Shown here piece after piece: positions 1-64,000 of a stretch of 64,000 bases of DNA. The stretch covers positions 124,001 to 188,000 of IMG/VR virus record IMGVR_UViG_3300027844_001828. One strand, given 5' to 3'. Position 1 is the first letter of the stretch. Each line of letters begins with the position of its first letter. The notes under the pieces were generated by a model. The model did not search any database. It was not told the DNA's origin and saw only the letters and a program-made list of their open reading frames with translations. The translations under genes and the position numbers were made by a program.

Positions 1-1
1 A

Positions 2-109
2 CATCCTAACGTAGTCAAGTATGATGGCACGACTGAAAGCTATGCTATAGTAAAAAACGCCATTCAAACCGCGTATGCACGAGGCCACAAGGAACCGTTG
101 GTTTTGTAA
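2..109 (+). CDS. 3' end of a gene starting upstream of the window (product unknown)
   Basis: Open frame HPNVVKYDG...KEPLVL* from window edge to TAA at 107-109. Confidence 0.45.
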   Translation, partial: HPNVVKYDGTTESYAIVKNAIQTAYARGHKEPLVL

Positions 110-125
110 AATTCCATGGATGGAC

Positions 126-153
126 TTGAAATTCGAGTTTGATGTGATATGTT
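126..153 (+). promoter_or_regulatory. sigma70-like promoter (TTGAAA-N16-TATGTT)
   Basis: Read directly upstream of the Thg1 gene; member of the 16-bp-spacer promoter family. Confidence 0.55.
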
Positions 154-190
154 ACCCGATAATATCACTTAAATTTTATGGAGTAATGCA

Positions 191-1000
191 ATGAAAAACG
201 ATGCGGATGGAGACCGTATGAAAGGCTATGAAATGGAAGAGGCTGGGCGTAGGCTCATGCCTCTTCTTCCCGTCATGGTCAGGATTGATGGTAAGTGCTT
301 TTCCAAATTCACTAATGGTCTCAAAAGACCATATGACGTCCGAATGTCTCTCCTTATGGAATATACCATGAGGAACTTGGTTAAGGAATACAATGCGCTT
401 ATTGGGTATACCCAGTCTGACGAAATCTCACTTATCCTTTATAGTGATAATGTGAAGAGTCAGATCCCATATGATGGTAGAATCCAAAAACTCGTTGGAG
501 ATATGGCTTCATTCGCCAGTCTTACGTTTAACGAACATCTTGTCGAATACATCCCCGAAAAGACAGACAGCCGCCCCAGGTTTGATTGCAGAGTGTGGAA
601 TGTTCCTAACATGATGGAAGCAGCGAACACTATTCTTTGGCGCGAACAAGATGCGACCAAGAATAGCAAGTCAATGGCCGCGAGAGCGTATTATTCTCAC
701 AGGGACCTTGAAAACAAGAGTGGTCCTGAAATGATGGACATGCTTATAAATAAGGGTGTCAATTGGAATGATTATCCGACCTTCTTCAAAAGAGGCGTCT
801 TTGTTCGTCGCGAGATCTCTTCAACTTTGTTTACTGCTGAAGAAATTGAGGGTCTTCCTGAGAAGCATGAGGCAAGGATGAATCCGCACTTGCATATTGA
901 GAGGGCGTCTATTGAAACTCTTGACATGCCCCCGTTTTCAAAGGTCATCAATCGTGTTGGTGTTATTTTCAACGGTGAGACTCCAGATGTAGAAGGCTGA
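191..1000 (+). CDS. tRNA(His) guanylyltransferase Thg1-like protein
   Basis: RIDGKCFSKFT, YTQSDEISL, FDCRVWNVP, WREQDATKNS motifs typical of Thg1/TLP family. Confidence 0.92.
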   Translation: MKNDADGDRMKGYEMEEAGRRLMPLLPVMVRIDGKCFSKFTNGLKRPYDVRMSLLMEYTMRNLVKEYNALIGYTQSDEISLILYSDNVKSQIPYDGRIQKLVGDMASFASLTFNEHLVEYIPEKTDSRPRFDCRVWNVPNMMEAANTILWREQDATKNSKSMAARAYYSHRDLENKSGPEMMDMLINKGVNWNDYPTFFKRGVFVRREISSTLFTAEEIEGLPEKHEARMNPHLHIERASIETLDMPPFSKVINRVGVIFNGETPDVEG

Positions 1001-1003
1001 TTA

Positions 1004-1180
1004 ATGAATAAAGAAATTGAAGAAATAATAGACAGCGCGAACATAATAAGATCAAACTCTTTTATAGTCAGAGAGTATCTTGATGATGGTATTTTTATTG
1101 TATGCGCAAAGTGCGAGAAAGAATTCGCCAATGACGACGGATTAAAATGTTGTGATAAGTGTGGTCACATCAACGACTAA
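1004..1180 (+). CDS. small zinc-ribbon protein (58 aa; not in ORF track)
   Basis: ATG 1004 to TAA 1180, C-terminal CAKC...CDKC pairs; fills the gap between two genes. Confidence 0.6.
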   Translation: MNKEIEEIIDSANIIRSNSFIVREYLDDGIFIVCAKCEKEFANDDGLKCCDKCGHIND

Positions 1181-1192
1181 CGGGAGATGTAG

Positions 1193-2269
1193 ATGGGAGA
1201 CATAAAGACTTCATTATCTTACAATGATGTATTGATGGTGCCAAGGTATTCAGATATGAGCACGAGTGATGGTGATTTGTGTTATCATTATAAGAATGAC
1301 TTGTCTGGGACACCGTTAATCAATGCGCCTATGGATAGAGTGTGTTCCCCTGAATTGATCCATCATCTTTCAGAAACAAATTGGTTCACCTCAATCCACA
1401 GATTTTTTGATAGTGCGTCAAGTCAGTTTAATTTTTTTATTGATTGTAAGGTTAATAAAGACAAATCCCTTTGCTTCTTATCTGTCGGAAACATTTTTAA
1501 GTGGAAGGATTGGATAAACGAGTTGATTGTAGAGTATAAGTACAAGGCGAGTGTGAAAAGGCAATTTGGATTCTTAGTTGACATGGCGAATGGTGATACA
1601 AACGCTTGTGTTGAGACTGTCAAGTACATAAGGGAGCATTGTCCGTTTGCTATTATCATGGCTGGCAATGTTGCCACCAGAAGTGGTTATCGGCATTTGG
1701 CTGAAGCCGGGGCGAATTTTATTCGTGTTGGGATTGGGGGCGGATCGATCTGTTCAACAAGATTAAACACTGGATTTGGCGTCCCCACTTTTGAATCAGT
1801 AATGCGTTGTGCAGATGTGAAGATACCTGGAGCTTACATTGTTGCTGATGGTGGAATTGAAAACACTGGTGATATAATGAAGGTTATGGCTGCTGGTGCG
1901 GACATGGTGATGATGGGCAAGATGCTCGCTTCGACTGATATGGCACCGGGCGAAAAATATGATGAGAATTTGAATGTTACGACAAATGAGGAAGAATACA
2001 AATTTATTGAATATAGGGGGATGGCATCTAAGGGTGCTCAATCTGTATTGTCAAATAAATTAAGATCAGTAGAGGGCGTTTCCGGTGCAGTGAAGTATAC
2101 AGGGAAAACAGAAGAGGTTTGCGCACAAATTGAAGCCAACATGAGAACTGCAATGACATATTATGGTGGAGCCAAAAACTGGAATGAATTTTCTCGTAGC
2201 GCCAAGTTTATTCAATTGACAAGTCAGGGCTGGATAGAATCCGGTACAAGAGTGGAGAATCCCCAATGA
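1193..2269 (+). CDS. GMP reductase / IMP dehydrogenase family protein (no CBS domain)
   Basis: LSYNDVLMVP, VDMANG, AGNVAT, catalytic loop GIGGGSICSTR, IVADGGI, YRGMAS; flap lacks the Arg-Tyr dyad of IMPDH so GMP reductase is favoured. Confidence 0.85.
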   Translation: MGDIKTSLSYNDVLMVPRYSDMSTSDGDLCYHYKNDLSGTPLINAPMDRVCSPELIHHLSETNWFTSIHRFFDSASSQFNFFIDCKVNKDKSLCFLSVGNIFKWKDWINELIVEYKYKASVKRQFGFLVDMANGDTNACVETVKYIREHCPFAIIMAGNVATRSGYRHLAEAGANFIRVGIGGGSICSTRLNTGFGVPTFESVMRCADVKIPGAYIVADGGIENTGDIMKVMAAGADMVMMGKMLASTDMAPGEKYDENLNVTTNEEEYKFIEYRGMASKGAQSVLSNKLRSVEGVSGAVKYTGKTEEVCAQIEANMRTAMTYYGGAKNWNEFSRSAKFIQLTSQGWIESGTRVENPQ

Positions 2270-2712
2270 GAAAAATAAAGAAAGTAACGTGGGCAGAGTG
2301 TGAGCAGTGGATAAATACGGCTACTGATTACTGGAATGACGAAATCATAGTCAATGAATTGGTAATAAATAATATCTATGGGATACCAAGAGGGGGGATA
2401 ATTTTTGCCACAATGCTTTCACACCAACTTGATATACCTCTTATTGCAAACAAAGAAGACATTGGAGAGTCCACTTTGATTGTAGATGACATTGCGGACT
2501 CCGGTAGCACATTTCATGATTTCATTATACCATTGAATAGAATTCAAGGCAGACACTTCCGTTTAACATCGGCAATAGTTGTAAATCAATCATCCACTTT
2601 TTTACCTCAACAATTTTCCTTTATGAATCATTGGAATGACTGGATTGAGTTCCCTTATGAAACATCGGCGTATGATCACGTTAGCAAGGTAACGGCGACA
2701 GCCCAGGCTTAA
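2266..2712 (+). CDS. type I phosphoribosyltransferase (purine salvage-like)
   Basis: GIPRGG and PRPP-binding LIVDDIADSGST; C-terminal WIEFPYE. Confidence 0.85.
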   Translation: MRKIKKVTWAECEQWINTATDYWNDEIIVNELVINNIYGIPRGGIIFATMLSHQLDIPLIANKEDIGESTLIVDDIADSGSTFHDFIIPLNRIQGRHFRLTSAIVVNQSSTFLPQQFSFMNHWNDWIEFPYETSAYDHVSKVTATAQA

Positions 2713-2760
2713 TTTATACGACAATTGAATCAAACTGTCAGATAAACAACGAGAAAGAAC

Positions 2761-3369
2761 ATGGCCGATCTTAATAAAGTAAAACAACTCCGTCAAGAAA
2801 CTGGAGTTGGGATTGTTGCCTGCAAAGAGGCATTAGAAAAAGCTCACGACGATCTTAATGAAGCGAAGATTGTTCTTCGTAAGGGTAGTGGTGAGGTCGC
2901 TGAAAACTTATCTAACAGGAATGCAACTGAGGGTATTATTGTCACATACACTCACCACAACTCAAAGGTGGGATCAATTGTTGAAATTCACTGTGAAACG
3001 GATTTTGGCGCGGCTACGCTCAAAGACTTTGGTCATGAGGTCGCCATGCAAGTCGCCGCCTCAAACCCTGAGTTTATAAGTTTCGAAGATGTTTCAGAGG
3101 AAAGGATTGCTCAAGAAAGAGCGTATTTCATTTCTCAGTCCATAAATAGCATTTGTCCGCCAGAGCTTGAGTACGATGGTGAAAGTGACGAGATTGTTAA
3201 TAAAATGGTTGTCGGTAAGTTTAAAAAGTTCAGATTAGAACACTGTCTTCTTAATCAAAGAACAATCAAGGACTCCGGTGTTTCCGTAAGAGATCTTCTC
3301 AATGACCAAGTGCAACGGCTTGGGGAAAAGATCGAAATCGCTAAGTTTGCGAGGTTTCAGATCTCATAA
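2761..3369 (+). CDS. tsf: translation elongation factor Ts (short form)
   Basis: VKQLRQETGVGIVACKEAL, NATEG, VEIHCETDF, AMQVAA.NP, LGEKIEIAKFARFQI. Confidence 0.93.
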   Translation: MADLNKVKQLRQETGVGIVACKEALEKAHDDLNEAKIVLRKGSGEVAENLSNRNATEGIIVTYTHHNSKVGSIVEIHCETDFGAATLKDFGHEVAMQVAASNPEFISFEDVSEERIAQERAYFISQSINSICPPELEYDGESDEIVNKMVVGKFKKFRLEHCLLNQRTIKDSGVSVRDLLNDQVQRLGEKIEIAKFARFQIS

Positions 3370-3401
3370 GTAGGTAGATAATAAAATTAACGAATGAAAA
3401 G

Positions 3402-3429
3402 GGCGTCCTGGAAACGGGGCGTCATTTTT
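3402..3429 (+). terminator. intrinsic terminator after tsf
   Basis: GGCGTCCTG-GAAA-CGGGGCGTC hairpin (G-U pairs) followed by ATTTTT. Confidence 0.7.
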
Positions 3430-3490
3430 GTGTCTATATAGGGAATCGGGATATTATTGTAGAATAAAATACAAACACATTGAGGTTAAT

Positions 3491-4183
3491 ATGGACACCA
3501 TTTCAAAAAACACATCTGATTTCTCAATCTTTGAGCGCATTGCTGATATTCAAAGGGCGAAGAATCTATTGGATTTACTGCCGTCTGATGTGAAGATGAT
3601 CAAGACAGCATCCTCTGGAGAGTCAGATTCAAATGAGATTGTGAAGGCTGTTATTGAAGCTTTTTCATCCATGGGGATAAAAGCCAATGTTGATATTGGA
3701 GAATTGATGAAAAAGATATCTGGGAATCCGATAAAGAAAGAGGCTATGAAGAAAGACGATAGTGAAGTACAATCTATAAAAATAGCCTCGAAGAAGATCG
3801 AAGACTCACATTATGATATTGATATAGCCAAAGATAGAATTACACGTGATGGTAAGAAGGTCATAATGGTAAGCGCCTATCTTAAAGAAGCCTACCTTGG
3901 AAGATATTTAATAAAAAGAAATTATTACTTCCTGGACGACAATGAAGATGATGCCAATTATGTTTACAATGATCTTGTTGCCAAGTCCAATAGGACTAAA
4001 GGCAGGTATTATAAGGAGATAATAGGCGTGAAGGGTATTTTTCCTGAGGTTAAAGCCTTTTTAGATGGTGTTAAAGGCGATTTGGAGCTTGATGCTACGA
4101 GTATTGGCACCACAGTCGTTAGAGAGGACACAAGGGGCCATGAGGTCAATGGTTCTCCATATGCGGCAGCGGCTCATAAATAA
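3491..4183 (+). CDS. hypothetical protein
   Basis: Long ORF; ATG 3491 preceded by GAGG preferred over the upstream start at 3428. Confidence 0.75.
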   Translation: MDTISKNTSDFSIFERIADIQRAKNLLDLLPSDVKMIKTASSGESDSNEIVKAVIEAFSSMGIKANVDIGELMKKISGNPIKKEAMKKDDSEVQSIKIASKKIEDSHYDIDIAKDRITRDGKKVIMVSAYLKEAYLGRYLIKRNYYFLDDNEDDANYVYNDLVAKSNRTKGRYYKEIIGVKGIFPEVKAFLDGVKGDLELDATSIGTTVVREDTRGHEVNGSPYAAAAHK

Positions 4184-4195
4184 GGAGATCGCTCG

Positions 4196-4681
4196 ATGAT
4201 TTTACGATGTCTTCTTTCCCAAGGCGTTCTTGATATAAGCAGTCAGGAAACATATCAGGGGAATTTTCCAGAGACGATACCTTTCAGGATAAGTATGACT
4301 CCCGGACAAACAATTGAGGTCCAGGATGAATATAGAAACCTCGCTAACATCAAAAGCGCAATCTCCGCTGGGCTACTGGAAGTTGTCAGTTATGATAGTT
4401 CAGACGGTAGCGTCACTGTTAATGCTGAAGATGATGGACTCAGCACATTGAAATTTAATGCGGTCTCGGTTGAGTCTCCAGATGGGGTGAATAAAACTTT
4501 TACTCTTCCAGGGAGCGAAGTATACGTCACTACTCAGATCAGGCCGTTTATAAATGGTCAAGCATTGAGCCCTGACGACTTTACAGAAGACGTTGGCAGA
4601 ACGTCTATTACACTTTCAGTGGATGTTCCAGCGCCAATCTCTGGAGACAAGATTACCTTCCAATATGTGGAAGAATCTTAA
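4196..4681 (+). CDS. putative virion structural protein
   Basis: AAGGAG RBS; beta-rich C-terminal domain (FTLP..Y......FINGQ.L...DFTE); heads the structural cluster. Confidence 0.55.
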   Translation: MILRCLLSQGVLDISSQETYQGNFPETIPFRISMTPGQTIEVQDEYRNLANIKSAISAGLLEVVSYDSSDGSVTVNAEDDGLSTLKFNAVSVESPDGVNKTFTLPGSEVYVTTQIRPFINGQALSPDDFTEDVGRTSITLSVDVPAPISGDKITFQYVEES

Positions 4682-4759
4682 CGCTATAAATAAAGGTTAG
4701 TTAATCTTTGGAATTGTATATATCACCAAGGGTTTTGAACATTATAATGGAGTCTAAAG

Positions 4760-6361
4760 GTGGCTAGAACATTCCTGAGACAATCGTCACAAATAAGAAC
4801 ATCAGATACTTATGACGATACCTTAACGGTTACAGATGCAGAGTCATCTGCTATAAGCCTTGAGGGTGATCTCAATTACATAAGAAGTCAGATGCTTATT
4901 TTAAGTGGAAGGACCAATTGGTACGACGCTTTAGAAGACGGGTTTGACTTGCAATCATTGCATGATAAGGCGTTGACGTATTGGGTTGGGACAACCACAG
5001 ATATAACCGTACCGTCAAGTCAGAACTATGTAATTCTTGGAACCGGTAAGCCTTCTGACAACATCGCCATCGCCACAACAGCGTTTGGGTCCATCGTAGC
5101 CCAACTATCAGGCGCTATTGGATCTCATGCTACTGATGCCGCCGCAAATAATGGCAACCTGTGTTTGATTAGAGATTCTGCGACAAACAAGCCATTAGAA
5201 GATTCTGGAGAAAATCAAATATATGGTTTGATTCAAGTTGGCAGTGGGGCGACGGATGGAAATTCATTTTCTGATTCTGGTGATGATAGGGGTCAGATAT
5301 CATTCGTTTATATAGATCCTTCAACGGAAGTTATAACTGCGGTTGCGGTTGCGGATATTGAAAACTTAACGATTGAATATGCCTATAGAAAAAGATCTGG
5401 TTTTTATGACCTTCCAGAAATCGTTGTAGAACCATCTGTAGATTTCTTTACGGGGTCAACTGGTGGTGTCGGTGGTGTCGCAGATCACGGTGCGCTAACT
5501 GGGCTCTCAGATGATGACCATAGTATTTACCCACTTCTTGCTGGCAGGTCAGGTGGTCAAACTTTGATTGGTGGTGATGCTTCGAGTAATAATTTTACTG
5601 TTAGATCTACATCTCATGCCACAAAAGGAAATGTCATTATTGAAGGGCCGCACTTCACGGATGAAGATGACGCTACAAAGATAGTCGATTTTGAAATTTC
5701 TGGTGTGACTACAGCAACTACAAGAACATTGACAATGGCTGATAGAGATCTCGATCTATCCACTCCAGTTTTTGATCAAATGACTGTTGGTACAGCAAAC
5801 AATGTTGATATTACCACAGCGGGAATTGATTATACGGGAACGGCTCGACCTCAGAAACCTTTAAGGCTAACAGCAGCTGGAGGATGGGGGTCAGTTACAG
5901 ATGGTGCGGCGGGGCCATCGGAAATTGAATTTGTAACAAATGGGGTAAATCTATATGTTTTAGATTTTGATCAGACCACTATGGAATATGCTGAATGGAC
6001 AGTCCCGTCTCCAGAGAATTGGGATGGTGGGACAATGGTCGCTAAGTTCATTTGGCTTGCCGATACGGCTTCAACAAGTAGTGTTGCATGGCGGTTTCAG
6101 GGAAGATCATTTGGAGATGGGGAAGCAATTGATCAAGCGTGGGGGACCGTACAAATCGTTGCTGATGCGAATAATGGTCAAAACCAATGGAACACGAGTT
6201 TGGAAACTTCTGCTATTACACTCGCTGGCACACCTGAAGCTGGGGAGATCCTTCAATTTAGAGTATCAAGAGACCCTTTGCATGTCGCTGATCTCTTGGC
6301 AGCAGATGCGAGGTTGATAGCGGTTTCGATAAAATACACCGTTACTAAAGAGTATCTATAA
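4760..6361 (+). CDS. putative tail/virion structural protein
   Basis: 533 aa, GTG start, Gly/Thr/Asp-rich beta-type composition, translationally coupled to the beta-helix gene. Confidence 0.6.
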   Translation: MARTFLRQSSQIRTSDTYDDTLTVTDAESSAISLEGDLNYIRSQMLILSGRTNWYDALEDGFDLQSLHDKALTYWVGTTTDITVPSSQNYVILGTGKPSDNIAIATTAFGSIVAQLSGAIGSHATDAAANNGNLCLIRDSATNKPLEDSGENQIYGLIQVGSGATDGNSFSDSGDDRGQISFVYIDPSTEVITAVAVADIENLTIEYAYRKRSGFYDLPEIVVEPSVDFFTGSTGGVGGVADHGALTGLSDDDHSIYPLLAGRSGGQTLIGGDASSNNFTVRSTSHATKGNVIIEGPHFTDEDDATKIVDFEISGVTTATTRTLTMADRDLDLSTPVFDQMTVGTANNVDITTAGIDYTGTARPQKPLRLTAAGGWGSVTDGAAGPSEIEFVTNGVNLYVLDFDQTTMEYAEWTVPSPENWDGGTMVAKFIWLADTASTSSVAWRFQGRSFGDGEAIDQAWGTVQIVADANNGQNQWNTSLETSAITLAGTPEAGEILQFRVSRDPLHVADLLAADARLIAVSIKYTVTKEYL

Positions 6362-7413
6362 TGCCCACAATTAAAACGATAAAACCAGGTGGTGGTGGTG
6401 ATTATACTTTACTCCAAACCTGGGAAGATTTTGCTGATGGTGAGGCGACAGCAGACCAGTGGGCGGAATGCTATGATGGCGGCGATCTTGGCGAGGTTGT
6501 TATATCAGGATGGTCATCAACACCAACAGCAGTTATCTACCCAAGAATTTACACTCCATTAGCAGAGAGACATAATGCCAGAGACGATGGCACAGGAGCT
6601 TTCATATCATCCACTACAGGAAATTCAATTGTTAATTATGTTAATTATGTTCAAATAGATGGTATAAGAATGGAATCAACATCTACAGCAAACTCGATAA
6701 TTTCTATGGTCACGTCGGATGGTGTTATAGTAGAAAACAATTTGTTAATTCAGAAGTCATATGCAAATACTGCCAATGCAATTTACATTGTAGATTCTAA
6801 TCCCGTTAGCAAAACATGTGATATTCAAAACAATATAGTTTTTGGAAATGGATTATTAGCTACCGGAATCCTTATATTGGGGATTGCTACAACAAACCCC
6901 GTTGAAACCGATAGCAATATTTTCAACAATACTATAATTGATGTTACTTCTTATGGGATAACTGGAACAAAAACTGAGACTTCAGACACAGTTACATTAA
7001 ATGTCGTTCTTAGAAATAATATTTGTGGAGAAGGCGGGTTGTTAGATATAAATTGGACGAACTTTGACTCGATTGTTAGCACAAACAATATAACCTCCGA
7101 TGGGACCTCTGATGACAATGGCGGTGAAGGTAATCTTGTGAACAAGCCAGGATCAAGCCAATTAATAAATAGAAACACACATGCCAGGTTATTATCTTCT
7201 GGCGAAGCGAGGGATGGCGGTGTGGCTCTTGGCAGTTTCAGCACTGATGCTTTGGGGACAACGAGAGTGGCCGGTGGAAACGTGGGCACTCCAGTTGGTT
7301 TACTGTTGTCATTAACCTTTTCGGGAACATGGGATGCCGGATCTGTTGTGCAAGAATCATTCGTGTTACCAAGAGGTCCAGGTATCTCATCTGACCCTAT
7401 TCTAATATTTTAG
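6361..7413 (+). CDS. single-module right-handed beta-helix (pectin-lyase-like) protein, putative receptor-binding/tailspike
   Basis: N-terminal TIKPGGGGDYTLLQTWE...QWAECYDGGDLG motif, repeated IENN/IQNNI/FNNTI rungs, WDAG end; paralogous to modules of 10140..14228. Confidence 0.7.
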   Translation: MPTIKTIKPGGGGDYTLLQTWEDFADGEATADQWAECYDGGDLGEVVISGWSSTPTAVIYPRIYTPLAERHNARDDGTGAFISSTTGNSIVNYVNYVQIDGIRMESTSTANSIISMVTSDGVIVENNLLIQKSYANTANAIYIVDSNPVSKTCDIQNNIVFGNGLLATGILILGIATTNPVETDSNIFNNTIIDVTSYGITGTKTETSDTVTLNVVLRNNICGEGGLLDINWTNFDSIVSTNNITSDGTSDDNGGEGNLVNKPGSSQLINRNTHARLLSSGEARDGGVALGSFSTDALGTTRVAGGNVGTPVGLLLSLTFSGTWDAGSVVQESFVLPRGPGISSDPILIF

Positions 7414-7481
7414 GGTATCATAGTATGAAGGTTTAAGCGGCGATATTTGGGTATTAATTTAAGACCGCAGGAGGAATAAGA

Positions 7482-8369
7482 ATGTTAGAAATGGCAGTTA
7501 GTTTACAGAGATCTGGAGATCTTGGAGATATAGGGAGCAAGGGGGAAACTGATTTGAAAAAAATTGGTGATGTTCTTGTTATGAAGAAGTCTCCTGCGAT
7601 TTGGTCTGAAATGGAAAGGAAATTCTTTTTAATAACTGTATTGAATGATCCGGTTTTAGAAATGGAAATGGGGTCGAGGGAAGTTTGGTCATTGCCATTT
7701 ATTAGACAAACACATACCATAATTGATGGTGAGGAAGATTTTAAGATAGAAGCAATATCCTCTTTTAGAGTGGATATCAATCTATTTACTGGGACGACAG
7801 GTCTGGACCCGTCAATTGCTGTTGCGGAACCAACCACTCCAAGTACAGGCCCAGAGTTATTATTGACAGATCTTGTGGAGGATGATATTGATCCAAATGA
7901 TAACGCGACAATACTCTTAGACTGCACTGGTAAAAAGTCTGAATTAAGCTGCCAGCTGTTACCTTCTTTGGATGTGGTTTCCAGAGCGGTTTTTAAGAAG
8001 GGGAATAAGGTTTGGAATCATGGTCATGAAATCCCCTCTGATTATGGAGTCATTTATGATGATATTAGCTTGGATGAGTTTGGTCCTGGAATATTAGATT
8101 TTCCAGGTGCATTAGAGATTGTTCAAGCAGGCCTTGGGTGGGCAAAGGGGAAGAATGTAAAACATGTTATTTTGGGAATCGTACAAGATATTCCTGGAGT
8201 TATGACAAGTATGTTAAAGTATGGTTTGAGGCCACACAGGCCATTATTGGGAAAGACGACACAAGAGGTCCTTGATTTGGTTGATGCGAACTCAATAGAG
8301 TATGACGATATCCAAATTGACGTAGGCGGAACTATCATAAATCACAGTCTGGTCAGGAGAAACATATAA
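7482..8369 (+). CDS. hypothetical protein; N-terminal ~140 aa paralogous to 9644..10072
   Basis: Shared KKxGD, PAxW, FFLITxLxDPVLExE, GLDPS motifs; extra ~150-aa C-terminal domain. Confidence 0.75.
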   Translation: MLEMAVSLQRSGDLGDIGSKGETDLKKIGDVLVMKKSPAIWSEMERKFFLITVLNDPVLEMEMGSREVWSLPFIRQTHTIIDGEEDFKIEAISSFRVDINLFTGTTGLDPSIAVAEPTTPSTGPELLLTDLVEDDIDPNDNATILLDCTGKKSELSCQLLPSLDVVSRAVFKKGNKVWNHGHEIPSDYGVIYDDISLDEFGPGILDFPGALEIVQAGLGWAKGKNVKHVILGIVQDIPGVMTSMLKYGLRPHRPLLGKTTQEVLDLVDANSIEYDDIQIDVGGTIINHSLVRRNI

Positions 8370-9622
8370 TGGCTGATTCAAACGTAGACATAACTGCGGG
8401 GTCTGGTATAAGTATAGATACCAGGACAGAAGCATCAAACGGTAATCATAGACAAGTAGTGTGTTTGGGAGATCCATCCACAAACGCTGGCGTGTGTCCA
8501 ATTGATGCGACTAATGGCGTAGCTGTAGACGTTAAAGTATTGCCAGCGTCAACAAATACTATTGAGGTTGTCGGTGACGCTGCTGAAAATGCCGCCGCTG
8601 CTGGAAATCCACTCTTATCTGGCGGAAGGTATGATTCGAGTCCAAGAACATTGGGTGATGGCGACGTTGGAGCTATTGCACTGGATGCTGATGGTGCTAT
8701 TCATATATCTGATGGTGGAAACTCTATTACAATAGACAATTCTGACATCACAACGATTGCCGGAGCCGTTTCTGGATCAGAAATGCAAGTGGATATCGTA
8801 GCTTCTTTACCCGCCGGAACAAATGCTATTGGAAAACTTTCTGCGAACTCAGGCGTTGATATTGGTGATGTTGATATTCTTAGTGTTCCTGCACCATTAA
8901 ATGTCGTAGGCTCAGGAACGGAAGCTGCCGCCCTAAGAGTTACAATGGCATCTGACTCAACTGGAGTTTTAAGTATTGACGATAACGGAGGTTCTATTAC
9001 AATAGATGGCACCGTAACCGCAAACCTTTCAGCTACTGACAATGCGGTTCTTGATAACATTGATACTAATGTTAGCACAATAGCAGGAGCCGTTTCAGGC
9101 ACTGAAATGCAAGTCGATGTTATAACAATCCCCGGACTTTCCGGTGACGTGGCTCATGACAGTGCAGACAGTGGAAATCCACTCAAGATTGGTGGTAAAG
9201 CTAAAAATCACGATGGAACAGCGCCAGGAACGGCGGTGGCTGAAGATGATCGAGTTGATTTTATAGCTGATGTATATGGTAGACAATTTGTTGAATCCTC
9301 ACATCCTAATAATTGGAGTATTGTTGACGATCAAAGTTCTGCTCAAACAAATACCGTATTAGTAGCCGCTCCAGGAGCAGGTCTTAGTTTATACATAACA
9401 GATATAATAGTGTCTAATGATTCTACTGCTGGGACAATCAAATTAGTAGAAAATACGGGAACTCCAGTTAGTGTAACAGGAGTCGTTTACATGGCTGGAA
9501 ATGGCGGATTTGTAACCAACTTAAAAACACCGATCAAACTAACCGCAAACACTAATTTAGGGTATACATCAGTGACTGTCGTCAATCACAGCGTTACAGT
9601 CACTGGATATATAGCCCCATAA
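8369..9622 (+). CDS. putative virion structural protein with internal repeats
   Basis: Repeats IxDGGNSITID/IDDNGGSITID and TIAGAVSGxEMQVD; VGDAAENAAAAGNPL / SGDVAHDSADSGNPL; in structural cluster. Confidence 0.65.
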   Translation: MADSNVDITAGSGISIDTRTEASNGNHRQVVCLGDPSTNAGVCPIDATNGVAVDVKVLPASTNTIEVVGDAAENAAAAGNPLLSGGRYDSSPRTLGDGDVGAIALDADGAIHISDGGNSITIDNSDITTIAGAVSGSEMQVDIVASLPAGTNAIGKLSANSGVDIGDVDILSVPAPLNVVGSGTEAAALRVTMASDSTGVLSIDDNGGSITIDGTVTANLSATDNAVLDNIDTNVSTIAGAVSGTEMQVDVITIPGLSGDVAHDSADSGNPLKIGGKAKNHDGTAPGTAVAEDDRVDFIADVYGRQFVESSHPNNWSIVDDQSSAQTNTVLVAAPGAGLSLYITDIIVSNDSTAGTIKLVENTGTPVSVTGVVYMAGNGGFVTNLKTPIKLTANTNLGYTSVTVVNHSVTVTGYIAP

Positions 9623-9643
9623 ATCAAATAGGAGATAATAATC

Positions 9644-10072
9644 ATGTTAGAAATATGCGCTTCATTAAGAAGATCACAAGGCGTTGGGGCCATTGCCGCC
9701 GCCGATAAAATAGAGAAAAAAGTAGGCGATATAATAGCCGTAAAAACTCAACCGGCAGTATGGGGTAGGGATGAAAAGAGATTTTTTCTTATCACGCTTT
9801 TAGACGATCCGGTCTTAGAGGCTGAGTTGACAAAGAGTGTTGTAAGTTACCCATATTGCATTTGCACAGAAGAAGATGATGGAAATGGGATGAGTAAAAT
9901 GAAAATGATTAATAGATCAAAATATAAAATAGATCTTGACATGTTCATTGGGTCTCCAGGATTAGACCCGTCCAATATGTCAGAGCCGGTCCCGCCAACA
10001 GGTGGATCTATTAACCCAACACACCTCGTGATTGCGGATCTAATTTTAGACGAAACAGATAGAACAGCTTAA
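9644..10072 (+). CDS. hypothetical protein (paralog of N-terminus of 7482..8369), possible tail-fibre accessory factor
   Basis: AGGAGA RBS; paralogy seen by eye; directly precedes the 4-module beta-helix gene. Confidence 0.7.
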   Translation: MLEICASLRRSQGVGAIAAADKIEKKVGDIIAVKTQPAVWGRDEKRFFLITLLDDPVLEAELTKSVVSYPYCICTEEDDGNGMSKMKMINRSKYKIDLDMFIGSPGLDPSNMSEPVPPTGGSINPTHLVIADLILDETDRTA

Positions 10073-10139
10073 CAATAATCACACTGAAAATACAACATAG
10101 AGAATTGGAGACATGATTATGAGATAGTAGAGAATACTT

Positions 10140-13100
10140 ATGCCCACAATTAAAACAATCAAGCCAGGTGGTGGTGGTGATTATACCACACTCCAAACCT
10201 GGGAAAGCTGGGCTGACGGCCAGGGGTCGGCGGATCAATGGGCCGAGTGTTATGATGGTGGAGATCTTGGCGAAGTAACTGTTCAATCTTGGACAGCAAC
10301 TCCTTCGCCAACTTTATATCCAAGAATATATGTAGCCGAAGGCGAAGGCCATGATGGTACAGCCGCGAGTGGTGGTGCGTATATAAATCATGATGGCTCT
10401 CAGATGACTATGTCTGAGAATTACACTCGTGTTGAAGGCCTTAGAATAGTATCTTCAATAAATGGCCGTACCATGAGTCTTGCCGGTGACGGTGGGCAAA
10501 TTTTGGATGGCTGTTTAATAATCAATGATTATGGCTCTTCCGATTCGTGGTCTGATATTTATTGTTCTGGCGTTAGAACGATACCTGTAATCGTAAGAAA
10601 CAACATTATCTATGGTAAAGATGCCACCCGTTTTGGAATATACTTTTATTCCAATGAGGCTTCCATTGATCATTATTGCGAAATCTATAACAACACAGTA
10701 GATGGCTGTCATAATTATGGAATACAAGTAAGATCAGCTGGTGCAACAGGATGGACAGCTATTGTCGAAAACAATATCTGCACAACAAACTCTACTGACT
10801 TTAGATGGTTAGTTGGGGTTATTAATGTAACCGCGAATAATAACTGTTCTGATGATGCCACCGCTGATGATCATGGTGGAACAGGAAATATAATAAATCA
10901 GACCCCGTCTGATATCTATGTTGATGAAGCTACCGACTTCAATCTTATAGAAGGGTCTCCTTGTAGAAAAACAGGTAAAGATCTAAGCGCCGATTTCACA
11001 TTAGATGGTATTGACAACACTCATGGTGGTGTTGAGGGCACATGGGACATGGGTGCCCTTGCTAAAGACGGTAATATCAAAACCATCAAACCCGCTGGTG
11101 GCGGGGATTACACTACCCTCCAGACTTGGGAAGATTTTGCAGACGATCAGACCGATGCGGATCAATGGGCAGAGTGTTATGACGGTGGGGATCTCGGAGA
11201 GGTAGTGTTTTCCGCCTGGACCGCCACAGAAGATGATGTATTCTACCCAAGAATATATACCCCAATAGCAGAGAGGCACATTGGCCAAGACGATGGCATA
11301 GCTGGTGCTGGTACTGGTGCATATATTGACAATAGCTCGGCGACCGCCAATGCTATTGATAACGCTACCGTAAAATATCTCAGTATTGAAGGTTTGAGGA
11401 TTGAAAAATCTGGAAGCACAGGTGAAAACGTTGATGTAATATCTTTTGATGGTGGAGATACGGGTGAAGGTTGTGTTGTTGACAGCAACCTTATTCTCTG
11501 GAGAAACACTGTAAGTGGAACAGCGAGTTTGATCGCTATCTCAGCAGCAGCTGCGAGTGGTGACAAAGCGACGATTCAGAATAACATTTGTGTTTGCGAA
11601 ACGGTCACGGAGAATTGTGATTACGGAATAAACTTTAGCAATGCCAACATAGATGTTGATGTTTACAACAACACTGTTGTGAAAGCCGATCTATATGGAA
11701 TATTAATAGATCATGATAGTGGTGCAAAAACTTCTATTACAGAAAACAACGCAGTGTTTGGATCGGGAACATTGGATATTGATTGGGTCAATGGTGGGTC
11801 TGCAACCAAGACAAGCAATAACAATATCACGGGTGATGCCTCAGCAGATGACGAAAGTGGAACTGGTCATTTAATAAGCAAGACAGCTACTGATCAGTTT
11901 GTTGATTATGATGACAATTGGAACTTAAAATATACAGCTGACGCTTTTGATGCTGGTAAAACAATATCAGCATTTGATTGGGACGCTCTTCATCTTGATA
12001 GTGATGATTGGCGTCCGAGGCCATTTGGTGGGGCATGGGACATGGGAGCTATGGAAGCCTCATCTTGCTCATCCTCATCCTCATCTTCCTCTTGCTCATC
12101 CTCATGTAGCTCTTCATCTTCCTCTGGAGTTTTCACCCCAGAAATTAAAACTGTAAAGCCTGATGGCGGTGGTGATTATACCACCTTGGCGCTTTGGGAA
12201 GACTATGCAGATGGACAAGCAAGCGCCCATCAATGGGCAGAGTGTTACGATGGTGTGGCAGATTTGGGACAGGTTGCTATTTTATCCTGGACAGCGACAT
12301 CAACAGCTTCTCAATACCCAAAGATTTACACTCCATTGGCAGAGAGACATGATGGAACAATAAATAGTTCTGGAGCTTGGATCGACCTTGATGCCTATGT
12401 TGACGGCGTTGCTATTTATGAAGAGTATACGAGAGTTGAGGGGATAAGATTCCATGGCGCGATAAATTCCACTGAGGGGATTTATTCTACAGTCGGCGGA
12501 TGTAGATTTGATAGTAATCTGTTTTATAGCCCATTACAGAATTATGCCGCTGCTATATATATGAGTGGATATAATGTCACCTACGTTGGGACAACATATA
12601 TTAGAAACAATTTAATTTATTCAGAATTTAATGATGGGATTTGGATAACTTTACAATCCACATCAGGAAGCCATACTCATGAAGTTGTCATTCAAAACAA
12701 CACTATTGATGGCTCTACAAATTATGGTATTTATGTCGCGGAGATAAATAGTGGCGGAGGCCCCGAAATAACTCTTACCATTGAAAATAACATTGCCACA
12801 ACATCAGGCATTAGTGATTTTGTAACGACGATTACAACTGGAACACTCAATGCGAATAATAACCTTAGTGAAGACGCAACAGCAGATGATGATGGTGGCT
12901 CTGACCACTTAATAAGTCAGAGCACAACTGGTCTTTATAAGATATTAGGTGTAGACCATAGATTGAGACCTGGTGGGGAAATCCCGAAGTCACCATCAGT
13001 TGCCATTGATGCTGGTAAAACAATATCAGCGTTTGATCATGACGCCTTGCATTTAGCCGCAGATGATTGGAGGCCACAAGGTGCATCCTGGGACATGGGT

Positions 13101-14228
13101 GCTTTAGAAGTTGTGATAGGTTCGTCTTCATGCTCATGCTCCTCATCTTCATGTTCATGCTCATCTTGTTCTTCATCTAATAATGGAACGCCAACTATAA
13201 AGACCATAAAGCCTGATGGCGGAGGAGATTATACTACTCTGGCTCTTTGGGAAGACTATGCAGATGGACAGAGTTTTGCAGATCAATGGGCTGAGTGTTA
13301 CGATGGTGTGGCAGACTTGGGAACGGTTCTTTTATCTAGCTGGGCATCAACTCCAACGGTAGATAGATACCCAAGAATTTATACGCCATTAGCTGAAAGG
13401 CATGATGGTATACATGATGGTCCGGGAGCTTGGATTGATCATACTTCTGGCAATGCAATTAATATAAGCACTGGCCTCGATTATTTTCGAGTTGAAGGAA
13501 TTAGGATCGCAATGAATGGCGGCTCTATCGCGATCCTCATTGTGGCAGATAATGTAACTATTGACAGTTGTTTTGTTGATAGTGATGCGTCTACAGGGTA
13601 CGGATATGGAATATATTCTTACAATAGTGTTGGAACCAGGACGATAAATATTATAAATAATATATTCTTTGGCCCAAGATTTTACTATGGTTGGTACATT
13701 ATTTCTAATGCTTTTTCTGGTACAGTCACCACTAATTTAAACTGCTATAATAATACCATAGATGGCTCCAATGGATATGGCACATATCTTTATGAAAGAA
13801 GTTTTTATAGTGGGACGAGTTATCTAAATATTGAAATAGAAAACAACATCATAACCAATTCACCGACAGCCGACTTCTATCTTAATGTTACAAATGGAAC
13901 AATAAATTCAAACAACAATATCAGTGAAGATGTAACAGCAGATGATCAGGGCGGTACTGATAATCTAATCAGTCAAACACCATCTGATATATTTGTAGCC
14001 GAAGGAACTAACCATAGATTAAAAGCTGGTGGTCCAGCTATTGACGCCGGTAAGACAATAGGAACATTTGATTGGGATGCATTCCACGTCGATGCCGATG
14101 ATTACAGACCAGCCGGTGGAACTTGGGATATGGGTGCCATAGAGTCCTCATCTTCATCGTCATCCTCATCTTCAGATGCTGGCGGTGTTGTCACTGGATA
14201 TCTTAACTGCATGTCTAAAATGTGGTAG
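10140..14228 (+). CDS. large adhesin/tailspike-like protein with four tandem beta-helix modules and Ser/Cys linkers
   Basis: Four copies of KTxKPxGGGDYTTL...QWAECYDG..DLG ... WDMGA; linkers such as SSCSSSSSSSSCSSSCSSSSSS. Confidence 0.8.
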   Translation: MPTIKTIKPGGGGDYTTLQTWESWADGQGSADQWAECYDGGDLGEVTVQSWTATPSPTLYPRIYVAEGEGHDGTAASGGAYINHDGSQMTMSENYTRVEGLRIVSSINGRTMSLAGDGGQILDGCLIINDYGSSDSWSDIYCSGVRTIPVIVRNNIIYGKDATRFGIYFYSNEASIDHYCEIYNNTVDGCHNYGIQVRSAGATGWTAIVENNICTTNSTDFRWLVGVINVTANNNCSDDATADDHGGTGNIINQTPSDIYVDEATDFNLIEGSPCRKTGKDLSADFTLDGIDNTHGGVEGTWDMGALAKDGNIKTIKPAGGGDYTTLQTWEDFADDQTDADQWAECYDGGDLGEVVFSAWTATEDDVFYPRIYTPIAERHIGQDDGIAGAGTGAYIDNSSATANAIDNATVKYLSIEGLRIEKSGSTGENVDVISFDGGDTGEGCVVDSNLILWRNTVSGTASLIAISAAAASGDKATIQNNICVCETVTENCDYGINFSNANIDVDVYNNTVVKADLYGILIDHDSGAKTSITENNAVFGSGTLDIDWVNGGSATKTSNNNITGDASADDESGTGHLISKTATDQFVDYDDNWNLKYTADAFDAGKTISAFDWDALHLDSDDWRPRPFGGAWDMGAMEASSCSSSSSSSSCSSSCSSSSSSGVFTPEIKTVKPDGGGDYTTLALWEDYADGQASAHQWAECYDGVADLGQVAILSWTATSTASQYPKIYTPLAERHDGTINSSGAWIDLDAYVDGVAIYEEYTRVEGIRFHGAINSTEGIYSTVGGCRFDSNLFYSPLQNYAAAIYMSGYNVTYVGTTYIRNNLIYSEFNDGIWITLQSTSGSHTHEVVIQNNTIDGSTNYGIYVAEINSGGGPEITLTIENNIATTSGISDFVTTITTGTLNANNNLSEDATADDDGGSDHLISQSTTGLYKILGVDHRLRPGGEIPKSPSVAIDAGKTISAFDHDALHLAADDWRPQGASWDMGALEVVIGSSSCSCSSSSCSCSSCSSSNNGTPTIKTIKPDGGGDYTTLALWEDYADGQSFADQWAECYDGVADLGTVLLSSWASTPTVDRYPRIYTPLAERHDGIHDGPGAWIDHTSGNAINISTGLDYFRVEGIRIAMNGGSIAILIVADNVTIDSCFVDSDASTGYGYGIYSYNSVGTRTINIINNIFFGPRFYYGWYIISNAFSGTVTTNLNCYNNTIDGSNGYGTYLYERSFYSGTSYLNIEIENNIITNSPTADFYLNVTNGTINSNNNISEDVTADDQGGTDNLISQTPSDIFVAEGTNHRLKAGGPAIDAGKTIGTFDWDAFHVDADDYRPAGGTWDMGAIESSSSSSSSSSDAGGVVTGYLNCMSKMW

Positions 14229-14269
14229 TGGTGTGAATTAACTCACCACAAAAATATTCTCAAACCCCT

Positions 14270-14297
14270 TGAATAACGCAGATTATGTGTTATATTT
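14270..14297 (+). promoter_or_regulatory. sigma70-like promoter (TTGAAT-N16-TATATT)
   Basis: Direct reading; extended -10 TG present. Confidence 0.5.
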
Positions 14298-14312
14298 TTT
14301 GTTGTTGTCCAT

Positions 14313-14726
14313 TTGAAATGGAAGTGTAACGTTCCGAGAGAGACTTTTGAGATTCAATTCGGAGATATCAATCTTGAAGTTTTTAGAACGAATCACATCC
14401 CTGACTCATCTGTCGATTGGACAACAGCTTTCGCGATCTATGGCGTATTGATTAATGGAAGAGTTTTGCATCCAGTGGATACACAATTTAATCCTAATTT
14501 AATTAATTATTACTATAACAACTATAATATTGAACATATTTTTCACGACGTTCAATTTTTTCCAGGAGCGGTTCATGCCCCTCTTGAAGATTTGAAGACG
14601 TTGCCAGATGACATTAAAGCAAAGATGTCACTTGTTCATTATTCTGATAATTATGAGGAACAAGACATCACTGGATTTTACGGATGGACCAAGCAAGGAG
14701 TTAGCTACGTGTTTGAGAAGGATTAG
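14313..14726 (+). pseudogene. C-terminal half of an MBL-fold metallo-hydrolase (5'-truncated)
   Basis: TNHIPD, DTQF, IFHDVQ, VHAPLEDL, LVHYSD motifs; no N-terminal HxHxDH in ORF or upstream; TTG start. Confidence 0.6.
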
Positions 14727-15928
14727 CCTCTGGTTAATTCTTCCACTTCACCCTTAAGATCTTCTTTGGTAACAGACATGTCGCATGCAAGCCACATGTC
14801 AATGAAATCACTTTCGGCATAATTGTATGAGACATATCCATATCCGTCATTACCCCAACGGGAGCCCCATGAGTTCTTGAACTTGAATAGTTTCTTTTTC
14901 TCGTCGTATCCAACGACACAAACTGCATGGCCACCAATTGATTTCTCACCAGGATTCCTATCTGGGACAATTCCATCCCTGTTAGTATAGAAAATTCCAT
15001 AATAGACGCGCATTCCAATAATTACTGGTCCGCATTCTTTTAAGGCGATCTTTAAGTCATCAATATTGGCGATTCTTTCATAAGACTTGATTCTTCCCCA
15101 TCTAGCAATCAAGTGAGCCCATGACTCTGGCTCACCGACTTCAACATCGCTGTATGGCCACGCTTCTTCAGTTGGGACTCCAATCTTGCTTAATACTTTC
15201 ATAGCGACTCTAATAGACGTTCCTTCACTATTAGGCCATCTATCAATTTTCTTGCAGTTGTAATAAATCCATTGTTCAGAAAGATCGTAATGGGTTTTCT
15301 CTCTTTGATCCCTTTTACCGGCGGCGACTTCATCAACGTGCTCTTTTTGCTCTTGCCATTCTTTCATGGATGCCGCCGCGAATGCTACACAGCTACCGAG
15401 TTTTCCTTGAGACTTGACTGGTGACATTTCATTCTCGTAATCATATCCGTTAATATTTTGGCTGGTTCCGAATTCGAATACATAATCTCTATCATCCTTT
15501 TCATCAAATTGAAGGTTCAAAGGAAAGTCCATGTTTAATTCCATTGGAGCATCGGAGCTTGAATAGCTGCTGCTTGAATAGCTAACCCAACTTGAACATG
15601 AAGATGAAGAGGATGATTCGACAAATTCATCTGGTGGGTTATCAGAGTCTTCTTTATATCTTGCGATTCTCCATAATTTATCTGCTGTTATTTGGGTATC
15701 TACATAACCCATTCCGCCCTGTGCAAGAAGAGCGACAATTGCCTCTTTCCATAATTGCGCCTCAGCATTAGATATTAGTATCCCACCAATATTAAGCATT
15801 TCATAATTGAACACTATCTTACCCTCATCCTCAAGATTTTGGATCACCAGAAGGATCTCTTCGTCAGTAGCGGCCTGATCGACTGTTGTGTTCTCATCGG
15901 CTAACAAGGCCATTGTGTCAAGTATCAT
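14723..15928 (-). CDS. papain-like (C1A) cysteine peptidase with unknown N-terminal domain and Ser-rich linker
   Basis: SQGKLGSCVAFA (catalytic Cys), GGHAVCVVGYD (His), KNSWGSRWG.DGYG (Asn). Confidence 0.9.
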   Translation of the reverse strand: MILDTMALLADENTTVDQAATDEEILLVIQNLEDEGKIVFNYEMLNIGGILISNAEAQLWKEAIVALLAQGGMGYVDTQITADKLWRIARYKEDSDNPPDEFVESSSSSSCSSWVSYSSSSYSSSDAPMELNMDFPLNLQFDEKDDRDYVFEFGTSQNINGYDYENEMSPVKSQGKLGSCVAFAAASMKEWQEQKEHVDEVAAGKRDQREKTHYDLSEQWIYYNCKKIDRWPNSEGTSIRVAMKVLSKIGVPTEEAWPYSDVEVGEPESWAHLIARWGRIKSYERIANIDDLKIALKECGPVIIGMRVYYGIFYTNRDGIVPDRNPGEKSIGGHAVCVVGYDEKKKLFKFKNSWGSRWGNDGYGYVSYNYAESDFIDMWLACDMSVTKEDLKGEVEELTRG

Positions 15929-16006
15929 GATTTTACCAATTGATATATTGAAATTAATGCATATTCTTTATTTCTTGATAATTTCCGATTTATCCTATGT
16001 CAGAGG

Positions 16007-16034
16007 TTGAAAAACTCGTGGTATCATGTATATT
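16007..16034 (+). promoter_or_regulatory. sigma70-like promoter (TTGAAA-N16-TATATT)
   Basis: Direct reading, divergent from the C1A gene. Confidence 0.5.
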
Positions 16035-16082
16035 GTGGGGTATGTACTACACGACTTATAAAAACTAATTTAGGAGAGCATT

Positions 16083-16256
16083 ATGCCAGAACAAGCGGAG
16101 TTCGATTTCGGTGAGGCCAGGTATAGGATTGTTGGAGTAGTTCTAAAAAAGAACGACAAGACAATGTATGTCGAAGCCACATTGCCAGAAGATTTTGGCG
16201 GCAAGACAGTCAAGATGAAGAGGCATATCGTTAAGCATAACGTTGTCATTGTATGA
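16083..16256 (+). CDS. small hypothetical protein (57 aa; not in ORF track)
   Basis: AGGAGAG RBS, ATG 16083, TGA overlapping next ATG (ATGA). Confidence 0.6.
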   Translation: MPEQAEFDFGEARYRIVGVVLKKNDKTMYVEATLPEDFGGKTVKMKRHIVKHNVVIV

Positions 16257-16696
16257 ACTTGTATGAGATCCATGACTACTGTGAAGAGCCATGGTCAAAT
16301 AAAGTGCGTTCTTACTGGAAATTCATAAGTGGAGAAGTTTGCCATGTCCTGACCGGGAAAACATATGGTAAAATATTTCTGCTACCATTGAAGCTTGATG
16401 GTGTCACTCATCATGGGCTACTATTTGAAAGACCAATAATTTTGCCAAAAGAGAGAAATATACTTTGGCATGAAAGGGGCCATGTCGTTGTTGGAAAGCA
16501 AGTTAGCTCGACTATGGATGAGTATTTCGCCGATGAATGGGCGATCAATGAGTGTCTTGAGAGAGGTTTTAATTTGATTGCTAAAGAAATAATATTGCGC
16601 TGTAAACACTGGTTATCAGTTGATAATCTACCCGTAGAATATAAAGATTCTGGAAGAATGATCGTTAAAAAATTCTCACAATATTTGACTGTATGA
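16253..16696 (+). CDS. HExxH zincin-like metallopeptidase-domain protein
   Basis: LWHERGHV followed by EYFADEWA. Confidence 0.5.
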   Translation: MNLYEIHDYCEEPWSNKVRSYWKFISGEVCHVLTGKTYGKIFLLPLKLDGVTHHGLLFERPIILPKERNILWHERGHVVVGKQVSSTMDEYFADEWAINECLERGFNLIAKEIILRCKHWLSVDNLPVEYKDSGRMIVKKFSQYLTV

Positions 16697-16754
16697 AAAA
16701 TGCATGTATAGTATGTTGTCCAAAGAACTAAATACTTAAAACACGGTTAATACT

Positions 16755-17384
16755 ATGACCAAGAAACCTTTATCCAGCAGAAGATGTCTCGTCCTTAACG
16801 CTTCATGGTTTCCTATAGCCATCGAGCCTCTTGTGAGATCTTTTCGTAAAATCATAAATGGCCACGCCTCAATTATTTATGAAGAAGAGTATGAAGGCAG
16901 TGCCTACTACCAGAACTTTTCTTTCGACGAATGGTTGGTTAAAGGTGTGGGTCCAGACAAGCCCTTCACCAGCACCAGACACTTAGATATTGAGCTTCCA
17001 GAAATCATTCAGAAGCCATATAGCAAGTTTCACGTGCAAAAGCTTCCTTTGCGGGCGAAAAATATTTTTGCCAGAGATGGATGGAAATGTTGGTATTGTG
17101 GAGAGAGAGGTAATCTCACCATGGACCACATTTATCCTAAAAGCAAAGGCGGGAAGGGCGGATGGAAGAATCTTATCGCTGCATGTAAGCCATGCAACAA
17201 TAAGAAGGGAGATATTTTTGCCGAGGAATTCTGCAAGTCAATAGACTGCCCTGTTCCCACACCAATTAATGCGTCATCCTATCCTTGGCTCAAAGATCTT
17301 GGAAAGAGCTATCCAAAATCCTGGGACAAATGGTTGACGGATCACGGAATAGGTCTCAACACCCATAGTGGAGATAAAAAATGA
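16755..17384 (+). CDS. HNH endonuclease (McrA-like)
   Basis: IFARDGWKCWYCG, TMDHIYPKSKGG, WKNLIAACKPCNNKKG; promoter TTGACT-N16-TATAGT at 16685-16712. Confidence 0.9.
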   Translation: MTKKPLSSRRCLVLNASWFPIAIEPLVRSFRKIINGHASIIYEEEYEGSAYYQNFSFDEWLVKGVGPDKPFTSTRHLDIELPEIIQKPYSKFHVQKLPLRAKNIFARDGWKCWYCGERGNLTMDHIYPKSKGGKGGWKNLIAACKPCNNKKGDIFAEEFCKSIDCPVPTPINASSYPWLKDLGKSYPKSWDKWLTDHGIGLNTHSGDKK

Positions 17385-17890
17385 CTTGCAATGATTGTAG
17401 GAATGAAATAAACGAACACCCCTTCCATATATTGAAATGTATAGTTGGGAATCTATTGGGGGATTTATTCTTGTGTCCCGGATGTTTTTTCATAAGAACC
17501 GCCGGTGAGGCAGAAATCATTGGATCTATGGGCGATGACATCATTGTATACAATGAGGGTATGAGCGCTATCGCGAAAGAGTTTTACGAGGTGCCATGCC
17601 CGAATTGTAGCACCAGCCTTAATGATATTAACACTAACGGTCTCTTCGGGTGTGAAGAATGTTATGTTAATTTTTGTGAAATGATAAACATTGCAGAAGC
17701 GAAGGGCTGTCAAAAGATTAAAAAAGACAAGCCCAAGAACATTGATAACAATTTTGAGGGCAACAAGGATGAGGCCCGCAAAAGGGTCTTGAAACAACAG
17801 CTTAAGCAGGCTGAAGAAAAAGAAAATTATGAGAAGTGCGCCGAGATAAGAGACGAATTAGCAAAAATTGATCAAGAGGGAAAACAATGA
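17381..17890 (+). CDS. mcsA: McsA-like protein (CxxC zinc motifs + C-terminal UVR domain)
   Basis: CNDC, CPGC, CPNC, GCEECY; LKQQLKQAEEKENYEKCAEIRDEL; adjacent to McsB-like gene. Confidence 0.8.
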   Translation: MTCNDCRNEINEHPFHILKCIVGNLLGDLFLCPGCFFIRTAGEAEIIGSMGDDIIVYNEGMSAIAKEFYEVPCPNCSTSLNDINTNGLFGCEECYVNFCEMINIAEAKGCQKIKKDKPKNIDNNFEGNKDEARKRVLKQQLKQAEEKENYEKCAEIRDELAKIDQEGKQ

Positions 17891-18945
17891 TTAAGGGAAT
17901 AAATGTTGATAAGCTTTTGAAGGGCGTCCCTATATGGTTGAGAAACGACTCAACTGTCAAGGAAAAATCCATAGTTCTACATAGAAATATTAAGGGGATA
18001 AAGTTCCCTCACATGGCTAGCGAGAAAGAACTCCAATCAGTTTGCGCCATGGTCGCAAAAAGAATGATGGGATTGGAAGAGTTCAATGCTTGGGAATTTG
18101 ATTTGGTTTCGTCAATAAAGAAATTAAATCGGTATATTTTGTATGAGAACAAAGTCGCAGATGAGGCTATCATACCAGTTGGAACTGATATGAATGAGCT
18201 TCCAATGGCGCTCTTTGTTAACGAAGACGGATCTCAGTCGGTATTCGTCAACTCACAAGACCATATTGAGGTGCGAGTCAAAAGCGACAAGTTGGGACTT
18301 CAAGAGTTGTTGGCGAGAGGTCACTCAATTCTTGAGAGCTTGGGATTCGATTATGCAAAGGTCGATCCATTTGGTTATGTAACAGCAAGCCCGGCTTTGA
18401 TGACCCTTGGCATGGAAGCGCAGATATTCACGCACATTCCTGGGATAATTATATCAGAAAGGAACGAAGACTTGGAAAATTTGTTGGAAAACAATAAATT
18501 AGTCGCTTCAGGTTTTTTCGGGCACAATACTCATTTCACTTGCAACTTCTATACTTTTGCAAACCAGCATATAGCAATGAGATCAGAAGAAGAGATTGCC
18601 AATACCTTAGTAGGCGTTTCGAAAAGAATTGAGGCTCTTGAAGAAGAGTGCAGGGAGGAATATGACATCGAAGATCTTAAGGACATAGTCGCTCGATCAT
18701 GGGGAACATTGAATTATGCCAATAAGGTAGACTTAATGGAATCGATAGTCGGGCTCAGTCATTTACTTATGGGCACGGAGTTAGGTCTTTTGAAAAACGT
18801 TTCAAAAGAAAAAACAAAACAAGCCTTGTCAGATGTCTTTCATTATAAAATATTAAAGCGGCATAAATGTCCACCAGACAATGTTGATTTTATTCGAGCG
18901 AAGGGGATCAAGAAAACCTTAAATGGAAAGAGGGAAGCGAATTGA
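17887..18945 (+). CDS. mcsB: McsB-like ATP:guanido phosphotransferase fold, catalytic residues degenerate
   Basis: LHRNIKGIKFP, FVNSQDHIE, GYVTASP, THIPG, ANQ...SEEEI, RSWGTL collinear with McsB; NEED, Cys and ATP-binding Arg residues replaced. Confidence 0.8.
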   Translation: MIKGINVDKLLKGVPIWLRNDSTVKEKSIVLHRNIKGIKFPHMASEKELQSVCAMVAKRMMGLEEFNAWEFDLVSSIKKLNRYILYENKVADEAIIPVGTDMNELPMALFVNEDGSQSVFVNSQDHIEVRVKSDKLGLQELLARGHSILESLGFDYAKVDPFGYVTASPALMTLGMEAQIFTHIPGIIISERNEDLENLLENNKLVASGFFGHNTHFTCNFYTFANQHIAMRSEEEIANTLVGVSKRIEALEEECREEYDIEDLKDIVARSWGTLNYANKVDLMESIVGLSHLLMGTELGLLKNVSKEKTKQALSDVFHYKILKRHKCPPDNVDFIRAKGIKKTLNGKREAN

Positions 18946-20042
18946 GCGAGACTACGACTACCACCAGAAAGGCGAGAGCTAAAAAATCAACCGGACCTAT
19001 TGATATGAATACATCAATTGATAAGATCGTTCCATTGTTTAAGAGCAAGGAACCAAAGGCAGCTATATTTATGCATCAGACCCCAGACCCAGACGCTATT
19101 GGATCAGCAGTGGGTCTCCAATATCTCCTTAAGCATAAATACAAGGTCGAAAGCGATATATTTTATGCTGGCGAGGTTTCGCATAGACAGAATCAAACAT
19201 TGATGAATGTATTGTCATTTTCATTCTATGGACCAGATCATTATGGGAAAAATAAAAAATCATATGACGCAGGGATCTGTGTTGATTGCAACCCGTCGAA
19301 TGTATTTATTGAGGGCGTCGATGACAGCACTATTGACTTGGTCATTGATCACCACAAAATAGAAACATCAAATAACAGTGTTGTGTATGATGTTAGGAAT
19401 TGCGGATCATGTGCCACTATCATTGCTGATTTAATGAGAGAGATAGATTGTCTCCCGAAAGGCGACGAAGGAAAGACTGTAGCTACCGCTATGATCGTTG
19501 GGATGCGAACAGACACAAATGATTTATTGTCGGCAAATATGACAGACCTTGATTTCGACGCCTACAAAAACATATTAGCTCTTGCAGACGGTCAAAAGAT
19601 CACAATGATTGTGAATTACCCCAAGGCATCTTATTACTTCGAACTTCTCAGTAAGGTGATTGCAGAGAGTACAATAAAGAATACAACCTACATAGCATCT
19701 GTTGGATTGATTTCCGAGGCTAAACGCGATGTTCTTCCATCTATTGCTGACGAAATTGTCAGAATGGAAGGAATCTCAACCTCAATCATATTTGGCATAG
19801 TGAACGATAGGATATCTGTTAGTGTAAGAAGTGAAGACGTAACACTTGATGTGAACGCTTTTTGCAAGAAGATATTTGGAGATGAGTTCTCAGGTGGAAA
19901 ATATGGGTCTGGTGGAGCAAGCATTCCACTTGGATTCTTTGGAGGGATAGCTTCTGAACCGGATGCTGTAAAAGACAAGACGGTAGATGCTATCAAAACA
20001 AAATTAACACATATCATTGAGAAAGAAGTCACAAGTGAGTAA
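18942..20042 (+). CDS. DHH/DHHA1 family phosphoesterase
   Basis: HQTPDPDAIGS, ICVD, VIDHH, GSCATI, DT.D, GGK.GSGG. Confidence 0.88.
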   Translation: MSETTTTTRKARAKKSTGPIDMNTSIDKIVPLFKSKEPKAAIFMHQTPDPDAIGSAVGLQYLLKHKYKVESDIFYAGEVSHRQNQTLMNVLSFSFYGPDHYGKNKKSYDAGICVDCNPSNVFIEGVDDSTIDLVIDHHKIETSNNSVVYDVRNCGSCATIIADLMREIDCLPKGDEGKTVATAMIVGMRTDTNDLLSANMTDLDFDAYKNILALADGQKITMIVNYPKASYYFELLSKVIAESTIKNTTYIASVGLISEAKRDVLPSIADEIVRMEGISTSIIFGIVNDRISVSVRSEDVTLDVNAFCKKIFGDEFSGGKYGSGGASIPLGFFGGIASEPDAVKDKTVDAIKTKLTHIIEKEVTSE

Positions 20043-20044
20043 CA

Positions 20045-20344
20045 ATGGCGAATTATTTTAAAACGAAAAGACTAAAGAAGCATATAGCAACACTTCATAA
20101 TAAACGTATCATTCATACTGATCACCTCGGAGTTCCAGGTGTAGATGCTGATAGATTTGCTTCTTATGTAATGACTAAGATTAGACCCGATGACATCGAC
20201 GATTTGACAGACGCAACAATAGCATTTATTTCAAATGTGAGAATGAATAAATCATTTGAAGATATAAGGCATAAAGCTATTGTTGCCAAGTTGTCGGAAG
20301 TTTCAGTTGAAATAGATTTAACAACCACTACAAAAAAGGCGTAG
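20045..20344 (+). CDS. hypothetical protein
   Basis: ORF tightly packed between DHH and nrdJ. Confidence 0.65.
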   Translation: MANYFKTKRLKKHIATLHNKRIIHTDHLGVPGVDADRFASYVMTKIRPDDIDDLTDATIAFISNVRMNKSFEDIRHKAIVAKLSEVSVEIDLTTTTKKA

Positions 20345-20351
20345 AAGGATT

Positions 20352-22922
20352 ATGGAGAGACACAAGTATTCTTACGATGAAGTCATTGAAAAAAGCACAG
20401 AGTATTTTAATGGCGACGATTTGGCAGCATCAACATGGGCTAATAAATATGCCCTAAGAGATTCAGACGGGAATTATTATGAAAACACTCCAACTCAGAT
20501 GTTTTCACGCATGTCCGGTGAGTTTATTAGAATTGAGGATAAAATAAACGAAAAAGCCGTTATCAAAAAGCATGGAAAAAAGTTGTCAAAATACTATCGA
20601 GAAAGGACCAAGTTAACCGAAGAATACATTTACAACATGTTTGATGGATTCAAGTACGTTGTTCCTCAAGGGTCTATCATGTCCATGCTTGGTAATGAAT
20701 TTCAAATTGGATCATTGTCAAATTGCATCGTTATTGAAGAGTTGTTTGATAGCTATGGTGGCATTTGTTACGCAGATCAACAGTTAGTTCAATTGATGAA
20801 GAGACGTTGCGGTGTTGGTCTTGATATTAGTCCATTAAGACCAGAAGGGGAAAACGTTAATAACGCTGCTAAGACATCCACTGGTGCGATATCTTTTATG
20901 GAACGATTCAGTGAAACTACGAGAGAGGTGGCACAATCGGGTCGAAGGGGAGCACTTATGTTGTCGATGGATGGACGCCATCCAAACGTTGATAGTTTCG
21001 CGACGATCAAGAATGATGACACAAAGGTCACTGGCGCGAATATCTCAATTAAGTTGATGGACGATTTTATGAGAGCGGTAGAAAATGATGGTGAATACAA
21101 GTTGCAATGGCCAGTCGAGTCTTCAGATCCAACAGTCACAAGAACTGTAAAGGCTAAAGAACTTTGGGAGACGATTATTAGTTCCGCGCATCTTCGTGCA
21201 GAGCCGGGGTTGATCTTCTGGGATCGCCAGCATTTCTATTCCACTTCATCCTTGTATCCGCAATACAAAAACATTTCTACTAATCCATGCGCTGAAATCG
21301 CAATGGGTAATGACTCTTGTAGATTAATGGCGCTCGTACTTTTTGGATTCATTGACAATCCATTTACGAATAGAGCCAGGTTCAACTACGATAAGTTTTA
21401 TGAATACGTCTATGAATCACAAAGGTTGATGGACGACGTTGTTGAATTGGAGCTTGAACATGTAAAAAGGATCATTGAAAAGATCAAGTCAGATCCTGAG
21501 CCGGATCATATTAAGCAAGTAGAGATCGCGACTTGGGAAAGGCTTTATGAGTCAGGTAAAAACGGAAGACGCACTGGATTAGGGTTCACTGCACTTGCTG
21601 ACACGCTTGCTGCGTTGGGTATCAAGTTCGATTCGAAAAAGGCCCTCAAGGTTACTGATGAGATCATGAGGGTTAAGTTGAAAGCCGAGTGGGATTCATC
21701 AATTGATATGGCGATTGAAAGAGGTCAATTTGTTGGGTTCGATAAAGAGATTGAAGATCAGTCAGAATTCATCCACATGGTTAAAAAAGAGTTCCCTGAG
21801 ATTTATGCACGTAATATGGAATATGGAAGGCGTAATATTTCAATCAGCACATTAGCTCCCTGTGGAAGCGTGTCAATCGAAGCGCAAACTTCGTCTGGTG
21901 GGGAAGCCCTCTTCGCATTGAAGTTCGGTCGTAGAAGAAAGGTCAACCCAAATGATGAAGAGGTCAGAGTTGACTTTGTGGATGAACAGGGCGATAGCTG
22001 GATGTATTTTGAAGTTGAGCATGAAAGATTAAAGCAATGGTCTGAAGTCACCGGGAATAAGAATTATGATGAGTCACCATATTTTGGATGTACCGCTCAT
22101 GATATTGATTGGAACTACAGGGTTAAACTCCAGGGTGTGATTCAGAAGTACACAACACATTCTGTTTCATCAACAATCAACTTGCCTAATGATGTTTCAT
22201 TGGAAGAGGTGTCAGATATTTATATGGCCTCATGGAAAGAGGGATTGAAAGGAATCACTATATATAGAGATGGTTGCCGTAGTGGAGTGTTGATTTTGAG
22301 CGAGACAGACGACGATGGTAGACCTGTTAACATTGTTTCCTCTCAAGCGCCAAAGAGGCCGGAATTCTTACCATGTGATATCCATGTCACAAACATCAAA
22401 GGGGTCAAGTGGGTGTTCCTTATCGGAATGTTAAATGAAAGACCCTATGAAGTGTTTGGCGGCAAATTTGATGACATCATCATTCCTGCCAAATATATAG
22501 GGGGAAGGACTGATCCTAATGTTAAATGGAAAGCAACTGACTTGACAGCAGCTATTTTTAAAAATGATGGTCATTACGATCTTAATCTTTCAGACCCGAA
22601 AAAAGTAGTTAACGATCATTCTGAATCAACTTTGATAGAAGACATCGCGTCCCATTTCAGTGTTGATTTGGGAACTCCGACAAGATTGATTTCAATGCTC
22701 TTACGTCATGGCGTTTCAATAAATAACATTTGTGAGCAGATCAAAAAGATTCCGCAGGAAGACACAATGTTGACCTTTGAAAAAGGTGTTGGCAGAGTGT
22801 TGAAGAAGTACATCGACGATAATACAAAGGCCAAGGGGACATGTCCTGAGTGCGAACGCCATTTGATTTATGAAGGCGGTTGTGTGAAGTGTTCAAGTTG
22901 TCATTGGTCAAAATGCGAGTAG
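20352..22922 (+). CDS. nrdJ: adenosylcobalamin-dependent (class II) ribonucleotide reductase
   Basis: SLSNC, RRCGVG, GRRGALM, STNPCAE, DSCRL, GRRTGLG, TLAPCGS, SSTINLP, KGITIYRDG; C-terminal zinc ribbon CPEC...CSSC. Confidence 0.93.
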   Translation: MERHKYSYDEVIEKSTEYFNGDDLAASTWANKYALRDSDGNYYENTPTQMFSRMSGEFIRIEDKINEKAVIKKHGKKLSKYYRERTKLTEEYIYNMFDGFKYVVPQGSIMSMLGNEFQIGSLSNCIVIEELFDSYGGICYADQQLVQLMKRRCGVGLDISPLRPEGENVNNAAKTSTGAISFMERFSETTREVAQSGRRGALMLSMDGRHPNVDSFATIKNDDTKVTGANISIKLMDDFMRAVENDGEYKLQWPVESSDPTVTRTVKAKELWETIISSAHLRAEPGLIFWDRQHFYSTSSLYPQYKNISTNPCAEIAMGNDSCRLMALVLFGFIDNPFTNRARFNYDKFYEYVYESQRLMDDVVELELEHVKRIIEKIKSDPEPDHIKQVEIATWERLYESGKNGRRTGLGFTALADTLAALGIKFDSKKALKVTDEIMRVKLKAEWDSSIDMAIERGQFVGFDKEIEDQSEFIHMVKKEFPEIYARNMEYGRRNISISTLAPCGSVSIEAQTSSGGEALFALKFGRRRKVNPNDEEVRVDFVDEQGDSWMYFEVEHERLKQWSEVTGNKNYDESPYFGCTAHDIDWNYRVKLQGVIQKYTTHSVSSTINLPNDVSLEEVSDIYMASWKEGLKGITIYRDGCRSGVLILSETDDDGRPVNIVSSQAPKRPEFLPCDIHVTNIKGVKWVFLIGMLNERPYEVFGGKFDDIIIPAKYIGGRTDPNVKWKATDLTAAIFKNDGHYDLNLSDPKKVVNDHSESTLIEDIASHFSVDLGTPTRLISMLLRHGVSINNICEQIKKIPQEDTMLTFEKGVGRVLKKYIDDNTKAKGTCPECERHLIYEGGCVKCSSCHWSKCE

Positions 22923-23047
22923 TGAGGGATAAAAATGGTTGACATTACAATGCATTTAGGAATGTTGGGTTTGATCATTTTGGATGACTTTATTCGCTCG
23001 GCGACTGCCGCTATCTATGTAAGAATGAAAATATCTTCCTCGCTCTC

Positions 23048-23075
23048 TTGACACCGGCAATATCCGTGCTATAGT
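23048..23075 (+). promoter_or_regulatory. sigma70-like promoter (TTGACA-N16-TATAGT)
   Basis: Consensus -35, extended TG; upstream of 23103 ORF. Confidence 0.7.
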
Positions 23076-23102
23076 AGACGAACATAACATGAGGAAACTA
23101 CT

Positions 23103-23714
23103 ATGTACTGTTTTGATATTGGGCCGATTGGCGTGACGAAGTTCGGCGAGAGAAATTTTGATCCGAGCTTTGGGCCGACGAAGATCCTTGATTTTACCCC
23201 TCTTGAATTTTCTACTCGTGTATCTTCCATGTTGGATTCTGGCCCGTCTATACCTGTTATAGATGGCTATGCTGATTTCTGCAAGCTCATTCCGTTGCCG
23301 AATTTTACCGCTGCAAGAACTGGTTCTTTGCCAATCACGATTGAGAATTATCAATACCTTCGTTCTGGATATTCTGCAAGAACAGAGAAAGAGCTTCCGG
23401 TATTGTCACGCTGGTTTGAACTTCCCCTTGGGAAGCCAAAGGCAGAGTACTTGATGATTGTGGTCTACAATTGGGAACAACTCAAGGCAGAGCATGAGGT
23501 TGACAATGTATTTGATGTACCGTTTGAATTCGACTATAAGTGGGGGATCGTGGCGATTCTTGGGCAAATGCACCCCAATGAAGAACCCATGAAACCAATC
23601 ACGATGCTCAGGAATTCCCTTGGAAAAGAAGAGGGGGGATCAGGAGTCCCGATAGATCGAGAAAGATATGATAAGTCAGTTGAATTTTGGAAAATCAACG
23701 CTACAGTAAAATGA
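23103..23714 (+). CDS. DUF3228-like protein
   Basis: DGYADFCK, LRSGYSARTEKELPVLSRWF, EPMKPITMLRN.LG.EEGGSGVP.D motifs recalled for this family. Confidence 0.75.
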   Translation: MYCFDIGPIGVTKFGERNFDPSFGPTKILDFTPLEFSTRVSSMLDSGPSIPVIDGYADFCKLIPLPNFTAARTGSLPITIENYQYLRSGYSARTEKELPVLSRWFELPLGKPKAEYLMIVVYNWEQLKAEHEVDNVFDVPFEFDYKWGIVAILGQMHPNEEPMKPITMLRNSLGKEEGGSGVPIDRERYDKSVEFWKINATVK

Positions 23715-23866
23715 ATCGTAAACAATAAGTATAGAAAAACAATGAGAATTATCGAAACAGAAGGACTTCCAATATACTGTTGGGCAGAATCTTCTTGGTT
23801 TGTCATTGATGACAGCCAGGGATTGTATTGTACAGAATAGATTTCCTAAACCATTGGAGGAATTTG

Positions 23867-24184
23867 ATGCAACTTCTTAAGGATTATCGTGACTCAATAA
23901 GTAATCTTCAAAAGTATTTTGGATGTACGGTTTTTGACTTCTCTGACCATACTGATGACTTTTGGGTTATAAGAAATGGGAAGGTTTATTTTGACGAAGA
24001 CCCGTTTCTCGATCATGAGTGTTGCCGGTATTGTCACGAGGTATATCTTGAGTGGGATGACGATGAAATAGGAAAACATCTTGAGCTTTATACACGGGAC
24101 AATTATACGATGATTCATATTAATGATGGTTGTGGCGGTGATCACTATTCAGTGTTTGACAACAAATACAGGGTGGTATTATGA
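23867..24184 (+). CDS. hypothetical phage protein
   Basis: GGAGG RBS before ATG 23867. Confidence 0.65.
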   Translation: MQLLKDYRDSISNLQKYFGCTVFDFSDHTDDFWVIRNGKVYFDEDPFLDHECCRYCHEVYLEWDDDEIGKHLELYTRDNYTMIHINDGCGGDHYSVFDNKYRVVL

Positions 24185-24366
24185 GTGAAAAGATAGATAG
24201 CGAATCAGAATATTGGTTAAGATTTTTCAAGCCAACAATCTTCTTTTTTATAAATTTACTCTTATTTGTATTACAAGTAATTCCAGCTATAATTGGATTT
24301 TTGTCTCATGTAGTTTATCAAGGATTAAAATCTGGATGGGATATTTACGGGTCGTTATTCGAATGA
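24181..24366 (+). CDS. small membrane protein
   Basis: Hydrophobic central segment; ATGA overlaps on both sides. Confidence 0.55.
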   Translation: MSEKIDSESEYWLRFFKPTIFFFINLLLFVLQVIPAIIGFLSHVVYQGLKSGWDIYGSLFE

Positions 24367-25145
24367 AAACAATTACATTGACAATTAATCCCGAACCATA
24401 TCGGCTTTCATATTTGCAGAGTACGGTGGCCTCATTAAATGCAAATAATACAGCGGGATATAGGCTTTTAATAAACATGGAGCCCGCTGGTAATTTTTCA
24501 GCACAATCTGCACAAAGATCAATGGTTGAAATTATTGAATCGATTGAGATGCCCTATGAGCTTAAAATCAATGATGAAAAATTGGGACTCGACAAAAATC
24601 TTTTCAATTGTATATTCTGGGCATTTGAGGGTGGTAGCGAGTTTAACGTCCATATTGAAGATGATGTTACCCTTTCGCCAAACGCCTTGGACCTTGCTAA
24701 TTGGTACTATGAAACATTCAAGGATAAATCCGAAGATTATTTCTCCTACGGATTACACAGTTTTGATGGCAAGGGGGCCAATGAGTGTGAAATTATTCCA
24801 ATCGAATACTTTATGGGATGGGGATGGTGTGTGTTTAAGTGTAACTGGGAGATCGACTTCGGTCCTTACTGGTTCGACTACGATTTAGCCGCTGAAGTCC
24901 TCGGAGACACCATTAAAATGGGTGATATAGATATTAAGATGAGGCATTCCTGGGACGGATGCATCTTAGCCCATTGTAAGAAAAACAATTTAAAGCAGTT
25001 GGTTCCGAGCATATCACGTAGCAGGCATGATGGAATGTTTGGAAAACATACTGATCCGAGTCTTTTTCCAGCAGATTTCGTCGGTAAAAACATAAGCAGG
25101 AAAAGTCTTAATGAGTTGCCGTCCAACTACTTCTTAAGTGAATAA
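24363..25145 (+). CDS. GT-A fold glycosyltransferase (GT13/GnT-I-like)
   Basis: HIEDD (DxD-type), YFMGWGW, SWDG, VPSISRSRHDG. Confidence 0.6.
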   Translation: MKTITLTINPEPYRLSYLQSTVASLNANNTAGYRLLINMEPAGNFSAQSAQRSMVEIIESIEMPYELKINDEKLGLDKNLFNCIFWAFEGGSEFNVHIEDDVTLSPNALDLANWYYETFKDKSEDYFSYGLHSFDGKGANECEIIPIEYFMGWGWCVFKCNWEIDFGPYWFDYDLAAEVLGDTIKMGDIDIKMRHSWDGCILAHCKKNNLKQLVPSISRSRHDGMFGKHTDPSLFPADFVGKNISRKSLNELPSNYFLSE

Positions 25146-25221
25146 AAATAACCTTGAAAAGAGGGAAGGAAACCCCTTAATAATCAAGTAAACACATAGG
25201 GTAACTGAAAGGAAAATCAGC

Positions 25222-25710
25222 ATGGCCACAGAGATAAAATATATAGAAGGAGACGCAACGTCTCCGATAGGAGATGGACAGAAATTCATTCTCCATTGTT
25301 GCAATGATCTCGGATTGTGGGGTGCTGGATTTGTTCTTGCAATAAGTAGGAAGTGGGACAACCCAGAGGCATTTTACAGATGTTGGCATGATATAAAGGA
25401 AGAAGAGTATTCTGATTTTGAATTAGGATCATATCAAGTTGTCCCTGTTGAACCAAGCATGTATGTAGTCAATTTAATTGGCCAGCATGGAGTAGGATTA
25501 GAAAACGGTCCTCCAGTACGTTATGACGCCTTAGAAACAGGAATGAAAGGCTTATGTATGATCAAGAACACTACTCCATCAATGAGTATTCACATGCCCA
25601 GGATCGGCTGCGGTTTAGCAGGCGGGAAATGGGAACTTGTCGAAAACACTATTAAGAAAACTTTTTGTGAAGCCGAAATTCCGGTTACAGTATACGATTA
25701 TAACCCATAA
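25222..25710 (+). CDS. macrodomain ADP-ribose hydrolase (Poa1/TARG1-like)
   Basis: EGDAT, HCCNDLGLWGAGF, VVNLIGQ, HMPRIGCGLAGGKW. Confidence 0.9.
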   Translation: MATEIKYIEGDATSPIGDGQKFILHCCNDLGLWGAGFVLAISRKWDNPEAFYRCWHDIKEEEYSDFELGSYQVVPVEPSMYVVNLIGQHGVGLENGPPVRYDALETGMKGLCMIKNTTPSMSIHMPRIGCGLAGGKWELVENTIKKTFCEAEIPVTVYDYNP

Positions 25711-25733
25711 CAAAAACCATCTCAGGAGGACCC

Positions 25734-26027
25734 GTGAGAACTATTACTAACGCCAACCTAAATGAACTATCGAAAACAAGTACTATGCTTATAGAGTTTT
25801 CATCTCAAAATTGTGCCCCATGCAAAATGCAAAAAGAAATTTTAACCGGCATGGAGGGAGAACGAAGTGACGTTGTTTTCGGCAACGTAAATATCGAAGA
25901 CGAATATAGTTTGGTTGATAAATTCAAAATCAACAGTGTCCCAACAATTGTCGTCATGAAAGACGGAAAAGAATCAGACCGATTTGTTGGTCTTCATCAA
26001 GAGTCGAGCATCGCTAACGCACTCTAA
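25734..26027 (+). CDS. thioredoxin
   Basis: CAPC active site, SVPTIVVMKDG; GTG start after AGGAGG. Confidence 0.88.
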   Translation: MRTITNANLNELSKTSTMLIEFSSQNCAPCKMQKEILTGMEGERSDVVFGNVNIEDEYSLVDKFKINSVPTIVVMKDGKESDRFVGLHQESSIANAL

Positions 26028-26042
26028 CATAGGGGTTAATGT

Positions 26043-26078
26043 AAAACGGGGAGTGAACAATTATTCACTCCCCGTTTT
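26043..26078. terminator. bidirectional intrinsic terminator
   Basis: Perfect 15-bp inverted repeat AAAACGGGGAGTGAA / TTCACTCCCCGTTTT. Confidence 0.8.
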
Positions 26079-26091
26079 GTGTTTCTGACAA

Positions 26092-26835
26092 TTGAACTAC
26101 GAAAATACCATAATATGTGACGAATGTGAGAACGTTATTCCAAATCTCCCTGACGATTCAGTGGATATGATTGTAACGTCCCCGCCATACAACGTCAACC
26201 TTGGAAAGAACAAGTATAACAGTCATGAGTATGATCAATACGATGATAACAAAAAGCACGATTCATATATTACTTGGTTGTGTGGAATATTAAATTCGTT
26301 CGGGCCAAAGTTAAAAATAGGCGGCAGAGTCTGCATCAATATCAATGATGGCAAGAATGGTCGAATTCCAACATGCTCAGATTTGATACAAGGCTTGAAT
26401 TACAAACCATTTGCACACATAGTTTGGGACAAGGGACATACCAGCAACCGGACAGCTTGGGGCAGTTGGTTGTCACCATCAATGCCAAGTTTCCCAACTC
26501 CTTTTGAAAGGATACTTGTATTTTCCAAAGGTGAGTATAAGTTACAGTACAAAGGGGAAACTGACTTAGAACGAGAGGAATTCATTCAGTGGGCGAATTC
26601 TATCTGGCGCTTCAAGCCAGAGAACAGAAAGAATCATCCAGCCCCTTTCCCATTAGAGCTTCCCAAAAGATTAATCAAAATGCTTTCTTGGAAAGACGCC
26701 TTTATTGTAGATCCATTTAACGGATCTGGAACCACTACGTTAGCCTGTAAAATGTTTGGACGCAGATACTTGGGGATAGACCTTTCCGAAGAGTACTGCA
26801 CAGACGCAAGAGATAGGATAGATGAATATGATTGA
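26092..26835 (+). CDS. beta-class N4-C/N6-A DNA methyltransferase
   Basis: VTSPPY before HPAPFP and VDPFNGSGTT. Confidence 0.9.
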   Translation: MNYENTIICDECENVIPNLPDDSVDMIVTSPPYNVNLGKNKYNSHEYDQYDDNKKHDSYITWLCGILNSFGPKLKIGGRVCININDGKNGRIPTCSDLIQGLNYKPFAHIVWDKGHTSNRTAWGSWLSPSMPSFPTPFERILVFSKGEYKLQYKGETDLEREEFIQWANSIWRFKPENRKNHPAPFPLELPKRLIKMLSWKDAFIVDPFNGSGTTTLACKMFGRRYLGIDLSEEYCTDARDRIDEYD

Positions 26836-27553
26836 TTGGACACGACATGAAGAATATGAGTCCTTGGAGCGGTTAAAACGTTGGCCTAAATTGATGGATA
26901 GATTTACCAGAGTGAGGATTTATTCTGGACAATGGGGAGCATATTGGCTTGGTGAAGGCAATGGACACACTGAAAATCCAAACGAATCAAACGTTTATGA
27001 CATGAAAATCGCTTTTCCCAAGACGAATCATTGTGGCCCTGAGAAACAGATTAGATTTGTTGAAGCCAATGAAGTAATAATTGATCGACCGTTATATGTG
27101 GCGATAGATTTTGACGACACTCTCAGATTCAATAAAAAGTGGGGTGGTAAGCGGGGTGGTAAAAGAGTTGATCATATAATACGTCTTACAAGAATCTTTA
27201 AGAAGCGGGGATGGACTACAATATTGTGGACATGTCGAGGCGATAAGTGTGAAGAGAGAGCTAAGAAATGGTGCTTAAGGAATGACATCCCCATCGATAA
27301 ATACAATGAGAATGAAGAGGCGAAGAGGTTGTTTGAAGGGAAAAACGGTAGTGGATGGATCTGGTCACCAAAGATATTCGCCGATGTTTACATTGACGAT
27401 AGTGCTATAAACCCATTCTTTTTAATGGCATTGGAGACCATAGATAGCATAGACATAAGCGATGATAAGTTGGAAGAGATCGTCATGTCCTTAGAAAAGC
27501 ACTGCAAACACAAATATTTTACATTTGAGAAAAATCACAAAATAAAGGTGTGA
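26822..27553 (+). CDS. unknown N-terminal domain fused to HAD-family phosphatase
   Basis: AIDFDDTL, LWTCR, ADVYIDD in C-terminal half. Confidence 0.75.
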   Translation: MNMIDWTRHEEYESLERLKRWPKLMDRFTRVRIYSGQWGAYWLGEGNGHTENPNESNVYDMKIAFPKTNHCGPEKQIRFVEANEVIIDRPLYVAIDFDDTLRFNKKWGGKRGGKRVDHIIRLTRIFKKRGWTTILWTCRGDKCEERAKKWCLRNDIPIDKYNENEEAKRLFEGKNGSGWIWSPKIFADVYIDDSAINPFFLMALETIDSIDISDDKLEEIVMSLEKHCKHKYFTFEKNHKIKV

Positions 27554-27615
27554 CCGTTTGTAATCGGCTTTTGCTGATCTACATTAGTTGCAACCAATAA
27601 CCAGAGGCGAATATT

Positions 27616-27750
27616 ATGAGTGATCCAATTGAAGTTGTCGGTGCAGTAGCCGAAGCAGTAGTGGAAATTGATCCTGTCGAGGTTGTGGGAGCAACTGTCG
27701 AGGTCGCGGGCGAATTATTTGAGTCAGCACTTGATATTTTAGGGTTTTAG
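27616..27750 (+). CDS. small acidic peptide with internal duplication (44 aa; not in ORF track)
   Basis: GAGG RBS; MSDPIEVVGAVAEAVVEIDPVEVVGATVEVAGELFESALDILGF. Confidence 0.5.
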   Translation: MSDPIEVVGAVAEAVVEIDPVEVVGATVEVAGELFESALDILGF

Positions 27751-27830
27751 AATATCTCTTCAACACAGCTTGAAAACCAGGTTTGGCGAGCTATATTCTA
27801 ACCTTAACCAAACAACAGGAGAGCATCAAA

Positions 27831-29780
27831 ATGAGTCTTACCCCCACACAATTGACTGAAGCGAGTGAACTTATTACAAAACTTAGGTTGTGGAAAAACG
27901 CCTATTACATTGATAACAAGCCAGTTGTGTCAGATCAGGTATATGATGGCGGCGAAATGCGCCTCAAGCAGTTGATTCCTGATCACCCGTTCTTCGATGA
28001 GGTTGGATCGACAGTAGATGGGTTCAAGCCTATCGACTATGTTGCCGCAGGCGGTGAAAAGATGCTCAGTCTTGAAAAAGCCTATACAGAGCCGGAAGTG
28101 ACAAAATTCGCCGGGAAGGACGCATGGGTTCCAATGGTCAAGCTTGACGGAACTTCGCTCCGAGCAATCTACAGCGGCGGTAAGATCGAACTTGCCCACA
28201 CAAGAGGTAATGGAACTGTTGGTGATGACGTTACCAACAACTTCTACTTTGTGAAAGGATCGACTCCCAAGAAATACAAATGGGACACCTTTGAAGTCAA
28301 AGGCGAAGTTTGCATGACCTTTGATGATTTCGATGCGGTTAACATCGAAAGAGAAAGGGATGGGGAAGAAGTCTTCAAAAACCCCCGGAATGCCGCCAGT
28401 GGGTCTCTTAAGCAATTGGACATGTTCGAGACCGCAAAAAGAAAATTGCAGTTCGTCGCCTACGCAATAAAAGTAGAGGGGCACAGTTTCAAGTCGAAGA
28501 CTGAAATGCTTGATTCCTTGGAAGAAATGGGCTTCGTCACGGCAAGACTCAAGATTAAATTCAATACGATTGCTGATGTCATTGATAAAGTGACGAAGAT
28601 GCGTGAAAAAATTCCGATTCCGATTGATGGTATCGTCTTCGCTCTTGATGCCGTATCAGTGAGAGAAAAGAAAGGCTATACTGGTCATCACCCGAAATAC
28701 GAAATGGCTTACAAGTTCGCATCCGAAAGCGGGATCACCAAGTTGCTCGATTACGAATGGAACGTCACGAGAACTCGTCGTATTGTTCCCGTTGGTCTCA
28801 TTGAAGACATCGAACTCTCAGGGGCTGTTTGCTCAAGAGTCACGCTTCATAATGCGAAATGGGTCCATGACAAACATATTGCTATTGGCGAAGAGATTGT
28901 TATTGAAAGAAGCGGCGATGTCATTCCTCACTTTGTCAAAACTGTGAGAGCTACAAAAGACATTCCCTGGTCCTCGAAAGACAATCTTCCGACCAAATGC
29001 CCTGCCTGTAGAACCACACTTGTCAGAGTAGGCAATGTTGACCTCGGATGTCCTAACGAACATTGCTCTGGTGCTGCTTACGAGGCGATTATGCACTATG
29101 TAGGCAAGCCAGTTGTTAATATCAAGGCGGTAGGTGACAAATTGATCGCCCAACTCATCAAAGCGAATCTTATTGAAGACCCCGCAGACCTCTTCACATT
29201 AACCAAGAGTGACCTTATGACCCTTGATCGAATGGGTGATAAGAAGGCTGAAAAGACACTCGAAGCGATTAATAAGGCAAGGACTCAAGACGTGCAAACA
29301 TTTCTCAGGTCACTTGGTGTTGAATTACTTGGAAAGGATGTGTCTGAAAAGATCGCAGACTTCGTTGATCTTGATACATTAACTGTGACACGTGATTTGA
29401 CGCATATTGATGGAATAGCTGAAACGACAGCAACAGCGGTGACAGAAGGTCTTGACAAATCCAGACCACTTGCAGATAAGTTGCGTCAATATGTCAAGAT
29501 CACAACTGGTAAAGCTGTTGCACTTGGTAATTCCCTCGAAGGAAGCGCATTTTGTGTCAGCGGGAGCGTCGAATTTGATCTCGACGGTGAAAATTATTCA
29601 GAACGTAGTCAAATTCAGAACTTGATCAAGTCATACGGTGGTAAGGTCTCCAGTTCTGTATCTGGCAGAACGAGTTACCTCGTTGCTGGCCCAGGGTCTG
29701 GAAGCAAGTCAACAAAAGCAGATGACCTCGGTGTTACAATCATCGATGGTAATAAATTGGCAGAATTGATTGAAAATTGA
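27831..29780 (+). CDS. ligA: NAD+-dependent DNA ligase
   Basis: KLDG adenylation motif, TRGNG..GDDVT, FKNPRNAASGSLKQ, IDGIV, Zn finger, HhH, BRCT; promoter TTGAAA-N16-TATATT at 27770-27797. Confidence 0.95.
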   Translation: MSLTPTQLTEASELITKLRLWKNAYYIDNKPVVSDQVYDGGEMRLKQLIPDHPFFDEVGSTVDGFKPIDYVAAGGEKMLSLEKAYTEPEVTKFAGKDAWVPMVKLDGTSLRAIYSGGKIELAHTRGNGTVGDDVTNNFYFVKGSTPKKYKWDTFEVKGEVCMTFDDFDAVNIERERDGEEVFKNPRNAASGSLKQLDMFETAKRKLQFVAYAIKVEGHSFKSKTEMLDSLEEMGFVTARLKIKFNTIADVIDKVTKMREKIPIPIDGIVFALDAVSVREKKGYTGHHPKYEMAYKFASESGITKLLDYEWNVTRTRRIVPVGLIEDIELSGAVCSRVTLHNAKWVHDKHIAIGEEIVIERSGDVIPHFVKTVRATKDIPWSSKDNLPTKCPACRTTLVRVGNVDLGCPNEHCSGAAYEAIMHYVGKPVVNIKAVGDKLIAQLIKANLIEDPADLFTLTKSDLMTLDRMGDKKAEKTLEAINKARTQDVQTFLRSLGVELLGKDVSEKIADFVDLDTLTVTRDLTHIDGIAETTATAVTEGLDKSRPLADKLRQYVKITTGKAVALGNSLEGSAFCVSGSVEFDLDGENYSERSQIQNLIKSYGGKVSSSVSGRTSYLVAGPGSGSKSTKADDLGVTIIDGNKLAELIEN

Positions 29781-30081
29781 TATTTGACAAGGTGAATTGA
29801 AACAGGTCAGGGAATAATAATTCTTGATAATGACCTCTTGCCGAGAGTTGAAAATGAGTGAATAGATTAGACGAGTTATTGAAGAAATGATCGCTTTTTC
29901 AGAGAGGTTCAGAGAACTTCCTGCTGAATTAGAAAACTTGTTAAACAAGGTGAGACATGGCGGAGTTGTCAGATAGGCAAAAGGAAATATACGAGTTTGC
30001 TATCGAAGATGGCTATACCCAAGACGTTGTATGCATTGTCGAAAATACATTGAATCTTTGGGCAAAAGCTGAATTGTAAGG

Positions 30082-31251
30082 ATGGAAATTGACATGATAA
30101 AATCAATGTTAGATTCAGATTTATACAAGTTTTCAATGCAAGCAGCAGTTCTTCACAATTTCCCCGGAGTAATTGTTGAATACCGTTTCAAATGCAGAAG
30201 TGTATGGGCGGATCTCGCCCAGCATAGGGATGAAATCGAGAGACAAATAGGTTTCCTTGGCAACCTTTACCTCACTCCCGACGAAGAGAAACAGGTTCGC
30301 GAGAAAATACCTTTCCTCAAGCCAGACTATGTTGATTTCCTTTCTGAATTCAGATTCAACCCTGATTTCGTGAAAGTTGAAACGATTTCTGATACTGAGA
30401 TTGATATTATTGTTCGCGGCCCATGGCTCCAAACAATTCCTTTCGAGGTCCCAATCCTTTCTATTGTTGAAGCAGTAGCATGCAAAGACTTAATGACTGA
30501 TGAAGCCTTGAGCATTGGCAGAAGAAACTTGGCTGACAAGATTGAAATCATCAAGGCCGTTGGTCCAGAATTCAAATTAGCAGATTTCGGGACTCGTCGC
30601 AGAGCGAGTTTCGAGCAGCAACGTTATGTTGTAGAGACACTTACGAATGAAGTTCCAAACAACTTTGTTGGGACAAGCAATGTCTCCCTCGCTTTAGATA
30701 ACAATATTAAACCAATCGGAACGATGGCGCATGAGTGGATTCAAGCAATGCAAGGTCTCACTTGGTTGCTCAATAGCCAGAAAATGGCTTTAGATATATG
30801 GATGAAAGAATATCGTGGTCAGCTTGGTATTGCTTTGTCCGACTGTCTTGGATACGCCGCTTTCCTTAGAGACTTCGATTTCCTCTTTTCGAAGAGCTAT
30901 GACGGCTGTCGCCATGACTCTGGCGATCCGTTTGAATGGGGTGAGAAGTTGATTAGACACTATGAATCAATGAGCATCGATCCGAAAACAAAGACAGCAG
31001 TATTCAGCGATGGTCTCGACATGATATTGGCCGTGAGGTTGTTTGAAAGGTTCCATGGGAGAATCAAAGTCTCTTTCGGCATTGGCACCCACTTGACCAA
31101 CGACCTTGGATTTGATCCTGTTCAGATCGTTTTGAAGATGGTCGAGTGTAATGGTCAACCGGTAGCAAAGATAAGCGACTCGTCTGGCAAGGGTATGTGT
31201 AATAACGCCGTATATCTTACCCATCTTAAAAACATGTTTGAGGTGGATTGA
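30082..31251 (+). CDS. pncB: nicotinate phosphoribosyltransferase
   Basis: LDSDLYKFSM, ADFGTRRR, GTSN, GTMAHEW, RHDSGDP, FSDGL, FGIGT, KISDS.GK. Confidence 0.93.
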   Translation: MEIDMIKSMLDSDLYKFSMQAAVLHNFPGVIVEYRFKCRSVWADLAQHRDEIERQIGFLGNLYLTPDEEKQVREKIPFLKPDYVDFLSEFRFNPDFVKVETISDTEIDIIVRGPWLQTIPFEVPILSIVEAVACKDLMTDEALSIGRRNLADKIEIIKAVGPEFKLADFGTRRRASFEQQRYVVETLTNEVPNNFVGTSNVSLALDNNIKPIGTMAHEWIQAMQGLTWLLNSQKMALDIWMKEYRGQLGIALSDCLGYAAFLRDFDFLFSKSYDGCRHDSGDPFEWGEKLIRHYESMSIDPKTKTAVFSDGLDMILAVRLFERFHGRIKVSFGIGTHLTNDLGFDPVQIVLKMVECNGQPVAKISDSSGKGMCNNAVYLTHLKNMFEVD

Positions 31252-31655
31252 TGGGTGAGATTATCTGTTTGGTAATATTCGCATTGGTGTGGGCTCATGA
31301 GCACTTCGCACCAGTAGTCAGAACTGTGGGCAAGGGTAAGATGTTTGAGACCCTTCAGGAATGGGCAGATTGGGCCTCACAGCAGAGGTTCCCTGCTCTA
31401 TGGGCTGAATGTTATGCAGGCTCTGATCTTGGATATCTTGATATCTTGACTCACGACTGCCATTGGAAATCCAAACCAAGTAAGCGTAGGTACGTGAGAA
31501 TATATGCCGTAAGAACACTTCTAGACATTTTGGGCCTTGATGCTTTTGAGCAACGATTTCTTGATAATAATGAAGATATAGCATGGGAGGAACCTGAAGA
31601 TAATGATGTACTCTATATACTGAGCCATTCATTCCTGTTAGCGGGAGTCGGATAG
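31248..31655 (+). CDS. hypothetical protein carrying a diverged copy of the beta-helix-module N-terminal cap
   Basis: N-terminal hydrophobic segment then FETLQEWADWA...LWAECYAGSDLG...YVRIYA. Confidence 0.6.
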   Translation: MMGEIICLVIFALVWAHEHFAPVVRTVGKGKMFETLQEWADWASQQRFPALWAECYAGSDLGYLDILTHDCHWKSKPSKRRYVRIYAVRTLLDILGLDAFEQRFLDNNEDIAWEEPEDNDVLYILSHSFLLAGVG

Positions 31656-31675
31656 TCGCTGTTATATCCGTTAAA

Positions 31676-31876
31676 TTGTCGGTGGTAGATCTTCCTGATA
31701 ATGTTATTTATACATTCTATGATAGGTCTGAATATGGCGAGGGGAAGTTCGGTATTCTTAATTACAAAGACCTTTTATTGATGAATAATATTCAAGTCGT
31801 TTCTGGAGAATTGGAAGCTGAATCAGTTGATAAATTGTTAGACGGAGTCATAGAAGAAGTTCCTATTGATTTCTGA
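31676..31876 (+). CDS. small hypothetical protein
   Basis: ORF track; TTG start; in + strand gene run. Confidence 0.4.
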   Translation: MSVVDLPDNVIYTFYDRSEYGEGKFGILNYKDLLLMNNIQVVSGELEAESVDKLLDGVIEEVPIDF

Positions 31877-31880
31877 ACAA

Positions 31881-32066
31881 ATGACAACCCGTCGAGGGAG
31901 AATTGAAACCCAGGCAGAAATGTGGGTTCCAATGATCAGGAAGCTAAACTTTGGAGAGACATATAAGGAAGCTCAATTGCGGGAGTATTTCGCATTCATT
32001 GGAAAGACTCATGGGGAAAATGTGTGTGAGGATATGAAAAAGATCTATAGAGAGTCAGAGAGCTAA
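31881..32066 (+). CDS. small hypothetical protein
   Basis: ATG 31881; convergent overlap with the next - strand gene. Confidence 0.5.
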   Translation: MTTRRGRIETQAEMWVPMIRKLNFGETYKEAQLREYFAFIGKTHGENVCEDMKKIYRESES

Positions 32067-32557
32067 GCCTTTATTTTGGCAATTATATCACTTGTCCCAG
32101 TGCCTTCAATATGTTTAAGCAATTCAATCTTGATTCCAAGGCCCTCAATAAACGTCCTTTCGGTCTGATTTATTGTATCCATAGTATAATCTCCGCCTTT
32201 CACATAGACCTCCGGTCTAATCTTATCAATATATGGTGTGAAGTCATCAGTATCAAATATGAATACATAGCCTACACACTCAAGAGAGGCCAACATGTAT
32301 GCACGTTCGTTTTCGCTGATAATAGGTCTGGAATCGCCCTTAAGTCGCTTAATATTGCTATCTGAGTCAATTCCGACAACAAGTAGGCTTGCAAGTTTAG
32401 AAGCTTCTTGTAAATATTTTACATGGCCACAGTGTAATAGATCAAAACATCCATTCGTGGTCACGATGGTAAAATCTTGAAGCCCCCGTCTCATAGCCTC
32501 TATTTTCCAAAAGCCTTTTTCAGTGATTATCTTTTCGGAGGGGTCTTTCATTAACAA
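32063..32557 (-). CDS. RfaE/HldE domain II-like nucleotidylyltransferase (heptose-1-phosphate adenylyltransferase family)
   Basis: TTNGCFDLLHCGHVKYL, VGIDSD.NIKRLKGDSRPI, YVKGGDY. Confidence 0.88.
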   Translation of the reverse strand: MLMKDPSEKIITEKGFWKIEAMRRGLQDFTIVTTNGCFDLLHCGHVKYLQEASKLASLLVVGIDSDSNIKRLKGDSRPIISENERAYMLASLECVGYVFIFDTDDFTPYIDKIRPEVYVKGGDYTMDTINQTERTFIEGLGIKIELLKHIEGTGTSDIIAKIKA

Positions 32558-32560
32558 TCC

Positions 32561-33577
32561 TTATGATTCGGCTTTGACCTTTGCCGCATTATACAATCCT
32601 CTGGAAACAGAATATAATGGGTCTCTCGCTAATTCAATAGAGGCAACTGGAATCGGGAATTCTTCTTCGATCTTTACCTTCATCACATCGATGAAACCAC
32701 CAACCATTGAAGTCCCACCGGCCACAACAATCTTAATAGGATCTGATATATTGGGGAGGCTTTTTGGATCGGTTGAAGAATACAACTCATTGAATTTGTC
32801 AACAATGTATTCAATCAATGATTCATAATAGATGGCAATAGCGTTCTCGACATTGTCCTTTCTATTCATAAGATCCATCCCAGCTTCTTTTCGATGCTGA
32901 ATGACGTTCATTGTTTCATTACATGCTATAGCCGCATTCTTATCAATGTAATCACCAGAACGGGCGATTGAGAAACTGAATATAGGCATGCCTAAGAAGG
33001 CGTAGCAGACATTTACCATTCCGGCACCGCATGATATTCCAATACCTGAAAAGCCTTCATCTTCCAATTCTGAATAAACAATAGCGAGGCCCTCATTCAT
33101 TTTGTAAGTATTCTTGTATCCAACGTTACTTAAGACGTTCTTTACAGTGCTTGCATGATATGTGACATCAAAATCAGCGTCGATTGGATCGGCTGGGATT
33201 GAATAGTAAACGATATCGTCTTCATTCTCAGGTTCTCCAAGGACACCCTTAATCAATTGAGAAACCATGACAGTGCTTTCGGGCTCAGCGGGATTGAGGA
33301 CACCATTTGACATCGGTCGCAAACATTCTTTATGGAATAGGTTCGCAAATTTGAAAGCGTCATCGCCAAGGATGTAAATGGTTTCGCCAATCTTGACGAA
33401 ATTAGCGCCAGATTTAATAAGCATGGATTCACCGAAATTCATTGCTGAACCGGCCATGAAGTTGCCTGGATCGATCTTGAAGAATACGTCTTTTACTTTA
33501 TGGTATTCAAACTGATCATCTTTCTTTTCTGAAGCAACAATATTACCTGTTCCAACATCTAAACCTACAAATCTCAT
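32561..33577 (-). CDS. actin-like (ASKHA) ATPase
   Basis: Phosphate-1 GLDVGTG, connect NEGLA, phosphate-2 ISCGAGMVN, adenosine VVAGGTS. Confidence 0.8.
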   Translation of the reverse strand: MRFVGLDVGTGNIVASEKKDDQFEYHKVKDVFFKIDPGNFMAGSAMNFGESMLIKSGANFVKIGETIYILGDDAFKFANLFHKECLRPMSNGVLNPAEPESTVMVSQLIKGVLGEPENEDDIVYYSIPADPIDADFDVTYHASTVKNVLSNVGYKNTYKMNEGLAIVYSELEDEGFSGIGISCGAGMVNVCYAFLGMPIFSFSIARSGDYIDKNAAIACNETMNVIQHRKEAGMDLMNRKDNVENAIAIYYESLIEYIVDKFNELYSSTDPKSLPNISDPIKIVVAGGTSMVGGFIDVMKVKIEEEFPIPVASIELARDPLYSVSRGLYNAAKVKAES

Positions 33578-33578
33578 A

Positions 33579-33884
33579 TTACTCTCCTTTTATTTGTCCA
33601 ATTCTTTTTCCGTCAAAAGAACTTGTTACTTGAAATTGTCCAATTTCCATCGGCATGTCTTCAACAACCTTTTTTCTTTTTTTCTTTTTCGAACTTGGGA
33701 TGTCGTCAAGGCTGACTTTCTCTTCTTCAGGGATAGCCCTGTTGTCAGTATTGTTCATTTTCTTTGGAAATTTATAATCAATAAACCGAATTCCAGCGTA
33801 AACTAATACAATAGTCACTGCCAAAGGAATGGCAAGGACCAATAATAATAGACCAAATAGTAAAATGTTTCCAGCGGTAAACAA
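33579..33884 (-). CDS. membrane-anchored hypothetical protein
   Basis: N-terminal TM helix, poly-Lys patch; co-oriented upstream of the actin-like gene. Confidence 0.65.
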   Translation of the reverse strand: MFTAGNILLFGLLLLVLAIPLAVTIVLVYAGIRFIDYKFPKKMNNTDNRAIPEEEKVSLDDIPSSKKKKRKKVVEDMPMEIGQFQVTSSFDGKRIGQIKGE

Positions 33885-33969
33885 TTATGACTCCAGTTTA
33901 TCTATATAATTACTTTTTTATATTAATTTAGTCCTGCTTTATATTGTACATCAAAAATTGAAAATGGGC

Positions 33970-33997
33970 TTGAATTATGGAGAAATAACGGTATAAT
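33970..33997 (+). promoter_or_regulatory. sigma70-like promoter (TTGAAT-N16-TATAAT)
   Basis: Consensus -10; divergent intergenic region. Confidence 0.65.
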
Positions 33998-34069
33998 ATA
34001 ACATGTTCAGACTCTCATTTTGGTAGAGGGTCATTATTTGTATTATTAAGAATAACGGAGAACAAGCAA

Positions 34070-34429
34070 ATGACAAATAGTATTTGTTGTGAAGAGATGA
34101 GCGAGCTTTTGAAAGGACTAACCAACGCAGAGAGGAAAGGCGTCAAGGCTCTCTTAACAGATGGTGGGTCAATTGATGAGATGGTTATTGAGGGTGATGG
34201 TTTCATTCCCAATGTCATTTTCAGATTTTGCCCTTTCTGCGGACACGAAGTGAGTGAGAAAGCAGACGTTACTAAATCCAGTCTCCAATTGGATTTGGAA
34301 AAGATCGTTGGCGAATCAATCGACGAATCAACCCCCGATTTCAAACGTGCGGCTCTTGCAGAAGACAAGGTTAGTCGTATTGGCTCCCTCATTAGTAGGG
34401 CAGCGGCAAAAGGGGCTTTCAAGAAATAG
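34070..34429 (+). CDS. hypothetical protein (CPFCG motif)
   Basis: GGAG RBS; ORF track. Confidence 0.65.
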   Translation: MTNSICCEEMSELLKGLTNAERKGVKALLTDGGSIDEMVIEGDGFIPNVIFRFCPFCGHEVSEKADVTKSSLQLDLEKIVGESIDESTPDFKRAALAEDKVSRIGSLISRAAAKGAFKK

Positions 34430-34443
34430 AGGAACAAAACACA

Positions 34444-34587
34444 ATGGCAAAGAGTAGATTACAGTATAAATTACGCTATTACTTTAGAAATTTTATGCAT
34501 CTCGTTGGGGTTTGCCCAGAATGTAGATCGAGAGTTAATTATGCACGGGGCGGATATACTGTGTGCCCATCATGTGGAGCAAGATAA
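34444..34587 (+). CDS. small zinc-ribbon protein (47 aa; not in ORF track)
   Basis: GAGG RBS; CPEC...CPSC; TAA immediately before the next ATG. Confidence 0.6.
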   Translation: MAKSRLQYKLRYYFRNFMHLVGVCPECRSRVNYARGGYTVCPSCGAR

Positions 34588-34588
34588 T

Positions 34589-34861
34589 ATGATACAATTT
34601 CTATCAATAAATTTAATGGGATGGAAGGACATTATTCCCTTAAGAGACGTTTCTTTTAGGGTGCTAAGATATAAAAAAACTTCAATAATGAAAGTTTTTG
34701 TTGGAAATCATTTGGGACCAGAAAAAAGGTTCATCACACTAAAGTTTGACACGAAAAGCGGCGCAGATGAATCCATGGATCAAATAGGTGGAGCCATAAA
34801 TCAGAATAAAGTTTTTGTGGAAGTGTCTGGCACTTATGAACTATGCTACGGAGCCAAATGA
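34589..34861 (+). CDS. hypothetical protein
   Basis: ATG 34589 preferred over the TTG at 34505, which overlaps the zinc-ribbon ORF. Confidence 0.55.
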   Translation: MIQFLSINLMGWKDIIPLRDVSFRVLRYKKTSIMKVFVGNHLGPEKRFITLKFDTKSGADESMDQIGGAINQNKVFVEVSGTYELCYGAK

Positions 34862-35244
34862 AGAATCGAGTTCTCCCAAGCGAAGAGTGCAAAGATGGGT
34901 ATTTGTATCAAATCATTGCCAGGAACGCATACGCTGGCGTTTGGGTCGCTGAGAAAAGGCTATTTATAATAAGGCGAGTCAAGTCCAAAAGCGTATACTT
35001 GTGTCAAGAATTGCATTGGGACTCTCATGATCGTCATGGGACGGCTCAACCAATTAGAGAGATTTGCAAAGCCCCAGACCTCGAAGGTCAAGAATTGATT
35101 GACTTTTTGAAAGAGACAGAAGATGATATTTGGGAAAATCACGATGCTCCATTCTGGACCCATGAAGGCACTGACGAATCCAGAGAGAAATGGGGATATA
35201 CTGTACAAAACTGGGAAAAACAGTTTGACAAACGCGATAGATAG
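34858..35244 (+). CDS. hypothetical phage protein
   Basis: ATGA overlap with the upstream gene. Confidence 0.65.
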   Translation: MKNRVLPSEECKDGYLYQIIARNAYAGVWVAEKRLFIIRRVKSKSVYLCQELHWDSHDRHGTAQPIREICKAPDLEGQELIDFLKETEDDIWENHDAPFWTHEGTDESREKWGYTVQNWEKQFDKRDR

Positions 35245-35291
35245 TCTATGTTGTTAGAATAGTCAAAAACACCGAACCCAAGATAAGTACT

Positions 35292-37226
35292 ATGACAATA
35301 CGTGGATACCACAAGATCGCTATTGCTGTACCCAAGCTCACCCTTGCAGATCCAGCCGCAAACGCTGAAGAAATTTGTAAGCAGATATCCTCTGTGCAAA
35401 ACACAGGTGTTTCAGTGATGCTTTTCCCGGAACTCTGTGTGACTGGATACTCATGTGGAGACCTCTTCCAGAGTAGAGCCTTGATAGAGGCCGGGTATGC
35501 TGCTTTAGGTAAAATCGCTGAAATGACAAAATGGGTTGACGGTTTACAAAGCGTCCCCACGGTGATTGTCGGCGCTCCCATTATAGCGTATGGAAAGTTG
35601 TATAACTGTGCTATAGTAATCTCTGATGGCAAAGTTTCTGGAATAGTACCAAAGAGTTACCTCCCCAACTACAAAGAGTTTTATGAGAAGAGATGGTTTG
35701 CTTCTGGAAAGGGGGTCAAAAACGACTCTTTGTCAGGGATTAATGATAGTCAAATAAGTTTCGGCACCGATTTGATTTTTAATTGCCGCAATGACGATCC
35801 ATTCCCCTTTGCTGTTGAAGTGTGCGAAGACTTGTGGGCTGTAAACCCTCCCAGCAATGATTACGCACTTGCCGGTGCCGAAGCTATTTTTAACTTGTCA
35901 GCGAGTAATGAACTTGTTGGTAAAGCATCTTTTAGAAAAGATCTTGTGGTTGCACATAGCGCCAAATTAATGTCTGCATATTTTTATGCCTCATCTGGAA
36001 TTTACGAGTCTGTTTCAGACGTGGTATTCGGTGGACATATGATGGCCGCAGTAAACGGGCACTTGATTAAAGAGAACGATAGGTTCAATCGTGAATCAGA
36101 AGTGATGACTGTTGCCGTTGATTTTGAAGCTATAGAACAACAACGTCGTTCCGAATCAATCTTTAGAGATTATGACACCATTGAAATGAGAGGTCAGGAT
36201 GTCAATCTTTACCGAACTGCCAATGCTGACTATTCAGATCTTGTCATTGATCCACATCCATTTGTCCCGTCTAATGAAAGTGTCATGAATGAGCGGTGTC
36301 AAGAGATTTTCACGATTCAATCAACAGCACTCGCCAATCGACTTCAACATGTCGGTGAAAATACGAAAGCGGTTATTGGCGTATCGGGAGGACTTGATTC
36401 AACACTTGCACTTCTTGTTGTTGAAAAAGCATTCAAACTCTTGGATAAAGATCTTGAAGATATCATTGCAGTAACAATGCCTGGACCCGGAACGTCAGAT
36501 AGAACCTTTAAAAATGCAAACGAGTTGTGTTTTGAAATGGGCATGGGATTAAAGGAAATAAGAATTAAAGAGGCTTGTGAACAACACTTAAAAGACATTG
36601 GACATGAATCGACAAGTGATGTGACATACGAAAACGTTCAAGCCCGTGAGCGCACACAAGTATTAATGGACCTTGCCAACAAACATGACGGTATCGTCAT
36701 TGGAACAGGTGATCTTTCAGAGATCGCACTTGGCTGGTGTACATATAATGGGGATCACATATCAATGTATGCTGTTAATTGCAGTGTTCCTAAGACCTTG
36801 GTGAAGCACTTGGTTTCATGGGTGGCTGATAGTGGTAATGTTACCACCAGAACAGGGGAAATTTTGCATGATATTGTTGATACGCCAATCTCTCCAGAAT
36901 TACTTGCGCCAAAAGATGGTGAGATCTCTCAAAAGACAGAAGATATCATCGGACCATATGAGCTTCATGATTTTTTCCTTTACTATACAATAAAGTTTGG
37001 GTTTACACCTGATAAGATTATCACTCTTGCCAAACTCGCATTCACAGAATATGAAGAGGCGGAGATTAAAACTTGTATGGAGACTTTTATCAAGAGATTT
37101 TTTGGGAATCAATTCAAACGCAATTGCATACCTGACGGGCCAAAGGTCGGTAGTATCTCATTGTCGCCTCGTGGAGACTGGAGAATGCCAGTTGAGGCCA
37201 GTTCAGCGGCCTGGATGAAAAGTTGA
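35292..37226 (+). CDS. nadE: glutamine-dependent NAD+ synthetase
   Basis: Nitrilase triad FPELC / PKSYLPNYKEFYE / VCEDLW; synthetase GVSGGLDST, ENVQARERT, GDLSEIALGW, FKRNCIPDGPKVG; promoter TTGACA-N16-TATGTT at 35225-35252. Confidence 0.96.
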   Translation: MTIRGYHKIAIAVPKLTLADPAANAEEICKQISSVQNTGVSVMLFPELCVTGYSCGDLFQSRALIEAGYAALGKIAEMTKWVDGLQSVPTVIVGAPIIAYGKLYNCAIVISDGKVSGIVPKSYLPNYKEFYEKRWFASGKGVKNDSLSGINDSQISFGTDLIFNCRNDDPFPFAVEVCEDLWAVNPPSNDYALAGAEAIFNLSASNELVGKASFRKDLVVAHSAKLMSAYFYASSGIYESVSDVVFGGHMMAAVNGHLIKENDRFNRESEVMTVAVDFEAIEQQRRSESIFRDYDTIEMRGQDVNLYRTANADYSDLVIDPHPFVPSNESVMNERCQEIFTIQSTALANRLQHVGENTKAVIGVSGGLDSTLALLVVEKAFKLLDKDLEDIIAVTMPGPGTSDRTFKNANELCFEMGMGLKEIRIKEACEQHLKDIGHESTSDVTYENVQARERTQVLMDLANKHDGIVIGTGDLSEIALGWCTYNGDHISMYAVNCSVPKTLVKHLVSWVADSGNVTTRTGEILHDIVDTPISPELLAPKDGEISQKTEDIIGPYELHDFFLYYTIKFGFTPDKIITLAKLAFTEYEEAEIKTCMETFIKRFFGNQFKRNCIPDGPKVGSISLSPRGDWRMPVEASSAAWMKS

Positions 37227-37243
37227 AAATGTCCCATATGGGC

Positions 37244-37271
37244 TTGACAAAGATCGATTTGGAACTATAGT
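37244..37271 (+). promoter_or_regulatory. sigma70-like promoter (TTGACA-N16-TATAGT)
   Basis: Direct reading upstream of clpP. Confidence 0.7.
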
Positions 37272-37394
37272 ATGCATGTTTGAGAGTAATAGAAACGATA
37301 AACAATCTTGAAGAATAGATTTCCGATCTTAATAAAAGAAACACATATCTTGCGGATTCTTTTTAAAAATCAGTAAAAATAAACGGAGGTAAAA

Positions 37395-37949
37395 ATGAGT
37401 GAGGAATCAGCGAAAATATTGACCCTAGAGGATTATCATTATCATCTATTCAACAAGGAATTCAATCGCGAAAGTACTGGTGAGGCGATGTCATTTATTA
37501 TTACCAGGAATTTGATGAAAGAAAAGAAGCCTGAAGTTTTGAAAATGGTTATCACTTCTCCAGGCGGAGATGTCAGTTCTGCTTTTGCTCTAATTGATAC
37601 AATGAAGGGATCAAAAATACCCATATACACTTATGGATTGGGAGTCGTCGCTAGTTGTGGCGTGTTAACGTTTATTGCCGGAGAAAAAGGGCATCGATAC
37701 ATTACAAAGAACACACAGATACTTTCTCATCAATATCAATGGGGAAGCTATGACAAATATCATGAGTTAATGTCAATCGTGGGTGAATTCAAAAATATCC
37801 ACAAAAGGTTCATTCGACATTACAAGAAATGCACTGGCTTATCGAAAAAGGAGATTAAGAAGTATCTTCTTCCCGCTAAGGACGTTTGGTTGACAGCACA
37901 AGACGCTGTTGATCTCGGCATGGCAGATGAAATCGTTGATTTTTATTAA
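37395..37949 (+). CDS. clpP: ATP-dependent Clp protease proteolytic subunit
   Basis: ITSPGG, VASCG (Ser), LSHQ (His), KDVWLTAQDAVDLGMAD (Asp). Confidence 0.92.
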   Translation: MSEESAKILTLEDYHYHLFNKEFNRESTGEAMSFIITRNLMKEKKPEVLKMVITSPGGDVSSAFALIDTMKGSKIPIYTYGLGVVASCGVLTFIAGEKGHRYITKNTQILSHQYQWGSYDKYHELMSIVGEFKNIHKRFIRHYKKCTGLSKKEIKKYLLPAKDVWLTAQDAVDLGMADEIVDFY

Positions 37950-37962
37950 GGGTAGGTGAATC

Positions 37963-38466
37963 ATGGAAAAAGAAGAATTTAATAAATTTTCCGAAGGGGC
38001 AGAAAAATTACAGGAATCAACTGATTATGATGATAGGGGCGGCTCACTTAAGAAGACTCTTTATCAGAAAAACGGAGAAAAGTTTTTAACTTGGGACTCT
38101 GATGGTGAGATTATTTTGTTTGAAGATGTAAATGTTAGACAACAAATGCAGGTTTTTGACGATCAATTTCGTCCAATAGCTACATTCAAAACAGGGCTCT
38201 GTGACGGAGATAAGTTTTACGCAACAATCGATTATGAAGAGGGCCTTGTCGTTTGGGGAGTCGGTTGGACTAAAAATGGCTCGTTGGTAGAGGCTATTAA
38301 ATCGTTTAGGAACACTTCAGGGTATGTAGGCTTGGTCGATGTGAATTTCGAAACTATACCATGCAGCAAGGAAGCTTACGATAAGATAGTGACTAATGGC
38401 GGTGACACAGATGTCACTAAGTATTTAATAGTCGAGGATGGTATACTTGGAGTTGTACAGACATGA
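37963..38466 (+). CDS. hypothetical protein
   Basis: AGGTG RBS; ORF track. Confidence 0.7.
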   Translation: MEKEEFNKFSEGAEKLQESTDYDDRGGSLKKTLYQKNGEKFLTWDSDGEIILFEDVNVRQQMQVFDDQFRPIATFKTGLCDGDKFYATIDYEEGLVVWGVGWTKNGSLVEAIKSFRNTSGYVGLVDVNFETIPCSKEAYDKIVTNGGDTDVTKYLIVEDGILGVVQT

Positions 38467-38551
38467 TTTACAAAGTCAGAGGGCTTAAGATGAAATACGG
38501 ATACGATGAAAAAGATCAAGTTGAAGATGAAGAAGTCACTTTCACAATCAA

Positions 38552-38785
38552 ATGTACAATGAGAAAGCGTTGGGGAATATTTCTAATCCATATGAAGGAG
38601 ATAGTTTAAGCGCTTTAGAATGTTTTAACTTAGCTGTTGAGGCTGGCGGAGTCTATCATGCTGAGAACTTCAGTGTTAAAGTTTATGAATTTTTAGATGT
38701 AGATCCCAAGTTCATAGATTTTGTAAAGAGAGAGATTGTTGATTATGATCATTCTAAACATAGTAATTTTTACATAGTGGATTAA
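38552..38785 (+). CDS. hypothetical protein
   Basis: ORF track; start uncertain (overlaps a short ORF from 38490). Confidence 0.4.
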   Translation: MYNEKALGNISNPYEGDSLSALECFNLAVEAGGVYHAENFSVKVYEFLDVDPKFIDFVKREIVDYDHSKHSNFYIVD

Positions 38786-38801
38786 AAACAAAGAGTTAGC
38801 G

Positions 38802-39119
38802 ATGAATATAACAGTCACAAAAGCAGCCAAAGATAAGATCTTGACATATATCCAAGATGGAAGTAAAGTTCTGAGAATAACTGTAGTTCCAGGCGGATGT
38901 GCTGGACACACTTTTGGAGCAGACTTGAGTTCAGCGAGCATAGATGACGAGGTTATTTATGAAGCCGGAGCAATAAAGATCGTCTCAGACCAAAAAAGCA
39001 TGTTGTTCTTCGACGAATTGTCGATAGACTATTCCCAAGACTTGATCCAATCTGGATTCAAGATCACAAGTTCTGGAGCATCAGGCTCTTGCGGATGTGG
39101 AGCAAGTTTTTCTGTGTAA
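38802..39119 (+). CDS. HesB/IscA family Fe-S cluster assembly accessory protein
   Basis: GGCAG and C-terminal SCGCGASF. Confidence 0.9.
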   Translation: MNITVTKAAKDKILTYIQDGSKVLRITVVPGGCAGHTFGADLSSASIDDEVIYEAGAIKIVSDQKSMLFFDELSIDYSQDLIQSGFKITSSGASGSCGCGASFSV

Positions 39120-39173
39120 CGACTTGCTATCCCCGAATGATGAACTATGTTATGAGTCTAAGAGGAACTAACT

Positions 39174-39557
39174 ATGTACAAAATCAAAATAACCTATGAT
39201 ACCGGAGACTCGTTCAACCATTATACTGATCAGGTTGAATATCTTGACATCACCTTCAAGGATCTCGAAAAAGCCAAATAGGCTATTTTCGAGATTGAAG
39301 AACATTACACTTTCTATATAACCTATAAGGAAGAGACAAATGTTGGCAAGAAGGAAAAGTCAAAGGCGTTACGTGATGCTGAGAAGAAGCATTGGCATAA
39401 CAGGGAGTATACATTATTTACTATTCATCTTGAAAACGATGATGGAGAAAGAGTTGACGAACATGTTTTCTGGTGCGGATATTTTGAAACACTTGGTGGC
39501 GCAGAAATTGAAGCGGAACCTGAAAGTGGAATGTCATTTAAGCCAAATAGATATTAG
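39174..39557 (+). pseudogene. 127-codon phage hypothetical gene interrupted by in-frame TAG at 39279-39281
   Basis: Frame open before and after the stop (…KDLEKAK*AIFEIEEHY…FWCGYFETL…); own promoter (39124-39151) and GAGG RBS. Confidence 0.65.
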
Positions 39558-39575
39558 CAAAGGAAATAAAAAATT

Positions 39576-40613
39576 GTGAAAAGAATGATAAAATTCACAG
39601 GCATTGGCGCGTTTAGAAACGTCATTAAAGCTGTTTGCCATCGTTCCGCCTATATTGGTATGGACGATCAAGGCGAGCCTATTTATGACGGGACCAGACC
39701 AAAGCCAACGATCACATTCAATGGTGCTGTTAAGCTTCATGGAACTAACGCTGGTGTTTCTTATGAGCATGCGACCGGAGAATTTTGGGCGCAATCAAGG
39801 AAAAATACCATCACTCCAGAGAAAGACAATGCGGGCTTTTCCTTCTTTGTCGAATCTCACAAGGATGTCTTTCTTGAAATGTTCAAGAGCCTCCCATGTG
39901 ACGGAATAACAACCATTTATGGAGAGTGGTGCGGCAAGGGTGTTCAAAGCACGGTTGCCATTACTGAACTTGATAAATTCTTCGTGATCATTGGTGTTAA
40001 AGAGAGTCCTCTTGAGCCAAGCGAAGATGAAGTTGCGATCTGGCTCCCTGATGATAAAACACAGCCGTTGTCTTCAAATGATGATAGGGTCTTCAACATT
40101 CTTGACTTTCCTACGTTCTCAATTGATATAGATTTCAAGAACCCTGAACTCTCAACGAACAGGATGGTTGAAATCACAGCAGCTGTCGAGGCAGAGTGTC
40201 CAGTTGCTAAGCAGCTTGGTGTTTCTGGAATTGGAGAAGGTGTTGTTTGGAAGTCTGACGTTAATGGAGAGAGATATATCTTCAAGGTTAAAGGCGACGA
40301 ACACGCTGGCAAGTCCAAGGTCAAGACGCTTAAGCCTGTTGACAATGAAAGGCTTCAAAGGATTAACGACATTGCTGAGCAAGTAACTCCAGTGTGGAGA
40401 CTCGAACAGGCTATTCAAGAGACCTTTGACACCAATAATGGTGGCGATATCGACAGAAAAGGTCTTGGAGATTTCCTCAGATGGGTTGTCAAAGACGTGC
40501 TCAAAGAAGAGATCGATGTTATTAGCGATGCTGGTTTCGAACCAAAAGACGTTAATAAGAAGATTTCTGAAGTTTGTAGAACTTGGTTCTTCGAAAGGGA
40601 AAGCCAGGTTTAA
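39576..40613 (+). CDS. RNA ligase, Rnl2 family
   Basis: Motif I VKLHGTN, IYGEWCG, IGEGVVW, FKVKG; GTG start. Confidence 0.88.
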   Translation: MKRMIKFTGIGAFRNVIKAVCHRSAYIGMDDQGEPIYDGTRPKPTITFNGAVKLHGTNAGVSYEHATGEFWAQSRKNTITPEKDNAGFSFFVESHKDVFLEMFKSLPCDGITTIYGEWCGKGVQSTVAITELDKFFVIIGVKESPLEPSEDEVAIWLPDDKTQPLSSNDDRVFNILDFPTFSIDIDFKNPELSTNRMVEITAAVEAECPVAKQLGVSGIGEGVVWKSDVNGERYIFKVKGDEHAGKSKVKTLKPVDNERLQRINDIAEQVTPVWRLEQAIQETFDTNNGGDIDRKGLGDFLRWVVKDVLKEEIDVISDAGFEPKDVNKKISEVCRTWFFERESQV

Positions 40614-40624
40614 CAATCATAGCC

Positions 40625-40700
40625 GGGGGACATCCGTCCCCCGATGCCTTAACTACCCCCCCCCATCGCACAGTTGGATGGGGTGTTGGTTATTTTATTT
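40625..40700 (+). terminator. two GC hairpins after the RNA ligase gene; probable terminator
   Basis: GGGGGAC-ATCC-GTCCCCC and CCCCATC...GATGGGG followed by T-rich tract. Confidence 0.45.
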
Positions 40701-41033
40701 TACAACTGTACTTAAAAGTAAGAAGGGAATTAATAACGATTTCAAAGTTGATAAGTTTGCCATAAACCTTATTGGCCATGGGTCAATAGTCGCTGGCAAT
40801 TCAGTTGATGATTTGAAAGGGATTGAATTTGTTCGTAGACCATCACCAGAATTGTTGGATAATTAAGCATGTTTTATGCAGCCTGGATGAAAAGTTTAAG
40901 ATGGTATAATAATATTGATGTTTCCCATTTCAATAATAATATTTGGGATAACAGAAACCTTTAACCAATGGAATCATTTCGGGTTAGCACTTATTGCAAT
41001 CGGATTTATTTTCATGAAAATACTGAGTGGATC

Positions 41034-41444
41034 ATGAAGGAAATTATAAAGTCAAAAGTTACGGGACATGATATGACTTCCGTTCATCTTGAAGGAAGAA
41101 AGATTAGTATCGATGTCAAGATCGTATCATTGGTCAAATTGATCGATGGATTAGAAGGTGCGGAGGTAACATCCTCGTGTCACGGTGATGCAGAGAGATC
41201 GCCATACATAAATTGGGTGTTGTATGACGAAGATGAGAACTCACAAGTAGACGACCTTATTGCTGTAATACATGGGTTCAAGCATGAGGTAGATGTTGAA
41301 TTTAACATGAGTATCATGCTCAAAGAGGGACACAGCGACATGTTGTTCACATTGACTTTTTTCGGCGGACAACCTCAAATGTTGCAGTTTTCTAGGTATG
41401 CTAAGAAAAAACTCAAAAAGAGGGTTGATATTCCGAAAAGGTGA
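41034..41444 (+). CDS. hypothetical protein
   Basis: ORF track (internal ATG 41034 likely start); TSSCHG motif. Confidence 0.6.
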   Translation: MKEIIKSKVTGHDMTSVHLEGRKISIDVKIVSLVKLIDGLEGAEVTSSCHGDAERSPYINWVLYDEDENSQVDDLIAVIHGFKHEVDVEFNMSIMLKEGHSDMLFTLTFFGGQPQMLQFSRYAKKKLKKRVDIPKR

Positions 41445-41538
41445 ACTATGATAAGGTGTGTTTGAAACCATTACAATTAAATAGTAAACTACTTATTAAT
41501 AATTTCAATCTTTATTCTCACATGCGGCTGTAAGAGCT

Positions 41539-41808
41539 TTGAGCCTGTTCAACAGGTGTGGGATATACTTACAGAGTCTGAGAAGTGATGGTTATGAGTG
41601 TGACATTATGGTTGTCAACTCATACTCTCCTAAACATTTGGTGATTGACAATTACAGAGTCCTTCATACTGTTGTACGAGTAGTAGTTGATGGTCAATAC
41701 CGTTACATTGACCCCGCAAATTTCAAGTGGTCGGAAAACTTAAATGAATCCGCCGCATTTGTCAGAGTCGTTTCCGAAGAAGACCTATTAAGAAAAAATT
41801 TTCAATAA
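41539..41808 (+). CDS. hypothetical protein, start uncertain (possibly frameshifted)
   Basis: ORF track, TTG start; a lipoprotein-like LTCGC segment lies in another frame just upstream. Confidence 0.4.
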   Translation: MSLFNRCGIYLQSLRSDGYECDIMVVNSYSPKHLVIDNYRVLHTVVRVVVDGQYRYIDPANFKWSENLNESAAFVRVVSEEDLLRKNFQ

Positions 41809-41813
41809 TTTTA

Positions 41814-41977
41814 AACAAGGCCGGTTGGCTTAGAAGCAGCCATCCCTTAATGAGTGACAAGTGAGATGTTAAGGCTGACTAAGACGTATTCGTGAAAGGC
41901 CGATGCTCACGTTGGAGAAAGTTGATTGCGCAGTCAACCAGTATCTTGAAGTCTTTGGCGTAACAGCACACCTTGTT
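41814..41977 (+). ncRNA. candidate structured RNA mimicking 23S rRNA H43-H44 (uL11/thiostrepton-binding GTPase-associated centre) with a 102-nt insert
   Basis: GGTTGGCTTAGAAGCAGCCATC (41823-41844) and GCGTAACAGCACA (41958-41970) match 23S 1058-1079 and 1091-1103; closed by perfect 7-bp helix AACAAGG/CCTTGTT; intergenic. Confidence 0.75.
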
Positions 41978-42003
41978 CCTTTTAATCTTAACAGAGAAGA
42001 GCG

Positions 42004-42306
42004 ATGAATAACGAATATAAGAAAAAAGATTTTGAACACATGGCCAACAAACGGCGCAATGCCTTGAGTGTTATTGCAGACAAACTCGGCAAAGAACATA
42101 CCATTACCAAAATGATGGGTGGTATGGCTTGGGGGCGAAATAATCCAGAGCCACATCCTGGATATGGGGCAAAGGACGCCATAAGAGGAATGGGGTATCT
42201 TGATGGTTCATTTCATATCTTGAATATTTGGGCGCGTGACAATGATCGCACGGCACAAAAAATCATGCTCGCTATTTACCCTATGAAATGGGAGTCTGCG
42301 AAATGA
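42004..42306 (+). CDS. hypothetical protein
   Basis: ORF track; chain of ATGA-overlapping genes. Confidence 0.65.
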   Translation: MNNEYKKKDFEHMANKRRNALSVIADKLGKEHTITKMMGGMAWGRNNPEPHPGYGAKDAIRGMGYLDGSFHILNIWARDNDRTAQKIMLAIYPMKWESAK

Positions 42307-42698
42307 GCGTCAAAGATTTAGTATATCACAAATTTAATAAGCGGTTCCCAAAAAAATTGTTAGAAGTTAAGTATGTGGACCTCACTCTTACAAAATCTTT
42401 TGGAAGAGGCAACGCAAGACATACCGACTCGCGCAGGAGTGGGACTTGGAAAGAAACACATGGTTGGAAATATAGGTTACCATACAATGTAGAGTCAGTT
42501 TCGGAGAAGTGGTATATCAAAAGATATATTTCCAGGAAGGTTCTTGGATTTGAATTCGTTTACAAGGAAGCGGTTGCCGAAGTCCATTTTGAAGAAATAA
42601 ACAATCACGCTTGTTTTGGTGATACTTGGCCGCAAAGAGTTTGGGACGTTTGGGAAAAACATAATTTGGTAAATCAACCAACTGGAGATACTAAATGA
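42303..42698 (+). CDS. hypothetical protein
   Basis: ATG 42303 overlapping the upstream stop. Confidence 0.65.
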   Translation: MSVKDLVYHKFNKRFPKKLLEVKYVDLTLTKSFGRGNARHTDSRRSGTWKETHGWKYRLPYNVESVSEKWYIKRYISRKVLGFEFVYKEAVAEVHFEEINNHACFGDTWPQRVWDVWEKHNLVNQPTGDTK

Positions 42699-43054
42699 AA
42701 AATCTTGATAAAATATTCTCGGAGGAAGATATCACTCTTCTCATTGAATATGCAGATGGGAGAAAGCATGATAATTTTGAATACGAAATAGAGACTTTTG
42801 ATCATGAAAATATAGGTAGGACTATGCTTCACATGAAAAACGGTCTTTGTGAACAGAGGCTTATCGCTCGTTTTCACTATCCTAAAAACGAGGGTTCTGA
42901 TGATGGTTATGGGTATCCAGAAATGATGTTGGTAATAGGTAATGATGGCGATGTTTCCTTTCAAAATTTGGGGAACTGTCGTTTCCGTCTCCACGAACCT
43001 CTCAAGGCTTATGAATTGATGTTGAGACGATTAAGACCAGAACTTTTTGAATAG
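42695..43054 (+). CDS. hypothetical protein
   Basis: ATGA overlap; ends just before the ncRNA promoter. Confidence 0.65.
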   Translation: MKNLDKIFSEEDITLLIEYADGRKHDNFEYEIETFDHENIGRTMLHMKNGLCEQRLIARFHYPKNEGSDDGYGYPEMMLVIGNDGDVSFQNLGNCRFRLHEPLKAYELMLRRLRPELFE

Positions 43055-43057
43055 GAC

Positions 43058-43086
43058 TTGACACAGGGTAAAGACTGTGTTATGTT
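43058..43086 (+). promoter_or_regulatory. promoter of ROOL-like RNA (TTGACA-N17-TATGTT, extended TG)
   Basis: Consensus -35; no downstream ORF, so it drives an RNA. Confidence 0.75.
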
Positions 43087-43091
43087 GTATC

Positions 43092-43722
43092 ATGTTAGAG
43101 ACAATTGAATATCGAAAGTTTGATGGCGTGGAGACAGGATTATGGGTAACCGTAGAATTGATGTTAACGTAGCGCCAGCAGTGGAGTGGAGACGTACCAC
43201 TATGGAGTGGAATTCATAGAAGCTGTGAGGGACACATAATAAGACTTTTAAAGAGGCTTGAGGATTAGGGCGTAACCCACTCAAGTAACTATGTAGCCCT
43301 CTCGTTTTGCCGGTCAGAAGCGATAGTGTAGACCGGTGAAAGCTGGCATTTATGCCTAAATAAATAGGGAGACCGTCTACCCGAATAAAGTCGGCACTCA
43401 GTTCCCCAGAGTTAATGGGGACGGGATTTTGGAAGCCTCCCCAGATTGGCTCTACGTTTTGCATTGTTCGGAAATTCAATGTCGTAGCTGCGCACTACGT
43501 TAGGTGGCTCCAATGCGCAATTTTTATTTTGATGCTGTGAACGTAATTAATGCGAACAAGGGAGTTGGTGTCAGGGAGCGAGGGTAACGGAATGAGTACC
43601 GGTGAACCTAGCGGATGGGGATACTTGATCAGCATCTTTGATTAACCGGATGGCGCTATCCTTAAAGTGTCGGAAAACACTATCCTTAAGTGTGGGCAGA
43701 ATATTCTTTAGGCCCTAAACTA
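43092..43722 (+). ncRNA. large structured ncRNA, ROOL-like (~630 nt)
   Basis: No coding frame; many hairpins (TTGAG..GGG-CGTAA-CCC..CTCAA, CCGGTC..GACCGG, CCCCA..TGGGG, CGTAG..CTACG, GTGT-CGGAAA-ACAC); 5' ACAATTGAATA...ATGGCGTGGAGACAGGATTATG and 3' AAAGTGTCGGAAA resemble ROOL segments as I recall them; identity needs a covariance-model search. Confidence 0.65.
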
Positions 43723-43954
43723 AAAGATTATCGACATCGGATACAGATGGGGCCTGGGGCGGCATTGAGGCTTCCTTGATAATACATATATCAAGTAAAT
43801 AAAATGTGTCGTCATGGCGTATCGCGTTAGGATAGTTTCCATACGCCTTAATTTTAGGATCTAAAGCGCCAGCAAATGTCCACCTCCATACGGGGGGTGG
43901 ACAGCGCTGGTGAGGAAATTTTGTGAAAGTTTTGAAATTTTTTCTCAAAGCGGC

Positions 43955-43982
43955 TTGCAAAACGGAAAAGTCACGGTATAAT
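43955..43982 (+). promoter_or_regulatory. promoter of GOLLD-like RNA (TTGCAA-N16-TATAAT)
   Basis: Consensus -10; followed by ~950 nt non-coding DNA and a terminator. Confidence 0.75.
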
Positions 43983-43989
43983 AAGAAGC

Positions 43990-44930
43990 ATGTTGGAAGT
44001 GGTTAACGCCGCATCTAACAGAAAGTAAAAACTGAATATTTAATTTAAGGGCAGTATGATGTCCTCCTGTTCCCTTCGGGTAACAGGTTAAGATAAGCCA
44101 TGGAAACATGGTGAAATGGGGGACCCGCTACGGGCCTCGCCAAACTCTTCGGAGAGTGGTCAGTTATGCAAACCAAGCTTCTGTGAATTTCCCTCTTGGG
44201 GAGTTATACTTGAAGGTGGAGATTAAATGAATGTGGTGGCCAACGGTGGCTATGTTCTACTAACGTTAGCGACGAGAACTTATCTTATGCCAAACATCGA
44301 AAGTTAAGAAGCAAAGGGTAGTTGTGTTGTCTGAGTTTGCAGACAAAGGCTTCACAGCAGATTGTTGGGTAACAGGAAACCATTTAACAATGGGGGACCT
44401 GAAGTCCTGTAAATCCGTCTGGTAGCCCGCAAGGCCAAAGATATGAGGTGTGTGGCATTCTACTTCTCAAAAGGAAGCGGAACCATCGAGAGCGCACATC
44501 TTGGTAGATTTATCTGTAGCTCAATAGCAGAGCTATTCCCTCATACGGAATCGGTTTTGGTGCAACTCCAAACGGATATTTTTTAACGAAAATAAAAAAA
44601 CGCAAAGACGCTCTCGGTAGTAGGTGAAAATGGCCTAATTCCAAATCCTTCGGGTAATTTGGAGACGTGAAGCTCGCAAGGCAGATCGTTTTAGGACAAG
44701 TTAAAATTTAGTGGATTAGCGTTCACGAACTGTTCATAAGGCAGGAATGGAAACGAGTTCTGATTAGCTTACTATGACGGCGCAGTCGCAGGCGCTTAAT
44801 AAAATTGCGGTCATGATCGATGTCTGGTGTCCAGCTTGCTGGCCCAGAAGGAAATTAGGGCAAGGCACGTCGCAAGCGTACTGTAATCCTGAAGAGTCGA
44901 TTATTGAAGGTGTATTTCTCAACCTTTTAA
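43990..44930 (+). ncRNA. large structured ncRNA, GOLLD-like (~940 nt)
   Basis: Bracketed by promoter and terminator; UUCG and GNRA hairpins (CCTGTT-CCC-TTCG-GGT-AACAGG, CCATG-GAAA-CATGG, CTC-TTCG-GAG, GCCC-GCAA-GGC, ATCC-TTCG-GGT); motifs GGGTAGTTGTGTTG, GTGTGTGGCATT..CTCAAAAGG, CGCAAAGAC, TTAGTGGAT, CGCAAG as recalled for GOLLD. Confidence 0.75.
44510..44580 (+). tRNA. tRNA-Met(CAT)-like element embedded in the GOLLD-like RNA
   Basis: Acceptor TTATCTG/CGGATAT (1-72 mismatch), D arm GCTC-AATAGCA-GAGC, anticodon arm ATTCC-CTCATAC-GGAAT, T arm TTTGG-TGCAACT-CCAAA; no encoded CCA; atypical T loop. Confidence 0.7.
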
Positions 44931-44935
44931 TTTTT

Positions 44936-44970
44936 TGTCAGGTGACTTCGGTCGTCTGGCATTTTTTTTT
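44936..44970 (+). terminator. intrinsic terminator of GOLLD-like RNA
   Basis: TGTCAGGTGAC-TTCG-GTCGTCTGGCA followed by T9. Confidence 0.88.
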
Positions 44971-45079
44971 GCCTATATAACATAAGGAATATGAATAATG
45001 GAGGATACAGTAAAATAATTTTTCGATGAGTTTATTAAAAAGTTCGATCTAAAAGAGTTGATCATTGATACGTTCTATC

Positions 45080-45745
45080 TTAATCGTTCCAATAATCTTT
45101 CTCGTCATCGTCGTTATCCTCAAAGGCGTGAGGGCTTACTTCCCCATCCCATTCATAATCGATATTGAAATCTTCTTGAAGCATTTCAAAGTTGTTCAAA
45201 TCATTATCTATAAGTGAATGTCCTTGACCGTGTCCAAAGACAACCTCTTGGACTCTACCTTTTGGCATTTCAACGCCAAAATATTCAATGCCATTTGGAA
45301 TTACTCCATAAACTGGTTGGTCATTTGTTAAGTGTGAGGGAGTTATATCTATAACCTTTCCATTTAATGAATTCCACCCGTGATTCCTGAAAAATGTTCC
45401 GGCATATCCTTCAACATATTTGAAGTCATTGTCATGTAACATTAATAATTGAGAAGAGTAGAAACACTCTTTGACTTCCCCGCGTTTAAAAATACTATAA
45501 AGGCTTTCAATTTTTTCCTGTTCTTCAGGGGTCAATTCAGCAGACTCATACAGTTTGCCATGGGTCAAATAGAAATATGGCATCGTAGGATAATGAAAAT
45601 CGCTTGTTTGAGAATTCATTCCTACTTGCATAATGTGTTGCATAGCCAGAGCAGTCATAATCTGGCTGTGTGAAAACTGATTTTTCCAGGCCAATAATTC
45701 AGGCGTTATGTTCTCGATCCAATTTGATTTTTTGTACCAATTCAT
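45080..45745 (-). CDS. hypothetical protein with MNWYKKS N-terminus
   Basis: GGAG RBS before ATG 45745; GYA...HGWNS..G..ID segment. Confidence 0.7.
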   Translation of the reverse strand: MNWYKKSNWIENITPELLAWKNQFSHSQIMTALAMQHIMQVGMNSQTSDFHYPTMPYFYLTHGKLYESAELTPEEQEKIESLYSIFKRGEVKECFYSSQLLMLHDNDFKYVEGYAGTFFRNHGWNSLNGKVIDITPSHLTNDQPVYGVIPNGIEYFGVEMPKGRVQEVVFGHGQGHSLIDNDLNNFEMLQEDFNIDYEWDGEVSPHAFEDNDDDEKDYWND

Positions 45746-45858
45746 AGGGTCTCCAATTCCACTTATTATTCTTAACATACACAGAAAAACCCTTCCGGCA
45801 AAGCTTACTATATGGTCATGTGGCAGTATAGTATTACATGTAACAGGAGTAATGTCTT

Positions 45859-46218
45859 ATGGGAATTGAATATAAGAGGTATTTACTCTTTGACCATCGT
45901 GCTGTAAAGTACTTAAACGAAATACTTTCTAAAACAGAGGCTAATATCGTAATAAGTTCGTCTTGGAGAAAAATCCATACTTTAGATGAAATTAGAGAGC
46001 AATTTAAGTCTCAGGGTATAATTGATGTCGATAGAGTCGTCAGTATGACAGGTGGGTCAAAAGACGGGATAAGAGGCGGAGAGATTCAAACCTGGATTGA
46101 CAATAACCCATGTGGTAATTTTGTAATAATAGATGATGACTCAGACATGATTCATCTCATGGACCATCTCGTTTTAACAAGAAACGCGACCGGCTTATCT
46201 TATCGAAACAAACTTTAA
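45859..46218 (+). pseudogene. HAD-domain (RNA-repair 'Swiss army knife'-like) protein lacking N-terminal DxD motif
   Basis: IVISSSWR, RGGEIQTWI, FVIIDDDSDM present; motif I absent. Confidence 0.5.
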
Positions 46219-46247
46219 ATTATAAGAAGATTGAAAAGGAGTTAAAA

Positions 46248-46502
46248 ATGGCGGCGACTAAAGAAAATATCAAGAAATGGATCGTCGATTCAAGCGACAG
46301 AAAAATGGATTATATGATCGTCGTTTGTGATCAATATGATTACGAAAATTTCCCAGTTTTTGTAACTTCTGAAAATCTTCACAAAGAAGCTAAAAGATAT
46401 GGGAGAGATATGCATAAGGTCATGGAGATCTATGATTTGAATGGCGACATTGAGGCCCAATTAGATATGCATAGAGCTTTTCCGCCAGGATTCCCACTTT
46501 AG
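46248..46502 (+). CDS. hypothetical phage protein
   Basis: AAGGAG RBS; YMIVVCDQYDYENFPVFV. Confidence 0.7.
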   Translation: MAATKENIKKWIVDSSDRKMDYMIVVCDQYDYENFPVFVTSENLHKEAKRYGRDMHKVMEIYDLNGDIEAQLDMHRAFPPGFPL

Positions 46503-46782
46503 CTTCCCGAACACATAGTATTAAGGAGAATAGTATGCTTACGGGATGCCGTGTATATGTTGGAAATAAATATGACGAAGGCTGCTGTGACTTTTGCTCA
46601 GATATCGATTCCAGCGGACGTTGACGATTGGATTGACTCTTTGTTGGAGGAAGCCTTGTCGGATAAAGATTTGTTGCCACAGGCCGCAATCGATCAGAAA
46701 AAGCACGATGCGAAGCAATTTCGTTAATTAAAATAACGTTGTATAATAGACAGTCAGACAACAGAAAAGTTTGCAACATCGC

Positions 46783-46810
46783 TTGCATTGTTCCGAACCG
46801 ATGCTATAGT
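46783..46810 (+). promoter_or_regulatory. sigma70-like promoter (TTGCAT-N16-TATAGT)
   Basis: Direct reading; upstream of a ~210-nt leader. Confidence 0.6.
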
Positions 46811-46824
46811 ATAGATGTTTGGTG

Positions 46825-46946
46825 TTAAGAAAGGCTATGATGGTTCTTCCTTCTAAAAAGATAATGGATAAACCAGAGTCATCAATTACCTTCTTTTTTT
46901 ACATTTCAATTTTGGAGGGCATGAAAATTTTCTCTTCCTTCTAAAA
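46825..46946 (+). repeat. leader with two exact 14-nt repeats TCTTCCTTCTAAAA
   Basis: Copies at 46845-46858 and 46933-46946, each preceded by a complementary purine tract. Confidence 0.75.
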
Positions 46947-47027
46947 CTTCATTTAATAAGAAAACTTAGAGATTTCACTTCCCTCCGATTTATTTCATAG
47001 ACAAACAAAGCAACATAAGGATACACT

Positions 47028-49082
47028 ATGAAGCACTTCATTTTTTTGAGAAACAGTCTTGTACAATTCCCGGCCCAAGCCAAGGATGACCAAGCGTCAA
47101 GAAATATCGTCGGAACGATTTGTTCCAATTTGCTTTATTATGGGTATATATTCTCAACAGAAGCCTTGCGTGAATTCAACAAGTTAAGCGATGAAAACGT
47201 CATTGCGTGGTGGGAGACCGTCGAGCCTGCATTTAAGGAAATCACTGGTGAGTCCAAGAATATGGGTGATCATGTTGTCTATAAGAACTTTCCAAAGGAA
47301 GTACTTGATAAGTCATTGGCCGAGTATTGGATTTGCCAAATCTTTATGTACCTTGGCGTTCCAAATGAATTTTTCACGACCGAAGAGGTCGAAAGAGACC
47401 AGATGTTTGAAAGTATTTCTCTTAAGACACTTCAAGTCGCAAGAGCAAATAAGGAGCAGGACATCTGTCATGAGCTTTGTTTGACTCCGGCCAGATGGAC
47501 TGATGAGCAATCAATGTTTGTTGAACATCTTATTATCAATGAGAAGTGCTATTTTAATTTGTCAAAAATCCCCTTCAAGGAAAACATGATCCAAGTCGCA
47601 GTCTTGGCCATGAATAATGGTTTGGCGGCGAGTGTCAATTCAGCCACGGATGTGTTGCGCCTTGCAATTGGATTGTCCGATGGTGACATAACCATGCGAA
47701 CCAACACGCCATTTAGAAACTTTACGCGGAAGGAAAGACGTTTCTTGCTCACCTTGATTGAAAATCAGAATGATTGTGAGGAAGACATCGCTATGGACAA
47801 GAATCGTTGGAAGAAGCTTTTAAACAGATTGCATCCAGGCGATTATAAGAATGCTTTCCCGAATGTGGTGAAGGCAAATAACAACTTGTACAACAACAAC
47901 GTTGTCAGCTTCAATTCAAAGCTTGAGAAATATCTTGAGACTGAAGACGCATACGCTCTCGTTCTTCTTAAGAGCAGACCCGGTGTCTTTGCAAGAAGAT
48001 TGTCTCACGCTATTTCAATATTTGGAAGCGCGGCCATCGACGCTTTCGCAGAAATTTGTCCAAAGCTCACGGTTATTAAACTCCTTAAGGTGAAGAAGTT
48101 CTTTTCAACCTTGAAGGAAAGAAATCATCTTGTTTATCCGCCGAAGAGTAATTGGGCCAAGTTGCAGATCGTTGAAAACTCAAAGGCGATACGTCACAAT
48201 CCACAGGTCATAACTCTTATTGGGAAGATCGACGATGCTCTTAATGAGAAGATGAGTGGAATTTCTGTCAATCTTGATTCCAGAACGAGTCTCGTTAAAA
48301 TCCAGGGCAACGACTCTGAATTAACGAACTATGGTCGTGGAACCGTGTTCCCGATTCCAGAGAATATTAATTTCATCAGAAGCGCAAGCTATTGGGAATT
48401 ACCTGACACTTTTAACAATTGGTACGACAATGGTTGGAACTTCTTTAACAAGGATTGGAAGGAAAAGGGCGCGTGTTGCTGGGCGAATATGACTTTCGCC
48501 AGAAAGGGATGCGCATTCTCTGGCGATCCAACCAACTCAAAGACTGCTGACGGAAAGGCGTGTCAAATGATCGACTTGTACATTGACAAGTTGTTAGCTT
48601 TTGGAGTACGTTATGCTGTTTGGAATGTCTTGTGCTATTCTCATAAGAAGTTCAGCGAGGCCACTGAGGTCTTTGGTGCGCTTCAATGGGGTGAGGCTCC
48701 GCAAAAGGGTAAGCTCTTCGAGCCAAGCCGTTGCCAACTCTCATTTCCAATTACTGGTGAATGCTATACCAAGTATATCGCATACATTGACTTGGAGAAG
48801 CGTGAACTTGTCTACATGGACGCTAACTTCAAGGCTGACGTTTCTTCCGCAAAGGAAAATGGTCGTATGCTTTCAGAAGTAATGCCAGCCTACATTGAAT
48901 ACTTGAATTCGTTGCCGAGCGTGTTCGATCTCTTCTCACATGCGAAGCAGGACGTGAATGGGACCGCTGTAGCCTATGACGATAGCAATATCGATATCAA
49001 GGGCACAAGTGCCTATGTATTCAATCCGACAAATGAGAACAACTCGTTCGAGCAGCTTGAAGTCGCCAAATTTTTATCTTAA
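47028..49082 (+). CDS. large hypothetical protein with C-terminal TerD-like region
   Basis: RPGVFARRL, GRGT.FP, FSGD.T, MIDL.IDKL, VRYAVWNV..YS..KF features of Ter-associated stress proteins. Confidence 0.6.
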   Translation: MKHFIFLRNSLVQFPAQAKDDQASRNIVGTICSNLLYYGYIFSTEALREFNKLSDENVIAWWETVEPAFKEITGESKNMGDHVVYKNFPKEVLDKSLAEYWICQIFMYLGVPNEFFTTEEVERDQMFESISLKTLQVARANKEQDICHELCLTPARWTDEQSMFVEHLIINEKCYFNLSKIPFKENMIQVAVLAMNNGLAASVNSATDVLRLAIGLSDGDITMRTNTPFRNFTRKERRFLLTLIENQNDCEEDIAMDKNRWKKLLNRLHPGDYKNAFPNVVKANNNLYNNNVVSFNSKLEKYLETEDAYALVLLKSRPGVFARRLSHAISIFGSAAIDAFAEICPKLTVIKLLKVKKFFSTLKERNHLVYPPKSNWAKLQIVENSKAIRHNPQVITLIGKIDDALNEKMSGISVNLDSRTSLVKIQGNDSELTNYGRGTVFPIPENINFIRSASYWELPDTFNNWYDNGWNFFNKDWKEKGACCWANMTFARKGCAFSGDPTNSKTADGKACQMIDLYIDKLLAFGVRYAVWNVLCYSHKKFSEATEVFGALQWGEAPQKGKLFEPSRCQLSFPITGECYTKYIAYIDLEKRELVYMDANFKADVSSAKENGRMLSEVMPAYIEYLNSLPSVFDLFSHAKQDVNGTAVAYDDSNIDIKGTSAYVFNPTNENNSFEQLEVAKFLS

Positions 49083-49152
49083 TTGGTTATCTGATAACCA
49101 CTTGAAATTTTCTGAAACCATGTTATGATAATAAGGTAACAGGAGGATCAGG

Positions 49153-49494
49153 ATGGGTAAAGGTAAAAAAGAAATCAGGTGATTATTCCGGTCTTCGGTA
49201 TTTAAGCGTGACGACTATACATGTGTATGTTGCAAGGTCATTGGGGATGTAGACGCACATCATATTATAGATCGGAATCACTTTCCTGACGGCGGTTATG
49301 TCATAGACAACGGGATTACCCCATGTCCAGATTGTCACATCTTGGCAGAAGTTTATCACGATGGCGATGGCAGGGAGTATTCAGAAGGGAAGCACCCTCT
49401 CGACTTGTTAAAGGCAATAGGGTCTTCATTTATAGACAACCCACCGTGTTCATGTAACAACTGTGTTGTTTGTGATCACTTTATAAGAAAGTGA
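49153..49494 (+). pseudogene. HNH endonuclease gene with in-frame TGA at codon 10 (not in ORF track)
   Basis: AGGAGG RBS; MGKGKKEIR*LFRSSVFKRDDYTCVCC..DAHHII..NGITPCPDCH; TGA at 49180-49182. Confidence 0.7.
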
Positions 49495-49501
49495 GGCTTA
49501 C

Positions 49502-51475
49502 ATGAAAAAAATTAATCGTGACGAGTTGATCGGTAAGATTAAGGAAAGAGAGTCGAAGCTTGAAAACGCTTCGATTGAACTCAAAAAACATTTCGTTGGT
49601 CTTAATCCAACAATCGATGAAATAATCGATTCAATAAGAGTCTGGTACATTATGCCAGAAATTATCACACATCCGGTAATCGTAAATCTTTGGGGAATGA
49701 CTGGAGTTGGGAAAACCGATTTGATTCGTCGCCTTGTACAGCTTCTTGATCTTAGTGATCGTTTTCTTGAAATGCCAATGGACATTGAAGACACAAGTAA
49801 CTTCCACTGGCACAGTTCAATTCAAGGTGTTCTTGGATGTAGCAGTCTTGAGCCCGAAACTCCAGGCGTTGTTCTCTTTGACGAATTCCAACGTTATCGC
49901 ACCATTGACGAGCATGGCCATGAGCGTACCGATCTTAAGAGGTTTCAAGATATTTGGACCCTTCTTAGCGATGGAAAGTTTTCAAACTCCGGCAAGGGTA
50001 AGAATGAGATCCTTGAGATGTTAATGGACACTCTTTATTATGAAGAGAGAAGTGGAGACGACGACGCCGATGTAGAGCCCCCTATTGAACATGGTAATTT
50101 GACAACTAAGAGTAAGAACAAGAAAAATAAGGAAGTCAGCACTAAGAAGCGCTTTAGCTTCAGTTTCTATTCTGCCAAATCATTAAAGAAGACTCTCAGA
50201 ATCCCTGACACCATTGAAACCATAATGAAATGGACCGCCGAAACCAAAAAGAAGAAAATCATGGAGGCAATGGAAAGAGATGATATCCTTCATGGTGAAA
50301 GCTATTCCCAACTTTTGATTTTCATTTGTGGTAATCTTGATTCTGCATTCTGGATGGCCTCCCGCGCTGAAGATGCAGATACCGATGCAGATATCTTGCA
50401 CAAGCGAAGTCTTGATATTAACACAATAGATATCCGCACTTCATTGAAAACGAGATTCAGGTATGAACAGATTGCCCGACTTGGCAATACTCATATCATT
50501 TATCCGTGCTTGTCTTCAAAATCTTACCGGGAACTTATTTCTAGAAAGATCATAGACGCAACCAATAGTTTTAAGGCAAGCACCGACATTGACATCAAAG
50601 TTGATCGTTCGGTAAACAATGTGATATACAGAAATGGGGTGTTCCCCGCTCAAGGTGTAAGGCCAGTATTTAGTACGATCAACAGTTTGTTTACAACTTC
50701 AATGCCACCATTTATCATGGCGGCGCTCTTAGAAGACTGTAATCAAATTGACGTATCCTTCAAAGACAACAAAATGGTTTGTAAAATACGCGATCAAAAT
50801 CTCAGTAAGAAGGTGACCTGTAGTATTGACAATATTAAGGGCAAGACTTCTGAGGAACAAAAGCATCTCGTGGCGTTGCACGAAGCTTCACATGCTGTTG
50901 TTTATATGTTGAAGTTTGGCGTTGCGCCATGTCAGATTAAAAGTAATATATCAATGTTCTCTGGCGGCTTTGTAATGCCACACTCTATGTTAGAGTCAAA
51001 GAATATCTTGATAAGCTTGATTCAGGTTTATCTTGCTGGCCGTCTCGGTGAAATCGCATTTTTTGGTGACGGGATGACCTCGTCAGGGTGCGCTTCCGAT
51101 CTTATGGAAGCAACTAAGTTGGCCAGTAAAATGCTCCGTCGTTACGGCATGGGTGATAGCTTGTCAGTTGTTGTGACATCTAACTTTGAAGATGCCAGTC
51201 TTCTTAATCTTGATGTTGACGGAACAAACAAAGATATTGATTTGATACTTGACAATCGAGCCAAGGAAACGTCTATTATCATTAACGAAAATTTATCCTT
51301 CATTGGCGCAATCGCTGATGAATTGATGAGAAAGAATGGTGAGATGACAGATAAAGAGGTCGCTAAAATAGCCGAAGAGTTTTGTGAAAATAAAATTGAG
51401 TGTCTCCCAGCTGATCATAAAATCACTGAGAGTTATGTTGATAAGTATAATGAGAGGCGAACGGATGAAAATTAA
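49502..51475 (+). CDS. AAA+ ATPase fused to C-terminal M41 (FtsH-type) metallopeptidase; no TM segment
   Basis: Walker A GMTGVGKT, Walker B VLFDEFQ, ALHEASHA, LAGRLGE, SDLMEAT. Confidence 0.85.
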   Translation: MKKINRDELIGKIKERESKLENASIELKKHFVGLNPTIDEIIDSIRVWYIMPEIITHPVIVNLWGMTGVGKTDLIRRLVQLLDLSDRFLEMPMDIEDTSNFHWHSSIQGVLGCSSLEPETPGVVLFDEFQRYRTIDEHGHERTDLKRFQDIWTLLSDGKFSNSGKGKNEILEMLMDTLYYEERSGDDDADVEPPIEHGNLTTKSKNKKNKEVSTKKRFSFSFYSAKSLKKTLRIPDTIETIMKWTAETKKKKIMEAMERDDILHGESYSQLLIFICGNLDSAFWMASRAEDADTDADILHKRSLDINTIDIRTSLKTRFRYEQIARLGNTHIIYPCLSSKSYRELISRKIIDATNSFKASTDIDIKVDRSVNNVIYRNGVFPAQGVRPVFSTINSLFTTSMPPFIMAALLEDCNQIDVSFKDNKMVCKIRDQNLSKKVTCSIDNIKGKTSEEQKHLVALHEASHAVVYMLKFGVAPCQIKSNISMFSGGFVMPHSMLESKNILISLIQVYLAGRLGEIAFFGDGMTSSGCASDLMEATKLASKMLRRYGMGDSLSVVVTSNFEDASLLNLDVDGTNKDIDLILDNRAKETSIIINENLSFIGAIADELMRKNGEMTDKEVAKIAEEFCENKIECLPADHKITESYVDKYNERRTDEN

Positions 51476-51635
51476 AGAACTCCAAGAATTAGTCAATGGT
51501 AGATTCATTGACGCCTTTGGCAGAACACCACTTCGGCAGCGACAGGAAGATATTTTGGGCGAGGCGATTGAACTCAAAAACGCAACAGATATTACGAATC
51601 TCAGAGAAGAGACGGGGGATTTGCTTCAACAATGA
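51465..51635 (+). CDS. MazG-like helical fragment, apparently the frameshifted N-terminus of the NadD gene
   Basis: EDILGEAIEL...NLREETGDLL; continuation (AST)MMLCSESGWSVEEL lies in another frame. Confidence 0.55.
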   Translation: MKIKELQELVNGRFIDAFGRTPLRQRQEDILGEAIELKNATDITNLREETGDLLQQ

Positions 51636-52342
51636 TGTTGTGTAGTGAGTCTGGCTGGTCAGTAGAAGAGCTTGTGCAGTCAACTCTTAATAAGACAGAG
51701 AGAAGAAAGGAGCAATACCACACGTTGGGGAGAAAGACAAAGGTCGCTCTTCTTGGTGGGGCTTTTAATCCGCCTACGATTGGCCACTTAAGGCTTGCAC
51801 AGTTCATTCTCGATACAAGTAAGAACTTCGATGAGGTTTGGTTTGTACCGTGTTATCAGCACATGTATAACAAAGAACTCGTTACACCAGAGCATAGATT
51901 GGCTATGTGTAACTTGTTATGCGCTAACGATTGCAGAATAAAGACATTTGATTATGAGATCAAAAATCAATTACGTGGTGAGACTTACCATTTTGTAAAG
52001 AGATTGCTTGATGAAGACTTTGCAAAAGACCAATATGATTTTAGTATGATAATTGGGTTGGACAATGCTAACACATTTGATAAGTGGGTGAACTACGAAG
52101 ATCTTGAGAAGATGATGCGCTTTGTCGTGGTGTCTCGACAAGGGACCGAAAGAGATGAGTCTGTAGACTGGTACTTAAAGCCACCACACATTTATCTTTA
52201 CAGTGGTGGTGATGTCCCAGAGATATCTTCAACGGAAATCAGAAGGTGTATCGTCGAAGACGACACATCACAAGCCGCTTACGTTAAAGAGTTCATGGAT
52301 GATGGGGTATGGAAATACCTTTGTGATAACGAACTTTATTGA
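51632..52342 (+). CDS. nadD: nicotinate-nucleotide adenylyltransferase
   Basis: LLGGAFNPPTIGH, HRLAM, IIGLDNANTFDKW, EISSTEIR. Confidence 0.88.
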   Translation: MMLCSESGWSVEELVQSTLNKTERRKEQYHTLGRKTKVALLGGAFNPPTIGHLRLAQFILDTSKNFDEVWFVPCYQHMYNKELVTPEHRLAMCNLLCANDCRIKTFDYEIKNQLRGETYHFVKRLLDEDFAKDQYDFSMIIGLDNANTFDKWVNYEDLEKMMRFVVVSRQGTERDESVDWYLKPPHIYLYSGGDVPEISSTEIRRCIVEDDTSQAAYVKEFMDDGVWKYLCDNELY

Positions 52343-52354
52343 ATTAAGGCATAG

Positions 52355-52387
52355 AAAAGGGGCGGCAATTACTTGCCGCCCCTTTTT
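52355..52387. terminator. bidirectional intrinsic terminator between convergent genes
   Basis: AAAAGGGGCGGCAA-TTAC-TTGCCGCCCCTTTT perfect inverted repeat. Confidence 0.88.
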
Positions 52388-52406
52388 ATTTAAGCTTGTC
52401 TTAAGA

Positions 52407-52754
52407 TTAGCTTGAGCTTGAGCTTGAACTTGAAGCAATGCTCTCTGGCAATTCAACGTCCAGGTTGGTCTTAAGTCTGAAACGATAATCAATTTCGGCG
52501 ATCATCGAATCACTAATTGTTGAATACTGCCCATTGTCCATAATCCCTTCAAGGAAAAACTTAAGACTTTGGAATCCCGCATCGACAACAGCTGTGCCGC
52601 CAACGTCAAGGTATTCATATGATGTTTGCAATTTTCCAGCGGTCACGAGGGAAGTCAAAAAAGTCACAATTTCATCGACAGTTGGACTGCTGTTGAAACT
52701 ATTGTCATTGTCATGATCAGCCATCGCTGCTAATGTGTTGTATATTAGGCTCAT
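52407..52754 (-). CDS. stand-alone homolog of the C1A peptidase N-terminal domain with poly-Ser tail
   Basis: Collinear with aa 1-100 of 14723..15928 (T.A..AD, T.dEI, GK....YE.L.vGG). Confidence 0.7.
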   Translation of the reverse strand: MSLIYNTLAAMADHDNDNSFNSSPTVDEIVTFLTSLVTAGKLQTSYEYLDVGGTAVVDAGFQSLKFFLEGIMDNGQYSTISDSMIAEIDYRFRLKTNLDVELPESIASSSSSSSS

Positions 52755-52920
52755 TCTTTAGTCTCCTTTTTAAATTAAGGCTATATAACCGTCCAATGTA
52801 TGAAATCGGTCTTCATAAAATGAATATACTCGATCAAAGTGCCTGTACCCTTTAATTAGACAAGTTTTTTCATGGTATTATAAAGGTATTGTTAAAAAGA
52901 AATTAGAAATAAATTTTATT

Positions 52921-53439
52921 ATGGAAGAACCTGAAGTACAAACCAATAAAAAGAAGTATAAAATAGTCATCTGGATAATCACAACTGTGATGCTTCCAGT
53001 CATCGGCTATCTCGCTATATTCCTTATCCAATCAACCCTTCAATTGTCTAAAGATATGTCAGCTGTTCAAACAGAGATCACTACTCTGAAAGAAGATAGC
53101 GATTCAGACAAGGCTATGTGGGCGACACTGTCCGAGCATAGAAAGAGCCTCGCGGCCATGGAAACCAAATTGGCGGTGATGAAAAGTCTTACTAAGAACA
53201 TCGATTCAAACAGAAATATCAATGTCACCATTAGTGGATTGAAGGGAAATGATTTCACCGCTTTCCCATTAGTCACACCTGATAATGCATTAATGCCTTC
53301 ACCAGAAGCGCAAGGCCCAATAGGAGACGAGTTTCCAGAAGGGCTTATTGAAAAGCTTGAAGATTTTAATATGATTCAGCAAGAATCAGAAATTGACTTT
53401 AGGCAAAGAACTATGATGGAATACGAGCAGAAAAATTAG
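52921..53439 (+). CDS. single-TM coiled-coil protein
   Basis: TM aa ~15-38 followed by heptad-rich region. Confidence 0.7.
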   Translation: MEEPEVQTNKKKYKIVIWIITTVMLPVIGYLAIFLIQSTLQLSKDMSAVQTEITTLKEDSDSDKAMWATLSEHRKSLAAMETKLAVMKSLTKNIDSNRNINVTISGLKGNDFTAFPLVTPDNALMPSPEAQGPIGDEFPEGLIEKLEDFNMIQQESEIDFRQRTMMEYEQKN

Positions 53440-53805
53440 CTATTTCAGCATCTTATGGAATGTTTCGCCATAAGTTTTCTTTGCGTAGTCAAGATAAGGC
53501 GTGATTTCATTCACTCCAACCACTTTAAGGGGCCTTCTGAATTGTTTTATCTTTGATTGGCTCTTCTTATCAAGCTTGCCCTTAATCTCTATATACTCGC
53601 CGTCTATGATGAAATCAGGGTAGTATTTACGCTTCTTACCATAGTACTTATAAACAAAGCCACGATTATTGCGCTTTATGTCGGTCCCATGATCAAGATG
53701 ATATAAGAGAAAGGCCAATTCCCAGGAGCTATCACACCAGATACGTTTATAGTATCCGCAATGCCCCCAACTCCACTTCTTTTGTCTTTTCCTATCGAAC
53801 TTCAA
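53440..53805 (-). CDS. PD-(D/E)xK (TnsA-like) endonuclease
   Basis: SSWELAF, YYPDFII, IEIKG. Confidence 0.7.
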   Translation of the reverse strand: MKFDRKRQKKWSWGHCGYYKRIWCDSSWELAFLLYHLDHGTDIKRNNRGFVYKYYGKKRKYYPDFIIDGEYIEIKGKLDKKSQSKIKQFRRPLKVVGVNEITPYLDYAKKTYGETFHKMLK

Positions 53806-53809
53806 GGGA

Positions 53810-55471
53810 TTAACCGCTTGAACTGCTTGAGCAACTACTTGAACTGCTTGAGCAACTACTTGAACTTGAACTACTGTTACATGCCGCCGCAGTTATAGTA
53901 CAGCCACCACCATATCCATTATAGGCACCAGTGGCTGGAGAGGTTCCAGAATCGAACACGTAGCAACGTGGATTATCTCCTCCGTATGAGTTTTCATTAG
54001 CAAGAATCCATAATCCACCATCATAGTCACTGTAGAACAGTCTAAATAATTCATTGTTGTCTCTATGGGTATAAATCCAACGACTTCCACCTGTTACAAA
54101 TGACAACGTTGATGTTTGCCAGTATCCTTTACCACCAGTTGCACAGTAGATTCCAGAATATTCATCTGCGGTTCCAGTGACCTTATATGCTTGTTCGATA
54201 ATTGAATCGGCAGAACTCGAACTGCATGAGCAGCTTGAGCTACTTGACGGTGAAGGGTCAAGGGACATGCTACTACTACTACTGCTTAAGCTACTTGAGC
54301 TACTTGAGCTACCACATGCTGCTGTAATTAATGTGAGGTCATCATTTCCCCAAACTCCAATTGGAGGCGAGTCGGCACTAAAAGGGATCGATACGGCTTT
54401 GTTAAAACCATTATATGTACTTGGAGCAAGAACCCATCTTCCCACTTCTCTTTCTTCATAAAATAAGATCTTGGTGGCATCGGCGGCGTTTTCATAAACG
54501 AACTTGCTTCCGCCAGCAACAAATGCACCATCTAAGAAATAGGCGACATGATCAGGGCAGTAGACGCCATTGTATCCAGAGGTTTCAAATCCGGTTATCT
54601 TATATGATTGGGCTCCAAACGGATCGACGCTGGAACTACTTGAGCTACTAACCCAACTTGAACATGAGCTTGAACTACATGAGTTTGAACTTGATGAAAC
54701 CCAACTTGAACAAGATGAGCTTGAGGAACTTGAGGAAGATGATGAGCAACTACATGAGCAACTGCTTGATGAACTTGAGGATGAGCTACCACATGTTGCC
54801 GTTGCAATTACTGCGCTCCCGTCCCATGATCCAGTGGGTGGAGTCGTTCCATTGTCTTGTATTAAATCTATTTCGTTTTGGCCGTCATATAAATCTTCAT
54901 TTGCCAATATCCACCATCCACCAGCATAATTGTTGTAAAACAAGAACAAATCATTAGTTGGATCTTGATATCTCAATCTGCTTCCACCAGATACCCATGA
55001 ACCGTGATCATAATAACCAGAGTCAAAGGCGCAATAAACACCGTTCTGAGCTTGGGTTAAACCACCAACACTAAATGCTGATACAGCAAGATTGTCGAGG
55101 GAGCTTGAAGAGCTTGAGCAGCTACATGATGAGGAAGAACTTTGGGAAACTGAGGAACATGAGCTACTTGAGCTTGAACAATCGACATTTTGTGTTATGG
55201 TAAGACCACCGTCACCCCAGACACCGGGTGGCGGCACTAAGGCGGAATGCTTCAGATTAGTGTATTGATTGAAGCCGTTGTAACTTTGAGCTATGGTCCA
55301 TCTATTAATAGTACCGTAAATCTCATAAAAAATCTGCTTGGTGGCGTCATCTCTATTGTTATAGATTTGTCTTGTCCCACCGCCAACGAAGGCTCCGCTT
55401 TCATAGTACCCTAAAGAGTCTTCACAATAGACACCATCAAAACCAGTTGAATTGCTAATTCGTATAGCCAT
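53810..55471 (-). CDS. four-repeat extracellular/virion-like protein with Ser/Cys linkers
   Basis: Four ~95-aa units GxYC...GY....FV.GG.R..Y...LFY....G.W.LA...P..G.W...IT...C separated by S/C runs. Confidence 0.8.
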   Translation of the reverse strand: MAIRISNSTGFDGVYCEDSLGYYESGAFVGGGTRQIYNNRDDATKQIFYEIYGTINRWTIAQSYNGFNQYTNLKHSALVPPPGVWGDGGLTITQNVDCSSSSSSCSSVSQSSSSSCSCSSSSSSLDNLAVSAFSVGGLTQAQNGVYCAFDSGYYDHGSWVSGGSRLRYQDPTNDLFLFYNNYAGGWWILANEDLYDGQNEIDLIQDNGTTPPTGSWDGSAVIATATCGSSSSSSSSSCSCSCSSSSSSSSSSSCSSWVSSSSNSCSSSSCSSWVSSSSSSSVDPFGAQSYKITGFETSGYNGVYCPDHVAYFLDGAFVAGGSKFVYENAADATKILFYEEREVGRWVLAPSTYNGFNKAVSIPFSADSPPIGVWGNDDLTLITAACGSSSSSSSLSSSSSSMSLDPSPSSSSSCSCSSSSADSIIEQAYKVTGTADEYSGIYCATGGKGYWQTSTLSFVTGGSRWIYTHRDNNELFRLFYSDYDGGLWILANENSYGGDNPRCYVFDSGTSPATGAYNGYGGGCTITAAACNSSSSSSSCSSSSSSCSSSSSG

Positions 55472-55565
55472 GTAAAAAATTTCCTCCGCTTGGGCTCAAG
55501 CCATTCTAAAAAGTTATAGTGTCTTAGTATTTCGCTATATTTCTGCTTGTTCCCTTCCTGAGAGC

Positions 55566-55594
55566 TTGACAGACACCACAAGTGGTGCTATATT
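55566..55594 (+). promoter_or_regulatory. sigma70-like promoter (TTGACA-N17-TATATT) with palindromic spacer
   Basis: Spacer contains CACCAC-AA-GTGGTG. Confidence 0.6.
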
Positions 55595-55641
55595 CCTCTA
55601 ATTTGTAACAATATTACGACACGACCGCTTAAGGACATATT

Positions 55642-56202
55642 ATGAAAATAAGAAAAGCCGTATATGCTGGCAGCTTCGATCCTGTGACCAATGGGTATCT
55701 TGATATCATCAAGAGAGCGTCCAAAATTTTTGATGAGGTTATCGTTGCAATTGGTATGAATCCTGGTAAAACACCAATGTTTTCTGCTGATGAAAGATAT
55801 AAATTTGTACATGAAGCCACGTCAGCGAAGAAATTTGGATCGTTGTTGAGCGTGACATATTCGAGGAAGGATTCTAAAAAGATAGAAAAATTTATTCTTT
55901 CGACTGAGGCCGGGGTAGATTACAGTTGCTTGACAGAAAGACGCCTTCATGGTCTTGACTATTCAATAATTGCAGCCCCAAGGAATATTTACGAGAAGTA
56001 CGCCAAGGCAATCGCCAGTGAATACATTGTTCATGGTGGTTGCACAATAAATGAATACGTGAATGGTAGACATAAGTTTTTGAAGAGCACAATAGAGTCG
56101 GATGTTTTCTTGACTGACGAATTTGCACCATCAGAAGCAATGGCTCAGGAAAACATGGAATGGGAAATTGAAAATCTTTATAAAATAGCGGGGTCAGAAT
56201 AA
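55642..56202 (+). CDS. chimeric ORF: CoaD (PPAT) N-terminus with HxGH motif altered, unrelated C-terminus
   Basis: [41 protein letters not shown]; similarity ends near aa 60. Confidence 0.65.
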
Positions 56203-56504
56203 TGGAATTCCCAACAGATCCAGGGAAATCAAGAATAGAAGACACAATAGGGAAGTCTTCAATAGAAAAAAAAGAAGTCGTATCATATGTTGATACTGAA
56301 CATAGTGGGCTCCCTCCTGAACATCGTCCACATCCATTGGATAGAGTCCTTGTAGATTCTTTCTCTTCGATTAGTGACTCAGAGATTAATGAATTGACTT
56401 TTTACGTTCCCATCACGGTATCATTTAAGGACGCTGCCGAAATGGCTGAAAAGATAAAATCAATTAGAACATTGTTCCCTAATTCAACCTTGGAGAAAAG
56501 ATGA
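56202..56504 (+). CDS. hypothetical protein
   Basis: TAATG coupling. Confidence 0.55.
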   Translation: MEFPTDPGKSRIEDTIGKSSIEKKEVVSYVDTEHSGLPPEHRPHPLDRVLVDSFSSISDSEINELTFYVPITVSFKDAAEMAEKIKSIRTLFPNSTLEKR

Positions 56505-56779
56505 AAACATTAGACCTCAAAAAAGTAGCTGAAAAGATCGTTAATTCAGGAGGCTCTCGTAAAATGCTCATGTCATCTAAAGATTTTTGTGAGGTGTCGA
56601 AGAATAGGGATGAGCGGTTTTGGGCTGTCCATTCTTCCTTTTGGGAAGGCGGTGAGAAGTTTGTCATGGTTTGCCCATATATTATGTTGAAAATTTTGAG
56701 CCCTCGCCCCAGACGTGTCGTAAACATGGACCCTTTCCAAGTTATAGTGAAATATTTGTCGCAAACCCCTTGGAATTAA
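56501..56779 (+). CDS. hypothetical protein
   Basis: ATGA overlap, GGAG RBS. Confidence 0.6.
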   Translation: MKTLDLKKVAEKIVNSGGSRKMLMSSKDFCEVSKNRDERFWAVHSSFWEGGEKFVMVCPYIMLKILSPRPRRVVNMDPFQVIVKYLSQTPWN

Positions 56780-56851
56780 CTTTTGCTGAGATATAGTGAT
56801 CACGTTGATATTTAATCCAAACAATTTCTAACTCAGATCGGAGAATATAAC

Positions 56852-58294
56852 ATGGGCCTCAAAGCACACAAGTTTGGCACACATCCGTTTGACACAACCT
56901 ACGATGTGATTGATTCCGCCACACTCCAATGCACTGACCTCAAGAAAGGGTCTAACAAGTTCTATCAGATGGAGTTACACAAAAACGCCTCTGGTTATTG
57001 GAGGATCTTCACAGCTAACGGGCGCACAGGCTCATACTCTACCCAATTGGAGCGTATGCCTGAAGACGAGACGGCAGGACGCGCAGAGTACGCAAAGATT
57101 TTCCGCACCAAGACCACCCGCAAGAGTCAGCCTTATACTAAGGTTGATGTTGTGAATTCCAACCTTGGAACAGATGCTGGGAACCAAGTTGTTCAATCAG
57201 ACGACTTCGATCAGAAGAACATCACCGTTGCCGACACAGGCAAAAAGAATAAATCAAAGAAGGTTATTCCAATCAAGATTTCTCAGTTGGTTTCCAGGCT
57301 CTACAGTGAAGCCGGTAACGCTTGTAAAAGCCAGCTTCATGGAAGTGTTCAAGCGAGTGAAGAGAACCCTCTTGGGACTCTTACAAAAACTCAGATTGAA
57401 GATGGTAGAGCCATTCTTCAAGAGGCGAATGCCATCTTGGTCGCTGACGCCACTCGTATTGACTCAATTGAATCTGAGGTTATCGCTATAACTGACAAGT
57501 TCTACAGCACTATTCCACAGGAAATTGCTCTTCGCCCGAAAACTAAAGCCGGAGAAGATGCCCGTGATGATTGGATGCGTGGAATTGCCCTCAACAATGC
57601 TACAATCCTTGATGATAAGTTTGATCTTCTCGACCTTCTTGGTGATGTGAAGGGAATGATGGGCGGTTTCGCCACGACAGATGAAGAAAAACGTTTGAAA
57701 GAGGCGAACTGTGAGTTTTCTGAAGTGGACAGTGCCACTTTCAAACAGGTCTGCGATCTTATTGTCAATACTCAGTCGAAGCACCACAATTGGAAGTTGA
57801 ATCCAAGGCGAATTTTTTCAATGAAAAGCAAATCTCAATCAAGTCATAAAAAAACAATGGGGGAAACCGGGAATTGTCAAGAACTTTTCCATGGATCTGG
57901 ATCTCAAAATATTTTGGGAATATGTAAACGAGGAATTTTAATACGTCCTCCTGGGGTCTATATTACTGGCGCGTTATTGGGAAACGGGGCTTATTTCGCT
58001 AATAATAGTACAAAATCAAGTCAATATTCTACTGGCAGATTTGGTGGATCTGGATCTTCCAATGGAAATACTTCATTTATGTTTGTTGCCAACGTGGCTC
58101 TTGGGAAAGTGAAAAAATTAAGCAAGGGTAGCAGTTCTATTGTCAAAGCACCGAATGGTTTTGATTCTGTTATGGGGGCTGCTAATTATACAGATTGTGG
58201 ATGGAGTAAACTCCTTCATGATGAATTTGTAGTTTATGATGTTAAACAGCATACTCTTGACTACTTGATTGAATTTGAACAATCTTATAGATAG
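56852..58294 (+). CDS. WGR-domain poly(ADP-ribose) polymerase (WGR + helical + catalytic)
   Basis: NKFYQMEL..NGRTG (WGR); LGTLTKTQIEDG..IL, FYSTIPQ (helical); LFHGS, LGNGAYFA, STKSSQYS, MFVANVALG, HDEFVVY (H-Y-E triad). Confidence 0.9.
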   Translation: MGLKAHKFGTHPFDTTYDVIDSATLQCTDLKKGSNKFYQMELHKNASGYWRIFTANGRTGSYSTQLERMPEDETAGRAEYAKIFRTKTTRKSQPYTKVDVVNSNLGTDAGNQVVQSDDFDQKNITVADTGKKNKSKKVIPIKISQLVSRLYSEAGNACKSQLHGSVQASEENPLGTLTKTQIEDGRAILQEANAILVADATRIDSIESEVIAITDKFYSTIPQEIALRPKTKAGEDARDDWMRGIALNNATILDDKFDLLDLLGDVKGMMGGFATTDEEKRLKEANCEFSEVDSATFKQVCDLIVNTQSKHHNWKLNPRRIFSMKSKSQSSHKKTMGETGNCQELFHGSGSQNILGICKRGILIRPPGVYITGALLGNGAYFANNSTKSSQYSTGRFGGSGSSNGNTSFMFVANVALGKVKKLSKGSSSIVKAPNGFDSVMGAANYTDCGWSKLLHDEFVVYDVKQHTLDYLIEFEQSYR

Positions 58295-58385
58295 AGAGGG
58301 ATTTAACTTTAAGGGTATACTATTGACGAGAGAGAGATTTCTGGTCCAGAAGTAGAGAAGAAAAAAAATATTTTTAATCCAGAGC

Positions 58386-59033
58386 TTGAATCACCGAGAT
58401 GAGGGGGTTATATTGAAAACAGTAAGAACAACAGTGGATGGAAAGACTGAGTTTGAGATGATCGAGGAAGGTGCGGTTGTGGCGGCTTGCAAATACACTC
58501 AGGGAAACGCATCGTTCATACCAACCATTTCAAATCTTAAGGTGAAGCTAAGTGAGAGAAAGAAAGGGTACGCTCGAAAACTAATGATGAAGATCATGGA
58601 AGGGTTTGGCCCTCCGATCCAACTACAGGCGATACCATTTAGAGATTTGGGAGAGAAACAAGATCCTATCACAGTTGAAGATCTAAGAAAATTTTATGAG
58701 TCATTGGGTTTTGAAGGATTGCCAGGAACAAAGTTTATGCTCTGGTATTTGAAAGACAATGATGAGAACATAGCCACGAAGCAATTCTCTTTGTATCTAT
58801 GGGAAGCGAGACTAACGAACATCGAAGGTATCTTTGGTACAGGAAAAACTGAAAAGGAATCAATTGGAGATCTTGTTTCAAGGTATCCAGTAATTTTCGG
58901 AGTCAAGAACATTGGAAAATCAGAAGACAACGATGCTTGGGCAACTGGAGATCTTGCTTCAAGGTATCCAACAATTTTCGGAGTTAAGAACATCGGAAAA
59001 TCAGAAGACAAAGAAGTGGCGGCAACTCATTAG
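58386..59033 (+). CDS. GNAT-like N-terminal domain plus duplicated C-terminal 27-aa repeat
   Basis: ERKKGYARKLM, LRKFYESLGF; repeat GDLxSRYPxIFGVKNIGKSED x2. Confidence 0.6.
   Translation: MNHRDEGVILKTVRTTVDGKTEFEMIEEGAVVAACKYTQGNASFIPTISNLKVKLSERKKGYARKLMMKIMEGFGPPIQLQAIPFRDLGEKQDPITVEDLRKFYESLGFEGLPGTKFMLWYLKDNDENIATKQFSLYLWEARLTNIEGIFGTGKTEKESIGDLVSRYPVIFGVKNIGKSEDNDAWATGDLASRYPTIFGVKNIGKSEDKEVAATH
58866..59010 (+). repeat. 81-bp-period tandem duplication
   Basis: GGAGATCTTG.TTCAAGGTATCCA..AATTTTCGGAGT.AAGAACAT.GGAAAATCAGAAGACA at 58866 and 58947. Confidence 0.9.
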
Positions 59034-59232
59034 AGTGTTAAGTGTTGAGGGAGAACTTGTTAATATTGTCATCCCTGGATTTAGTGCCACAGAAGTGATC
59101 ACCATTACAACTGATAACATTCCATCCGAAGTTTTATCAATTTTTGAACCAGACACAAGGGTTTATGCAAGAGTTAATATTGGGGTGGAAGATTCCCAAC
59201 ACCTTGATTTTTCAGATTGGAGTACATCATGA
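58912..59232 (+). CDS. hypothetical phage protein (true start uncertain, overlaps upstream gene)
   Basis: WRQLIRVLSV...IPG...IP...RVNIG...LDFSDW looks like a folded small domain. Confidence 0.45.
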   Translation: MENQKTTMLGQLEILLQGIQQFSELRTSENQKTKKWRQLIRVLSVEGELVNIVIPGFSATEVITITTDNIPSEVLSIFEPDTRVYARVNIGVEDSQHLDFSDWSTS

Positions 59233-59393
59233 GATATAGAATAACACTCTCAAACTCCACCGTCCCCTTGATTGCCAGAAAACATTTTTCAACCAGATGC
59301 CATGTTTGCAATAGTTTGTTTACCAGACATGGTTGTTCAAATTGTCCGCCAAGTCCAAGATATAACACCAAACAAAAAACAGGAGAGAGCAAG

Positions 59394-60041
59394 ATGCAAA
59401 AGACATTGACAGTAGCAGTGAGTGACGAAATCCACAATGGATTTGTAGCCAACGGCTGTGAATTCAGCGCCCATGACATCACCGTTGCCATTCGTAAAAA
59501 GATCAACGCGGGCGATTTGGAGATTCACGGTCTTCCGTTTCAAGATGTTGACGGGACTCCGAATACGCAGCGTATCGAACATGACGCTGTACGAACTGAA
59601 GTTCATGGTGTCTGTGGTGTTGATAACATCACCGGATATGCTCGCAAGTGGAACAGAACTGTCGGCTATTTTAGCTGGACCTTAGATGCTGCCACCGATG
59701 ACGATGACGATGACTTCGTAAACATTGCAACCAAGGATGGCACTTCCGTTATCTGGAATTCGCAAACACCAGCGCCCGCCCTCCCGCCAAAGACGCCGAC
59801 GATCAAGGCCAATGCGGCGGCAAATCCGAATGATCATATCGTCATCGGAAAGATCCTAAACTATGTCAATGGCAGAGTTAACGATGGTGTCAACCCCACG
59901 TTGAAGGCAACACAGAGTTGCATCAAGCGTAACCCTCTTACGGTCAGACAAATCTCTGATATCGTACAGAACAATGGTTACAAGATCAGCAATGATGGAG
60001 GAAAGGCGTACTGTTATTCCGAAATCACACCCTCAAGCTAA
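59394..60041 (+). CDS. hypothetical protein
   Basis: AGGAGAG RBS before ATG 59394. Confidence 0.7.
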   Translation: MQKTLTVAVSDEIHNGFVANGCEFSAHDITVAIRKKINAGDLEIHGLPFQDVDGTPNTQRIEHDAVRTEVHGVCGVDNITGYARKWNRTVGYFSWTLDAATDDDDDDFVNIATKDGTSVIWNSQTPAPALPPKTPTIKANAAANPNDHIVIGKILNYVNGRVNDGVNPTLKATQSCIKRNPLTVRQISDIVQNNGYKISNDGGKAYCYSEITPSS

Positions 60042-60062
60042 TTCGCGGGGTCATGGTATAAT

Positions 60063-60096
60063 AAGATGAGGGCTGCGAAAGCGGTCCTCATCTTTT
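60063..60096 (+). terminator. intrinsic terminator
   Basis: AAGATGAGGGCTGC-GAAA-GCGGTCCTCATCTT followed by TT. Confidence 0.8.
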
Positions 60097-60132
60097 GGTT
60101 ATAACTAAACTATTGCTAATATAGGTAAATAT

Positions 60133-60432
60133 ATGGATCAGTATAGAAATCAGGTAGACCGCTTCCTCATGGCATTTAATTCAATGAGTGCCCTGGTGAA
60201 GATTCATATGATAATGTTCGATGTATCAACTAAAACATTATCATTCTCTGTCTCATTAGAGATTTATGACAAGTATCTCAATGATGATAAGTATGGTAGC
60301 ATGAACAATTTCGTTCATTTGTCTCAGGCTTTTTTCGACCAAATACACGTGATTTCGAATTCATACTTCGGTGAATCTGTTGATTGGGACGAGGTCAATC
60401 AAATAGGAATGGTAAAAGTAGCTATAAAATGA
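60133..60432 (+). CDS. hypothetical protein
   Basis: ORF track. Confidence 0.55.
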   Translation: MDQYRNQVDRFLMAFNSMSALVKIHMIMFDVSTKTLSFSVSLEIYDKYLNDDKYGSMNNFVHLSQAFFDQIHVISNSYFGESVDWDEVNQIGMVKVAIK

Positions 60433-60503
60433 TGCAGGGGTTTTAGATTCAATTAATGAATAAATATCTTGTGGTTTAATTTTTATACTAGGGTCATTAA
60501 ATA

Positions 60504-62111
60504 ATGAAAATAAAAACAGTAAGAGTCGCTCAAGATGCCAATACTCAAATTAGACAAGATGCAGAAATTGCATTGGCAAACATAATTCAGTATCTTAGCA
60601 ATCAAAATGTTGATAAGGCAGTGGTTGATAATTTTTATGATGAGCTTGTCGGTGAGATCTCAAACATTGAGCTTGAAGGCAGAGAAGAAGAGATCGCAAG
60701 TATTTACATAGCGAACACTGTCTTGGCCGACCTTGTTAAAAACATTAAGATTTTAGATGCGGACAAAGATAGAGGTGCCTCCGCCGAGGATGTTGGATAT
60801 TTAATAGAGCAGACTTATGGGGCTGGTATTATTGATGCGATCAATGCAAATCCAGACAAGTTGACCCCAGCAGAGATGGATGAGAATATATCAATCGCCA
60901 CAGGCGGTCTGGATTTCACTCAGAAGTTTTTCAATCTCATTCCACATATAAGAGATTCGGCCACCACAGTGGCCGCTTACGATTTCAAGAGTGTGTTCGT
61001 GGCGTATGCCACAGAAGTAGATCTTCAAGACGGAGATAGTGAAGAACTAAAGAATATTCAATCCGTTTACCTCGCAATGTTATTGAAAGGGCATTTCAAT
61101 GCAGATGATCTAAACGCATCATTCATTAAATTAAAAGAAGTCGTGTCATCAAACAGGGCGAATCAGAGTCTTGAGCAAATCTGGTCCAGATATAATGATG
61201 CCGAAGATAAAGAAATTCCATTAAGAGATGCGATGGCGGCAATCAATGAGGCTACAACTTCACTTGAGAAATCGGTTTTTGGAACGGAAACATTTAAGGG
61301 TGAAGAAATTTCAGAACCAATGACCTTCTCTGACGAACCAATGTTCTTCTCTGACGAGCCAACGGTTGAAGAGCAATCTTCTGCGCTCGTCCCAACACCA
61401 GGGAATAAACAAGAAGAACCAGCGGCACAAGCGCCTGCGCAAGAAACGCCGCCGCCGAGTATGGACCCGTCGCCGCCGAAACCGACGCCGCCGAGTATGG
61501 ACCCACCGCCGCCGAGTATGGACCCGCCTATTCCACCTGACGTGAAAGAAGAGGAAAAGCCAGAACCACTTCCGGGCGAAACACAATCTCAGTACAATGA
61601 AAGAGCAAAGAGAATTGAAATAGCCGATGACGCCGAAGAAGAAGCGGCGATGGGTGTTATTTACAAAACGTTGAAAAGTCTTAAGATGGCGGACATGAGA
61701 ATTCGTGCCGCTTGGGAACGTTATAGATCCGGGGGAGAGTTTAACGACTTGAAGCAGGAGGTTGAAAAATATTTCTATGTAGAGTTGACGAATGTCGGCT
61801 CTGGTATTAAAGGAAAGATGAATGAAGGAGATCAGGCGGCGAAAGCGAAGGATGACCTTGGCTCTGCCGCTAACCAGAATACTCAGAATATGAATGAACA
61901 GGATATTAATGCTGACTTCAGTGCTTTCGGCTACGACACCGGATACATGGACCCAAATCAAACGTGGACAAGCGTGACTCTTAATAGGCTACCCAAAACT
62001 GCGAACTCAGGATTGGAGTTAAGACTAAGAATGGAAGACCCATTACCACCTGTCTATAGGGGGCTGATACCTTCACAGTCATCAGATTCTTTCTCTTTGA
62101 TAAGAAAATAG
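60504..62111 (+). CDS. large acidic helical protein with Pro-rich (PPSMDP)x3 hinge
   Basis: 535-aa ORF; repeats EPMxFSDEP and PPSMDP. Confidence 0.75.
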   Translation: MKIKTVRVAQDANTQIRQDAEIALANIIQYLSNQNVDKAVVDNFYDELVGEISNIELEGREEEIASIYIANTVLADLVKNIKILDADKDRGASAEDVGYLIEQTYGAGIIDAINANPDKLTPAEMDENISIATGGLDFTQKFFNLIPHIRDSATTVAAYDFKSVFVAYATEVDLQDGDSEELKNIQSVYLAMLLKGHFNADDLNASFIKLKEVVSSNRANQSLEQIWSRYNDAEDKEIPLRDAMAAINEATTSLEKSVFGTETFKGEEISEPMTFSDEPMFFSDEPTVEEQSSALVPTPGNKQEEPAAQAPAQETPPPSMDPSPPKPTPPSMDPPPPSMDPPIPPDVKEEEKPEPLPGETQSQYNERAKRIEIADDAEEEAAMGVIYKTLKSLKMADMRIRAAWERYRSGGEFNDLKQEVEKYFYVELTNVGSGIKGKMNEGDQAAKAKDDLGSAANQNTQNMNEQDINADFSAFGYDTGYMDPNQTWTSVTLNRLPKTANSGLELRLRMEDPLPPVYRGLIPSQSSDSFSLIRK

Positions 62112-62195
62112 GTCAAACAGGTTTGTAAAGCCGCATTGTTGGGTTATGGTATTGGATGCTGAGCAAATCAGCTTCAACCAAAACAGAATATAACA

Positions 62196-62468
62196 ATGAG
62201 GTGTCTGATGACCACGAACAAGCAGATCGAAGAACTTCGCGAAGAGAACCGTGCCCTCAAGGCCAATCTCGCCAGAGCCAAGGGTTTGTTTCGTTCTCTT
62301 GAGTCAATGTTGGACATCAACGCCTCAATTCTCAAGGGCGACACCACGGGGTGTCACGACGCTTGGCGTTATACGGAAAAGGCAACATTTAACCTTCGCT
62401 CATTCTTTGACAGAGTTTATGGGGTAAAAGAACTCGTGGAGAAGAGCCGTGCAGAAAACCATTCATGA
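62196..62468 (+). CDS. small coiled-coil protein
   Basis: ELREENRALKANL; promoter TTGTAA-N16-TATGGT at 62123-62150. Confidence 0.6.
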   Translation: MRCLMTTNKQIEELREENRALKANLARAKGLFRSLESMLDINASILKGDTTGCHDAWRYTEKATFNLRSFFDRVYGVKELVEKSRAENHS

Positions 62469-63021
62469 TACGATAGAGTTCAAACCGGAATTGGTGTTTT
62501 TATCTTCGAAATACGGTAAGAAAGGGGGCATCTTCTCTCTTACCAACATTCCGATTGGAGAATCTATAACGATTGGGCGAAGCCCTAATTGTGACGTTTC
62601 GCGTCCGACAAGTAGTGCCTTAAGTAAAATACACTACAAAATCGTTAGGGTGGAGACCAAAAGGTTTGTTCTTGAAGACTGTGATAGCACGAATGGAACA
62701 TTCATCAATGGTTTGCAAGCTCATGAATCAAATATTGATGCCGGTGACATTATAGGCTCCGGTGATATTGAGATCTTGTTTAATGATGGCAATCCTCTCA
62801 ACACAAAGAACAAGGCAGTAATTGATTGGACTACAGAAAGTTTCAATGCCGAAGACATGGACAGCTTGAACCCATTCAACAATGGTGATTCAGCAATCGA
62901 TAAAATTAAAAAGAAAAAGACTGACTTAACGGTTAAGGTGATTTTATTTACCTTAGTCATCATCGCTTGCTTGGTCGGCGGATCATTGCTCGCATTATTA
63001 ATCGGATTGGGGATACTCTAA
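62449..63021 (+). CDS. FHA-domain protein with C-terminal TM anchor
   Basis: TIGRSPNCD, LSKIH, LEDCDSTNGTFING, GDII..G; C-terminal hydrophobic helix. Confidence 0.88.
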   Translation: MQKTIHDTIEFKPELVFLSSKYGKKGGIFSLTNIPIGESITIGRSPNCDVSRPTSSALSKIHYKIVRVETKRFVLEDCDSTNGTFINGLQAHESNIDAGDIIGSGDIEILFNDGNPLNTKNKAVIDWTTESFNAEDMDSLNPFNNGDSAIDKIKKKKTDLTVKVILFTLVIIACLVGGSLLALLIGLGIL

Positions 63022-63546
63022 ATGGAATATAAATACAAGGCAATGGATGGGCAAGGCAAAGAGTGTAAAGGAACTGTTGCTGCCAAGAGCGAGAATGAGG
63101 CCTGTTCTCTTATCAAAGAAATGGGTCAGTTCCCAATAAGTATTACCCCTGTTGGAGCCGAAAATGGTGAGAAAGAACATAGTAAGGCTCGTAAAGGTTT
63201 CGCTCTCATTATGGACAACCTCAAAGAGGCGGTTGAGACCTGGGATGGGCCAAACAAAGATGAGCCCGAATTGTCCGATTTAGAACGGGAGACCTCAAAC
63301 GCTCTTAAACTCTCAGGGTTCGGCAAACACATAGTTGATTTTGTTTGCAAGTGCGTCAAAGACCGCAAGAATCCAAAGGAAGTTTTGCTTCACATGTATA
63401 CAGCAGAACAAGAACTCCCCATTCAATTGTTGTTCGCATGGATCGAGAATCCCACCGATGAAAATGTGAAAAAACTTGGAAAGAGATTGAATATTGACAT
63501 AGACAAGACTATCTTGAACATGGAGCAAGAAAATGCAAAGGAATGA
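63022..63546 (+). CDS. protein with PilC/GspF-like N-terminal ~45 aa fused to unrelated domain
   Basis: YKYKAMDGQGKECKGTVAAKSENEACSLIKEMGQFPISI pattern; no T2SSF TM domains. Confidence 0.6.
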   Translation: MEYKYKAMDGQGKECKGTVAAKSENEACSLIKEMGQFPISITPVGAENGEKEHSKARKGFALIMDNLKEAVETWDGPNKDEPELSDLERETSNALKLSGFGKHIVDFVCKCVKDRKNPKEVLLHMYTAEQELPIQLLFAWIENPTDENVKKLGKRLNIDIDKTILNMEQENAKE

Positions 63547-63722
63547 CACGCGAGTAATTGAACCATTCGGTTTTATGGGATTCTTTTTCTTGTTATGTTT
63601 GGAGGGGAGGCAGGTTCCCCAAGAAACAACAGACCTAAGATGAATCCGTGGTTCATTGTGTCAGTAATTTTTGCGGAGGCAATCTTAATTATAATAGTTT
63701 AACATAAACATCGAGAATTAAA

Positions 63723-63992
63723 ATGAAAAAACCTGTGCTAAAAAGATTTACATTTATTGAAATCCTTGTGGTTGCAGCTATAGTTTTTATCATAGGACCA
63801 ATGATTTTTTCTGGTGTTTATCAGAAAACTGTTTATGATAAACACAAGGCTATTAAATCTCTTTATATATTCACAATGTCAAAAGAACAGTTTTATGAGT
63901 TCTACAATGTTGACAATGATGTTATGAAAGCCGAGTTGAATGCATTATCCGAAAATAAATTGCACCCAAGGGACTCTTTACACTTTAAATAG
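63723..63992 (+). CDS. prepilin-type N-terminal cleavage/methylation-like small protein
   Basis: KKPVLKR-FTFIEILVVAAIVFII; Arg instead of Gly at -1. Confidence 0.65.
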   Translation: MKKPVLKRFTFIEILVVAAIVFIIGPMIFSGVYQKTVYDKHKAIKSLYIFTMSKEQFYEFYNVDNDVMKAELNALSENKLHPRDSLHFK

Positions 63993-64000
63993 TGGTTTCC

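Follow-up and report, generated by a model that had tools for sequence, protein, structure and literature searches.

Human PARP2 and PARP3 rely solely on the WGR domain to sense DNA breaks and have in common an allosteric helical regulatory domain (HD) (PMC10450202); PARP3 mono-ADP-ribosylates DNA-end phosphates, and this modification is reversed by TARG1 (PMC5725667). Bacterial PARPs, such as those of Herpetosiphon aurantiacus (HaPARP) and Clostridioides difficile (CdPARP), have a three-domain layout and an H-Y-E triad in common with the phage enzyme considered here, a likeness drawn from their descriptions. Among phage enzymes, T4 Alt, ModA, and ModB carry out NAD+-dependent modification of host targets (PMC8120803), a role that is putative for the present protein; they belong to a different ADP-ribosyltransferase (ART) clade, being R-S-E-clade mono-transferases without WGR or HD. 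A closer counterpart is ORF414 of Xanthomonas phage XacN1 (BBA65562.1), a jumbo-phage protein with WGR and PARP domains that is annotated as a poly(ADP-ribose) polymerase and was cited by Iyer et al., 2021 (PMC7824862). Phage PARPs are thus already known in silico, and the protein described here is a further member. It is encoded on the + strand at 56852..58294 of the window, a stretch of 64,000 nucleotides (positions 124,001 to 188,000 of IMG/VR record IMGVR_UViG_3300027844_001828) to which all coordinates below refer; the PARP gene and a macrodomain gene both lie within this one 235.6-kb marine virus record.

The open reading frame starts with ATG and encodes 480 residues, exactly as first noted. 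All three of its Pfam domains score over their gathering cut-offs: a WGR domain (residues 23–93, 56918..57130, + strand; E 8.7e-9, 35.8 bits versus a cut-off of 22), an HD (PARP_reg, residues 143–267, 57278..57652, + strand; E 2.6e-9, 37.7 bits versus 26.8), and, with the HD N-terminal to it, an ART catalytic domain (Pfam PARP, residues 294–476, 57731..58279, + strand; E 1.6e-28). A phmmer search of the PDB matches the WGR-CAT structure of human PARP1 (4dqy_C, E 1.3e-30, residues 20–475). In this alignment the WGR domains of the two proteins are paired, and the motifs FHGS (346–349), GAYFA (379–383), and HDEFVVY (456–462) correspond to WHGS (H862), GIYFA (Y896), and YNEYIVY (E988) of PARP1, with K388, S389, and Y392 at the positions of K903, S904, and Y907. 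The triad residues H347 (codon 57890-57892), Y381 (57992-57994), and E458 (58223-58225) are identical in all 30 homologues aligned, as are all of the NAD+-site and catalytic residues. Foldseek comparison of the AF2 model (pLDDT 81.6, pTM 0.76), in which the HD helices are visible, returned as best matches, with E-values from 3e-27 to 1e-24, the WGR-HD-ART structures of PARP1 and PARP2 bound at DNA breaks. The WGR-like domain, the regulatory domain, and the catalytic triad named in the preliminary description are borne out, and the HMM searches and structure prediction that it proposed as a check agree with one another. The match scores of the PARP, and those of the macrodomain considered below, cannot be due to chance in these sequence comparisons.

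The Trp of the Trp-Gly-Arg motif is absent from the protein, which reads N56-G57-R58 (57017-57025), the NGR variant that had been pointed out earlier. Gly57 and Arg58 are invariant (30/30 homologues); the first position is Tyr in 26 of the 30 and Asn in the other four, the Asn being restricted to the query's four-member subclade. The aromatic residue of the motif in PARP1 makes a stacking contact with the 5′ terminal nucleotide, and the NGR subclade may therefore sense DNA ends differently. The YGR consensus of the family is the commonest bacterial form of the WGR motif, and the label “eukaryote-style” was an overstatement, since both this motif variant and the WGR-HD-ART layout are typical of bacterial PARPs (PMC5966428).

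With human PARP2 and PARP3, which are DNA-dependent PARPs of clade 1, the phage PARP shares the WGR-HD-ART core, the H-Y-E triad, the NAD-site Gly/Ser/Lys/Tyr residues, and the predicted fold; neither it nor they have zinc fingers, so any DNA sensing would proceed via the WGR domain (PMC10450202). It differs from them in sequence (only ~18–25% identity), in having no basic N-terminal tail, in the Asn at the WGR aromatic position (Tyr in most of the family), in the His that replaces PARP1 Y986, in the separate winged-helix protein that is always encoded alongside, and in the lack of HPF1 and PARG. The His in question, H456, sits at the position of the acceptor-site Tyr and is invariant (30/30).

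The clade in which the PARP is conserved consists of marine phages of ~200–250 kb. The family comprises at least 176 protein clusters, defined at 90% identity, with the same three Pfam domains; many are on contigs of 200–250 kb (up to 250 kb), and the habitat is marine in at least 17 studies. Megablast with 55600-59100 as the query returned nothing from 50,697 phage records, and a scan of 185,579 species-representative prokaryote genomes, limited to two peptide patterns and so not implying absence, found no close PARP relatives. A search of this phage's genome with Terminase_6C (PF17289) gave no match, and the viral nature of the record therefore rests on its inclusion in IMG/VR with a CheckV estimate, on PHROG replication genes, and on similarity to XacN1. 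XacN1 ORF414 is 35% identical to the phage PARP over the catalytic domain, and both phages encode, ~10 kb away, a RING_SCO0854-like protein (47% identity between the two). In contrast to the present protein, ORF414 has 423 residues and a weak HD match, and is followed by a vWA protein instead of a winged-helix partner; XacN1 is larger, at 385 kb, and comes from soil or a plant pathogen.

The winged-helix partner is encoded at 59394..60041 (+ strand; 215 residues from an internal ATG of ORF 59217-60041), and a core HMM search found a gene of this kind 3′ of the PARP in 11/11 distinct family loci, an invariable linkage in the loci examined that is new here. The AF2 model of the partner contains two winged-helix-like domains (residues 1–100 and 145–210), and structure comparison gave VIA Z scores of 6–8, exclusively to winged-helix DNA binders. 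A profile search retrieved 15 unnamed proteins without Pfam domains, and further members were found on contigs equal in length to PARP-bearing contigs. Other searches with the partner were less productive: a single-sequence word search matched only the protein itself, Pfam and PHROGs returned no family, no Foldseek match in the PDB or BFVD reached E ≤ 1e-3, and an Atlas feature search scored 0.78, under the usable level. The top row of an Atlas shape search was a T4 rIIB cluster (TM 0.41), a weak lead.

The preliminary description proposed a Poa1/TARG1-type macrodomain at 25222-25710. The gene at 25222..25710 (+ strand, 162 residues) does, by sequence, encode a genuine stand-alone macrodomain, but one that falls within the ALC1/TARG1/DarG class in its SCO6735/BT1257 branch. 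It scores 15.6 bits against Pfam Macro, under the cut-off of 22, and belongs to phrog_335; phmmer against the PDB aligns residues 2–160 with BT1257 of Bacteroides thetaiotaomicron (2fg1, E 1.9e-50) and SCO6735 of Streptomyces coelicolor (5e3b, E 1e-47), and identity to the solved bacterial structures is ~55%. In contrast to these full-length alignments, the similarity to TARG1 is limited to residues 102–159 (E 2e-6), with Gln, as in SCO6735, at the position of Lys84, which in TARG1 is catalytic together with Asp125, and that to Poa1p to the short span of residues 4–52 (6lfu, E 1.6e-4). The phage protein retains the catalytic Gln, Asn, and His as well as the Gly-rich loop: H25, N28, Q88, G90, G129, and G131 correspond to SCO6735 H24, N27, Q85, G87, G126, and G128, among which Gln85, Asn27, and Gly128 are catalytic in SCO6735 (PMC9411070). 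The phage-encoded protein differs from SCO6735 in that A35 and G92 replace the DNA-positioning lysines K34 and K89; BT1257 keeps K34 and not K89.

These features bear on whether the macrodomain has any dedicated relation to the PARP or is instead an independent counter-defense protein, an orphan DarG-like “antitoxin” that would remove ADP-ribose attached to phage DNA or proteins by host DarT or other host transferases, a reading that we regard as quite possible while stopping short of calling it probable. The best-known activity of the class is the removal of DarT-made thymidine-ADP-ribose, and SCO6735 strips Glu/Asp-linked ADP-ribose from PARP1 E988Q and prefers the DarT-made thymidine substrate to protein (PMC9411070). 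Neutralization of DarT by phage macrodomains has been proven for AdfM of PhiKZ (PMC13309987) and for a Vibrio phage antitoxin mimic (PMC11481870); these phage macrodomains, too, stand alone and belong to the DarG/ALC1-like class, but they are DarG2-like, whereas the protein of 25222..25710 reaches only 27.3 bits against the NCBIfam DarG model (NF048014, 338 positions, with the C-terminal DarT-binding part included), under the cut-off of 250. Phage records with a macrodomain of this class number 855, among them T4-like, Klebsiella, and Streptomyces phages, versus four in which a PARP was found, and a distance of 31 kb separates the two genes in the present phage. Against independence, both SCO6735 DNA-positioning lysines are missing, and a macrodomain gene lies no more than two genes from the PARP in two separate lineages of relatives, an arrangement that is unlikely by chance. 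An anti-DarT role and a PARP-eraser role of the macrodomain are compatible with each other.

The proximity in relatives is a new observation: a macrodomain gene lies two genes downstream of the PARP in L007, L017/L018, and L021, in L019 one lies two genes upstream of it, and the L007-type and L019 macrodomains are of different lineages and in different positions, both types falling in phrog_335. Two PARP-bearing relatives that are 91–100% complete (G005 and G007) have no macrodomain, and erasure by a phage enzyme is therefore not essential. Other erasers were sought in the phage's own genome and six relatives: PARG (PF10021) gave no match in these seven records, with the control matched in Deinococcus; a search with PARG PF05028 also gave no match, and was uninformative because its control matched nowhere either; ARH (PF03747) was found in none of the seven. 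The earlier proposal of a reversible writer-eraser circuit thus keeps the support of the two lineages in which macrodomain and PARP are close, but the pairing is not obligate, is not accompanied by PARG or ARH, and spans 31 kb here.

The circuit had also been described as fed by a phage NAD pathway. The genes of such a pathway are real, and complete the Preiss-Handler set: nicotinate phosphoribosyltransferase (PncB, 30082..31251, + strand; TIGR01514, 446.9 bits versus a cut-off of 269.6; Pfam NAPRTase), a NadD-like nicotinate-nucleotide adenylyltransferase (51632..52342, + strand; full-length to TIGR00482 and borderline at 112.1 bits versus 112.45), and glutamine-dependent NAD+ synthetase (NadE, 35292..37226, + strand; NF002730, 837 bits versus 473). 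None of these is adjacent to the PARP in this phage. In L007, L017, L018, and L021 a nicotinamidase-like gene, NAPRTase, and NadE are found within 10 kb of the PARP, and in L019 NUDIX, NAMPT, and cREC genes within 6 kb, the NAMPT and NUDIX genes adjoining it; the finding of NAD genes of either kind (nicotinamidase-like with PncB and NadE, or NAMPT with NUDIX) this close to the PARP is new here, and the context supports an association of the PARP with macrodomain and NAD salvage. A nicotinamidase (PncA) would recycle the nicotinamide that the PARP releases; L007, L018, and L022 carry the PncA-like gene, and a search with the relatives' protein gave no match in the present phage, whose sole NAPRTase-family gene is PncB-type; NAMPT_N occurs in L019 only. 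The NARP1-3 pathways (PMC13464706) are known examples of phages making NAD+ in a way that could compensate for its loss, but in place of Adps/Namat, NAMPT/NMNAT, or PnuC/NadR the present phage would use the three-step Preiss-Handler route from nicotinate. The phage encodes a second consumer of NAD+, the NAD-dependent DNA ligase (27783..29780, + strand; phrog_3869, E 8e-152).

On balance we consider it probable, from sequence, models, and analogy taken together, that the protein is a working PARP2/PARP3-like ADP-ribosyltransferase that would sense DNA ends, make a mono- or oligomeric product erasable by the macrodomain, and be backed by NAD+ synthesis. By analogy with PARP2 and PARP3, the WGR domain would sense a nucleic-acid end or break, whereupon release of HD autoinhibition would allow transfer of ADP-ribose from NAD+ onto the enzyme itself and nearby targets; these may be proteins at DNA ends, possibly including the winged-helix partner, or terminal DNA phosphates. 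The product is more likely to be mono- or short oligo-ADP-ribose than a long polymer, because no phage of the family was found with a PARG and the ALC1/TARG1-like macrodomain is the sole eraser associated with the PARP. This macrodomain, which some relatives encode next to the PARP but which here is 31 kb away, could plausibly remove the mark, and PncB, NadD, and NadE, with the nicotinamidase-like gene in relatives, would restore the NAD+ used by the PARP, the ligase, and host NADases.

It is possible, though we think it doubtful, that the enzyme is instead a true polymerase, which like PARP1, PARP2, HaPARP, and CdPARP would build long poly(ADP-ribose) on itself and on host or phage proteins during infection, with turnover left to host enzymes or needless in a lytic cycle. 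The invariance of the H-Y-E triad and of K388, S389, and Y392 is in keeping with such an activity, as is the finding that bacterial WGR-HD-ART PARPs with this triad make poly(ADP-ribose) in vitro; however, the characterized bacterial enzymes HaPARP and CdPARP are paired with, and reversed by, cognate PARGs (PMC8120803), of which none was found in the seven phage records. An invariant His takes the place of the acceptor-site Tyr (PARP1 Y986), PDB rows name the H-Y-E enzyme PARP4 a mono-ADP-ribosyltransferase, and the associated eraser class takes off terminal or whole-chain ADP-ribose and not polymer. The triad is necessary for polymer synthesis but is not sufficient proof of it.

Hyperactivation of PARP depletes NAD+ in eukaryotes, which counts in favor of a mainly NAD+-consuming enzyme that acts in host shut-off or as a toxin-like effector. 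Iyer et al. also relate phage PARTs to polymorphic-toxin versions (PMC7824862), but we hold such a role to be very improbable given that the phage needs NAD+ for its own ligase and carries three NAD-synthesis genes, and that a putative HD brake and WGR sensor point to regulated rather than constitutive activity.

A more specific form of the PARP2/PARP3-like reading, which we put forward as speculative and rather unlikely in its entirety, is that the PARP and its linked winged-helix protein could constitute a phage DNA-end-sensing system that marks termini or bound proteins with mono- or oligo-ADP-ribose, with ALC1-like macrodomains as optional erasers and dedicated NAD+ recycling. If this were true, the marking might shield or regulate phage DNA ends in injection, replication, or packaging, or disable host end-processing enzymes. 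PARP signaling is a cornerstone of eukaryotic DNA-damage biology, and the analysis defines a large family of complete, compact marine jumbo-phage PARPs with a two-gene core (PARP and winged-helix partner), to which the macrodomain eraser and NAD-recycling genes are added in some natural variants and not in others. It offers a minimal system for asking how a PARP with WGR as its only sensor is switched on, whether it produces mono-ADP-ribose, polymer, or a mark linked to DNA, and whether phage ALC1-like macrodomains serve their own writer, counter host DarT-type attack, or both. As part of the same speculation, the family could represent a reservoir connected with the origins of eukaryotic clade-1 PARPs; it also bears on the idea that eukaryotic PARPs stem from bacterial and phage conflict systems.

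In the present phage the PARP lies within a six-gene unit that has a promoter-like site at one end and a terminator-like site at the other. The sigma-70-like site at 55566..55594 (+ strand; TTGACA, 17 nt, TATATT, with TG; 11/12 matches) is the best in the region and is taken as the promoter from its position, the count of such sites in the region being not above that in shuffles. The first gene (55642..56202, + strand) encodes a PPAT/CoaD-like nucleotidyltransferase (Pfam CTP_transf_like, E 1.1e-14); its NCBIfam coaD score of 76 bits is under the cut-off of 103 and covers residues 6–62 only, NMNAT models are much weaker, and its PDB matches are all phosphopantetheine adenylyltransferases. The possibility that 55642-56202 encodes an NMN adenylyltransferase feeding the PARP was rejected, since PPAT matches are best and NMNAT models weak; NadD is at 51632-52342. 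Two small overlapping ORFs of 100 and 92 residues (56202..56779, + strand, from the ORF list) separate this gene from the PARP, and have no Pfam or PHROG match and no homologue in the relatives' flanks. Between the PARP and the winged-helix gene is a GNAT-like ORF of 215 residues (58386..59033, + strand; Pfam Acetyltransf_7, E 3.2e-4, under cut-off), without a homologue at this position in the relatives' loci. Short contigs from a metatranscriptome library map to the PARP and its neighbors, a weak indication of transcription given possible DNA carry-over. The unit ends in a terminator-like hairpin with a 14-bp stem and a T-rich tail (60063..60094, + strand), the sole such site in 55300-60600.

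The ORF at 56852–58294 (+) encodes a PARP-family protein of 480 residues, in which Pfam identifies a WGR domain (residues 23–93), a helical regulatory domain (PARP_reg/HD, 143–267), and a catalytic PARP domain (294–476, E 1.6e-28), each exceeding its curated cut-off. The top PDB sequence match is human PARP1 WGR-CAT on a DNA break (4dqy_C, E 1.3e-30), in an alignment spanning residues 20–475, followed by PARP4, PARP2, PARP3, and the tankyrases. The three motifs taken in the preliminary description for a catalytic H-Y-E triad align to PARP1 H862, Y896, and E988, and PARP1 K903, S904, and Y907 are also retained; the WGR-like motif does begin with Asn (N56-G57-R58). An AlphaFold2 model produced with 30 homologues as input is confident (pLDDT 81.6, pTM 0.76), and its closest structures are the three-domain modules of PARP1 and PARP2 on DNA breaks (E 3e-27 to 1e-24). 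Since Pfam, PDB alignment, model, and structural matches agree, the proposed HMM and structure-prediction check confirms the observation of the PARP in every detail.

A word search gave at least 176 relatives; the best 120 of these (42–58% identity, 437–491 residues) share the identical set of three Pfam domains, and many of the 120 lie on contigs of 200–250 kb. In a 30-member alignment H347, Y381, E458, G57, R58, K388, S389, and Y392 are invariant, as is a His at the position of PARP1 Y986, while the “WGR” motif mostly opens with Tyr, Asn being confined to the small subclade of the query. Because Tyr-Gly-Arg is also the commonest form of the motif in bacterial PARPs (PMC5966428), the sequence is better termed PARP2/3-like or bacterial-type than specifically eukaryote-style, as it was first labeled. 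The source record, a 235,624-bp IMG/VR virus (estimated completeness 93%) whose bases 124001–188000 make up the window, carries phage-type replication genes, ribonucleotide reductase, and an NAD-dependent ligase, and the same DNA turns up in at least 17 metagenome studies of marine and seawater samples. Short contigs of one metatranscriptome library map to the PARP gene and both flanking genes, which hints only weakly at expression.

Among the comparative signals, the most consistent is the pairing of the PARP with a 215-residue protein (59394–60041). A near-consensus promoter-like site (55566–55594) and the sole strong terminator-like hairpin of the region (60063–60094) border a unit of six genes on one strand, encoding a PPAT/CoaD-like nucleotidyltransferase, two small ORFs, the PARP, a GNAT-like ORF, and the 215-residue protein. 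In every family locus examined (11 of 11 distinct phages), a homologue of the latter is encoded downstream of the PARP, even at loci with nothing else in common, and additional homologues occur on contigs matching PARP-bearing contigs in length. The protein has no family in Pfam, PHROG, or NCBIfam; its model comprises two winged-helix-like domains, its structural neighbors are winged-helix DNA binders only, with modest scores, and its relatives carry extra N-terminal parts that are HTH-like or SH3-like. The consistency of the pairing suggests that this winged-helix partner is a DNA-targeting subunit, a regulator, or a main substrate of the PARP. The GNAT-like ORF (58386–59033, +), which ends C-terminally in two near-identical repeats of ~22 residues, separates the two genes in the present phage only. 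Identification of the nucleotidyltransferase as an NMN adenylyltransferase was not convincing. An Atlas shape search with the partner gave an rIIB cluster as the top row (weak, TM 0.41); on the contig of another family member (P0076, ENA ERZ27252310), a T4 rIIB-family protein is encoded just upstream of the PARP (−1.4 to −0.3 kb), and a 931-residue protein encoded ~7 kb upstream (−9.6 to −6.8 kb) contains a major-vault-protein shoulder domain (PF11978).

PncB (30082–31251), a glutamine-dependent NadE (35292–37226), and a NadD-like adenylyltransferase (51632–52342) form a complete route from nicotinate to NAD+ within the window; no nicotinamidase was found in the genome. A ClpP-family protease (37395–37949, +) and an RNA ligase (39576–40613, +) are encoded near these genes. 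Relatives have a nicotinamidase-like gene, PncB, and NadE all in the 10 kb that follow the PARP, and at the locus L019, genes for NUDIX, NAMPT, and a cREC-domain protein lie just upstream of it, alongside a macrodomain. This gene order in relatives supports a link between the PARP and NAD+/ADP-ribose metabolism. The NAD-dependent ligase would profit from the route just as well, and, like the phage NAD+ reconstitution pathways already published, the route could compensate for NAD+ loss to host NADase defences (PMC13464706).

The ORF at 25222–25710, described earlier as a Poa1/TARG1-type macrodomain, is a macrodomain, but its closest kin are the solved bacterial proteins BT1257 and SCO6735 (~55% identity), with ALC1, TARG1, Poa1p, and DarG more distant. 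The SCO6735 residues found essential by mutagenesis (His24, Asn27, Gln85, and Gly128) are retained, whereas its two DNA-positioning lysines are replaced by Ala and Gly; SCO6735 strips DarT-made thymidine-ADP-ribose very efficiently and removes Glu/Asp-linked ADP-ribose on PARP1 E988Q less well (PMC9411070). The phage macrodomain may serve as the eraser of the PARP, as an anti-DarT enzyme, or as both. A macrodomain is encoded two genes after the PARP at relatives' loci L007, L017/L018, and L021, and in another lineage (L019) a different macrodomain lies two genes upstream, both types belonging to phrog_335. By a rough estimate, one macrodomain among the ~250 genes of a genome would by chance lie no more than two genes away from any particular gene in ~2% of genomes; two independent adjacencies among a handful of lineages are therefore unlikely to be due to chance, which favors a link to the PARP. 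An obligate writer-eraser circuit is argued against by two PARP-bearing relatives (100% and 91% complete) in which a five-macrodomain profile found no macrodomain, by searches of seven whole family genomes that found neither PARG nor ARH, by the 31 kb between the genes in the present phage, by the occurrence of the macrodomain class in 855 phage records and of PARP in four, and by the anti-DarT function demonstrated for stand-alone phage macrodomains, jumbo phages included (PMC13309987, PMC11481870).

In PARP2 and PARP3 the WGR domain suffices to sense breaks, and HD autoinhibition is relieved (PMC10450202, PMC5052650). By analogy, a nucleic-acid end or break probably switches the phage PARP on, although the Asn in place of the aromatic WGR residue in this subclade may alter such sensing; NAD+ would then be used to ADP-ribosylate the enzyme itself and targets close by. 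We favor mono- or short oligo-ADP-ribose over a long polymer as the likely product because no PARG was found, the candidate eraser is of TARG1/SCO6735 type, and an invariant His replaces the acceptor-site Tyr. DNA-end phosphates might even be the site of the mark; there PARP3 makes it and TARG1 takes it off (PMC5725667).

PARPs in phages are already known from sequence analysis, in Aeh1 and Cellulophaga phi4:1 (PMC4245714) and in jumbo phages including XacN1 (PMC7824862), whose ORF414 is likewise a WGR-plus-PARP protein, and PARTs have been listed with the commonest ART families of viruses (PMC9503650); no experimental study of any phage PARP was found in the literature. The present gene adds one more. 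New here are the size of the marine family, the winged-helix partner invariably with the PARP, the recurring macrodomain and NAD+ salvage neighborhood, and the finding of no PARG alongside the family's PARPs.

Several other genes accompany these. An FHA-domain protein (62449–63021, +; Pfam E 1.3e-13) is encoded downstream, 2.4 kb from the PARP unit; such domains, which recognize phospho-threonine, are present in eukaryotic break-repair factors. A 684-residue protein of the MXAN_6230/SCO0854 RING-domain family (47028–49082, +; NCBIfam E 2e-47, phrog_33734 E 2e-157), 47% identical to XacN1 ORF396, precedes an AAA+ protein whose C-terminal part resembles FtsH (49502–51475, +). A 338-residue actin-fold protein (32561–33577, −; Pfam Volactin E 2e-74, MreB weaker) is a jumbo-phage actin homologue that could position DNA or a compartment. 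The 553-residue product of 53810–55471 (−), which has no family match, contains four similar modules of ~100 residues between long Ser/Cys runs, and there is one tRNA-Met (CAT) gene (44510–44580, +). Among relatives, DnaE-type polymerase III alpha, S-adenosylmethionine decarboxylase, and spermidine/spermine synthase genes lie just upstream of the PARP region (L017 1–2792, L021 1–2040), the latter two looking like phage polyamine synthesis; RNA-ligase, RlaP, and ATP-dependent DNA-ligase genes surround the PARP in L022, and a Band_7 protein is encoded ~9 kb upstream in L019. Proteins of vWA type recur near phage PARPs (L007 13743–14480, L018 6271–6996, L020 14556–15206), one (Pfam VWA_CoxE/VWA_2) directly following the PARP in XacN1, with weak VWA matches upstream in both L007 and L017. 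A protein of 241–245 residues, conserved downstream, has by eye an apparent DxSxS motif.
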